A stretch of DNA of 62,765 nucleotides, filler included, from Dugesia japonica (lineage: Eukaryota): the NCBI GenBank assembly GCA_001938525.1. It is 7 parts of 7 records of this genome, joined end to end, with 100 filler letters (N's around TTAATTAATTAA, not from the genome) between each part and the next. Parts side by side here need not be neighbours in the genome. Positions count along the whole stretch, not along the records: positions 1 to 8,847 come from MQRL01631706.1; 6 more parts are not named here. One strand, written 5' to 3'. Shown here in pieces: positions 1 to 62,765 of this stretch. Under the pieces are notes generated by a model. That model worked only from the letters and a program-made list of their open reading frames with translations. It was not told the origin of the DNA and made no database searches. The translations under genes and the position numbers were made by a program. Position 1 is the first letter of the stretch; every line of letters starts with the position of its first letter.

Positions 1-499
1 ATTTTTATAAGATTACTTGCACAACAACTATCGGTAACTTAAAACCGTTTGACTTTACAATTTCTTGTTTATCCTTAAAAGCTCAAGTTAATTATTGTAT
101 TATTCTCCTTATATTAACATAACCAAGACAATGACTACTTTGCAACGAGTGTGTGCAGTAAATGAAGAAATTACGAGTTAAAAAGTTGAAATATCCATTA
201 TCTCCTTAGTCAATCATCGTAGTTACACTATCATTATTGTCATTATGTGCATTATGAATGAGCTACTTGAATATGTTCATCATGCTGTTATTTCAATCTA
301 GCGGAATGATCGAATAAAGCTAGCGAGAGAAAACTTTTATTTCTAAAAATATGTTCTGAATTGGAGTGAAAACAAATTAATGGAATACGGGAATAAATTT
401 CTTCTCGTTAGTAAACAAAAAATGACATTATAATTTATCAAATTTATTATAATATAATTATACAAACATAAAAATTACAACATTAAAACCACATCCTTA

Positions 500-1349
500 C
501 TTCTTTTTTCGATAGATTCTGCAACGGGTTTCAAACAATTTCTCTTGATTCCTTTTCTAGCTTTATTTTCACAAAATTAATCCCGATCTTTACTAATGGC
601 TTTTCACAAAAATATTAAACGCTTTCTTCTAAAATTCTGTGGGTTTATATAGCGTTTTTATTTGCACCACCACTCTGCTCCTTTTGGTCAACTTCTTCTT
701 ATTGGCTCCATGCTTGATTTTCAGACTTTTTCTGCTTCTTTTCTGATATTTTATTGGGGCCGATTTATGGGTACCACATGATTTTCATGACATTGTTTTT
801 TTCATGGCTTCTTATTGGTCCAATCTTCTTGAATCTTTCTTGACCCTCCCAAAGATGTTGTCATTTTTCTTGTCAAAATTGGATTTCTCTTGCTATAAGC
901 TTTTTGATTCTTTTTATTCCGTAGTTTTTTGACCATTCTCCAAAAAGTTATTCACCTTTTTTCGATTTTCATATCAATGATTTTTTTAATTGTACTAGGT
1001 AATTAATTTTTTCCTTTATTATTTCCCAATTTTATTTTTCTTGATATTTAATTAATTCAATTATAATTTATAATATTTTCTTGATTATAGATTGTTCTTC
1101 TTACTATCTTCAATTATTTCATTGTTATTTTCCATATTTCTTCTAACTTCTTTTCTCATATTCTTAATAAATTTTTTGTAGTCATTTTCTTTCTTATTTC
1201 GAATTAGATTTATTGTTAACTTATTGATTGCTCAGTTTTTGAGGGCCTCCGTTGAATTATTTCTTCCTTTCTATCGTTTGATTGATTCCTTTTCTCGACT
1301 TGGGCCCCTGTTCCTTTTATCTTCGTTAATCGGGTGTTTAACCCCAACA
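500..1349 (-). mobile_element. LTR-like promoter segment (TGTTGGGG start, multiple CCAAT boxes, TATA box)
   Basis: The minus strand starts TGTTGGGGTTAAACACCCG at 1349 and is purine-rich, with several CCAAT boxes, CATGTGGT and CTATATAAA near 650. The same start and motif order occur at 14568-15300 (+). The distal end is not defined. Confidence 0.5.
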
Positions 1350-1820
1350 TTATTTTAATCACTTTCTATTGGTTGAAATTATTAATTATTAATTCTTTCC
1401 TTATAGTATGATATATGTGTATCTATTATTCCAAGTTTTCTGAATGGTGAGCAATACCTTAAAACATAAAATATAAATTTAATTAATTGAAAATTAAAAA
1501 GTTGCAAGTTTAAAGAAAAAATTAAAATAAGACAATAAAATGGGGAAATTACCATAATTTAAGAATTTAATCAACAAATTGCAGCCTAAATTATATACAA
1601 GCAAAATTGTATGTAGGCGTTTAAGATGACGCTCTAATTATAATAGTCTGATAATCCGTTGACAACGCTTTAGACTATTGGGGAAAGTTATTATTGGCAC
1701 TAAATATGATGACATTAATCTATTATATTTTACTTAAAGTAATTTAGTGAATATAAACGCAAGAATCATCTGAAAAATTTAGTCGAAAAGAAAATTATTT
1801 ATTAAAGAAATGAACAAAGT

Positions 1821-3590
1821 TCACGGCCGTGATGCCTGGACTCCCTTATCCACCATAAGGAGTGTGAGTGGCATCGCCTTACGTAATTTTAAAATATCAC
1901 CAACCAGTTTATTCTCTCGGTCTTGGTAGGACCGGATGATGTCCGTGAGGGATTCTAACTAAATCTTCCAAACCCTTTCTTGGTGGTGGGATGCCTCAGC
2001 ATCATTCTTAAATTCCAAACATTTCTTCTTATAACGTTTAACTTTGGCCTCCGCAGTCGCAGTGTCGGCTTCCCAACGCCGCATTGCGAGCCTATAAAGG
2101 TCCCAAGTGATTTCTGTATCGTCACTGGATTCACGCAGCTTCTTGGTAGGCGCTACAGGACGATTTAAAGAAGAATTCACTAAAAATTAAATAACGCTAT
2201 TACACGATTATTCAAAAGTAAAAACATGATAGAACTTAACATTTAACACTTAATTAACTTATGAAGATATTAAAAACAGTGGAATAATTGTAGAAGTACC
2301 GAGGAAACATACATTTATTATGAAACATTAAAAAAAGAAATTTCAGAGATAATCCGACTCGAGTTCAGTCTGTGTCAACATTAATAACATTATCGGAGGT
2401 TCCTCCCGCGGTCTGGTTTCGTAGTTTCCATAACGTATTATCTAGATCAACATCTATTCGAGTATTGGATGGCGAATGCGTTGCTGATACAGGAAAGAGT
2501 GCCGGACCTTCTCGCCATACACTGGTTGTTTGGTTGGTTATTGGTCCTATAACTGTGGTGCGGTGGAGCACCTCTTGTGTGCGGTCGGGTCCGCGCCAGT
2601 CGAAAAATGCTTAGCGTTCCGCTGCCGCTCACTCTCTTTCGTTTTCCGCGTCTAAGGAAGGCATGTTAGAATATTCTGTGAGAATCCTTGCATTACGATC
2701 ATGGGGGTTCCAGTACCTTTTAAAAACGACTTTATTGGTCCGGCGATATTATAGGGTTTCCCATACAAATTTCATTTTACAAGTAAATAAACCAAAAATT
2801 TGTTTAAGTTATCATTTTTTTACGGTAAAACAATTAAGAAAAATAACACAAGTAAACAAATATAATCATTCAATTTTAAATCTTGTTTTAAACAGGTAAT
2901 AATGGTTGAATGTTTTTACCCATACCTAATGGAAGACATTTTTTGCATCGACATCTACTGAAGTTACCGAGGGGAACATCTCCGCGAAAAAAGCTAAATC
3001 TGTTTAGTCGGGATGTTCTATTTTACCTCGCGAGAGAAGGTGTGCCAACAACTAAATTTTTACTCAATCATTAACCGCATTTGTGTGTTCATTTACTAAA
3101 TTTCTACTCGGTGGTTGTGCATTCCATTATAGTGAGTCAGTAGTGAAATGAACTTTTGTTTTACGTGGTAAAACTCCTGACACATCTACTGGTGAGAAGG
3201 TGAATATTAACTTATTATTGCCCATATGGAGAACTGATTTGCTTGAATTAGTTATTGAGCTAAATAAGCAGGGGAAAAGCGATTGAGAATAAAGGTGTGT
3301 TTTTTCAATCGAGTTTAACAATAGATGGCAGTTAGTATGTGCTAACCCATTTTCTAAGACTATCTGATCAATCATATTTCCATTGATAAAAGTTTCCATT
3401 ACGATTGCCGACGTGTGAGTGTATAGTGGACTTTTGCGATGACGATACGCGAGTTAATATTTACTATCAGGACACGGGTTATATATTTTCTGGCTGCATA
3501 CAACAGCTAACTTTGGGTGAAATCGTTTTTCTGACCAGATCATGATTGTCTAATGATTTAAATGGAAAAGGAATTTCTGTTCAGGTTTAG
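1821..3590 (-). pseudogene. Copy 1 of dispersed three-ORF module of unknown function (ORF A ~3590-2925, ORF B 2775-2365, ORF C 2179-1821), with in-frame stops
   Basis: Manual translation aligns to 15947-17255. A: LLAHL..HPD*TDLAFFAEMFP..VDVD vs LIGHL..HPNELDLHCIVEFFP..VDLD. B: WETL*YRRT..KRYWNPHDRNA..FFDWRGPDRTQEV vs WEILLDRRT..KRYKNPYNRNA..YLDWSGPNRAQEV. C: TWDLYRLAMRRWEADTATA vs TWDLYRLTKRCWEADTATA. Confidence 0.75.
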
Positions 3591-4149
3591 CTCTAAAATT
3601 AAGCAGATGTTAGCATATATATACAGAATCGATTAACTTTAAATTGAATAACTTTATTAACATTTTACTACAAAAATCACATAAAAAATTTAAAAAACGA
3701 AATAATATTAATTATATATAATATTAATAATATTAATTAAATATATTAATCAGTTGTCCTAATACTAATTTTAAAGAAATTTTAAAAATTTTTAGTTCAG
3801 AAAAAAATTAATTTTATAATATTGTGTAAAATTAATTCATTTTTGAATGAATTTTAATAAAGAAATTTATAAACATAATATTTATAACATAAATTATATG
3901 TATAAAAAACACAAAACAAAATTTAAAAATTTTCAAAAAAAATACAAAAAAATTAAAATTAAAAAATTCTAAGTATAATATATTTATAATATCTAGAAGA
4001 CTTTTCTGTTTTAATCCAAAAAAAGTTTTTTGAAAATTTTTTGAGTTGATTTAAAAATAAAATCATTAAATTTAAAAAAAATAAACCAATAAAATTTTGA
4101 TAAAATTTAAAGAATTTAGTAACAAAGATCTATTGTATTAAGTATCTCA

Positions 4150-4305
4150 AGAAGCCAATATTTTCCTGAAGAAGACTATTGTCGAAAATTTGAACTTTTT
4201 TACAAATAAATTTTATTTTGATCGAAGCTTTACTTTATTTTAATGAAATCTCAAATGCGATCAATGGTTAAGTCCACTAATTATTCTCACAATAATTGTA
4301 ATTAT
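4150..4305 (+). mobile_element. Penelope-like pseudo-LTR fragment with minimal hammerhead motif (4163-4194)
   Basis: TTC-CTGAAGA-A-GAC tatt GTC-GAAA-AT-TT-GAA, followed by the TTTTGATCGAAGCTTT...ATTATTCTCACAATAATTG tail shared with 11500, 24521, 24900, 28463 and 29705. Confidence 0.6.
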
Positions 4306-4333
4306 AAAATGTATTTATCTTTAAAAATGAATA

Positions 4334-5446
4334 ATGATAATAATTTTCAATGATTTACGAAAAATAACAGCTGACATTAAAATTATTAAAACCAATAAAA
4401 TCATTTCATTCATGTTGAATCGATTAATTTTCAGATTAATGAAATTAAGGAAAACATTAAAATACTTGATGATTTTGGTTTTTTTATTAATAATGTGGCT
4501 TCTTATTTATAGAGCAGAAGTTTATCGTTTAAGTTTTATTAATGATATGATTTCGAATAAAAATAATTGCCAAATCGAAACGGTAGATGATTTAATAAAA
4601 TTTGGTAAAAAAAATCAATTTCCAAATGGAATACCAAGAATTATTCATTATGTTTATAAAGATCATAAGTTGCCAATTCAATATGCTCAATATGCCAATT
4701 ATTGTATGAAAATTAATAATGATATGAAATTTGTTTTTTGGACCGATAAATTAGCAGCGAAAATGGTTTTCAAATATTTTCCAAAATATATTTCTGTTTA
4801 TAAAACCTATTTAAAAAAATCTGTTGAATCATTGAAACTTTCTGATATTAATCGATATTTTATTCTTTCAAAATTTGGTGGTATTTATATGGATCTCGAT
4901 ACGAGATGTCAAAAACCATTCCACACTGTAATGTATGATCATTCTTGTTTTTTAAGTACAGAAGTTCATGCTCAAAGTCAGATTTTATGGAATTATGACT
5001 ATTTAGCTATGAACAGTTTGATGGGATGTATACCAGGTCATAGATTTTTCAATTTCATTTTGATGAAAATTGAAAAACATAAAAAACTAAATATACTTGA
5101 ACAAACTGGCCCAATTTGGATTACAAATATGTTTAAATTGTACTTGACAAATTCAAACTATTCTAAAGATTTTTTTAGTTTCGTTGTTCTAGCAAATTCA
5201 TATTTGTTTTCTCCTATAATAGATAAACATTTAGAAATACGATGCGTAAAACCATATGGTGCAGGGAGAGTTAAAGGGTGTAAGGGCCTCATAAAATATC
5301 GACGAATAGAACGTGAAAAAATTCGTCAGGCAGTGACAGTACATTTGTTTATGCATTTAGGCTATGAAGATAGAAGATATTTAATTAAAAGAACTTTAAA
5401 TATTTGCTTGAAATTTAAAGATTTTCACTTAATAATATCTAAATAG
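4334..5446 (+). CDS. Glycosyltransferase family 32 (DXD sugar-binding domain, SUR1/CSH1/OCH1-like), type II membrane protein, intronless
   Basis: Intact 370-aa ORF with an N-terminal TM segment (YLMILVFLLIMWLLIY) and the motifs IPRIIHY, FVFWTD, SDINRYFILSKFGGIYMDLD, NSLMGCIPGHRFF and TGP. The true start may be a later Met. Confidence 0.88.
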   Translation: MIIIFNDLRKITADIKIIKTNKIISFMLNRLIFRLMKLRKTLKYLMILVFLLIMWLLIYRAEVYRLSFINDMISNKNNCQIETVDDLIKFGKKNQFPNGIPRIIHYVYKDHKLPIQYAQYANYCMKINNDMKFVFWTDKLAAKMVFKYFPKYISVYKTYLKKSVESLKLSDINRYFILSKFGGIYMDLDTRCQKPFHTVMYDHSCFLSTEVHAQSQILWNYDYLAMNSLMGCIPGHRFFNFILMKIEKHKKLNILEQTGPIWITNMFKLYLTNSNYSKDFFSFVVLANSYLFSPIIDKHLEIRCVKPYGAGRVKGCKGLIKYRRIEREKIRQAVTVHLFMHLGYEDRRYLIKRTLNICLKFKDFHLIISK

Positions 5447-5597
5447 TAATTTGTTTTTTATTAATGAAAATCAGTCTTTGTCTGGGCATAAATTATGATT
5501 TCTATTTAATAGAAATGTGAATTTCGTAATATAATTTTTAAAATAATAAGATCAATATTGTCATAAAAAAAGTTTTACTGTTTAATAGGTTTTTAAT

Positions 5598-6599
5598 AAA
5601 AAGTTATTTAAGAGAGGACAGTGACTACTATCCAATTCAACCCACTCAGAGTATGTAGTCTTGTCAAGACCTGGAGAAGATTTGTTTGGCGCATTCATTT
5701 ACTTAATAAATTGTTTAAACCGTATAAGACTGATGTAAATCGAAAGGTTATTTAGGTGGAGTACAGCATGGACACCTGGAATAATATTCAGGGTAAAAGA
5801 TAATAGCAGTGGGACGTTGCTTGAAATGTTGGATTATATTACTATCACTTATCAAACTTTAAGTAAGTTTTTATGTATATAAATCTATTTTATTTATATT
5901 ATAGGCAGCTAACCAGAATACAGATTAGTAATATAATGCAATTTTTCACTTATTAAATTTTCAACAGTATAATTGATAAGATATAAAATAAAAATTTGTG
6001 TGTGTGTCATCAATCTGATTATTACATAAGTCATAAAATGAAACATTTAAAACTCTTTGAAATTAATTTTTGCAGTTGTAAACAATAAATAATCTATCAA
6101 TGTTAAAACTTACTGTTATTATTATTATACACACTGAAAACCTTTGATTATAATAAGTTGATAACAAGTTAAAAGCATCGAAAAATAATAGAGCGCATAG
6201 TTAAAGCATGCAGGCGGGCGAAGAAGTACCTCGCACCGGTACTGTGAATTTAAATATTTGTTGACAACATGTCTACTTCATGTACCCTTGACTTCATGAT
6301 TGCTCGATTTTTTGTAATTGCATTAATTCGCAAGAGGCGCATGCGAATACTTTTGATAAATTTCAAGCATGAATTCATTATTTTCCTTGGTCGTCAACAA
6401 CATTTCAAGCCACGTTTCACTGCTATTATCTTTCACCCTGAATATTATTCCAGGTGTCTTTGCTGTACTCAACCTAAATAGCTTTTCGATTTACATCAGT
6501 CTTCTTCGGTTTAAACAAATCTTCTCAAAGTCTTGACAAACTATATACTCTGAGTGGGTGGAATTGGATAGTAATCACTGCTCTCTTAAATAACTTTTT
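5598..6599. repeat. Long imperfect inverted repeat (arms 5598-5831 and 6398-6599)
   Basis: The left arm AAAAAGTTATTTAAGAGAG...GCTTGAAATGTTG is the reverse complement of the right arm, apart from substitutions and a ~30-nt indel. Confidence 0.85.
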
Positions 6600-6639
6600 A
6601 ACAAAGTTCTTAAGTAAAAAGATGTACATAACCAATGGA

Positions 6640-7612
6640 AAAAATTCCACATCATATTAATTCTGAATCCTGGAAAAAATAGTGAACCTCTCTTGGAGAC
6701 CTATTGCTGTTCTGAATACCTTTTAAAGAATTTTTGCTATTATCATAAATTACAAACTCATTCATTGGATTAAAAACGGATTCAATTTCATTGAATACAA
6801 GTTCAGACATCAATGAAAGTGCTAATGAAGCTCGCAAATATATCTAAATTTGAAAGTCAAAATTCTGGTTATTCTATCAATATTATCTCATGGAATTCTC
6901 ATATGGTAGAAAATGAAAAAGTGTTGTTATGAAACATCCAAATTTAGACATTATTCATCGGTCGAAAATCCAAGATGATCAGAAAATCAATGTTATTATT
7001 ATAAAATGATAGCAAATTTCATTACACCGCTGTAATGAAATGAAACAGGCTGATGATTCGAGATATTAAAAGAATAAAGATAAAAAAACATAAAAGAAAG
7101 AATTAATAAATTAAAATAAAACTTTCCAAAAATTGTAAAAATTAAAAAACAATTTTTCTAAAAAATTTGATTGTTTATTTAAGAATTACATTTTTTATAG
7201 AAAAAATGAAAGCATGCAAAAATTTATTTAAACCCCTAAATTATGAATTGTGCGCTCGCTGACGAGTGTATGTATCGTATACATTTGGAAGGAAATTGGA
7301 GGAATCAGTGTGGAAAACGTTGTAAAAGATCCATATTTTGTTGTGTTCCAAAGATTAACACTCTGTTTGTTGCTGGACAGTAATTAAACAAAAGAAACTC
7401 CTGACCGTCGCTTGTTGTTTTGTATACATCTGGTAAGATGAAATCTTCTGCAGATAATGGAACTGGAATTGGATTATTTGCTCGTCGCCGGATGCGTGGT
7501 AGATCATGTTGTAGATTGTGAATAGTTGGCAACTTTTATGCAGTATCTCTTGTTATCGTTGAAACAGGGAGGCATGAGTATTTAAGTGCGCTAGGATCTA
7601 CTTACTATCCTC
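6640..7612 (-). mobile_element. Degenerate MULE (Mutator-like) transposase fragments with adjacent TIR
   Basis: 7305-7532 reads LPDVYKTTSDGQEFLL..RVLIFGTQQNMDLL, the typical pre-DGTF region of animal MULE transposases. 6652-6837 resembles the later LALAF..YF region. A terminal motif AGTAAGTAGATCCTAGCGCAC lies at 7586-7606. Confidence 0.7.
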
Positions 7613-7717
7613 TAATTCACACAATCTTTCAACACCCATATAATAACTCGTATACTTGATTCAATATACTTAATTCATTTACTTAAAACAATCAATCACT
7701 TATTGACTTAGTTATTT

Positions 7718-8847
7718 TGTTAGGGTTGAGTAAATTTGCATTCCAATAAAATATGAAATTAATTGAAACCTGTGAAATAAAAGAATAATGATAATAATTT
7801 ATGCTAAATAATGCAAATATATATTATAAATGTAATTTCAAGTATGTGTATGCATGTGTATATTTGAGTAAAATCTTGAACGTTGGAATTGAGCAAATCT
7901 AAATAAATAAAGTATTAATTAATTAATTAAAATATTATATCATTAATAAGCGGAAGGATGAAAGAAAAAAGAATATAATTAAAAGAAAGATGGGGAATAA
8001 CAAAAATTCAAGAGTTTAATTATACAGTGACAGCTGAAATTAAAACAAGATAAAAACGTGGGAGGTCGGAATAAACATCAAAGTTTTGCTACAGAAGAGG
8101 CGAAAAGATGATAATTGAAAGTTGTCAGAAACTTGACAAGGAAGCNNNNNNNNNNNNNNNNNNNNNNNNNNNNNNNNNNNNNNNNNNNNNNNNNNATTTG
8201 AGTAATGTCTTGAACGTTGGAATTGAGCAAATCTAAATAAATAAAGTATTAATTAATTAATTAAAATATAATATTATTAATGAGCGGAAGGATGAAAGAA
8301 AAAAGAATATAATAAAAAGAGAGATGGGGAGTAACAAAAATTCAAGAGTTTATTTAGAAAGTGACAGCTGAAATTAAAACAAGATAAAAACATTGGAGGT
8401 TGGAATAAACATCAAAATTTTGCTACAGAAGAGGCAAAAAGAAGATAATTGAAAGTTGTCAAAAAACTTGACAAGGAAGCGAAGTCAGAGTCATGGGACC
8501 AGAATGAGACTATATAAGCAAATAGATAAAAGTAAAAAAAAGGAGGAGAACTCGAGAACTTAGTAGAATTTAAAGAATTGTAAAAATTATTAAGAGGGAA
8601 GTCAAAGATAAATTAAAGTAGCCAAGGAGACAAAGTTTATTAAAATAATTTAAAGAATTAAAGGAAATCAAAGGTTTGAAAAAAGAATAAAAGATATTTT
8701 GGAAATAAAAAACGAATTAAAGAAATCAAAGGGATCAAATTGGAATTGTCGAAATAGTAGAAGCTAGAGTTCAATTTAATCATTACTCATCAAATCAAGC
8801 CCATTGACTCAACTCAGACTAATCAATTATCTAACCATCGTATTTGT
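7718..8847 (+). mobile_element. LTR-like segment (TGTTAGGG start, TATA box at ~8510) containing a ~285-bp direct duplication across a gap (7862-8145 / 8196-8480)
   Basis: Purine-rich strand bias and CTATATAAG. Near-identical copies flank the N gap, which may be an assembly or haplotype artefact. Confidence 0.45.
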
Positions 8848-8947
8848 NNNNNNNNNNNNNNNNNNNNNNNNNNNNNNNNNNNNNNNNNNNNTTAATTAAT
8901 TAANNNNNNNNNNNNNNNNNNNNNNNNNNNNNNNNNNNNNNNNNNNN
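8848..8947. other. Artificial scaffold linker (N44-TTAATTAATTAA-N44)
   Basis: Six-frame stop linker. The identical structure recurs six times in the window. Confidence 0.95.
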
Positions 8948-9959
8948 TGTATACATATTGAAATTTGTAAGAAATTAATGGGACTTTTAAAGGACTTGAT
9001 AATATTAGTATGATTTATTGTACTTAATCCATATTTTATTTGTATAATTCTTTAGTCTATGATATATTGAATCTAGTGTATTACTGCTTGAGTTAAGTGA
9101 TTTGTTAGGAATTAATGAAAACTAGTATGTTTTAATGAAAATCAGTCNNNNNNNNNNNNNNNNNNNNNNNNNNNNNNNNNNNNNNNNNNNNNNNNNNNNN
9201 NNNNNNNNNNNNNNNNNNNNNNNNNNNNNNNNNNNNNNNNNNNNNNNNNNNNNNNNNNNNNNNNNNNNNNNNNNNNNNNNNNNNNNNNNNNNNNNNNNNN
9301 NNNNNNNNNNNNNNNNNNNNNNNNNNNNNNNNNNNNNNNNNNNNNNNNNNNNNNNTGTATGAAATACAACCTTATAAAACTCATGAAACCATAGAAAACT
9401 CTAAAAAGCTATGGAATACTTTGAAAACCTTTGAGTATCCAAAAGCAAAAGAATACTCAAAAAAGAATACTTGATTATCCTAAAACCAATGAGTATAGAA
9501 AAAGATATAAAATACTCAAAAAACCATTTAAAATTGCACAATTTATAGTCAAAAGATGAAAACATACAACTTTATATTGATTTTATTAACAATGAAACTA
9601 ATTATTTGGTATTTAAAGAAAAGAAGGAACACAGAAAGCAGCTGAGCAAACAGGTGAGCAGACGAGAAAAAGGAGGGAGAAAGCAAAACAGTGGACAGAT
9701 GATGAAGGATGTATATTTTCTGGAAAAGGATACATTGTAATTCTTAATTATGCAACACATAAGCTAAATAAACCTATTGAATAATCATTTGTCATGAAAT
9801 ATGTTATTTTATCATAAGTATTTCTCGAAAAAATAATTTTTCATCCTCAGTGAGACATGGCACTTGGGAATTTTCTATCTTTTGAACTAAAAGTATTTTT
9901 ACAACAAACCCTACACAAAAACTCGATGCCAGTGCGCTCATTTCTATCTACTAGTAAGC

Positions 9960-11211
9960 ACTATGTCGCCTCTGATGAAAAAACCAGAATTAATTTATAT
10001 AGATATTAACAATCATTATGGTTGGGTATTAAGTCAGAAATTGCCTTATGCTGATTTTTAGTGGGTCTATACAGGTTTAGAAGACATTTTTGATGAATGT
10101 AGATCAGCAGATCTAGTCTCACTACCATATGGATTCACATTGGAATTAAACATGGTTATTCCGACCTAGATACATATAAATTGAACAATTTATCTGCAGC
10201 AGCAGAACATCAAAGTCTACCAGAGTTAAAAGTAAAGATATTATTACTGACTCATTACCCGAAAATGAATTATGTAATTCACGGGAAGCTGCTGCAAATA
10301 TACATACAATTAGGAGTACAGATAACTAAGATTTATAGAGCAGTTAAATTCAAGCAAGCTGCAATTTTTGAAGATTATATTAGAAGGAATATAATATTTA
10401 GATCACAATGTACAACTGAATTGGAGGAAAATTATTATAAGTAACTAAATAATAGTCTGTGCAGAAAGTTTGTAGAGAATTTGAAGAAAAGAATAAATTT
10501 GTTTTTGTGCAATTCAAAGAAAAAGTTGATGACATCTACGTCAAAAGCAAGTTTTAGAAAAACAATCAAAATCATTCAAGACCTCATAGCTGTTCTTTTC
10601 AATTAGGATATTGTATGTTTGGATCAATCAAACTACATTGAAAAGACTATACTGGACCTCTTAAAACTTCGTATGTATCTATTAAAATACATTGAGTTGG
10701 AAAAGTACAGGTGAAAGAAAATCTTACAATAAATATTGTAGCCGCCAATATGGATAGTATTTTACTAGAGATTTCTAATATAAGTTTGGAAAAACTAACC
10801 AGTTTAATATTGAGAGATCAGTTATTAAATACATCCAATTATAGCACAAGCCATCTCTTTTACTCGAACAATTTAAACAGTGTCATCGGAAAATTCAAGG
10901 ATGGGAGTAAAGTGAAGAAATATAGTGAGTGAATATTTTTGAGGCCGAAATGTTATAGCTTACTTAGCGATAAGGAATCGATGAAAGCTAAGGGTATAAC
11001 ACTAAAAAATAGCGGAATCAAACATCAGTCTTATCTTGACTGTTACAATAATTATAAAGCGGTCTCTGCAGATCACTTACAAATATCCAGTAAGAATCAT
11101 CGCCTCTACCGCACAAAAAGCAAAAAGCTAGCCTTATCTAATATGGATGATAAGATAAAGTGGATAAAAAAGAATATAAGTTTACCGAATGGACATTACA
11201 CATTAAGTTAA
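9960..11211 (+). pseudogene. Polinton/Maverick-type protein-primed DNA polymerase B relic (C-terminal half)
   Basis: Motif A YIDINNHYGWVLSQKLPY (cf. YLDANNLYGWAMSQxLP), motif B LNNSLCRKFVENLKKRIN, degenerate motif C (NMDS), VIGKFKD, LRPKCYS..KAKGI and KLALSNMDDK. Multiple stops and frameshifts. Confidence 0.85.
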
Positions 11212-11499
11212 AATAAAATATGTAGTACTTTTTCTCAATAATGATCTCATCAAACAGAAGTTTGTCTCAAGTTGGCAAGTATTTATTTTTATGTTGTAAA
11301 TATTATTTAAGATTATTCTTTAGTATATATAAATTCTTGCTGATCCCGCAACTGCCGCCACATATCAAAGTGATCCGTACAGGTAAACATTTTTTTAAAT
11401 ATTACTTAAAATCTTTTTTATTTAAAAATACATTAGAATTTACTTGTCTGCTCTGACTCATTCTGCTCCTACATTAGAATTTATTTATCTGCTAATCAA

Positions 11500-11600
11500 A
11501 TTTTATTTTGATCGAAGCTTTTTCTTATTTTAATGAAATCTCAAATGCGATCAATGGTTAAGTCCAACAATTACTCTCACAATAATTGTAATTATTAAAC
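11500..11600 (+). repeat. Penelope-like terminal repeat fragment (no ribozyme core)
   Basis: Near-identical to 4208-4305. Confidence 0.7.
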
Positions 11601-13284
11601 TAAATTAAACTAAATTTATAAAATATCATTTAAAAACATTTAAACATAAAATTTATTTTTTAGTCATACGATATTCTGTGATTCGTGGAATATTTTATAT
11701 GGCAAAATAATTCTAAATATTTAAATTTAATATTGATTAACAAAAATAAATGTATGACCACAAGTTTTTGCTTTTCTTTCAATCTGACATTTGTGTTGTT
11801 TTCTAAACGCTAATGATAGAGATTGTAATTATATATGAAGCCTGATTTCGTTTATTTGCTCTGGACTTTTATATTCTAAGTCAATATTTAAACCATTTGC
11901 TACTTTTATTGTATCCTCTTCATAAAGCTGGTTTGCTATAGTTGGCGGATTAAGATTAAACAATTTTAGCAAATTAAGCATTAGAAAATTTGTTTTTTAA
12001 TGAATCTATATTGAAATCTCATTTTTTGATGCTTGTTTTTCTTCTTAATTATACGAAACTATCCAAAAATTAAATTTTCATCAAGGCGTGTAAGCCAGCT
12101 TCTAGTATATTCTCCAACTGATGTCGATAGAGTAATACCTCATTATTTGAAATCTCTTGAAAAGCATACATGAATATATAGACATTGTAAAAATTTTTCA
12201 GAGTTTCTGCTTTGTTAGTTTTACAATCGCTTAAGAAATCTATATAATTCAATCTTAGGTCTTTATCCTCAGTATTTGGATTTAATGATGTAAAATTTTT
12301 GGAATTTTGAATTGAACCATTTCTTTCTTGTATTCCTTTTTAATCTCTTTATTTTTGCCAACACAAATATCTATATTTTTCATCATTTTTTCCTGTTTCA
12401 AAGATAACGTATATATTTTGGTCATATTTTAAAAATAATGATTTATTTCGAAAATCATGAACTTATATACATGAAGATATGTAATAAAAATAAATTAATC
12501 GGATTGGCTAAAAATGGAAATAAGTTTGATTGGAGGTTTAAATCTATATATTCAAAATACAAATTAACTAAAATCATTTATTTTCAAAATGTGATATAAA
12601 TTTATTGGAAAATTATCAGTTATTGAAGACGATCATCGAAATGGAGAAGTTGAGCCAAATTTAGAATATGACGAAAAAGAATAGCCGACAACTGTATACG
12701 AGGAGGCAAAATATTTTGAAGCTACGAGAGCGTTATTTTTTACTAATTTAATATTTAAAAAATTATTGATTTAGAAATTATTGAATCTGATGTACAAATG
12801 ATGGAAAAAGCAGATTTGTCTAGAAAAATCGTCAAATACATTTGATAAAGGTTTGACTTAATTTCGTTTTAATTATTTTGTTTTAGATTTGTTCATAGAC
12901 TTACTTGGACTTTTTAATCCATGCCTTGGAGATGATATTCTTTATTGTGCACCAGAATTGATTTGGTTAAAGAAATGACCGGAGTGGACATAAAAAAGGT
13001 CATGAATATATACAATAAATATCATAAAGAAGATATTGATTGTGACAATTTTTCGGGAAAGAAAAAAGATTTGAAGAGAAAAAATATTGATAATATCCAG
13101 AGTCTAATAAAAGAAAATGTTAATAAATTTATGTAAATTAATTCATGTTATTAAATAAATGTTAATTTATAAAGTGTTTATCTTTATTATTATTGTACTT
13201 AATACTTTTTATTAAATACTTTTAAAAAAATGTAAAAAAATTAAAAATAAAATTTTTAAAAAAAAAATTCTTCATCCTTAAAAA

Positions 13285-13459
13285 CGATGAGTTACCCTGA
13301 TCTATGAAAACGATGCGCCATTGTCTTTTTTCCAGCCATTGGTGAGTCATACCAATGAGTCATTGTCTTTCTTCTAGTCATTGATGAGTCATATTTATGA
13401 CTAATTGACTTTGTTCTGAATGTTCTGGGTGATCCAGTGAGCTACTATCTACCTACTTT
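13285..13459. mobile_element. MULE-like TIR end with subterminal TGAGTCA repeats
   Basis: Ends CCAGTGAGCTACTATCTACCTACT, similar to the motifs at 7586, 9931 and 18003. Repeated (A)TGAGTCAT units lie inside. Confidence 0.5.
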
Positions 13460-14567
13460 CGCGCTCAAATAATTAAGCAAGTCAGTGCTATTTAAAGTGA
13501 ACGGTAGTATTTTCCTAACTTTATCTACCAACTTATAGGAATTAACCATAGAACTGGCAAAACGCGACCCGATCTTATATATGAATCCATTTATCATTCA
13601 CAATAAAACCGCAGGACCAGAAGTATTTTAGAAATTCAAGGTAAAATAATTCAAGTTTGTATGAAAATAATAAGCTAACCAACTGATGTTTCTAATTTAG
13701 CGTTTTGCAATCATTATTAACTTTTGACTAGCACCGTCGTTAAAGTTGTACGACAACCGAATAAATAATTTCTAGTAGTTTATTGTGGTGGTAAACATGT
13801 CGAACTAGTAATATAACGGTTTTCATTTTGAATTTGTTAGATTTATTTTACATAATTTTGATTTTAATATTTATATTTTATTTCAATTTCGTTTTATTAC
13901 TTTTTTGAGTATTTTCGAAATATTTTAAATAACTTTGTAAAGGAAATTAACCTTGAAAAAATAATTTTCAAAATTTAATTAAATAACAATGAAAAATTAA
14001 AAAAATAATAGTTCAATTATTTTGTTAAATCGATTTTTATTTATATTGAAGAAAAAAACAATTATGGGAAATGTAATTATCTAGTTTCCAAATAATATTC
14101 CCTATTGTATTATTCTATCGGAAAATGATTTATGTATTAAATCGAAAAAAATAAGAAAATAACTAAAAGCTGGCTTTAATTAATTAAAATCCAATGTTTT
14201 ATTTATTCCAAAAGATTTTGAGAGAATAATTTAACAAATAATTAAATACACACAATTTTAGATAAAACATGAAACCGAATTACTTTAAAATATAAATTTA
14301 TTGTGAAATTTTCTTTCAAATAATCTTAACAATTTTTTTATATATTCATTAATTGTCAGATATTGTATTATATTGTAATGTGATGTATTATATTATTTGA
14401 AATTGCTTTATATTGTAATGCATTATATTGTATTGTGTTGTATTGTATTGTATAATGTTCTAACATTAAATTATAGTATAAGTTTTATGATATAGTGAAC
14501 GGTTGCTCATAAAGTGCTAGTATTTTCAAATTAGTAGTTATAAAAATAAAAATAATTATAATAAAAA

Positions 14568-15300
14568 TGTTGGGCTGAAACACACGGTGTTAAAAGAAAA
14601 TAAAGGCCAGGGACCCAAATCAGAAAATAATAGCGAAGTAGGTTGTGAAGAAAACTAGTAAGAACTAATTATCATCTAATGGGAATTATAACCATTTTGT
14701 CAATAAAAACCTGANGAGAATGCAACAGATAATAAGAAGATACCAGCTGAATGAAATAAGGGTTCAAATCAACCACATAATCAAAAGAAAATAAGTAATT
14801 ATAATAAAAAAGCAGAAAATTATTATTAAAACTAATATTTAATTACTGAGGAAAAATTAACTAATTTTAGTGGAAAAAGAATAAAAATTAGACAAAAATC
14901 TGTTTTTCAAAGATATCTCAGCTTAGAAAAATNATAGAGACTTTTAGCAAGAAAAACTGGAAGGAAAAGGTAACTGGGCAAGAATNTTTTAACAAGAAAA
15001 CTTTGCCACTATCAGAAGGCTCATAAAAATGGTTTGAAGATTCAACCAATAGCAGTTCAAAAAAAGAAACATAAAACGAAGAAAGAAAAACCACGTGGTG
15101 TTCCAAACATATGCACCAATAGTGTAGCGGAAAATTGTCAAAAGTTTTAGAATTACAGACAAAACACCAATGAAAAACGAGAAACTAAAAACAAAAATAG
15201 AAGCCCAATACAAAGAAAGTTGGGGTGCAAGGAAAAGGNTATAAAAGCTTCAAAATATTTTATTGAAAAAACAATATTTTACAATAGTTTTAAAGTATTA
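14568..15300 (+). mobile_element. LTR-like promoter segment homologous to 500-1349
   Basis: Starts TGTTGGGCTGAAACAC; several CCAAT boxes, CACGTGGT, and TATAAAAG at ~15240. Confidence 0.5.
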
Positions 15301-15946
15301 GAGAATTCATTATTAGCTATTGGTCATTAATTGGAGAACTAATATAATACGTATTAATTTCCAAGAAAAAAATCAGTTTTCATCAGTAAAAAAAAAATTC
15401 CAGTTTTCATTACTATGAATAATATTATGATGAAATAAGATAGAATGGTCTTTGTCTTTTTGCTATTATGATAAGAAGTTTTGTTTGGGAACTTAAAAAA
15501 AATTTTTTAATTACTGTGTGGTGGTTACTTTCCATTGTTATTATAATAATTGCAATTGTCAAGACAAGGTCACAACATTGTCTTTTATCACGTCATTAGG
15601 GCTATTACATTGAGTATTATTGTTTATTTTTTATGGTGGTTAATTCCCGTAGTAATACCCTTATTGACATTCCTATTGACATTATGAATCTTATTATTGC
15701 TATAGAGATCATCATGGTATTAGGTTAACTCAATTATCATTTTGGTTATCTTTATCATTATGATATCATTATTATGGTTACTATTATCTATAACAAATGT
15801 ATCAATTTTCGTTATTACAAATTTTCTGTAACTTTGCCAATAACCTTACTAGTACCATTAGTTTTTCCATCATTAGAGTTATTTTACTCAAACAGGTACT
15901 CTAAAGTTATACATTTATTATCAATACAATTGGGACGTTAAAGAAA

Positions 15947-17255
15947 TTGTTATTTTGGATTCTCAGTTCACAAATTACGATGTTCAACATTCTATCAAAA
16001 ACCCTAAGACAGATTCATAAGAAGAGACATAATGCTCGTAGGAAACAACTGATAGGTCATTTACCCTTCCCTGATATTATCCTCCATCCCAACGAATTGG
16101 ATCTTCATTGTATTGTAGAGTTCTTTCCTTTCCCATGGGAAGTAGATTTAGATAATAAGGTGGAATAACTCCTTGTCGCATGAATTTGATTTGTTTTATG
16201 TTGCTGATAAAATAATTATTAACTCTATTTTTAAACATTTAATGACTTATTGGTTTTTTTCATTGAAGTAAATCTGTTAACATTATCGTTACTCAATATT
16301 TATTTTAGTGGAATACAAGTGGGAGATTCTTTTAGACCGTAGAACCGGTAGGACTATATCTAAAAGGTATAAAAATCCCTATAACCGAAATGCAGGGGTT
16401 CTGGTGGACAGATCGAACCTGATTACCATAGAAGTGGAAGAAGAGAGGCACTGTGACGCTACTAAGCGCCAGGTCTATTTAGATTGGTCCGGTCCCAATC
16501 GAGCTCAAGAAGTGTCACATACTGCCATAGCTTTTCTACCCATCCATAATGAAGATTTCCATACNGTAAGTGAATGNAGAGAGGGTCCATCGGTCGTGAG
16601 CATGACAACTGAGCATCTTCTTTCTTATTCCAATTTAAGTGCCTTCATTCAGAACAATCTATGGAACGTAAGGAATGCCGAAGATGGTGGCAGTTCCGAA
16701 AACTCTACCACTACCACCAATAACGTTATAAGGTAGTAATTAACTATGCGACTTTTAAATAATAATAAAAGTATTCTTGCTGTAAGTGATGTCTTTAGGT
16801 ATCTGTTTTAATTTATCTTTTTATCCACAATCATTAAGATGGATAGTAATAATTGGAGTATTAGGTCATTATTTGATCTTTGCCTTTCTGTAATTATTGA
16901 TGTCTTTTTCGTTTTCAGTGCATTCATCGCTAAATCGATTGCCTGCTTCCACCAAACAAGAAACGAGCGATGACACCAAAATGACATGGGATCTATATCG
17001 TCTCACCAAACGTTGTTGGGAGGCGGATACGGCAACGGCCAAAGGTAAGGTAAAACGCTATAAAGCTAAATGTATAGCATTCCGGAAAGAGGCCGAGGCA
17101 TCCCATGTCCAGGAACGGTTATGGACAAGTCAAATCAAATCGTTCGTAGAAATTATCCGGTCCCTCCATGACCGATATTCTTACATTAAGGAAGGCCATG
17201 CTTCTCGAACCATTTAATGGTTGATAAGGGCACACAAACCTCACGTCCATACCTT
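15947..17255 (+). pseudogene. Copy 2 of dispersed three-ORF module (ORF A 15947-16168, ORF B 16309-16736, ORF C 16919-~17255)
   Basis: Protein-level homology to 1821-3590. ORFs B and C begin at AG|TG acceptors. ORF C carries a deletion and frameshifts before MVDKGTQTSRP. Confidence 0.75.
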
Positions 17256-17285
17256 TTTTGTTCATTTAATATTGTAAATAAAAAT

Positions 17286-17385
17286 NNNNNNNNNNNNNNN
17301 NNNNNNNNNNNNNNNNNNNNNNNNNNNNNTTAATTAATTAANNNNNNNNNNNNNNNNNNNNNNNNNNNNNNNNNNNNNNNNNNNN
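17286..17385. other. Artificial scaffold linker
   Basis: N44-TTAATTAATTAA-N44. Confidence 0.95.
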
Positions 17386-17551
17386 CTCTGTAATTCTGAC
17401 CGATACATTCTGACCATTTAATATAAATTTTGACCAAAACTGTATTAAAATTCTGACTGGAAAAATACGGGCCTTAATTTATTCAAGATTTTTTTTATTG
17501 AAATAGAATAATTTTTGGAATTTATTTTAATTATTATACACTACATTGATT

Positions 17552-17690
17552 TTAGGTTTCGCCTTTAAATGTTTCTTTACAAATGCTGCATGTTATTTTG
17601 TAAGTGACATTTTTCTCATTGCATATTGCATTTCTACCATCACAAATAAATTTGGGATCACAAAAGGTTTGTAGTGTTTTCTGTAACAAA
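17552..17690 (-). mobile_element. Penelope-type GIY-YIG endonuclease fragment
   Basis: CDPKFICDG..ICNEKNVTYKITCSICKETFKGET matches the C..NVIYKITC..C...YIGET signature. Confidence 0.7.
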
Positions 17691-17713
17691 TAGCATCTAG
17701 TTGAATGAAAAAC

Positions 17714-18181
17714 AGCAATAACAGGTCTGTGATACACATAGATATCCGGGGCCGCACGCGCGCTACAATGGCAGTTCCAACGAGTATTCCTTACTAGAAA
17801 TAGTTGGGTAATTTTGAGGTAAACCCTGTCGTAACAGGGATTGTAAATTGTAATTATTTCACATGAACTTGGAATTCCTAGTAAGCTCAAGTCACTAGCT
17901 TGCGTTGATTACGTCCCTGTCCTTTGTTTACACCGCCCGTCCAAATGTGGGCGGGGCTATGACTCATTGGAGGGGGTTGGGTACCCAAAGGGGCCCCGGT
18001 TTGGTGCGCTCATATCTACCTACTCGCTACTACCGATTGAATGATTTAGACAGATTGTTGGATTCTGATCTAAGAAATGACAGCATTTCTATGAATGGGA
18101 AAAAACACTCAATCTTGATCATTTAGAGGAAATAGAAGTAGTAACAAGGTTACCGTAGGTCAATCTGCGGAATTATCATTA
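17714..18181 (+). pseudogene. 18S rRNA 3'-terminal fragment (degenerate) with an 84-nt insertion at 17942-18025
   Basis: Contains GCAATAACAGGTCTGTGAT, GGCCGCACGCGCGCTACA, GGAATTCCTAGTAAG, GATTACGTCCCTG, CACCGCCCGTC / GCTACTACCGATTG and GTAACAAGGTT.CCGTAGGT...ATCATTA. It has substitutions at universally conserved sites, and no 5.8S follows. Confidence 0.92.
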
Positions 18182-18289
18182 TTAGTTCATAACAGTTTAA
18201 ATAGTAACTAAAATTTACATACCCAAAAATTTCATTTAAAACATTTTGCATATTAAAAATGAAACATTATTATAAAATGAATCAAAATA

Positions 18290-18770
18290 GTTAAAAATGT
18301 AGAAAATTTAAGTAAAAAATGAAAGTGAAAATGTAGAAATTGAAAGAAAAACTGTTGGAAACGAAAGAAAATGTTTAAATTGAAAGAGAAAATGTTAAAA
18401 GTGGAAGAGAAACTGTTGAAATTGAAAGAAAAACTGTTGGAAATGAAAGAGAATGCGTAGAAATTGAAAGAGAACATGTAGAAATTGAGAGAGAAATGTT
18501 GAAAGTGAAAGATAAAATGTTAAAAGTCAAAGATCAAATGTTAAAAGTGGAAGAGAAACTGTTGAAAACGAAAGAAAAAGTTGAAATTGAAAGAAAAAAG
18601 TTGAAATTGAAAGAGAATGCGCAGAAATTGAAATAGAAAATGTTGAAAGTGAAAGAGAAATGATAAAAGTGGAAGAAAACTGTTGAAATTGAAAGAGAAG
18701 ATGTAGAAAATAAAAGAAAAAAGTTGAAATTGAAATAAAAAATGTTGAAAGTGAAAGAGAAAGTGCTGCA
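18290..18770. repeat. ~21-bp minisatellite (AAATGTTGAAATTGAAAGAGA-like), probably subterminal array of a non-autonomous DNA element ending at 18913
   Basis: About 20 degenerate 21-nt units, followed by a GC-richer end GAGAGCTGCCTCCGTA. Confidence 0.75.
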
Positions 18771-19168
18771 TATGGATATAATAATATAAGATATGCATGA
18801 GAATATAAAAAATGTGGTAAAATAGTTAGGCAAGCTCTCTTTCATAGATTGAGAATACGGATACTCAAAATTTTGCCGAGCCGGATAAAAAGCGTTCGAG
18901 AGCTGCCTCCGTACCACGAGTTGTAGGTTGGAAACTCCTGCTCTATTTCAACGAATTACACAACTAATTTTATACTAACGAAACACAACGCGTCCGGATT
19001 ATTTGCTGGAGCTTAAATACTTTTGAATTTCAATTATTATTGTCGTTTATGAAGTTAAAGTTAAAAATTATTACAAAAAAAATATCATTTTTTCTTATTA
19101 ATTATTATTAAATTATTTTCAGAACAATAAATTAGTAAATTTATATCCAAAATCAAATATCTACTTAC

Positions 19169-22100
19169 GAAATTTTTCTAATTTACTAATAGCAGTAAAT
19201 TCACCAACATCTTTTTGTTCAATTCTTTTCTTCCATTGTTCATCAACTTGTAATTTTTCTTGTAAATTGGAGATGACAACACTACCAGGACGAGGTTTCT
19301 GATCTATATCTAGATCTTTATTGAGACGACGTTTCCAATTATTTTCACCTTGAGATTGCATTTGAGAAATTCTAAAAATAAGTTATGGTTTTATTAAGTC
19401 TAATTTTATAGTTGACATTAATGGATAATATTTCTCACCGATCTTTAATACTTTGATTAGATTCAATAAAATCTACATTACTGCTTTCCATATCAAGCTT
19501 CGTAATTGGCTGAGTTAAATGTGGTTTTCTAGAATATACTTTTGTTTGCTTATAACTTTTCTCTTCTTCGTTTTTAGACTTACTAAAAGTATTGAAAATT
19601 TTAAATTTGGAAATTATAAAATTGAAATATCATCAAAAATGAAATATTACTCTCATTTTATAATCTTTAAAAATAATTTCGTAGTCCTAAATTAATTTCG
19701 TCAAAATAATTTCGTCGAGTTAGATTTAAATTCAATAATTTTATCACTATTATAGATTAATTAAATTTGATTTAGATAAACACATTCAAATCATTGTTAA
19801 TTTCAAATAAACTAACAAAGTTAATTTTCGTGAAACTACTGCATTCTTAGGAATTTTTTGTTGAACGATTTCTTCTTTTTTATCACAGCTTTTTATGAAA
19901 TCTTTAACTTTAATTGTTGGTATAATTTCTTCATCCATGGATTTTAAAACATTTGGTTTTGAATTAATTAAACAACTTTGTGCTCTTAATATTGCATTAG
20001 ACTTTTTTAATCTTACTGGTGATTTATTATCATTGGTTTTGTTTGAAGATGCATTGCTTTCTTCTGAAAAATCAACCAGAGTTTCATTGCTGTTTGTTAT
20101 TGAAGGTGAAGCTGAAATAATAAGTATTTTAATATTTTAAAATTATAGAAATATTACCAATTGTACTAGCAACTTCACTTTGATCCAGAATCATGGCATT
20201 TGCTCGAGCAATGTCATCAAACGATAACGGCTAAAATAAATTGATGAAATGTTTTTACATAATTTCAAAGTTACAAAATGATATAAGCATATGAATAAAA
20301 ATTAGCCAGTTAAATCTTTAATAAATAATTGCAGTGTTGTAAAATAAATATCAGACAAACTTCATTAATTACTTAAATTCATTATGAATTTATACTGAAT
20401 ATTACAAAAATATGTCTTGAATGTCAATTTTTTATGCTTAGATGTCAAAATTTCTGTTGAAATTGAAAACTGTTCAATGAATTTTGAATAAATCCGTTAA
20501 ATGGTGGATAAAACAAATAAAATTATAACTTTAATCAAAACACAATGCTAATGACAATAAAGTGCTTATATTAAAAATACTTTAGAAACCAGATTGTTTC
20601 TACGTTTTTGAAAATGTTTAATAACATCTTTATATAAATGAGTAAAAAAATTCTAGTTGTCGATACATGCACAATTTTCTTTAAGCACTAGACAATTTTA
20701 TTTTTTTCAGTTTCCGAAAATATTTAAAATTAGCTATATATTAATTGAAACGATAAAAATATTATGTAATATTAATTTAAGATGAAAATAAATTGACATT
20801 AAACTTTCAAGTCAAGTTAATTATAATCTTATAGATTTCATTAGTGCAAATTTTATTTTTCTTTTACAAAACTATTTCATAAAGAAAAGAAATAAGTTAT
20901 TTATTGCTGTTTGTAGCCGACCTAATTGTTAAATTTAAGTTTGGTTTTGTATTTAAACGATTTTCTTTTCAAAACATATTGGAAAATTTTCCAAATGTCT
21001 TTAAAAATAAGATAGTTAGCAGGCAACTGTTTAAGAGAGAAAATTAACTTAATTAAAAGAGAAAATGTACTCAAATTTATTTTGATGCTGATCACCAATA
21101 CTGGATTATGACGTTAGCTAAAAATAAATACATTTGAAATACCAGACAGCTTTCTTCATGGTGAACTAGGGCTTCGACAAAAGTACAATTCAAATAATGT
21201 CCAAAATTAATATCTTTCAAGTATTTTCAGCGTCAACTTATGTCATGTTTTGAACAAGCTGAAATGTTTTCATGTCTAGATCGACGAAGAAAATCAAAGG
21301 AAGAAAACTTAAACTGATGAAAATTGATATCAATTGATATCAATTCAAATTATAGTTGTTTACATTTTCCTTAATAGAACTTTATATAGAATCGTGTTTT
21401 TTCACAATAATATTAACAGTTATTAAATATACATATATTTATTTAATATGCTTTACCAGTTCACAAATGAACTTTACTATTAGATCATACGGAAAGTAAC
21501 CGCGGATTTTTCAATAGTCCAGATTTTCAAGAATATTTATGAAGAATATCTAATTCCAAATGATTTTTGTGTTAATAAAATTAATAACCATGTTTTTTAT
21601 ATATATTGCAAAGGCTTTTCTTTTATATTATTTTTCTAGTTACAAATTTCCATTTCAAACATATTGATCACTTCTTGTCCGCAAAAATGGCCAAACATCA
21701 AAGCGATATCGAAACAATATTTTCCTCACTTTCGGAGCCATATCGCTTGGGAAATGCCTTTTGAAATAATTTTCATCTACTTTATCATATCATACTTTTA
21801 TATTCGTTTTCTAGCAGTCACAGATATCAACGTTATTTTATTCTTGTCAGGTAAATCTTCAATTTTTGATTCATTTTGAAAATCAGAACTCATATTGTTA
21901 GACATTTTTTATTTTACTACTANNNNNNNNNNNNNNNNNNNNNNNNNNNNNNNNNNNNNNNNNNNNNNNNNNNNNNNNNNNNNNNNNNNNNNNNNNNNNN
22001 NNNNNNNNNNNNNNNNNNNNNNNNNNNNNNNNNNNNNNNNNNNNNNNNNNNNNNNNNNNNNNNNNNNCTATTTCAACCATTTTCACATGGCTTATATTTC

Positions 22101-24263
22101 ACATCTTAAAATAATCTTCTAATGTTATTAGAAGAAATCGAAAACTTCCAGCAATCGAAGCATTTTGTTGATTTCTTATATGGGTAGACTCGACTTATAT
22201 ATCCCTTTTGAAGTTCAAGATTCTACAATTTCTTTGTTTGGATAGTTTCTCATGGTATAACCAAATTTATAACCACTCTAAAAGCTTTTTCTCATGATTT
22301 GTCTTAAATTTCTTCTCTAATTATTATTTCTGAAAATTTGTCCTCTACCTAGTGTTACGTTTGTATAATTCGAAACTACACTGCTTTTTCTTTCTGTGTT
22401 TTTAATCTTATTCATCAATGTTATTCACCAATCTTATTCATCTTGTTTCTATCTTCCAAGGTTTTCAGTTTATGCAGAAATATCTCTTCTTCCACGTTTT
22501 TACTTACAGCGCAGATTACCAATTATTTAGCTGTGACCTTATTTATCGCAAGCACATTATTTGAGAAACACCTTTCAACTGAATATTTTACCTTCACAAA
22601 ATGTCTCAACATCTTCGCCGTTGAATCTGTAACTTATTATACTTTGAAAATCATTAATTACATCGCGCTTACTGTTAAAGGCTATATGCAAGCGAGCTTC
22701 GAATCCTTCGGTATTTTTCAAAGTCTTGGCATTCGTTTCCAAAAGCGTAAAACTAAGTTTTCCTGTTCTTTTCTCTGTGTGATTTTTTGTATCAAAATGC
22801 AATTTACATCGTTTGATAAATCTCTAAAAGAACCTTTTGGAGGAAATCCTTCAGTGATTGCATAAGTTTCGTACAGTTACCACCATATTAGGAAAGCCGT
22901 CCGAAGACAATTTATTTTCAATAAAAACACTACTCATTTCATATATAATTTCTTTATAAAAATAGAGATAATTTTGCAAAATGAAATAACATAAATAGAT
23001 CTTCTAATAAAAATAATTATTGGTTATTTTTTAAAAATCTTTTTCATATTAAATTTAACATTATAATCTAAACCAGCATTTCCCAACTGAAAATACAAAA
23101 CAACCAATAAACTATGTAATTTGTTAATGTGAAACCACTAATAATAATAATTTTCAACAAATCTAATAAAATTTTTCTGTTAATAAATCCATTTATTTTA
23201 TTAGTGGAAAATCGATATTGATATCTCGTCATTGATTTACAGTGGAGATAAAGTTTTAAGTAGATCTCATTAAATAAAACTACAAATAACATTATTTTGA
23301 ATTAAATTTTAAAAGTTATTCAATGCTTAGTTAAAATGTTTTGTTTGTTAACAAAAACATAATAAATATTTAGTATATTTTGAATACCACTTAAATTTTC
23401 TTGGGGACCACTGGTTGTAGAAAAACTAATCTAAACTTTTTTTCAAGCAGAAGGTGTTATTTATTATATATGTCATCACAAAACAAAAGATAATTGAATA
23501 CATTTAATCTTTGCTTTAAGAAATTTTAATTTATCATAGAAAATGTTGTCCATATCCGTTTGAAACTATAATACTTTTAATAAAGTTTTATTAATTTTTT
23601 AACTGATTTAATTAATAACTTTTATACATTTATTTAAACTAACATATTGTTTACTTTTCAATATATTTGATAATCAGTAATAAGTATTTTGAAAACTACT
23701 TTAAAGACAAAAATCAAGTAAGGAAAATAATAAAATAAAATTATTAATTAATTGAAATTAATTTCATATCCGGAAATAAAAAAATATATTTAATCAATTA
23801 AAAGAAATTACTTTGAAAATGGTTTTGTGAAAATTATTTGCGATTTTCCCTGTATCATGGAATGCGGTCATATATTTAATAACAAATAAAAACGTTTTCC
23901 GTATAAACCACAAAATCCAGAAACAGACAACAATATCAAAGCTTACATAAATATATGCATTATATCCGGTATGCAAATGGAATAGCAAATTAAAAATATA
24001 TTCTATGGGAAGATATAACGTAAAAATATTGAATATTATTTTGACACAATAATCATAAATACACAATAGATAAATTAACCATGATGATAACATGATGACA
24101 ATTAATTGTTAAACTAATTATGAATAGCTCTCCAGCATATTTTATTGATTAGATAAGGCGAATATTAAATAGTTATTAAAATCATTGATAATGAGATGCT
24201 TAATGCATGCAACTAACCTGGGTTTTGAATCTATTGGAAACATGCTTTTGTGGTTTCTCTGGA
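19169..24263 (-). CDS. SVIL: Supervillin homolog, internal exons (24263-24218, 20230-20158, 20111-19817, 19582-19439, 19371-19169); both ends lie outside the identifiable region
   Basis: Phase-consistent GT-AG splicing gives NRFKTQ|PLSFDD, HLTQPIT, SIKDR|ISQMQSQGENNWKRRL and QWKKRIEQKDVGEFTAISKL. These match the supervillin N-terminal motifs RFxTQPVT, [21 protein letters not shown] and W..KV...D...FTVAGKM. Confidence 0.82.
21480..22900 (-). mobile_element. Highly degraded transposon relic, possibly LINE ORF1, in a supervillin intron
   Basis: VYPYKKSTKCFDCWKF near 22140-22190 resembles a gag-like zinc-knuckle start. The region has many stops. Confidence 0.3.
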
Positions 24264-24520
24264 CTGAAAATAATGGAAAATTTCAATTATAAATATTGAA
24301 TATTAGTTAATTATTTTTCTTAAAATTAAAAAAATTTAATGCTTAATTTACATTAATACACGTAAATAACAAGAATATATAACAAAATTAACTTAAATGA
24401 AAAATTTTTTTTGGTTAATCAAATTTCGTGAATTATTCGAATTTATTTATAGTATTATTTGAAATTATTTTTAAATATTTCGTAATAATTTAGAACAATT
24501 TCTCAATAAAGTTTTTATAC

Positions 24521-24997
24521 AATTGCAATTATTGCGAGAATAATGGTTGGGCATAACCATTGATCGTTTTGTAGAATTCATTTAATATAAAAGCTTTGAT
24601 CAAAATTTTGGTTTTTTATTGATATTGCATAACAAATGAATATTTCGACCTTGTCTTCGTCAGAAATTGACTTTTTTTCAAAATGGACAACAATGGATAT
24701 GGACAACATTTTCGATGATAAATTAAAATTTCTTAAAGCAAAGATTAAATGTATTCAATTATCTTTTGTTTTGTGATGACATACAATAAATAATACATTC
24801 TGCTTGAAAAAAAACGTTCAGTTTGAAAAAAAGTTTAGATTAGTTTTTCGGCAACCAGTGGTCCCCAAGAAAATTTAAGTGGTATTCTTTTTTTTAATAA
24901 AAAAAAGTCAATTCCTGACGAAGACAAGGTCGAAATATCGAATTGTTATCCAATATCAATAAAAAACCAAAATTTTGATCAAAGCTTTTATATTAAA
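24521..24997. mobile_element. Inverted pair of Penelope-like pseudo-LTR fragments (24521-24680 minus; 24900-24997 plus)
   Basis: The two arms are reverse complements, and each carries CTGACGAAGACAAGGTCGAAATAT. Confidence 0.7.
24909..24945 (+). ncRNA. Minimal type I hammerhead ribozyme (Penelope-associated, dimer type)
   Basis: CAATTC-CTGACGA-A-GAC aag GTC-GAAA-TA-TC-GAATTG: perfect 6-bp stem I, 3-bp stem II, palindromic AUAU stem III. Predicted cleavage after C24939. Confidence 0.72.
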
Positions 24998-25092
24998 AGT
25001 TTTTATATTAATAAATATTCTTTTAACAACAAAATTTTAGAACTTTATATACTTGACATACGAAAAATATTAAACACAAGAAACACAATGTA

Positions 25093-25399
25093 TAGGGTTG
25101 CCAACATCTACAACCTCGAACCCGAGAGATTATAAAATAGCAACCATTATAATTTAAAATGCTTAACAAATATAAAAAGTGGTTTTCATTTTTTTGTTGA
25201 CACTGTTACAACTTACACATGATGATGTGTGTGATTTTAACGATATGATGACTAATACCAAAAAGATATAAACAAAACAATCTTGTAAAAACGGAAAGAC
25301 GAGAGGATTATATCGCCCGAGTCAGAGATAACGCCGAGACGGGAAATGAAATCAAGTTCCAAGTGACTCCCGGCAAAAACGGAAGAGTTGGCAAGCCTA
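25093..25399. mobile_element. hAT-family MITE
   Basis: TIRs TAGGGTTGCCAAC / GTTGGCAAGCCTA; 8-bp TSD ACAATGTA / AAAATGTA (7 of 8 match). Confidence 0.85.
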
Positions 25400-26360
25400 A
25401 AAATGTATATTAATTGTGAAATTATAATTTTTTAATGAAAATAGTTAAATACAAAAATTTTACCTCAATAAAATAAAACAAGTACAATTAATAAATCAAC
25501 ATAAATCTAAAGTGTTTTCTTTAAACAATCAGAAAAATGAGAAACTTGTGCAGATTTCAGTGAATAAATTTCAAGCAGATTTGGCTTTAAGTTTGTTGAA
25601 TTTATGGAAAGAATAGCTAGTAAATAAATATTGTTTAATTTTCATCATAATTTGTATAGAAAACGTCTATCACATGCGCGCGAGCACACACATACATATA
25701 TATAAGGCCTGTAAGAGCTATTGGGCACTACAAAGTATACAAAAATTATTTTATATAGGCTTTAGAATTNNNNNNNNNNNNNNNNNNNNNNNNNNNNNNN
25801 NNNNNNNNNNTATAATTTTAATACATATTTTGCAAAAGAAAAATTGCTTGATACGAACTCATGGAAACGCTTCTCCTATAGAGTGATTCGCGCCTACAGA
25901 AATATAGCTCGGATTTTTTATTTTATTTGTATTGTAGCTAACTTAAGTTATGTTTTATGTTATATTTATGACAATATAAGCTGTGCTTTCTTTTAAACAG
26001 TCAAGCAAAACTGAAATCAGATTACTATACGCAGCACTAATATGTCAACTTAAATTCAATATTAATTTCAATTGATTTGTTAATTATTTCTCAGAAATCA
26101 AAACATTAATAGCAGATCAACAAAGTCTTGGTTGCATTGTTATAGAATTAAAGTATATATAAAACAAAATCTGTGAACTTGAGTGACAAAATTATCTCAT
26201 ACTTAAAGGTTATCATTCAATATTATAAAACATACTAGCATTGTTGACGAAGTTTTAAAAATTTGTATAATTGTTTTCAAATTTGTTTAATATAATTTCG
26301 TCATTAAATATCTTTAATATTTTTATTTTGTGTATTAATAAAATTCAATGGAAAAAATAA

Positions 26361-26460
26361 NNNNNNNNNNNNNNNNNNNNNNNNNNNNNNNNNNNNNNNN
26401 NNNNTTAATTAATTAANNNNNNNNNNNNNNNNNNNNNNNNNNNNNNNNNNNNNNNNNNNN
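26361..26460. other. Artificial scaffold linker
   Basis: N44-TTAATTAATTAA-N44. Confidence 0.95.
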
Positions 26461-27522
26461 TTTTAGTACTATTTTATTTCTAAGCGTTTATTTCTCCCAT
26501 TTTTAATTTTGATTTATTATATTAAGATTCATTTCTATTTTTTCTAATTCTTTATTCAAAATTTTATTTTTCTAAGTGTAATGCTAAAATGTCATTCGTA
26601 ATTGATTCCATCTCATATCGTAAATTATTGATAAAATCTAATAATAGTTTAATATGACAGTAAATCTATGTACAAAGATGATATTTTGTTTTACCATTAA
26701 ACATTTCATTGTTCTTTCATCCAATTTCGAAATATGGACTTATTGTTAGGTTTTTGTCACATATTCTTATGTGGTTTTCTATTAAACCCAACTAGTCTGT
26801 GAATTCAAGACATTTTTTAACAATTTCTGAATTTACAATGTTAATTGGATAATAAATAACAACATCTTTCTCAAAATCTTTCTCTTAATCTTGACCATTT
26901 AAATAATTTTCTATACAATTTGAGCAATATTTGTAACTGCAAGAAGCATCACCATTAAAACATTACATATATTGCAAATCAACTTCATTTACTAATTGAA
27001 ATTTGTTTCCTATCATAAATTCTCACAAATTATCAAATATTTCATTTGCCATTTATAAATTTATATCTCAGTCACGAAAACAAATCATCAAAATCCAAAC
27101 AATTCTCACAGCTACAAATTATTATCAATATCAAAGAATCAATTATAAAAAAGATAAAAAATTGATACTCACCAAATTTCTACTATTTATTTTTAAAAAT
27201 GANNNNNNNNNNNNNNNNNNNNNNNNNNNNNNNNNNNNNNNNNNNNNNNNNNNNNNNNNNNNNNNNNNNNNNNNNNNNNNNNNNNNNNNNNNNNNNNNNN
27301 NNNNNNNNNNNNNNNNNNNNNNNNNNNNNNNNNNNNNNNNNNNNNNNNNNNNNNNNNNNNNNAATTTGTTTATCAAATTGTTTGTTTATCAATTTGTTTA
27401 CCAACTCCTTGATTCGCTTTAATATTCACCAATTCCTTGATTCAATTTAATGTTCACCAATTTCAGTTTCAANNNNNNNNNNNNNNNNNNNNNNNNNNNN
27501 NNNNNNNNNNNNNNNNNNNNNN

Positions 27523-27590
27523 ATTGATATTGATATTGATATTGATATTGATATTGATATTGATATTGATATTGATATTGATATTGATAT
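27523..27590. repeat. (ATTGAT)n microsatellite
   Basis: About 11 perfect units. Confidence 0.95.
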
Positions 27591-30499
27591 TTTATTGACT
27601 TAGCTGATATAAGATATTATTTTGGCAACATTTTCAAAAAAGAAGTTTTAAAAAAATGAATGAAATTATCTAAATCATATTTTCTTAAAAGCTTTGAAAA
27701 ATCAAACGTTTGAAACATCAAAGAAAATTAATCAGTTTATTTGTTTTACTTTTTACGATAATACTTTTGAGTAAATTTTAATTCAATATCACAATAGAAT
27801 TATTTGATCTTTAATTAATATTTCTAAATCGATTTATTTATTTTCTCATTTTATATTAAATTAATATTAGAAAATCTAACTCTAATAATTTATTGGCGTA
27901 ATGCTCACACTTACTTAATACTGTAATCTTAATACGTTAATGCTTAATGGAAATTATTTCCATTCACATGTACTACAAGCCAAAACTTATTTGAATAAAT
28001 ATAATTATTTTAGACTAATGAAATTAATTAAAAATCAATTACAAAAAACAATTTGTTTTAATAATAGTCAAAACTTTTTTAATAAATAAAGCAAATGGTA
28101 AATAATATTTGAACTGATAGTGTTTTGATTTTATTAAGTTAATTAATTAAATTGATTTTCTAATCCNNNNNNNNNNNNNNNNNNNNNNNNNNNNNNNNNN
28201 NNNNNNNNNNNNNNNNNNNNNNNNNNNNNNNNNNNNNNNNNNNNNNNNNNNNNNNNNNNNNNNNNNNNNNNNNNNNNNNNNNNNNNNNNNNNNNNNNNNN
28301 NNNNNNNNNNNNNNNNNNNNNNNNNNNNNNNNNNNNNNNNNNNNNNNNNNNNNNNNNNNNNNNNNNNNNNNNNNNNNNNNGAACCAGTCAAAATGACTGT
28401 TTTTAATATTTTTCTCGAAAATTTCTATTATATTCCATTTTGAATATAACTTTAGTAAGTGAAGTCAATTCCTGTCGAAGGCTAAGTAGAATATTCAAAT
28501 TATTATCAAAAACAAAATTAATTTTGATCGGAGCTTATATTTTAATGTATTTCAAATTTATGCTGATAATATTTACAGCTCAAAGAAGATTCGTATCTAG
28601 ATTTCTTCATATATCAGATAATTCATTTATATAATCATATAAAAATTTATTTAGGTTAATTTTTAAATTCTCAAACTTTCTTTCCATATTTAATACTACA
28701 ATTAAAATTTCACGAAATAAATATTATCCTCTTATTACTCCAACTTTTTTGTCAAGTTGAAATTATCGTATTTTAGAGATATTTTAACTTTTTTGACTTA
28801 ATTTATCTTTCTTTATTTCATTCTTATGTTATCGACATGTTCGATCTCTTATTAATTAATATTACAGTATGTATTGCGTAGAAGAACCTTCATCGTCATC
28901 GTTGAGATAAATGTTATTTAATTTTCACTAGGAGAACTAAAACATTTAAAATGTAATATTTTATCATTAGATATTATTGTTTTCTCTTCAAAATTTACAA
29001 AGTATTTCAGCATTAATATTTTGTTTTAACAGTAGCAAACAATATTATTCATTTTATATTGGTAGATTAAATTTTCGGCGTTTGAAAATAGTGAGTTTTT
29101 AATTTAAAATAATTTTCTGAATTTTGACACGGACTTTCAAAGGTCTAGCTTTGATTAAATGTGTAAGAACATTTCTTTTTAGTTTGCTACGAAGTACTCC
29201 ATTGTTATAACATCATCCTATCATTTAAGCCAGCTGCGGTAGCTTACATCTTAAGATTGTGATTGAAGGTACAAAATCTGGTAATAAGTGAACCAATNCG
29301 TAGAGTGGGTTGAGTGATTTTTATATATATTGTGAATGGCTATTTTTTAGAGTATTCTGATAGGTCATACATACTAATTTTCTTATTCTTCTCCTTTTAC
29401 AGCTATTAGCTGTACTCCGTGTACCTCTTTTACCGCTTTTGGTTTCTGAGGTAGTTGGCTCCGGCCAACTATTACAAATGCAATAAATGTTACATTTGTA
29501 ATGAAAGGCTTTCTTTTGGAAATTCTTTTTTCTGAACTACCTCATAATATTAAATAATAATAATAAATAATATAAAATTTAATTGAATTTTTTAAGAGTT
29601 TTTGACTGTCTAATTTGCATATATTTACGTATTCATTTAAAATAAAAGATTCGATCTTTTGGAATTATTATTATTTTCAAATTATTTTGAATTATTATCA
29701 TAAACCAAAAGCTTTTATTTTAAATGAATTCTGAAAAACGATCAAAGATTATGTCCAACAATTATTCTCGCAATAATTGCAATTCTAAAATATTTATGTA
29801 TCCTAATTTATTAATCACTACAGACAAAAAAACAGATCGAATTGAATATTTCAAAGAATACCAAATAAAGTGATTAACTTGAGAAAGAGTTAGTAAAGTA
29901 TAGTAAAATAATCAAAATAAATATGATTTGTTATTAAAAATCGCTACTACATATAAATTTCTTATTATTTGCAAATAATATATGAGTAGATATTTTCATA
30001 AGTGTATATTGATTTATTGATTATTTGAATTTTGATTTATTTATCGATATTTAATAACAATAAAAACCGTAATAATTAAAAAAACAAAATCTTTTAAACG
30101 AATAAGAAAATAAATATTGCATGAATCAAACGTCTTANNNNNNNNNNNNNNNNNNNNNNNNNNNNNNNNNNNNNNNNNNNNNNNNNNNNNNNNNNNNTAC
30201 AATAATTAATTATTCTGTCGAGATAAGTGATAAAAAAAAACTAAATGATGTAGACATTGAAAACTACAAATCTCTTAAATTATTAATATCATAAATATTC
30301 ATGTAAAATAGAATTTGTTTTCATTGTTTATTATTTCCATTATAAAGAGAATTGAGAATACTTTTTTCTAATATTTATCAATAAATTTAATCAAACATCT
30401 TTATTGGAAAATAAAATGTCTACGAAAATTTANNNNNNNNNNNNNNNNNNNNNNNNNNNNNNNNNNNNNNNNNNNNNNNNNNNNNNNNNNNNNNNNNNN

Positions 30500-33400
30500 A
30501 AATTCAAATGTAACACGCTTAGTCAAGATTTATTATAATATTAAAACAAGTGACTTATTAATTATTAACTTTCCCTTTATTTAAGAAACTGTCCACTTCT
30601 TTAACCATTCTATTCTTCGTTGTTTTAATCCATCTTTACATATGAGTTCCACTTGATGTGGAGAAATATATCTAATTATCTGAAATGGTCCTTCATATTG
30701 AAAATCATTTTTCTTTCTCTTATGGGGTTCTACTCGTACCAAAACCCACTCTCCCTCCTTAAAACTCCGAGATCCTTGTTTTTAGTTTTCGAAAACTTTT
30801 TCTAAATTTATTCTAGCTTCATCAATTATTTCTGTTTTACCGGTTTCTGAATTGTTATATTTAGAATGAATATTTATTTTCCGGCCAAAAACCATTTCAA
30901 AAGAAGAAAATTTAGTCGAATTCTGTTGACTTGCATTAATGCTGAATTAAATTCTTTGCAGTAATTTTAACAGAGTCTTTTCTTCGCATTTATTTTTTAT
31001 TGAGGTTGTCATCATATCTCGTACAGTTCGTATCACTCGTTCTACCAAACCATTTGATTAGTGTTGATAAGGTGAGGTGAACTATTGTATTATATTCAGT
31101 TTTGACATCTTTTTTTTATAAAATTACTTTCAAAATTTATTTCTCTGTCTGTCAAAATATTGATTGGCTTTCCGTAACGATATATAAAAAATTATTCAAA
31201 ATAACTTTGAATACAAATTGATCATCCAATTTAGATATTACTGTTAAANNNNNNNNNNNNNNNNNNNNNNNNNNNNNNNNNNNNNNNNNNNNNNNNNNNN
31301 NNNNNNNNNNNNNNNNNNNNNNNNNNNNNNNNNNNNNNNNNNNNNNNNNNNNNNNNNNNNNNNNNGGAATCAGTGTTTCTAGTACGACTTTGAGTAATTT
31401 GCCTTTTAGCACAAACTATACATTGTTTTAAATACGCTTGTATTGTATTCATCATTGATGGCCAAAAATAATGATCCTTAAGATAATTAAAAATCTTTTT
31501 TTCACCAAGATGACATAGATCGTTGTGAATCATTATTACAAATTCATTAGCAAAATTTATTGGTACCAAAATTAATAAATTTTTACCGTCTTTTTTAACA
31601 AGTAAATCATCAATAATTTTCAAGTTTTCAATACTTTTAAACAGGTATCTAGTTTTACAGATTTCTGAGCATTCCATAATTTTACTAATTAAGTACCTTT
31701 TAATTTCGCTAAAATTTATGTCGTTGTTCTGACTAATTTTAATATTGTCCACAAAATTCAATGTTTGGTCCAGACCATTTATGNNNNNNNNNNNNNNNNN
31801 NNNNNNNNNNNNNNNNNNNNNNNNNNNNNNNNNNNNNNNNNNNNNNNNNNNNNNNNNNNNNNNNNNNNNNNNNNNNNNNNNNNNTTTTCTATATTGAAGA
31901 TCCAAATCATACTCTGAAAGATTGGCCATCCAAGTTTGAAATTGAGGACTTATTGGTTCTTTTGTTGTGTTCATAAAAATTAGAGCTTTGTGATCAGTTC
32001 TAGCGATAAATTGTTTGCCATATAAGTATTGCTTGAAATACATAACATATTCATGTAACGCTAACAATTCTTTTCTAGTAACACAATAACCTTTTTCATG
32101 AGCCGAAAGAAGTCGTGATTCATATGCAATTACTGTTTCATCACTATTTTCTTTAATTTGGCTTAATACAGCTTCTATTGTTCCAAAACTAGCATCTGTG
32201 TTTAAAATAAACATTCGATTTTTTCTAGGATAATCCAAAATAGCCGCTGAACATAATTTATTTTTCAGGGCATTAAAACTTTGATCGCATTCATTTGTCC
32301 AATAAATATTTTTGTCACATCCTGATATGGCCGCATAAAGTGATGCTGCAATTTCAGCATAATTCTTTATAAATCGGTGATAATAATTTGCTAACCCGAG
32401 AAATTATTTTAATTTTGATGAGCATTTTGGATTTTCTGCTTTAAGTATTTCTGTAACTTTCAAGGTATTTGTTCGAATTTCATCGGAATTAATAGTGTGA
32501 CCTAAAAAAATGAGTTCTTTTTGATGAAATTTGCACTTTTCTGGGTAGATTTTTAATCCGCAATTAAAAATCCATATAAACACTTCCTCTAACATTTTGT
32601 CATGTTCTTACTTAGATTTTCCATATACTAATATATCATCGAGATAAAAAATAATACCATTAAAAATTAATCTATCTAGGAGTTCATGCATAAGTTTTTG
32701 AAAAGTGGCTGGTGAAGTTGCCAAGCCAAAAGGGATACGATTAAAACAAAACTGACATCGTTTAGTACTGAAAGCAGTAAACAGTCTTGAATTTTCATCC
32801 AACTCTACTTGGCAGTAAGCTTGGCCCAGATCGATAGATGAGAAATAATATGAATCAGCTAAACAATCAAGCAGAAAATGTATATCCAGAATTGGAAAAG
32901 TAAATTGTTCTGTAGCTGCATTTAACTGTCTATAATTAATACACATTCGGATTAATCCGTCTTTTTACTAACAATTACTGGTGGGGAATTCCATGGGCTT
33001 TTACATTTTTTTACCACATCTGTTTTGATAAAGTTTTCCACTAGTTCATCAATTTTTGATTCTAAGCGCATTGGTTGACGTCTAGGTTGTTTCAGTATTG
33101 GTGCATTATTTGCTTTTATTTCATGTTTTATCAATGTCGTATGACCCAGATCGAATTTCGAAGCCATAAAAATATGCCCATACATTTTTATCAGATTGGT
33201 CAATGTATTGTTGTTTTGTTTATTGAAACATTCTAAGGCAATTCTGATTCTTTCTGTATCTGAATGATTATTTTTGATTATAGAAATATTAATATTGTTT
33301 ATTTTCACTAGTTTTATTCCAAAACTTTTCATTATATCTATTTCACCAATGAAATTTGGATAAATTGGTCAAACTATTAATATATTTACTAATCGAATCT

Positions 33401-34801
33401 TACCGTTCCATCTCACATTTACTGACACAGATCCCATCGGCTTTTCACTCATATTCGTATCTAATAAATAAGGTTTTCCAATCTTCTCCTAACACTCTTT
33501 ATTCATCACTGTTATTGCAGCTCCTGAGTCCCACAACCTTTTAATTGCCACATTTTCAACTTCCACAGTATTTCATTGCCTGTCATCACTCGTCTGGTAC
33601 ATCGCATCATTCTTCATATCATTTCGATTTAAAGGATCATTTATTAATTCAACCCTACTGACAAAATGTAAGCAACAGAGTTGTCCTGGTTTTTTTGTTC
33701 TTCAATGTCATGATTTATTATTTCATCTTCACAATACTCTTCATTACTTTCATCATAAATATATAATATAGGCTTATTATAATTTCTATTTCAATTATTC
33801 AGTAAGTGACAATTTTTGAATAAATTTTTTTCTTTTCCACATATCAAACACTTATTCTTTAATGGGCATTCAAAACGTAAATGATCCCTTTCTCCATAAC
33901 AATAACATTGACCTGGTTTTAAAATTTCATCTTTTGGTTGTGGCAATCCATTGTATTTATTATATCATTTTCTCGCAATATGCTTCATGGAAACTGATGA
34001 TTGATATATCGAATTTTCATTGTTCCAGTTATTTTTATTATTTGTTATTATTTATATCCTTGCTTCACAACATCAGAATATCTTCTTTTATTCATTACAT
34101 TTACATATTTATCTTCTTCGAATTGAATTTAATGTTCTTTATTTTCATATAACTTGGCAATATTTCAAACATCTTGAATGTTCATTTTCGGTTTCGAAAT
34201 TAATTTTACTTTTAAAGCAGAACTTTTTGATCGTTTTGAAATAAAATCTTTTATTATTTCATCACGACTTAATCATGATTTAAATATATTATCCAGAAGA
34301 TGTTTTAACCTAATCTCGAGCGTTGCAAATCTTTCATTATCTTGTTGTTTAATTCCAGCTAATTCAACAAACATATCTGAAATCGATTTCTTTATCGTGA
34401 AAGTATCGATAAACCAAGATTTTGCTTCATCTTTTGTCCTGGAATCTGTTTTAAAATCTTTCCATTAAATCGCAGCTTCAACAGATAGCAATAGATCGAA
34501 TGAACTCATCAAACATAATATGTTTACTTGCAGCCATTCATCAATATTTGTAATCCATTTTGCAGCTTCTTCGAAATTTCGTCCATCATATTTTCCAACA
34601 ATGAAATTGAACATATCTTGCGCTTACTTTGGAAGTGAATCAATAATTAATTTTTTCTCTTGATGCCTCGTAACTGCGCTGATATTTTTGGCGCGGTCGC
34701 CAGTTATACTTTCTTCAACATCGGATTTCATAATACAGTAATAGGAATTCAAATGTCAAGATTTGTTATAATATTAAAACAAGTGACTGATAATATTAAT
34801 T
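30500..34801 (-). mobile_element. Ty3/Gypsy LTR retrotransposon, near full length, degenerate; short LTRs (5' LTR 34702-34801; 3' LTR starts 30570 and runs into a gap)
   Basis: gag from ~34615 with a zinc-knuckle remnant at ~33830, protease LWDSGA, RT (SPWNSP, YRQLN, PFGL..SPATFQ, YLDD), RNase H (TDAS, KELLA, TDHKAL), and integrase (H..H..C..C, TSPYQH, GPFQI). PBS TGGCGACCGCG; PPT AAAGGGAA. The two LTR copies share GTCAAGATTT.TTATAATATTAAAACAAGTGACT. Confidence 0.93.
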
Positions 34802-35313
34802 GACACAAAAAATAAAATGTATTATAAATATAGTGTATTTATTAATATTAATATTATTTATATTAATAATAAATAATATATTTATCACATTTTAAAATAA
34901 AACATAAAGATATTAACAATCAATAAAAATACTAAAACAAAAAGTTCAATAAATATTTAATAGATGTATAAGCGAATTTATTTGACCTCTCTTTGAATTG
35001 ATTATAGTCAGATTTTCTTTTTCCGGCAGTTTCACGAATATTCTAGCCAGACCATTCTGAGGTTATGCTTTTTGATCGAGTTGAATGATTCAAAATGTTA
35101 ATAAATCATTTCTTTGTTGCGAAGTTTATTTGTTAAATAAAATAAATTGTTTATTTCTTTAAATTCTTTATTCATTCTCTAATTAACGTTCTTAGTTAAC
35201 TAATTAATTTCTTATCTAATTATTTTTATGGCTGTTGATTTATTTCCTGATTTTTCTCTCTTCTATTTCTATTTTGAATTTTTGTTTATTCATGTCTACT
35301 CTTTTCTCATTTT

Positions 35314-35335
35314 TAATAATAATAATAATAATAAC

Positions 35336-35382
<47 letters not shown>
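35314..35382. repeat. (AAT)n microsatellite
   Basis: About 22 units at the scaffold end. Confidence 0.95.
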
Positions 35383-35482
35383 NNNNNNNNNNNNNNNNNN
35401 NNNNNNNNNNNNNNNNNNNNNNNNNNTTAATTAATTAANNNNNNNNNNNNNNNNNNNNNNNNNNNNNNNNNNNNNNNNNNNN
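35383..35482. other. Artificial scaffold linker
   Basis: N44-TTAATTAATTAA-N44. Confidence 0.95.
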
Positions 35483-35954
35483 AAGTAATGATGAGATTAT
35501 TTATCTAAGCGCGTACATATACTCATAGTGATCAAAGGATCAACAATTTTCAAAATTCCATTATACCAGTTATATTTATATAAATATTATTCAATTTTTT
35601 TCATCATAAATGATGTAAAATAAAATTTTAAATATTCATTCAAATATTTCACATTGGACTATTTTAAATTTCATAATTAATAAAATTTAAATTGATTTTA
35701 ATTTAAAATTTTCGGAAAAAAATAAGTTAAACCTAAAACAAAATTTTAAAAAATTTATATTTAACTTTAAATATCGAATTTTCAATTTCTCAAAATCTTT
35801 TAACAAAAATTTTACATCTCATAATTATAATATCACTAATTTATCGGAATTATAAATCAAAGAAATTGAAAATTTATTCTTATTCATGAGTTTATATTTT
35901 TCCAATTGAAGAAATATATATACACGTTTTTATACATAGGTAAAAATATTAAAA

Positions 35955-36288
35955 TTAATCAGCAACTTTCAGATGCTTGGATAAGTCGACGTGGTCCTAT
36001 GGAATAGCCTCCTAGATCTCCCGATTTCCGCCCATTAGATTTTTATCTTTGGGGCCATTTGAAGGCCATCGTGTATAAGGAAAAGATTCGAAAAAAATCA
36101 TCTCAAAGAACGGATCACCGATACCATTACAAGCATAACTACAGTTGTGTTTACACGTGTTCTTCAGCGGTGAATAATGCGCATTAAAATGTGTTTGGAA
36201 AACAATGGTACCACATAAAGAGCATGTTATATAAATAAAAAATGGTTTCCTTTTCTTTTTCGTATATACATACTTGAGATACCTTGTA
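35955..36288 (+). mobile_element. Tc1/mariner (rosa/Tc3-like) transposase 3' relic with right TIR
   Basis: WISRRGPME*PPRSPDFRPLDFYLWGHLKAIVY; terminus ACTTGAGATACCTTG-TA. Confidence 0.82.
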
Positions 36289-36750
36289 TTTATTTATTTA
36301 TTTATTTATTATATATATATATGGCAAATACGTATAGGTTATTTATGGAAATTTATTAATTTTATGCCAGTATTTTCATATACAAATTATAAAAATTATT
36401 CATAATCACATATTTTTAGCAATTAAACTATTTAAATCATAAAATCTATTTCAATATAATATTGAAACACATTTAATGATACCATCATTCATTAAATTTA
36501 TGAAATTCATTACTTTTATAACTAGATATAACGATAATCATAACTTGTTAAAAGGAATATATTTTCAAAAATTTCACTTTTATTTTCTATTAAAATTGTT
36601 ATAAAATTCTAATTGTATTTAACATTCTTTTATAAATAATAAAAAACTTTAATTTATTCAGGTTATTATTTTGCAATTTATCATTTCAAGATATGTTCAT
36701 TGAAGATTATCTATTTAGAAAATACAATTAGTATTTTATACAAATTAGTT

Positions 36751-37014
36751 AAGTAGATGGTAGGTACACACTGGATCACTTGTGAAATTTTTCTTTTACT
36801 TTATGAAATTTCATTAAATATTTAGCGACTTCTATAAAATTTCAAAAACTTTTTAATGACTTCCATGCAATTTTTTAAAATTATTTTCCCATTGTTTTAC
36901 ATAGGATTTTTAAAACTTTATCGACTTCTATGAAATTTTATAAAAATATTTAGTGGTATCTATACAATTTCTATAAATTCACAGGGGAGCCAGTGTGTAC
37001 CTATCCCTCTATTT
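36751..37014. mobile_element. MITE with MULE-like TIRs
   Basis: Inverted ends TAGATGGTAGGTACACACTGG / CCAGTGTGTACCTATCCCTCTA; imperfect flanking direct repeat TTAGTTAA / TTAGTTAC; internal ACTTCTATGAAATTT-like repeats. Confidence 0.7.
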
Positions 37015-39499
37015 AGTTACTTTTGAAAAATATTGGAAACNNNNNNNNNNNNNNNNNNNNNNNNNNNNNNNNNNNNNNNNNNNNNNNNNNNNNNNNNNNN
37101 NNNNNNNNNNNNNNNNNNNNNNNNNNNNNNNNNNNNNNNNNNNNNNNNNNNNNNNNNNNNNNNNNNNNNNNNNNNNNNNNNNNNNNNNNNNNNNNNNNNN
37201 NNNNNNNNNNNNNNNNNNNNNNNNNNNNNNNNNNNNNNNNNNNNNNNNNNNNNNNNNNNNNNNNNNNNNNNNNNNNNNNNNNNNNNNNNNNNNNNNNNNN
37301 NNNNNNNNNNNNNNNNNNNNNNNNNNNNNNNNNNNATTATGTTTTTTGTCGGTATTATAGGTTTTGGAGATCAGCAGTTTAATCTTTCCTGGAAAAAATA
37401 TCTGTTGAATTTTTTTTAATAAGTGCTGATTGTATAATAGGATTTTCTAATTAATGATTTATTTACAAATAATTAATAACTTTAGAAGGAATATGAAAAC
37501 GCTTCAATAATAATGAAATCTTTGTGCTAGGTATTTATTCTTAATTTTCGATGCTCAGAAATCGTCTTCCTGTGGCTCACAAAATGGTTAAATAAATCAA
37601 ATATCAAAATAACTTCGTTATTTTTTCTTAAATTATCATTTACACAATCTTTGTAAAAGTTAAGAAAATTAATATTTTATAATATTGAAAATTTCTAGTA
37701 TATATTTTGCAATTAAAATAATGTATCAATTTCAAATTGTAAATAATATCTTTCAACTCAAAATATTTCAAAGCGTCAAACGAAAAATCACATTGAAAAT
37801 AAAAAAAAATTATGAAAAACTGTATAATTTGCATATATTCTCAAAAGAAATTGTTTTTATTTTTTGCTTTTTTACCCACTAACCACAGGAAATTGACAAC
37901 TCCTTGATTCTGGTATAATTAGATCTTTCAAAGAAAAATGTAGGAAATCGTTGCTTTGCTATATACTTTTAAATGTAGAAAATAAAATTTATCATAAAGA
38001 AGATTTTAAATTTACTCAAACCGGCATTAATACGATTATATTCGGCTTTGAAAAAATCACGTGGAAAATTGATAACAAAATGATAATGAAAACATATTCA
38101 AATTAAAAAATTTCAGATAAAAATAATGTCCTATAAATTTAGGGTTTGCAAAATGAACTAACATTGGAAGAATATTAGAAATAATTAATTTTTTCTGTTT
38201 TTTTTAAAATACACATTTTAGATGTTTATTTTACATATTTGAAATATTTTTTAATAATAAATTTATTTTATTTTTGATTACATTTGTAACAAAAAGCTTT
38301 TTTGCAGATTGAAAATTTATTTTATAAAAAGTGATCTCAGTATTTTTTTAGAAATTAAATAACAAAAAAATAGTGACTCTATATTGAAAATAAACTACTT
38401 CAAATATCCAATTACTTTAACGTTTTTTTTNNNNNNNNNNNNNNNNNNNNNNNNNNNNNNNNNNNNNNNNNNNNNGAAACATTTTCAAATGAAAGTAAAA
38501 TTGTTAGATTGAAGGTTTTAAAATTAAGAATTAAAAAATAAAACATCTAAGAAATATATTTGAAAACATGTAAGAAAAATGATATTATTGAATAGAATAC
38601 AATTACTTATAATTGAAAATCAAAACTATAAATCATCAATGAATTTTTCCATATGAATGAATCATTGATTGGTTCTAATGATGAATAATTTTAATTATTA
38701 ATTTTAGGAACCGGCAGCATAAATAAAAAGCAACATTTTAAGATTGATTTGAAATCATTGACACAACTGTTTAATATATTTAAAATTTACATTTAATTTA
38801 AAATTAAGATGTATATAAAATCATATTTAGCCCGAATAAAATGAGGTGAGACACGACAAGTTTTAAAGCAATTTACTTTTATGCAATATCATATTTTTTA
38901 ATTATATTAAAATGGTTTTATAAATACCATCTATTAAATCGTGAATTTATTTTCTCAACAACTACAACACATCAAATTATCTTTATTGATTTCAGACGAA
39001 ATTACTGTATTAAAATTGTAGATTATATTTATTTTAATAGATGTTCTTAAAATTTATATTTAACAACCTTTAGAAATAGTAATATAGGAAACATTTGAAA
39101 AATTCGTAGATTCATAGAAAAAGAAAGTATTTTTAACCACAATCTATATTAGAATGTTTGATTAGTCATTACACTATTACTAATCTTTTTAATTTTATAC
39201 GACACTGGCCTTTGATTTATCCGCCAGATAATGCTTCAATCAATCAATTCTTATGGTTAAGGGTCATTTATTGATAAATTAATAAGTTTCTATTAAATAT
39301 CTACATTTGTTCATTAGTAAAAAAAACAAGTGAAATGTTTTTCTTACATTAATGATAAATATTTTTTATTTTAGATATTAATTATTAATTTAATTATAGA
39401 TAAATTAGCTACCATTTAAAAAACATTTGTTAAACTTATGCAATGAACTCATAAAAAGATGATGAAAATATTTTAAATGTTGTAAATTTACTGAAAGAC

Positions 39500-39540
39500 A
39501 TATCCCGAAGAAGGCTATGCCGAAATATTGGAAATAAAAC
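39500..39540 (+). ncRNA. Degenerate minimal hammerhead motif (core U4 mutated)
   Basis: CCGAAGA-A-GGC tat GCC-GAAA-TA-TT-GGAAAT. Confidence 0.4.
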
Positions 39541-40242
39541 AGTAACTTTAATCTTTGCTTATTAAAAAAATTTTAGAAATAAAAAACTTTTTGTTAAAAA
39601 CGAATTAAGTTGTTAATTTTATTTATACAATTCTCATTAAAATGTGTATAAACGATCAATTGAAGAATGAGGAACGGGCAAAAATCAAAAATTTATAAAA
39701 TAGTATTAAATTTGCATAATTACTTCAATTTAGAATTTACAAATATTTATAATTTTAATAATACCAAGAAAATCTTTTTTTGTAATTTATTTGTAATATT
39801 TTAATAATATATATATATATATATATTAAATCTTACTAAATTAATTAAAATTATCAAGAAAATAAATATTACAATAACTTTTATGGTTTATAAATTATTA
39901 TAAATGCAGACTTAACCATTTTATTTTTTTATTGATCCATCAATAAAATTATTAATAATTACATTTTGAAATATATTTAAAAATTAAATCGAATTGAATA
40001 ATTAAATACCATATTTAGTTTGAAATTTATTTAGATTAATAAATGTCTATTGTTTCAGTACTCCCCCAATTAGTAAAAAATCACAATTATTAAAATAAAT
40101 AATAAACAAAATTTTTGATTAATATCACGTTCTTTCAATTGTTTTACAACATGCCATTTTAAATTAAAATATTTAATATTGACAAATGAACTACAAATAT
40201 TGTAAAATCTAAATTATAGACAAGTAATACGAATATATTTAC

Positions 40243-41615
40243 GTCAGTTACTTTGCGTAACTGCATTAGGAAATTTATTATTTCAAATAAAATTTGTCTA
40301 AAACAAAGTATCATCGGTTTTGCTTGAGAAAACAAATTTAATGTTTATGTGATAAATAAAACTTTTAAAAACTTATATCTTTCATTAAAATCAGATAGAA
40401 ATTAAAATATTTTTTTAAATTTAGTAACAAATTTAGGTCAATTTTATAATTATTTTAGTTGACGGAAATGTCAATCAGTGATAGAAATTTCAAATATCTG
40501 GCATCAATTAAATAATGTAATTAAACCATTTTTATGAATAATAACATTTACCTGTTTATTTCAACCAAATTTTCTGGATTGTATGATAACTTGTCTAATA
40601 ACTTAGTTAAAAGGGGAATTTCAGTAACTTTTGAATTTAATGGGGCCTTCAATAGTAGAGGATTATTAATGTCATTATTAGCACTTAAATTCATATTTGA
40701 TGGAGCAGGTGAAAAACTAACAGTTGATTTAACAGAATTATTATTTAAATTAATCTGAGTAGATTTTGACGTTTGTCCAATTAACATATAACCTTGTGAG
40801 TTTACACTAGATGAAGTACGAGGGGATTGTTTTTGAAGAGCATTGATTAATTGTTGTGCAACATTAGGATCTGATTGAATTAAGGATAAATTAGAATTTA
40901 CAGGAGTGGAATTTATTGGTTTAGAATTTTGTTGCGAATTCAATCTATTAAATGCTTCTAATATCTGAACGTCAACATTATTCATTGAAAGAACAGTAGC
41001 ATTTTGGCTTTGAGAAGCAACAGGGGAAGAGCTTATAGTTATTGCTGATAAACTATTTGTAGGATTGTTTAAAATCAAAGGCTGATTAGATACACTGGAT
41101 TTACTGACTTCTGATACATGATTACTTGATTGCTTGGATTTATCGCTTTGAAAAATAAGATTTTGTTGTATTAAATACAAAGCCTGGCAAATGCTAGAAG
41201 CTGTTGAGTCCTGTGAACTAGTAGGAATTCTTATCATTTGTGGACGATCTAATTGGATTTGTGAATTTTGGTTAACTTGTAATGGAGTTGGAATTATGGG
41301 AATTGATGGTTGATTTTGTCTGTTGATTAAATGCATTGGATGGGATTGAGGCTGTTGCATTGCCGCAGCTATTCGCTTGACAACTTCAATTTGATTTAAT
41401 GTATTGGGATTATTAGAGTTGGATGTATTTAATTGAAAAGAATTATTTATTCTTGTCGGCTGTTGCTGTTGAGTTACAACAAGGTTAGGATTATACAAAA
41501 AAGGATTTCCACTTACTGAGACTGGTGGTCGAAACGGTTGATTTCCATTCTGAGTTGAAGTTTGACAGTTAATATTCGGTTCAGGAAATATATTTCGATT
41601 ATTTTTTGGGAGCAT
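40243..41615 (-). CDS. Unknown protein with long N/Q/S/P-rich disordered N-terminus and possible C-terminal LEDGF-IBD/TFIIS-N-like helical domain
   Basis: Open 1.06-kb first exon (likely ATG at 41615, donor after 40552), then exon 40497-40464 in phase. The next putative exon 40297-40243 is not phase-consistent, so the 3' model is uncertain. Confidence 0.65.
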
Positions 41616-42350
41616 TGATTTAAATTTTATGAAATGACAATCATAAATAATAAACAATAGACAAATATAAATAATCAATATGCCTAAATTAACTTGCGTA
41701 CTTTAAATTATAAATTTTCGTGATATGATTGGCTCTTTAGTGTCAGAGTAAATTGAATGTGTGTCATTGCATGCCGCTCTAAATAATGCTGTAATATACC
41801 TAGCTACTGATTCAATCCAGTATTAAAAAATTCACTAGAAACAAAAGTATGTCGGCTGTTATCACGTGACTTTCCATCCTGAATAAGCATAATTTCTTGC
41901 ATGTATGCACTTATTTATGACGCGTCATTAAATAGGGTGAAAATAATCTTTTAACTGAGCATTGATTTTAAATTTTCTGGACAAGTTTTGTTGATTAGAC
42001 AACTAAATTTTTCTTGTCCTAAAACCTCAACTTTAAATTTAAATATATAGAAGATTATGAAAATTATTTTAAAATGCATAAAACTTTTTAATTAATTTTA
42101 AATTAANNNNNNNNNNNNNNNNNNNNNNNNNNNNNNNNNNNNNNNNNNNNNNNNNNNNNNNNNNNNNNNNNNNNNNNNNNNNNNNNNNNNNNNNNNNNNN
42201 NNNNNNNNNNNNNNNNNNNNNNNNNATTTGTTTAAATGTGTCATTGAAAATAATTCATTTTGAAAATCTAAATTGATATCAATTTAAAATTTTGGAAAAA
42301 TTGCACTGTATTTTTTAAATTAATTTTTAATTAAGTTATTTTGATACATT
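41616..42350. promoter_or_regulatory. Putative bidirectional promoter between head-to-head genes
   Basis: The divergent ATGs are ~735 bp apart (including an N gap). Palindromic TCACGTGA (E-box) at ~41862 and TGACGCGTCA at ~41918. Confidence 0.4.
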
Positions 42351-43976
<1,626 letters not shown>

Positions 43977-44071
43977 GTGCTTTATTACAATTATTAATTA
44001 ATTAATTAATTTGTTAAAAATATTCTAAATTATCTAAATTGATATCTATTTTTTCATTATTTAATTAACAA

Positions 44072-44171
44072 NNNNNNNNNNNNNNNNNNNNNNNNNNNNN
44101 NNNNNNNNNNNNNNNTTAATTAATTAANNNNNNNNNNNNNNNNNNNNNNNNNNNNNNNNNNNNNNNNNNNN
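44072..44171. other. Artificial scaffold linker
   Basis: N44-TTAATTAATTAA-N44. Confidence 0.95.
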
Positions 44172-44329
44172 CAATAAAATAAGCCATGAGTTATTAATAT
44201 TATTTGAAACTTAATAAATTAATATAAAGAAAATATAAGAAAATTCGGCCAAATATAGGAAAATCGGGGAATAAAACAATTTTTTTTAACAATGTATCTG
44301 AATATTAGTTATTTAAAAGAAAAAAGAAA

Positions 44330-44600
44330 CCCATAAAACCAAAGAGCAAGCAGAGTTGCCACAAATTACCGCTTAAAAAGCCTAAAAGAATTTTCCAACT
44401 AAAACCACAGGAAAAAGTAAATTTTCTTAATCATATTACGTAAAATTTCAAAGATGAAATTAATCTCATGACATAATTTGTGTGCAAATAATTTTCCCAT
44501 CTAAATACACAGGAAAAAATAGCCTGACGTGATAATGTCGAGACGAATTTAATAAAATTATGTAATGCACACAAAAGTCAAGCGATTTCTGGATATCATA
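44330..44600 (-). repeat. Dispersed repeat homologous to 61550-61870
   Basis: CATAATTTGTGTGCAAA..TTTTCCCATCTAAATACACAGGAAAAAA is a reverse-complement match to 61610-61670. Confidence 0.7.
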
Positions 44601-44609
44601 ATGATTGTT

Positions 44610-45671
44610 GACATGTTGTGTAAAAGGCCATGTTGCATTGAGCGAAAAATTTGGTAACCTCTAGGTGCGATGTCTGGTGAGTATGGTAGTGAGGTTAAAC
44701 TTCCCATTCGAATTCTGCTATCGAATTTCTCACTAAATTCGAAGTGTGGGATCGATAATTATCATGCTGTAACAACACCGTCTTATGTCTATTCGAAAAA
44801 TCTGACAGTTTTTCATGCAATGCTTGAATCAACTGTATTAACTCTTGTTGATAACGCCGTCCATCGTTTCACGTTTGTTCAAAAGCTCAAAATAAATAAT
44901 CCCCCTTTGATCCAAAAAATGGATAACATTACCTTATTTCCATGTAAGTCTCGTTTTAGTGTTGTTTTTTGGTTGGCCAAGCTTTACCCAGGATTTTCTT
45001 AGTTTCGGATTTTCTTAAGAAATCTATTTTCAAGACAAGTAACAATGCGATCTAAAAAGGACTTATTCCTTTGACTGCTGAGCAGCGTCTGACAAATGTC
45101 TAGTCGTTTTGCGATATCTGCTTCTTTCAATTGATGAGGCAACCATTTACTGACTTTTTGTTTGTATCCTATAGCTTTTAATCGTCTGCTTATGGAAGAT
45201 TTATTTGTATAATTGATTTCTGACATTGTTTCAGTTGTTTCGGATTGATATTTGATCAATACCTTTTCCAAATCTTTATCTGTAAAGGGCTTTAGTTTAC
45301 CTGGACGTTGTTTATCCTTCATATCAAAGTCACTCAGTTTGAATGGCCGAAACCATTCTCGACAGCATGTTTTAGACAGAGCATGGTTGCCATAAGCGTC
45401 TGAAAGCATCCCATGACTTTCTGCAGCACTTCTTTTCATTTGAAAACTAAAAAGCAATGCCTCTCGCAAATGTGCGTTTTTTGGAATAAAACTAGTCATA
45501 TTAAATGGATCGGTTTTCGTTTGCTGTGCAACTTAACTAAATAATATATCACTATTTTAACATTTAAATATTGATACTTAACAAATCTTACCGATTGATT
45601 TAAGTTTTCGCTACAATATGTAATAAGTTAGTTTATTAAAACAAACAGCAAGAATTAATGCAACTACCTAA
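44610..45671 (-). mobile_element. Mariner (Mos1-like) element, degenerate transposase with left TIR
   Basis: HTH HLREALLFSF..SAAES..AYGNHALSK..CREWF, KWLPHQL, FLDRIVT and PYSPDIAP (~44670). TIR TA-TTAGGTAGTTGCATTAATTC at 45671. Confidence 0.9.
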
Positions 45672-46767
45672 TATATATAATTTCAATACAGGTTTCAATT
45701 ATTAACATTATTAATCTTCTATTTTAATTAATTATTTTATTAATACTTAACTACGACATTTATACGATTTATATCATTTTCCATTAGTTATGGTTTACTG
45801 GGTTTCATGTGTACAGTTATTCGAGTTCAAATTCTTGTGTTTTATAGTGAATACTTTATTAATAATACGTATAATTAATAATACTAATTCTATTTAATAA
45901 ATCAATCAAATTCCAAATTACTGTATGATGTTTACAAACACCATCATATGAATCTTTTTTTTAATAGCTTATATTTTATAATCTTCGATTAAATACATTA
46001 GGATGAGTGCACTTAAAAATGATCAAAATTTACTAGTTATGTTCTACTTCAATTACTTTTCAAAGCGAAATAAGTAAAATTAATTTTATATGATGCTTCA
46101 AAAGATATTTCTTTTCTTTAAGATAATTTAAGATGTAGAGTTTAATTAAAAGTCAAATAATTAAAAAACAAAGATGTGATAGTTTTATCGTAGTTCTCAA
46201 GGAAAATCTTCTAATCCATCAGTGTCAGATGATTTGACTATTGAGTATGATACACGCGTTTCTATTTCACAGATTTTCCACATAACTCGATTTTGAGTAC
46301 TACTTTAAATCGACACAAGTGTGATTAGTATAACATTCTCCAAGAAAAATCTTCAAAATCAAGATAGATTAATGATTCCATATTGAAAGTTAAATATTTA
46401 AACATTGGTATAATTTATTTTGCTAGGTTTGCCTACTTTTCTATTTTGTATGAATTTATTATTTTGGATTTTTTTTTAAAAATGTCCCTATTTATTTATA
46501 AATTGATTTATATAAATTCAAATAAAATTTTTAATTACATTTTAATTCTATTGTTTATATTNATATATTTTTAAAATATTTTGATTTCCTTGAAAATTAA
46601 ATAAACTGCGTTTATTAACATATTATTTAGCTAAATCAAATAATTTATGTTTGTAAACATTGAAAACGATTCTTTCCAATTAATGAAATAATGGAATTTA
46701 TTACTAAAATTAAAGCTGTGAAATTAATTATTTAACAACCTACAAAATTTGAAAATCATATGTAACC

Positions 46768-47875
46768 ATGGCTCCAAAAGTGCTAATATAATATGTAATG
46801 AATAATTTTAATAGTTACTAATGTCAACTACAGCTGATTTTCTATGTAAGGATAAAACTGAATTTTATAACGACTGCATATTAAATACAAATAAACCGTT
46901 TATAATATTTGGATATGCTTCTCTTATAACTGTTCCTAATTTCAAATATTCCAGTCGGAAAGTTGGTTTTATTAAAGATTATGCTACGAGATTATATCAA
47001 GGTAGTAGTAGTGTTGGAACCATAGAATGGGTTTGTAAATAAGCTAAAATCATTTTATTGTTTTCTGTTTAGCCTGGTCGAGTAGCTACATTAGTCCGTT
47101 CAAATGGAAATTTATGTTTTGGTGAAGCGTTTTATGTTTTAAGTGATTTGGAAAAAATAGAAAGCTGGGAATATTTACTTTCCAGAGAAATAAATTACTC
47201 ACTTATAGAAACAAATTTCTATCCATTATTGAATGAAAATACTTTGTCTTCTAATTTCGAAACTGTTGTGACTTTTGTAGCATTACCAAACAATAATCAA
47301 TATCTGGGAGAATGTGAAATGGAATTACAAGTATATTAAAATTAATATTGTCATATTAAGAGTAATATTTATTCACATAATAAATGTACTTTATTTTTAA
47401 ATAGGTATGTTTATAATTTCAATTACTTATTCTATATTGATATTATTATTATTGATATTATTATTGATTGATATTATTATTGATTATTATTATTATTATT
47501 GATTGATATTATTATTGATATTATTACTGATTGATATTATTGTTGATTGATATTATTGTTGTAATTATTATTGATTATTATTATTATTGTTGATATTATT
47601 ATTGATTGATATTATTACTGATTGATATTAATACTGATTGATATTATTGTTGATATTATTATTGATTGATATTATTATTGATTATTTTTATTATTATTGA
47701 TATTATTATTGATTGATATTATTACTGATTGATATTATTGTTGATAGTATTGGTTGTTATTATTATTGATATTATTGACGGATATTATTATTAATTGATA
47801 TTATTATTGATTTTATTCTTGGTTAGTAACAATACCGAGTATTTAGTTATATTCAAACTTCTTTTAAAGAGTTGA
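46768..47875 (+). CDS. CHAC: ChaC-family gamma-glutamylcyclotransferase (exons 46768-46779, 46815-47030, 47073-47330; tentative 47361-47404 and 47827-47875)
   Basis: IFGYASL..PNFKY...VGFIKDYATRLYQG, PGRVATLV, CFGEAF, YLLSRE (catalytic Glu), NQYLG and a tentative NTEYL; 35-42 nt GT-AG introns. Confidence 0.85.
47435..47815. repeat. ATT/ATTG low-complexity array (within putative ChaC intron)
   Basis: Degenerate TATTATTGATTGA repeats. Confidence 0.9.
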
Positions 47876-47914
47876 ATCTAAATAAGTAAGATAGAAAAAT
47901 TTATATTGCCGTTA

Positions 47915-48387
47915 ATTACACTAAAATTTCGTTAATATTGGTATTTTCGTCCAAAGCTCGCAATATCAATTGTAGTCTGCCTGAGAGTTTTTGATTCTCT
48001 TCCGCTTCTCTTCACATCTCTCGTACTTTCGATTTCAGGTTGGATTGCTGGNNNNNNNNNNNNNNNNNNNNNNNNNNNNNNNNNNNNNNNNNNCAGGTTA
48101 CAATTTCGGCAAATTCATGTTTATATTGACGTCTCTGTTGGACGACACATTCCTGCAAGTCATCAAGATTAGCCAGCTTCTCCGTATATTTTTGTTTTTG
48201 GATGGATAAATTCTCTTTTAACGTTCTTATTTCTAACTCCTGACGTAGACGATCTTGTGCGATCCACCAGAGTTCATCATCCGCTACTTCGAGCTCCAGA
48301 GAGTCCCAAAAATCTGGCCTGACATTCGGCGACTTGGTCAGCGCTAACTCTTGCTTCCTCGTCAGCTGTCATAATTCGCCTCGTCAT
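47915..48387 (-). pseudogene. Frameshifted coiled-coil ORF relic of unknown family
   Basis: AG|ATG start MTRRIMTADEEA, then after a frameshift ELWWIAQDRLRQELEIRTLKENLSIQKQKYTEKLANLDDLQE..., continuing past the gap as KSKVREM*REAEENQKLSGRLQLILRALDE. Confidence 0.45.
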
Positions 48388-48804
48388 CTAAGACAAATAA
48401 TTAATCTCGTTTCTTTGTCACTGATTCAATTCATGTAAATTTAGTCAAAACGTAAATTGAAACCTCCACGAACCTCAAACGACTTTTCTGTTTAATCAAA
48501 TTATATTTATTCAAAAGATAGTCAATCGCCTCAACCGGGACAAAACGATTATTCGATTCATTTTAAATCAACGTTATAAAACGAATACAAAACATGGGTG
48601 AAGCATTTATCTATTGCTATCGCTTGAAAATCATTCGATCTCTCGTCACAGCCACGGAATCTCGCTTCTTTACTTCATTACTAATTACGTGAAATTAATT
48701 GAAACTGTAAGATAGTTTTTAAAAGCAAATTTGAATTTTTTGTATTTTAAAACCGGAATTTATTGAAATCAGATTTGTTAAATATTTAAATTTTTATCGT
48801 AAAA

Positions 48805-49127
48805 ATAATTTATAAAATTAATAAATTATCATTTTCATTATTTATAAAATTNNNNNNNNNNNNNNNNNNNNNNNNNNNNNNNNNNNNNNNNNNNNNNNNN
48901 NNNNNNNNNNNNNNNNATAAATTATCATTTTCATTATTTATAAAATTTATAAATTATCATTTTCATTATTTATAAAATTAATAAATTATCATTTTCATTA
49001 TTTATAAAATTAATAAATTATCATTTTCATTATTTATAAAATTAATAAATTATCATTTTCATTATTTAAAAATTTATAAATTATCATTTTCATTATTTAT
49101 AAAATTTACAAATTATCATTTTCATTA
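48805..49127. repeat. 32-bp tandem repeat (ATAAATTATCATTTTCATTATTTATAAAATTW)
   Basis: Several near-perfect units, interrupted by a gap. Confidence 0.9.
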
Positions 49128-49209
49128 AATTAATTTTGTTAAAATTTTCAAATTTCTCTTTGTCAATAAAGTATGTATTTTTCTTATGTATTTTTAATAT
49201 TTTACATTA

Positions 49210-49900
49210 ATAAAATTTTAAATAAAATAAAATAAGATAAAATATATAAAATTTTAAATGAAATAAGATAAAATATATAAAATTTTAAATAAAATAAAAC
49301 ATAAAAGATTTCAAATAAGAAAAAATATATAAAATTTTAAATGAAATAAAATAAGATAAAATATTTAAAATTTTAAATAAAATATATAAAATTTTAAATG
49401 AAATAAGATAAAATATATAAAATTTTAAATAAAATAAAATTTTAAATAAAATAAGATAAAATATATAAAATTTTAAATGAAATGAAATAAGATAAAATAT
49501 TTAAAATTTTAAATAAAATAAGATAAAATATATAAAATTTTAAATGAAATAAGATAAAATATATAAAAATTTTTAACAAAATAAAATTTTAAATAAAATA
49601 AAATAAGATAAAATATATAAAATTTTAAATAAAATAAAATTTTAAATAAAATAAGATAAAATATATAAAATTTTAAATGAAATAAGATAAAATATATAAA
49701 AAATTTTAATAAAATAAAATATATAAAATTTTAAATAAAATGAAATAAGATAAAATATATAAAAATTTTTAATAAAATAAATTATATAAAATTTTAAATA
49801 AAATGAAATAAGATAAAATATATAAAAATTTTTAATAAAATAAAATATTTAAAATTTTAAATAAAAGAAAATAAGGTAAAGTATATAAAATTTTAAATAT
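49210..49900. repeat. ~31-bp AT-rich minisatellite (AAATAAGATAAAATATATAAAATTTTAAATG)
   Basis: About 20 degenerate units. Confidence 0.9.
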
Positions 49901-51529
49901 TGTCAATTGTAAGTATGTTTTGAAAAGCGAATTGAAATTTTTGTGCTTTGATCGGAAATTATTTTTTTAAAATCTTTTATTTAAAAATTGAAGTCACAAA
50001 TTAATCAGGAAATTAAAGTAAATTAAAGTTTTGGTAAAAAATTTATGTGTAGTTAAGGATTAATTCAAATATTTTTATACACAATTTATTGTAGATTTTT
50101 AGAAACTACAATTTTATTTTAGAAATTTAGGAAATTAAAAATAAATATTTTAATAGCAGATTTTTTTTAATTTTCAATTTATTTCAAATAAAGATTTAAT
50201 CTAAAATATTAAATTTATAAGAAAATAATTTCTGATTGAAACACGGTTTTTTAATTTGTTTGAATAAACGAATAATAATGTTATAGTTTTGTTTATGAAT
50301 AAATTTTGCTATGGAATCNNNNNNNNNNNNNNNNNNNNNNNNNNNNNNNNNNNNNNNNNNNNNNNNNNNNNNNNNNNNNNNNNNNNNNNNNNNNNNNNNN
50401 NNNNNNNNNNNNNNNNNNNNNNNNNNNNNNNNNNNNNNNNNNNNNNNNNNNNNNNNNNNNNNNNNNNNNNNNNNNNNNNNNNNNNNAAATTTGACATTAA
50501 AAAAATTTTAAATTAAAATATTTTACAAAATGCTGATAATTTTTGATATTTTTCGTTTTTGAGTATGAATTTTTAAATTTGTTTGTAAAAAGCAAATTTA
50601 TGTTTATAGTTTTGTTTTTTGAATAAATCTTTTATGGAAATGAGTTTTCGCATTAACTGTCCGACGAGTTCTTCAAACTCATCTAACAGAAACCCGTAAA
50701 TCTGATCTCTAAATTTATGTTGTTAAAAATGGCTTGACTCCCTGACAGAATCGATTGATCAACGATTTTTTTTACCATTGGTGAGTTAAATAAAATCATC
50801 GCATCTGAGCTTATCATTAAACGATAAGGTATGATGTTATGTTAGTAATACATGTTGAGATCACATAACACACAACAACAACATATATCACACAACAACA
50901 TCACATAACAAACAACAAATAGATAACACATAAATAGATCTTCAACGATCAAGCCTCAGAATAATCAATACAGATACAGAGCCCCAAAATAAAAATCAAT
51001 CATCAATCAATACAGACCCGGAACAATCAGAAAAAATTTTTGGTCGATGCAATTGCATCATAATCATGATCTAGACCTTTTCTTATTTAAACATTTTATT
51101 TGAATATGTTGTACATTTTGGTAATTCAAGCATTTTTATTATTACGTTTTATGATCCGAACAATTCAATTTATGTTATTACATTATTTTTATTTTTAATC
51201 GACAGGTGAATTTATGTTATTAAATTATTTTATTATTTTGTTTATAATCGACAGGTGAAATAAATCAGAACTTNNNNNNNNNNNNNNNNNNNNNNNNNNN
51301 NNNNNNNNNNNNNNNNNNNNNNNTTTTTATATAAAGAAATATTCTTATTTTTAATATTGTAAATTAATAAGAGTTATTGAAAATTTTTATGTAAAAATAT
51401 TTTTATTTTGGTAAATTAAAATTAGCTGATAAGGTTGTTACTAATACGCAAATATTTTGTTATATATCAAAAATAAAGGGTATTTTAAAGGTGTNNNNNN
51501 NNNNNNNNNNNNNNNNNNNNNNNNNNNNN

Positions 51530-53140
51530 CAACAAAGACAGTATATTACCCTATTTATACTTTTTGGTAAAATATCGATTATATAATATTGTATTTACAT
51601 ATACACAGGGATAACAATTAACACCCGTAAAATCACCAATCAGTCATTTATTATATCCGTAGTAAATACGAACCATAATATCTCTTTTGTTGAGTTTAAG
51701 TACCCAACATATATTACAATTACAAATGAAAACTCTAATCATGTTCTGTAATCATATACTGTAATATGTATTGTAAAATATGTCAAATAATTAAATTAAG
51801 GTAAGATATATCAAAATAAAGTAAAATAATAAAAATATTATTGTTAGTCAAATTAATATCAATTTCAATACTGCAAAAACCAAAATAAAGTAAAGTTTAT
51901 AAACATATTGTTGGTTAGTCAAATTAAAATGAATTTCAATACTACAAAATAAAACTTTAACATAATCTTACGAACAACTATAGAAAATAAATAAGAAAAG
52001 CTTGCTCCTCGACCATCACCAGGCATTCGAATAGAACAATTCTTAAGTGCACTCAGTTATTTGTACCATTATACATTATTTGTTTCTCATGTAACTTCTC
52101 TGTTTCTGTTTAATCACTCTGTTTCCATGTACATTCCTTGAAATTTTATTTATTAATATTTCGTCACCCAAGTTATNNACTCCATTCTCATTATCATCTC
52201 ATTCAGCATCCTGATGTTTTACAAGTCAATTTAACCTCTTTCACTATCTCAGCTTCTCGTATTTCATGATCAGATACTTGGCTCGTAACTTTAGCTTTAT
52301 TCATTATCAGTTGGTAATCATTTTAATCTCGTCTTCGATATGACTGACAGATGATCTCGGATAGGTATAAAAGGTAATCTCAATTGCTTTCTGATCTATT
52401 TATTTTCGGAAATTGATTTTGTTGAACTTATCAATTCCAAAGTTTTTCACAATAATGAAATTTTTCTGTAATCACTAGGTATTTTTATTATAGTAATTCG
52501 CAAGAGATTTATCATTATTTTGCACTAAATGATTACTAGCTTAAATATCTATCAGATTTCAGGCGAGTCTCGTTGCTCACTGTGAGCACCCACCAGAAAA
52601 TCAGTGATTCGTAACATTTGACTAGTAGCACTTCCAAACGAGAGTATTCGAGGTGGTTTCTGGATTCACTACAAACAGACATCATTAATTCAATAGGTTC
52701 GTATCGAGGGTAAGGAAAATGTTGGTAACGACAACAAGATCTCATGGTTCTGGCAAGCAACTTCGAAATTCATCACTAATAACAGCGGCACTCATTATAA
52801 CCTTACGATTAACAATGATTTTGGAATTGTAATATTAATGACATCATAATGAGGTTAACCCTAATCATGGTTATATTAGAATTAATAGTATTAGTACGAC
52901 AATAATAAATAAGGTGTCACTAGTAGTGGGAATGGTGAATGAAAATCATAGTACGAACCGGTTAACAAAGAGATTAATTCATTTTGCAATGCCGATAATG
53001 ACTAGAATAATAGGGATATTCATCGTATTTATAGAAAATGGTAGTTAAGGTTAATAGTAATAATAATGGCAATACTTGCAATAATAATAGCGATAATAAA
53101 AATGACAATAATAATAACATTAGTAATAATATTAATAATA
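51530..53140 (-). pseudogene. Probable copy 3 (more diverged) of the three-ORF module followed by a TGTTGGG LTR-like start at 51709
   Basis: LLARTMR..HFPYP..PIEL vs ILSKTLR..HLPFP..PNEL; PFIPIRD..VISKTR vs AFLPIHN..VSExR; LR..LFE.LVMVEEQA vs LRKAM..LMVDKG.Q. The upstream spacer resembles 15700-15860. TGTTGGGTACTTAAAC is followed by GATTGG and TATAAATAGG. Confidence 0.5.
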
Positions 53141-53736
53141 ATAATGTTGGGGTCCCACCTGAGTTTATGGTGAAAATAGACGGCGGCCGGGGAAAAACGG
53201 CCCTCAGAGGTACCCCTTCAAGATTTTACATCTAATGTCCCTAAATTAGATATTCAGTGTAGAGCGGTTGACCTTCAACCTTTACGGGAGGTTCACACTC
53301 ACACACCTTTGGTTTGGGTTCATTTATTTCCCTATTATTTAAAAAAAAATTAATAAAATGTTAGTATTATTAATTTTAACTTCTTCTTTGTTTTGATTGG
53401 AGTTCGTAAAAACATAAAAGAAAATCAGTGAAATATGTTATGATTGATTTTATTTCATTTAATCAATAATATTGCAATCAGNNNNNNNNNNNNNNNNNNN
53501 NNNNNNNNNNNNNNNNNNNNNNNNNNNNNNNNNNNNNTATTGGATTAATTAATTGAAAAATTAATTAAAGAAAAACCATATTTTTAACCTAATGGTAGAG
53601 ATACTAATCATAGTAATGTCACTGTTAATCCGGCTGGTTACAGAAATTTAGTGTAAATAAAGGAATTCAGGATAGTAATACCACACAGCAATAAGACTGA
53701 ATGTAATCAGCACTATACTATTAGTAATAATACCAG

Positions 53737-53836
53737 NNNNNNNNNNNNNNNNNNNNNNNNNNNNNNNNNNNNNNNNNNNNTTAATTAATTAANNNNNNNN
53801 NNNNNNNNNNNNNNNNNNNNNNNNNNNNNNNNNNNN
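53737..53836. other. Artificial scaffold linker
   Basis: N44-TTAATTAATTAA-N44. Confidence 0.95.
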
Positions 53837-54810
53837 CATTCCAGATAAACTTTGGCGATTTTAGATTTATATATTTGGAATCAGCAAAGAATTTTCTATC
53901 TAATAGATATTTAATGTAAAGATGAGAAATAATTTTTTCGAAAAATTTTTATTTGTGAAAAATAATATCCATCGAATTCTACATCGATTGATTCCCATAA
54001 AAAAATTTAATTATTTGAATTATTTAAACAAATTCATCTATTTCCCACGAATTTCTTTAAAAACGTCAACGAAAACAGACCAACCCGAGGAAATAGTTGC
54101 CTAAAATCATCCACAAAATTAACATTCCTGAACAATTTTCTTATCCAATCATCAAAAAATTTGAAAATTTAAATAAATTTTAAGAGCGTAAACAATAAAG
54201 AGAGCAGAAACGTTTGGTAACTTGCTAGATAAAAGAAAAGAGTTGGTAGTGAAATATATGGAGACATTTAAAAAAAAACAAAGGATTTCAGTCGCGGCTT
54301 CGCATGAGAATTTGGAGGGGGAAAATATAATGATTTGAGATGTCAAAGATCTAGAGAAGTTATCACGAGAACATGAAGATGTAGAAACTTATATTTCAAA
54401 ATTAGAAGAGTTGTATGCTATTTTTCCAAAATCAAGATATTTTATCAATGTCAGAAATAATTTAGTAACTGATAAATTCTTAACTAGCATAAGTTCTTTT
54501 CATTTGGGCATTGAAATCCCAAACGTTTCGTACAATTCATAAGTGAAATTTATTTGCAGTATAAATTGCGTTTGCCAAGTCTCCCAAGTCCGTCATTTTG
54601 ATGGAGTTCTGAGTTTTTTCAGACTTTACACAAAATGTTCACAAATATCAATTGAATTAAAATAATAAAGAGGTCTTTTTATTGCATTTATTTTATTATA
54701 TTTATAAGAATATAATAAGAATTTATAAATTATTATATTCTAAAGAAATATTCATAAAGATTAATATATTTGAAATCAATCAAACTAATCGAATTATCGT
54801 AAAATATTTT

Positions 54811-55184
54811 TTAGAAATATAATAAAAATGGTAGCAGTGTAGATAAACCAATAAAAAGACTTTTGTAGCCAGGAAAATGATTTGCTCCATTACATAATTC
54901 TTTAGAACAACAATACAAATAAGCACTTCCGATATATCCTGGATTACACGAACTTGCACACAATTTATATGTGTATGTAGAATACACGGTATTTGCACAA
55001 TAAGTACAAATATTTTCCGATTTGTAAGCAGTTGACGCGTTGAATGGAATAGAACACCTAGTGCACTCATAACAACGTATTGAGCTTCCGAGTTGAACAT
55101 CTAAATTAATGCATAATTTATTTTAAACATATAGAATATAATCATACATATCGACACAATCACGGCGATGAAAAATAATTTCAT
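54811..55184 (-). CDS. Ly6/uPAR (three-finger, CD59-like) GPI-anchored protein, 108 aa, two exons (55184-55148, 55100-54811)
   Basis: MKLFFIAVIVSIYVQLGSSIRCYECTRCSIPFNASTAYKSENICTYCANTVYSTYTYKLCASSCNPGYIGSAYLYCCSKELCNGANHFPGYKSLFIGLSTLLPFLLYF*. It has a signal peptide, 10 Cys, CYEC...CCxxxLCN, a hydrophobic GPI tail and a 47-nt phase-1 intron. Confidence 0.92.
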
Positions 55185-56076
55185 GGTACTCATTTTTGAA
55201 TGATGTACAATTAATTTTTACTTCCATTTATAGATTATCAATTATCACTTTGTAAAGATTTTGAACTTCAGCATTTTTATAATTTTGACATTTAAATTAA
55301 ACATAAATACTGAAATGTCTACTGCAGATATTTTAGCAAGAATAATTTGGCATCTAAAATATATGCAATCTTTATTTTGTTAAATTATATCAAAATTCCA
55401 CTCATTGAATTTAAATGATACTTCTTATATTCAACTGAGTCACATGTTAAGTTTTATTATATTCTAAAATCTTAAATGTTTGTACAAAGTCTAACCTAAA
55501 TAATTTATTAGAAGTTTTATTAATTTATTGATGCTGCATTAAAACCAAGAATTGTATTTAAAAAAATTATCATTTATTAATTAAATTATTAATTAATATT
55601 TTCAACAAAAAGAGAAATATTTTATAGCTTTCAACAGTAATGGTATCTTGAAATAATAATAATAATAATTCATAATTTCTCTACTAATGATTTTTGTAAT
55701 CTAAGATTTTCTGTTTTTAATAATTTCTTGGTGGTTGCCAACAAATTTTCTTTTGGAGTTGGATTCGTTTTCTGGCTGTCACCAAGAGATTTTTTAACCA
55801 CTTTTTTTATTCCAATTTGGATTTGCAATTAGTCTTCTTTTCTTTTTTTTAGAAATTTAATTTGTGATTTTCAGCCGTTGCCGAGTTTTATTCTTTTGAA
55901 TTCAATTTTAATTATTGACTTTTTTTGTCTTTCATAAATTTTTTATTAAGGAATGTTTTAATGTATACGGGTATGTATGCATATACACACATATCCTACA
56001 CACAAATCAAAATAAATAAAAACGCATTAAAAAATGTACATGGTAATATTTACATCGCAATATTGTTTCAAAATAT

Positions 56077-59000
56077 TTACATTACAATATGTTTTTGTTT
56101 GTTATTATTATTTTTGTTTGTTTGTATTATCTGTGTGCTTTTTGTGAATAATTTTGTTTGATTTTGTGCGTTGATGGTCACATGTTTTGTTTCTTTGGGT
56201 ATATGGTATGGTTTCGTTCTTCTGAAGCTAACTTTCGTTTCCTGGTCGTTTATATAGTGGGTTGCGACATTTTTGTCAATTTTTAGGAGTTTGTATTGGC
56301 CTGAATATTTTGATTCAAAGCCTTTTGGGAAGGGCCTTTTTACTGATGTATAGTTGGTTGTGAGCACTGTTTTGTTTTGTGGTTCGACTTTGTTTTGTGC
56401 TTTTAATGCTTTTTAATTCTCTCGGTTTAGCTTTATTATCGCCATTTGCCTTTTCTTCCTGTGTTAATTATTTTGTTTTCTTTTAGATTAGGAATCGCTG
56501 TTTGCTTGCTCCATACCAAGTGGCTTGGGCTTCGAGTATTTGTTGCGTTTGTATTATTTCGTAACTTTATTAGTGTTTGTGGCAGCTTTCAAGCCATGTT
56601 CTGTCATCTGCGATTGTTCATAGACTTTGTTTTAGAGTTCTGTGCAACCTTTCTATCTTCCCGTTACATTGCGGGTTATATGCAGTAGTTCTGTTATTTT
56701 TAATTTCATATTTGTTGCATAAGTGTTTGAGCAGTTTGAACTCGAATTGTCTTCCTTGATCTGTTATAAGTGTTTTTGGTTTTCCTTAGTGATTGAACCA
56801 ATTTAATTCTATATTTTTGCAAAGGTTTGTTGCAGATATTTCTTTCGGTGGGATGACTTCGAACCAGTTGGTTTTTCTGTCAATCATTTTTAACAAATAT
56901 TTATATCCGTCGATTCGCGGTAATGGTCCTACTAAATCTACATGTATTGTTTCGAACGGTTCGCTGCTGCGAAAATTAACTTTTTCAGGTTTTGTATTTT
57001 TCGTTATTTTGTATTTCTGGAAATTAGGACATGTTTTGACAAGTTCTTTGAGTTCCTGTCTCATATTTGGTCAGATGTATTTATTGTGTATTATTTCGTA
57101 CGTCACTTTGTTCCCGGGGTGAGGATTGTTATGAAGTTTTGACATATATTTGATTCTGAATTCTTTTGGTAGTAAAATTCGTATGTTTTATTCGTTATGT
57201 GTATCCCATCAGATGTCACTTACTTTTGTGAGGTTTACAGAGTGTTCCGTTTGCATTTCTTTTATTGTTTCAGTTTTTTTCTCTTTAATTTCTTCTAAGT
57301 TGAAGCTGTTTTTGAATTCCATTGAGTTGACTTCACTTTAGATTCTGGATAGTGCATTGCCTGTCATGTTTGCTGAGCCTGCAATGTAATTGATTGTGCA
57401 ATTGAATTGGGATATATAGTTTAACTGTCGAAATTGCCTCGGTGACGCTTGTTTCTATTACATTACGTTCACCAGAAGTTTGTGATCAGTATTAATGATG
57501 AATTCTCTTCCTTCTAATAAGGGTTAGCAATATTTGATTGAATCATATATAGCTAATAATTCTCGATCAAAAGTAGAATAGCGAATTTGGTGTGTTTTTA
57601 GTTTCTTTGAGAAAAAACCTAATGGCTGTTGACCAAACTCATTTTCTTGTGGCAAAGTTGCTCCCATTGCAATTCCGTAGCAATCTGTTGTAAGGGTATA
57701 ATCTCTATTTGACTTTAGTATCTTAACAATGTTGCTTTTGATAAGCTGTTCTTAGCGTTTTTGAAAGCTTCTATTGTTGTATTAGTCCAATTGATTTTTA
57801 ATTTAATGTGTTTCTTAGGAAATCGATTTCTTCTTTGATGAATTCACATTTTTAGGTTTAATTTTGTATTTGTTGTATCAACTTTGTTTTTATTTTCGAT
57901 TAATTTCCTTTTGTGACAATCAACCAGCAGTTTGTGAGATGTCAGGAAATCTGCTTCTATTATTGTCTGTTGAACTTCAGACATTGTGAATGTTCATTTG
58001 TAGGTTCTGTTATTTACATTGATTTCTATTTGTTTGTCACTGAATGTTTGAACCGTTTGCGGCAGTAAATGTTTTTTATGTTTTGGAGCAAATTTTAAAT
58101 AGTTAGTGAGAGAGTAGTGAAATCACTGAGCTAGGATCTATTAAAATTCAGTGTTGTTGGAATGCACCGTGAAATCGTAATTTTTGTCATCGAATGTAGG
58201 TGCTACCACTGGTTGGGATTGTATGTACATGGCTTGATAAACCTGTATGCTTTGTCCCCAAATTTATTATTCAATTAGCATATATTTGAATCTTTTTAGT
58301 CAGGATTTCTGTGAAATTGATGAGTGATTCGATTTCTAGAGTTTGATTGGTTTAGTGAGAATGCCCTTGAATGTGATCTACTGTTTTAGTTTTTATGTGG
58401 GCTGTATTTGCTCTCTCTTGTTTGGGAAATCATGATTTTGTTTAGTTCTTCCCTAATTTTCTTGTTTTTCGTTAACAATTCGTTCATTTTGGACATCAGG
58501 AATTTGACTAACATTTCCATGTTGTTGTTGCTTGGAGGGTTTTGTTCCACTTTTTCGTTCTTGTAGTAATTATTATATTTCTTAATACTGAAAGTTGTGG
58601 AGAAAATCTCTTCGTTTATTTTGTAGGCGATTTTTGCCAGTGTGTCGAAATTGTCGTTGTTGCATAAATTCTAGTAGAATTCTACGTATTTCTGACCGCA
58701 TTGCTCACATAAAGAATTCGTTTAGCAATTTGTTTGATTCAGATTGTAATGTTGGGTTGAAGGTATTCAAGATTTTGCTTGAGTTGTCTTAGAAAATTGC
58801 TAGGTTTGCTATTTCCTAATTATGTATTGTTTAGACAAGCTTCTAGCATTTGTCTTCTATTAATTTTGTTTTTATTTACAAGAATATTGTATAATTTCTT
58901 CAAAGGTTCATCACCTTTTGTGAGTGAACAATTTAATCTGCAATTTGGTTCAAGACGTGGGTTGGAACAGCAGATAGTGTGTGGGAGCACAATATTTTGG

Positions 59001-59130
59001 AAGATTTGATCCCCGATAAAGTTAGGGTTAACTTGAAGAAATCCAGTTACTTTTGCGGAGTACCATTTTCGTCGTTAAAGTAGTTGGGAATGCTTAATTT
59101 TGGGTTTAAAACTGCATTTATATTCATTTT
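56077..59130 (-). mobile_element. Ty3/Gypsy retrotransposon relic (CsRN1-like), RT largely deleted
   Basis: Integrase PFETIHVDLVGPLPRIDGYKYLL..IDRKTNWFEVIP; RNase H PLGFFSKKL..YSTFDRELLAIY..TDHK; protease remnant LIDPSS at ~58135; gag remnant FGDKAY...PC at ~58250. LTRs not identified. Confidence 0.85.
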
Positions 59131-59657
59131 CTCGTTTTTTGTTTACTGAACTCATTTTCGTTATCCTAGAGCTTTAGGATTTCTATTTCTTCTTTTTAAT
59201 GCAAATTTGATTATGTTTTATGTTTGCAAAAAACATGAGTTAAATGAAGGATATGACTTACTGTGTTCAGTCAAAAGAGGTCGTTAATACTTTATAGCTC
59301 TATAATTGCTATTCTAAAATCACATCGATTGAAGAACAAATGTTTAATTTTAGTTGTTTAATTTTATTTAAATAATTTTAGTTTTATAACTCTTTTCCTT
59401 CTGATACTAATTTGTAATCTTTAATCAAGCGCGATTTGCAGTTAGGGTATTTTATTATTAGTTAAGTTAATAAATAAAATACAATTTGAAAAGTTCTATT
59501 ATCTTAATCTGAATTATATTATGTGAATATACCTTAATAACGCGTATTGTTATTATTTTATTTTAATTAGTTAGAGCCATTATTATATCTGTTATTTTAT
59601 TACCAAATAAATCTGTTGAGATTGACAGCTCTCATCAAGGTATTGCAATAATGGTGT

Positions 59658-60460
59658 CTAAAACACTAGAATTACAATCATGTTATTATACCTTAAATAC
59701 ATCAAATAAAACGGTGTGTAAGTGTCTAAATTTAGCACATTATGATAGGCAACTAAAGACAAAGGAATAACCATGAGAGTCGACTTAAATGTCATAATCC
59801 CTAAACTGTTTTCTCTCTGTATAACTGTATACAGTTCTGACTTATTGTTAGCAATTATTCTCTCCTTCAGTTGATGAAGCTTGTTTACCAAATCGCGACT
59901 AACAGACTCTGGATTTGGACTCGGTTATGCTCTTATACTTGATTGTTCTTGTTTCAAATCCCGAAATCTATTTGCTAAGTCTTTTTGTGTAAACATTTGA
60001 AGCGTTAGACTTCGAGATCTTGGTTTTGTCTCTACATATTTTTAGACATTCTCCACATCTCAATTATCGATATATTCTCTTAGTTCGTCTAATTCTTATG
60101 TTGGATATATCAGTGGAGATAAAGTTAAACTTTCTGTTAGAACGATTTCTTGCAATAAAGGATTAGGCATAGTACTGATCGGTAAAATTTATGGTCCAAG
60201 ACCTGTATATCTCACTTGCTCATCCCAATCTGTTAGAATTCCTCTTCATTTCTTTGTTCATTTAAAGAAATTGGATGTTTTCCTCTCTTTGCTTTACTCA
60301 TTGTCTCATGAATCCGTCTTTACTAAATATTCCTGTAGAGGTTAGTTCTATATCATCGTCACTATCATCAACACTGTTATTTTCATCTGATATTTTGATT
60401 CGCACCACAACATGTTTCACTGTTACNTGTTTCACTTTTAACTTTTTAATTTCGTCATTA
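59658..60460 (-). pseudogene. Degraded long ORF of unknown family
   Basis: About 260 codons of plausible protein sequence (acidic patch DDSDDDIEL, helical C-terminal part), broken by several stops and one frameshift. Confidence 0.35.
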
Positions 60461-61360
60461 TGATGCTTAAACAGTAAGATTTTTGTAAAAAATGGGAACA
60501 AACCAATTAATCGCCAAGTAACTCCACCTGATTTGAATATACTATATGTGAATAACAATTGTGTGAAAATGAAATTCCTGCTAATCGAAAAACAAATACT
60601 CTAAATGTACTAAACGTTTTGCGCTACATTCTTAGCACTTTCTTTATAATGCTCAGGTCCAAACAATAAATTGTATTTCATTCTGCCAATACACAAAGTG
60701 GCTTAGAAATTAAGTGGCGTGAACTTTGAACTGGCTCAGTATACTCAATTCTGATTGGTTGAACTAATGTTGCTATTTATAAGTGGCTCGGTATACTCAA
60801 TTGTAGTTGGTTAAATAATGTGCGAAACTTTAAATTAAAAACTTATATTTCATTGAATTTTTTTAGTAAACCAAAATTTAATTATTTGTTTGAATTCATC
60901 AAAAATTAAGATTTTATAAGTCATACAAAAACTATCATGGTATCATTGCATGTGTAAAGACGCGACGGATCTCATGGTGCAATAACAGATTCAATCAAGC
61001 TTGCTCGTTAATAGTTATTAAAAATCAAGCAATGAAAATTTGCCCCACCCACAATTTTCATCAGAATAAGTCGATCTTGGTATCATTTTAATGGAAATTA
61101 TAATGTATCTATACATTTCCTAAAGAAACTTGGCTATAAAATGCTTTGTTCTCATCTGAACAATGTTCACTTTAAAACAATAGTTATACCTCAATCATAC
61201 ACATCACACTTATTTATCTAGACACACACAGTATATTGAGCTAATTGAATCTTGAATTCCTTAAAATGAAGATCTTCATGCAAAATTCTGAATAATGTCG
61301 TTCTTATAATGGATAGTTGTTGTGAATGACAACGGATTGACGTTTTTGGTGTCTGACTCA

Positions 61361-61870
61361 CACTACAGCTGACAGCTACAATATTTGTTTCCGAGCGACC
61401 ACTTTTATGATATTCTTGGCGTCGTTAGTAGATAGATAGTGGCGGTCAGCACCACGCACACATTCAGTAGAAACCCCCCCCCCGCCCCTATACGTAATCG
61501 AATTATGACATAACTGTTTTTTAATTTTTCTAATGTAAATAGGCGGCTGCACACATTTGTGTGCGTTACATAATGTAATTAATCTTGTCGCGAGAATTAT
61601 TACATAAGTGATGTTACTTTTTCCCTGTGTATTTAGTTGGGAAAAATTATTTGCACACAAATTATGTCATCAGATTAATTTCATCAGGGAAATTTTACAT
61701 AATAGGATTAAGAGAGGTTACTTTTTCCCTGTGTATTTAGTTGGGAAAATTTTTCAAGCTTATTAGAGGGCAAAGTGGGGTTACGTATGTTCCCTGTATA
61801 TTTAGTGGCAATATTTTTTATAGGCTTTTTTTAAGCAGTAGAATTTTATAGGCTTTTTAAGTGGAAAAAG
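61361..61870 (+). mobile_element. Probable DNA transposon end (CACTA start) with subterminal TTCCCTGTGTATTTAGTTGGGAAAA repeats
   Basis: CACTACAG at 61361; repeats at ~61620, 61725 and 61790; homologous copy at 44330-44600. Confidence 0.4.
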
Positions 61871-62059
61871 TTTTTATGGGAATTTAAGTATTTTTTTTGT
61901 TGTTTAAATAATATGGAAAATTTAGAATTTTTTGAAAAAATATGTTCTAAATATCAGATTTCAAAGATTTTTATACCAAACTGCTGACAATTTTACGGTG
62001 ATCATTTCTCACAAATAAAATGTTTTCGAAAGTTTTTTCCTTCTCAAATATGTCAGCAA

Positions 62060-62420
62060 AGCATCTATTCGATAGAGAATTCTTTCACTGATTCCAAATA
62101 TGTTAACCTAAAATTGCCAAAAATAATACTTGATTAAATAAATGAGGTTTTGTGGTGAAAAAGTTTCAAAACTCAGACTTTAGTGCTCAGAGCTCTGTGC
62201 GACTCAAATTTAGTATCATTTTACTCAGGAGGAAAAAGTGACTGTACAAAGTTAAAATATCGTCTCGGTAAAAATGCTTCCTAACGAATATGTACAGCCG
62301 CCCTCCCGAAGTTGGTGATATTTTTCGAAAATTGAAAAAGTATCTCAACATTGGTCAAAGATGTATTTATTCGATAGAGAATCTTTCACTGATTCCAAAT
62401 ATGTAAACCTAATATCATCA
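62060..62420 (+). repeat. Dispersed subterminal-type repeat (CTATTCGATAGAGAAT.CTTTCACTGATTCCAAATATGT), two copies; reverse copy at 53850-53912
   Basis: Direct sequence matches. Confidence 0.65.
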
Positions 62421-62765
62421 AATCTTATACATAAAATGTTATATAGAAAAAACATGTACTTCATTTTGGGAGTCCGTGTGGTAATTATGAGTTTTGGAAA
62501 GGGTAACTCAAATTTAAACATCAAGGTATCAATTAGATAGAAAATTTAACGTTGAGTAGGAAAAACATGGTTACAAATCATCAAGTTTTATAGATAAAAA
62601 GATATAAAAGAAAAATAAATATTAATTATAAACCAATTTAATTTAATTTTAAATAAATTAATTAATTAAATATTATCAAAAAAAATGTTCTGGAATCAAA
62701 TGTTTTACTGTATCAATAACATTTAATTATACACACACAAAATTAAAAAACACACTATAAAAAAA

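Follow-up and report, generated by a model that had tools for sequence, protein, structure and literature searches.

Accessory open reading frames (ORFs) are common in LTR retroelements and are mostly unexplained. Among the closest described systems, Burro/GYPSM1 of Schmidtea mediterranea is a complex LTR element carrying accessory ORFs in an AT-rich genome, and its extra domains (MATH, BIR, BCL2, ankyrin, SUMO-like, and Env) are described either as parts of a 4,873-aa polyprotein or as located upstream of it (PMC6431247). The env gene of Drosophila gypsy is expressed from a spliced subgenomic RNA in which the junction forms the start codon (PMC2585583), the env start codon of springer-subclade errantiviruses is likewise reported to arise from a splice junction (bioRxiv 2023.08.03.551782), and conservation of the acceptor has been noted in errantiviruses (PMC13669377). 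In Cer1 of C. elegans, the Gypsy accessory gene CERV is lineage-specific, located 3' of pol, spliced, and, according to its description, free of outside homology; it encodes one 517-aa protein from five exons, has exons in common with gag, and is needed for RNA export (PMC10309623). The MDG1-group elements possess several short selected accessory ORFs (sORF1 and sORF2) with a poly(A) site between them, which are described as located upstream of gag on an unspliced RNA, sORF2 being membrane fusogen-like (bioRxiv 2025.03.14.642691). Foamy viruses, for which we draw partly on PMC3694450, combine a donor close behind the LTR start site with 3' accessory genes, and the env-bearing Gypsy elements of flatworms are described with the gag-env-pol order (PMC13524379). 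In the open literature we met no account of three genes forming an alternatively spliced cassette within an LTR element of flatworm-like type, and such a cassette may be annotated in Repbase/Dfam.

The locus analysed here contains a cassette of three genes, A, B, and C, beside an LTR-like promoter segment, and on our reading its mode of action would resemble that of spliced subgenomic genes in complex retroelements. It recalls Burro as a set of accessory ORFs of a putative complex LTR element in an AT-rich genome; a direct link to Burro, which the original prediction had considered, was not upheld, as in Pfam A, B, and C match none of the Burro domains, compared by domain description. The start codon formed at a junction, as we propose for the cassette, would be common to it and to the env genes of gypsy and the errantiviruses, but in the latter the codon is split as AT|G and one membrane glycoprotein is produced, whereas the cassette has a predicted A|TG junction, several soluble proteins, and separate poly(A) signals. 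The membrane-spanning segment typical of errantivirus env and FAST-like sORF2 was found in none of the six cassette ORFs (maximum 19-residue Kyte-Doolittle mean 1.23), which points to soluble proteins. With CERV the cassette would have in common the lineage specificity, the 3' position, the splicing, and the lack of outside homology, but not the single five-exon protein with exons in common with gag; with the MDG1 group, the several short selected ORFs and the intervening poly(A) site, but not the place upstream of gag, the unspliced RNA, or a fusogen-like membrane protein. The predicted donor close behind the LTR start site and the 3' accessory genes would be foamy-like features, although foamy viruses are retroviruses of vertebrates that possess gag, pol, and env as well as an internal promoter, none of which is seen in the cassette.

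The window, that is, the whole stretch of DNA that was analysed (62,765 nt, ~27% G+C), consists of seven scaffolds with N44-TTAATTAATTAA-N44 spacers between them, and its contents (a mariner remnant, RT/RNase H remnants, and host-like genes) indicate an AT-rich animal draft assembly. For comparison, the S. mediterranea genome is reported as >70% A/T, and its first assembly as highly fragmented (PMC11410931); a planarian origin of the window is plausible. The cassette occurs here in two copies, at 1821-3593 on the minus strand (copy 1) and at 15896-17282 on the plus strand (copy 2).

Table 1. Coordinates of the cassette genes, the associated signals, and the neighbouring features
Feature	Position	Strand	Remarks
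Gene A, copy 1	2926..3593	-	~205 codons, five internal stops, no frameshift
Gene B, copy 1	2365..2775	-	Own ATG; 136 codons with three internal stops
Gene C, copy 1	1821..2180	-	119 codons, one internal stop; T-rich TAG|TG acceptor-like start (G at 2180)
AATAAA after the B stop, copy 1	2314..2319	-	Sequence
AATAAA directly after the C stop, copy 1	1798..1803	-	Sequence
Promoter/LTR-like segment, copy 1	500..1349	-	3' of the cassette; TGTTGGG at 1349
Promoter/LTR-like segment, copy 2	14568..15385	+	5' of the cassette; begins TGTTGGG
Predicted intron, leader to A, copy 2	15386..15895	+	Low-complexity; without a match in copy 1
Gene A, copy 2	15896..16168	+	3' part only; 37 residues align to copy 1
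Gene B, copy 2	16309..16736	+	142 codons, stop-free; T-rich TAG|TG start (G at 16308); AATAAA at 16764
Gene C, copy 2	16919..17282	+	T-rich CAG|TG start (G at 16918); 99 codons open, frameshift near 17180; AATAAA at 17277; scaffold end at 17285
DXD glycosyltransferase ORF	4331-5446	+	Intact, single-exon, 371 codons; PF04488, E 5.5e-14
Fragment of another repeat, between C and TGTTGGG in copy 1	1374..1606	.	~two-thirds identical to 7812-8054 + 8220-8388
Broken frames, candidate PolB	9900-11211	+	Copy 2 scaffold; labelled by motifs

The homology of copies 1 and 2 and the common order of blocks A, B, and C, both proposed earlier, were confirmed by tblastx. Between the copies, the protein score reached 266 for B and 282 for C, against maxima of 51 and 53, respectively, in 60 shuffles; for A it was 60 against a maximum of 57, and this short match (p ~0.001, 2000 shuffles) lies at the expected distance from B. 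The module DNA of the two copies aligns with z = 20.6. Identity at the three codon positions is 0.62/0.73/0.40 (247 aligned codons), and the synonymous sites are saturated or nearly so (pS 0.72-0.79). The pN/pS ratio equals 0.26 for C (87 codons; 95% bootstrap 0.17-0.37), 0.46 for B (124 codons; bootstrap 0.35-0.60), and 0.58 for A (36 codons; bootstrap 0.36-0.89), in an alignment guided by the protein sequences, a procedure biased towards low pN, especially in the short A block; for B and C the effect is large. Since pN/pS values of 0.26-0.58 accompany saturated synonymous sites, the blocks were genes under purifying selection, as had been expected from their divergence. A, B, and C are thus real, selected, undescribed genes represented by two copies. 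They are no longer intact ORFs: copy 1 has internal stops in every gene, and copy 2 has an open B, an A reduced to its 3' part, and a C with a late frameshift. Parts of copy 2 were present in 7 of the 24 listed sequencing runs (best share 0.28, three studies), and no RNA run holding copy 2 was among the matches listed; neither observation is evidence either way.

The original prediction included a third copy (52.0-52.8 kb) and placed the three sites on three different scaffolds. The latter agrees with the scaffold boundaries; the third copy itself proved no better than chance in protein, DNA, profile, and control-window tests. None of the six protein queries exceeded the shuffle maximum (0/6), its DNA gave z values of 0.3 and 0.0, profile searches with A, B, and C and with DNA missed it, it failed the control-window ranking, and its TGTTGGG segment (51709) is unlike those of copies 1 and 2 (z -1.2 and -1.0). 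Because this candidate failed every test, the finding comprises two copies, and the argument for a high copy number has two copies, not three, as its base; similarly, an undescribed selected three-gene module beside an LTR-like promoter is retained for copies 1 and 2 and withdrawn for copy 3. The rejected region has only a loose layout in common with copies 1 and 2, and 52000-53350 possibly represents a different element of similar layout. On its minus strand this stretch has two broken blocks that are richer in G+C, and on its plus strand (52800-53350) a broken, Asn-rich frame whose tail is GC-rich; neither Pfam (the two blocks, six frames) nor PHROGs gave a match.

A segment beginning with TGTTGGG and carrying CCAAT and TATA boxes had been noticed beside each putative copy; it is homologous in copies 1 and 2 (z = 7.0), and only the claim for copy 3 falls away. 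In copy 1 the CCAAT boxes are located at 882, 818, 757, and 705, the TATA box at 651-649, and a donor-like A|GTAAG at 500; in copy 2 the CCAAT boxes occupy 15046-15205, the TATA box 15240, and a donor-like A|GTAAA 15386. Homology of the copy 1 segment to copy 2 extends over 1349-630 and was not shown for 640-490. In a ranking with 976 control windows, the initial 120 nt come first, as does the CCAAT part, the TATA part fourth, and the AT-rich middle 10-68, while the 150 nt after the TATA box, comprising the predicted leader and donor, rank 142, i.e. without detectable homology between the copies. The 100 nt before TGTTGGG rank 151 of 976, and a weak shuffle signal of homology upstream of TGTTGGG in copy 2 (z 3.3) was lost against real control windows and rejected. 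The drop from rank 1 to rank 151 means that the similarity begins sharply at TG, as at the end of an element. In both copies the segment has the orientation of the genes, following C in copy 1 and preceding A in copy 2, and these 3' and 5' positions fit two partial views of one LTR-bounded element.

The structural hallmarks of an LTR element are fragmentary in both copies. The TG-starting segment stands on one side of each copy, so neither has both of the direct terminal repeats, and the profile search, which covered the window from 5500 onward, did not reveal the segment a second time. Neither gag, pol, nor integrase was recognised beside either copy (stretches read; Pfam of the module ORFs), and the RT/RNase H remnants of the window are located on other scaffolds with no promoter segment nearby. 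The 3' CA end of the LTR was not located; the bases before TGTTGGG in copy 1, which is decayed, are A-rich rather than G-rich and thus give no polypurine tract; copy 2 has no clear CA-TGG junction for a primer-binding site, and no tRNA genes for primer comparison are present in 5500-62765. A target-site duplication was found at neither copy, copy 2 stopping at the scaffold end. As gag, pol, the primer site, the polypurine tract, the LTR 3' end, and the target-site duplication were not found, we infer the LTR identity from the segment and its position; as gag-pol and the polypurine tract were not found, the cassette is not assignable to Gypsy or Burro. A hammerhead ribozyme, the trait of Penelope-like elements and retrozymes, gave no Rfam match at E <= 0.1 in 1-3700 and 9356-17285. 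Since both copies are fragments, gag-pol may have been lost from them.

We estimate the chances as about even that an LTR retroelement carried the cassette as its 3' accessory region and expressed it by splicing. If a non-autonomous version is counted in, a spliced accessory cassette of an LTR retroelement becomes the probable explanation. This version, taken alone, seems unlikely to us: a ~4-kb element (LTR-A-B-C-LTR) that never requires gag-pol in cis, maintains its three genes by selection, is mobilised by another element, and uses the same leader splicing. It would account for the ~510 nt between the promoter segment and A in copy 2, where no gag or pol remnant was recognised, for the missing pol upstream of copy 1, and for the strong selection on B and C. 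At the same time, A of copy 2 is devoid of the front part present in copy 1, which looks like the end of a deletion, the primer site was not found, and copy 1 has no 5' promoter copy, its predicted place being occupied by the intact glycosyltransferase ORF. This ORF starts ~740 nt upstream of gene A on the opposite strand, so that copy 1 is cut at the 5' side whatever the model.

The cassette might instead be a block of genes, alternatively spliced and equipped with a promoter of its own, that belongs to an integrated DNA virus-like element of the Polinton/Maverick type or another kind. This origin must also be weighed, since the copy 2 scaffold carries broken frames whose motifs we take to be those of a Polinton/Maverick-type family B DNA polymerase (PolB). 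Polinton-like elements usually carry small orphan genes with separate poly(A) signals. The presence of Polintons in planarians is also documented (PMC8532177). We consider this origin improbable: the PolB label was confirmed by none of Pfam, PHROGs, PDB, and viral contigs, the candidate, which alone among the Polinton hallmarks (pPolB, integrase, ATPase, capsid, terminal inverted repeats) was noticed near the block, lies 3.4 kb from copy 2 behind a small repeat, copy 1 has no PolB-like neighbour, A, B, and C have no match in viral contigs, and the promoter homology starts abruptly at TG.

The splice-acceptor, leader-donor, and poly(A) anatomy of the cassette is new here and was missed by the original prediction. 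T-rich YAG|TG acceptor-like sites mark the beginning of B in copy 2 and of C in each of the two copies. The window has 34 such sites on both strands (0.28 per kb per strand; 16 under a stricter cut), and three of the 34 fall exactly at the starts of B in copy 2 (B2) and of C in copies 1 and 2 (C1 and C2). The conservation of C begins at this site, ~28-34 codons before any in-frame ATG, and the downstream in-frame ATG is not common to the two copies. In front of A in copy 1 (A1) an acceptor-like TTTTAG stands at 3593, preceded by a branch-like GCTAAC, and the first ATG after this acceptor (3543) is in frame; B of copy 1 has its own ATG, but no intact AG acceptor precedes it. In each copy an AATAAA is present behind B and behind C, and in neither is there one behind A. 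A donor-like A|GTAA occurs 149-151 nt (copy 1) and 146 nt (copy 2) past the TATA box with no ATG before it; this match, against a background of 0.95 A|GTAA per kb, was chosen after looking and rests on the distance from TATA. As the leader/donor region is unalignable and the choice was made post hoc, the donor match is suggestive only. Joining this donor to the acceptors would give an A|TG junction; by computation, the resulting AUG is in register with the conserved frame, which remains open over 142 codons in B2 and over 99 in C2. Judged by motif positions alone, the motifs and the frame fit a leader splice forming the start codon at three of the five acceptor-like sites.

Since the order of the blocks is conserved, the AT-rich spacers have the size of introns, and the acceptor-like sites are in the same phase, A, B, and C might also be successive exons of one ~450-480-residue protein. 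This is hardly credible: the ends of A and B have no common donor in the needed phase, B ends with a stop and AATAAA in both copies, and no larger protein that includes C or A+B turned up, the last point being weak evidence.

Poly(A) signals followed by acceptors are also the layout of an operon, and a host gene cluster or operon-like unit could be imagined, in which a promoter is followed by three cistrons resolved by polyadenylation and spliced-leader trans-splicing, the whole being tandemly repeated. The spacers between B and its neighbours (139-181 nt) are inside the 300-nt flatworm operon criterion as given in PMC12582326, and the copy 1 promoter could open the next unit beyond the scaffold end. 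We regard such a unit as quite unlikely, because C has no common downstream ATG, both copies are broken and dispersed, the profile search found no C remnant upstream of the copy 2 promoter, and the protein collections searched hold no annotated relative. Furthermore, the flatworm spliced leader ends in AUG, and translation from it would be in the wrong frame at B2, C1, C2, and A1 (4/4 tested), meeting a stop within 0-8 codons.

We therefore return to the spliced LTR element. Copies 1 and 2 would be its damaged, distantly related representatives, with the TGTTGGG-CCAAT-TATA segment as the likely LTR. Copy 1 may be seen as the cassette with the 3' LTR, its 5' part being lost, and copy 2 as a 5' LTR fused to the cassette by an internal deletion, which would also have removed the front of A. 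A transcript starting in the 5' LTR would open with a non-coding leader of ~120 nt ending at A|GTAA, which may be spliced alternatively to the acceptors before A, B, or C, so that the internal part of the element is jumped. In B2, C1, and C2 the A|TG junction would itself make the AUG, and the B and C transcripts would end at their own AATAAA. A more far-reaching proposal, to which we give rather low credence, is an invertebrate LTR element with a splicing programme akin to that of complex retroviruses, in which one non-coding leader ending in A serves several AG|TG acceptors, each choosing a gene and writing its start codon, with own poly(A) sites and families found nowhere else, and in which the cassette may persist without gag-pol, retained solely for its three genes.

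The proteins themselves have no family, structure, or named relative: sequence searches of Pfam, PHROGs, and PDB gave sub-threshold hits only, and the earlier remark that the module ORFs have no gag, pol, env, or transposase motif holds in Pfam. A search with A+B of copy 1 against 1.84 billion representatives returned one protein, P0005 (E 6.8e-9), which comes from a 512-nt assembled contig, is identical to the front of B2 at 36 of 78 positions, and is called from the same first codon as B. The word-based protein searches yielded no relative among two candidates for B, five for C, and 733 for C against longer proteins; as the word search with B missed P0005, these blanks are weak. Candidates from viral contigs were equally negative for B (0/160), C (0/38), P0005 (0/19), and A (0/8), as were those for B in prokaryote genomes (0/80). 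Of 101 candidates for C in metagenomes one matched, over 24 residues within a GC-rich gene of bacterial origin; this is a chance similarity and was rejected. The ESM Atlas contained nothing at 0.9 or more for C and nothing usable for B.

AlphaFold2 models C as one helix (residues 20-95, pLDDT 67), while the model of B is unreliable (pLDDT 40), and its Foldseek search, with no match at E 0.001, is uninformative given this pLDDT. C is also basic (20 K+R vs 12 D+E in copy 2), and together with the modelled long helix this suggests an oligomerising nucleic-acid-binding regulator. It is a tentative guess, on balance doubtful, that C oligomerises and binds nucleic acid, regulating the transcription of the element or its RNA export; the latter function is proposed solely by analogy with CERV.

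Three orphan genes kept across a saturated synonymous distance and switched by splicing would, if true, mean a retrovirus-like complexity in an invertebrate element. The lack of a start codon in the DNA of C and of copy 2 B would explain why gene callers and protein databases missed them, and the predicted junctions are exact and checkable against existing RNA data.

Several other features surround the cassette copies. The repeat piece between C and TGTTGGG in copy 1 is probably an unrelated insertion; the same repeat recurs at 7812-8847, where it runs into a broken K/E-rich frame (+) and is duplicated across the gap 8146-8195 (93% over 285 nt), perhaps through assembly overlap. An inverted repeat pair (5597-5831 and 6398-6600; ~235 nt, 80% alike) is 566 nt apart. 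On the strand opposite to copy 2, in the interval from the promoter to A, broken Asn/Asp-rich frames occur at 15450-15890 (-), which resemble 52800-53230 solely by low complexity. The decayed retrotransposon at 31231-33368 (-) has a pol remnant with RT and RNase H confirmed, and 56077-59074 (-) is, judging by its motifs, presumably another pol remnant of a decayed retrotransposon; the profile search showed the TGTTGGG segment to be absent from both. A Mos1-like mariner transposase remnant (HTH_48, Transposase_1) is located at 44658-45532 (-), and a ChaC-like gene fragment (PF04752, E 6.1e-16) at 46900-47339 (+). A MITE-like short dispersed repeat of ~100 nt, 79-93% identical, occurs at 4208-4318, 11498-11599, 24506-24606, and 29689-29797.
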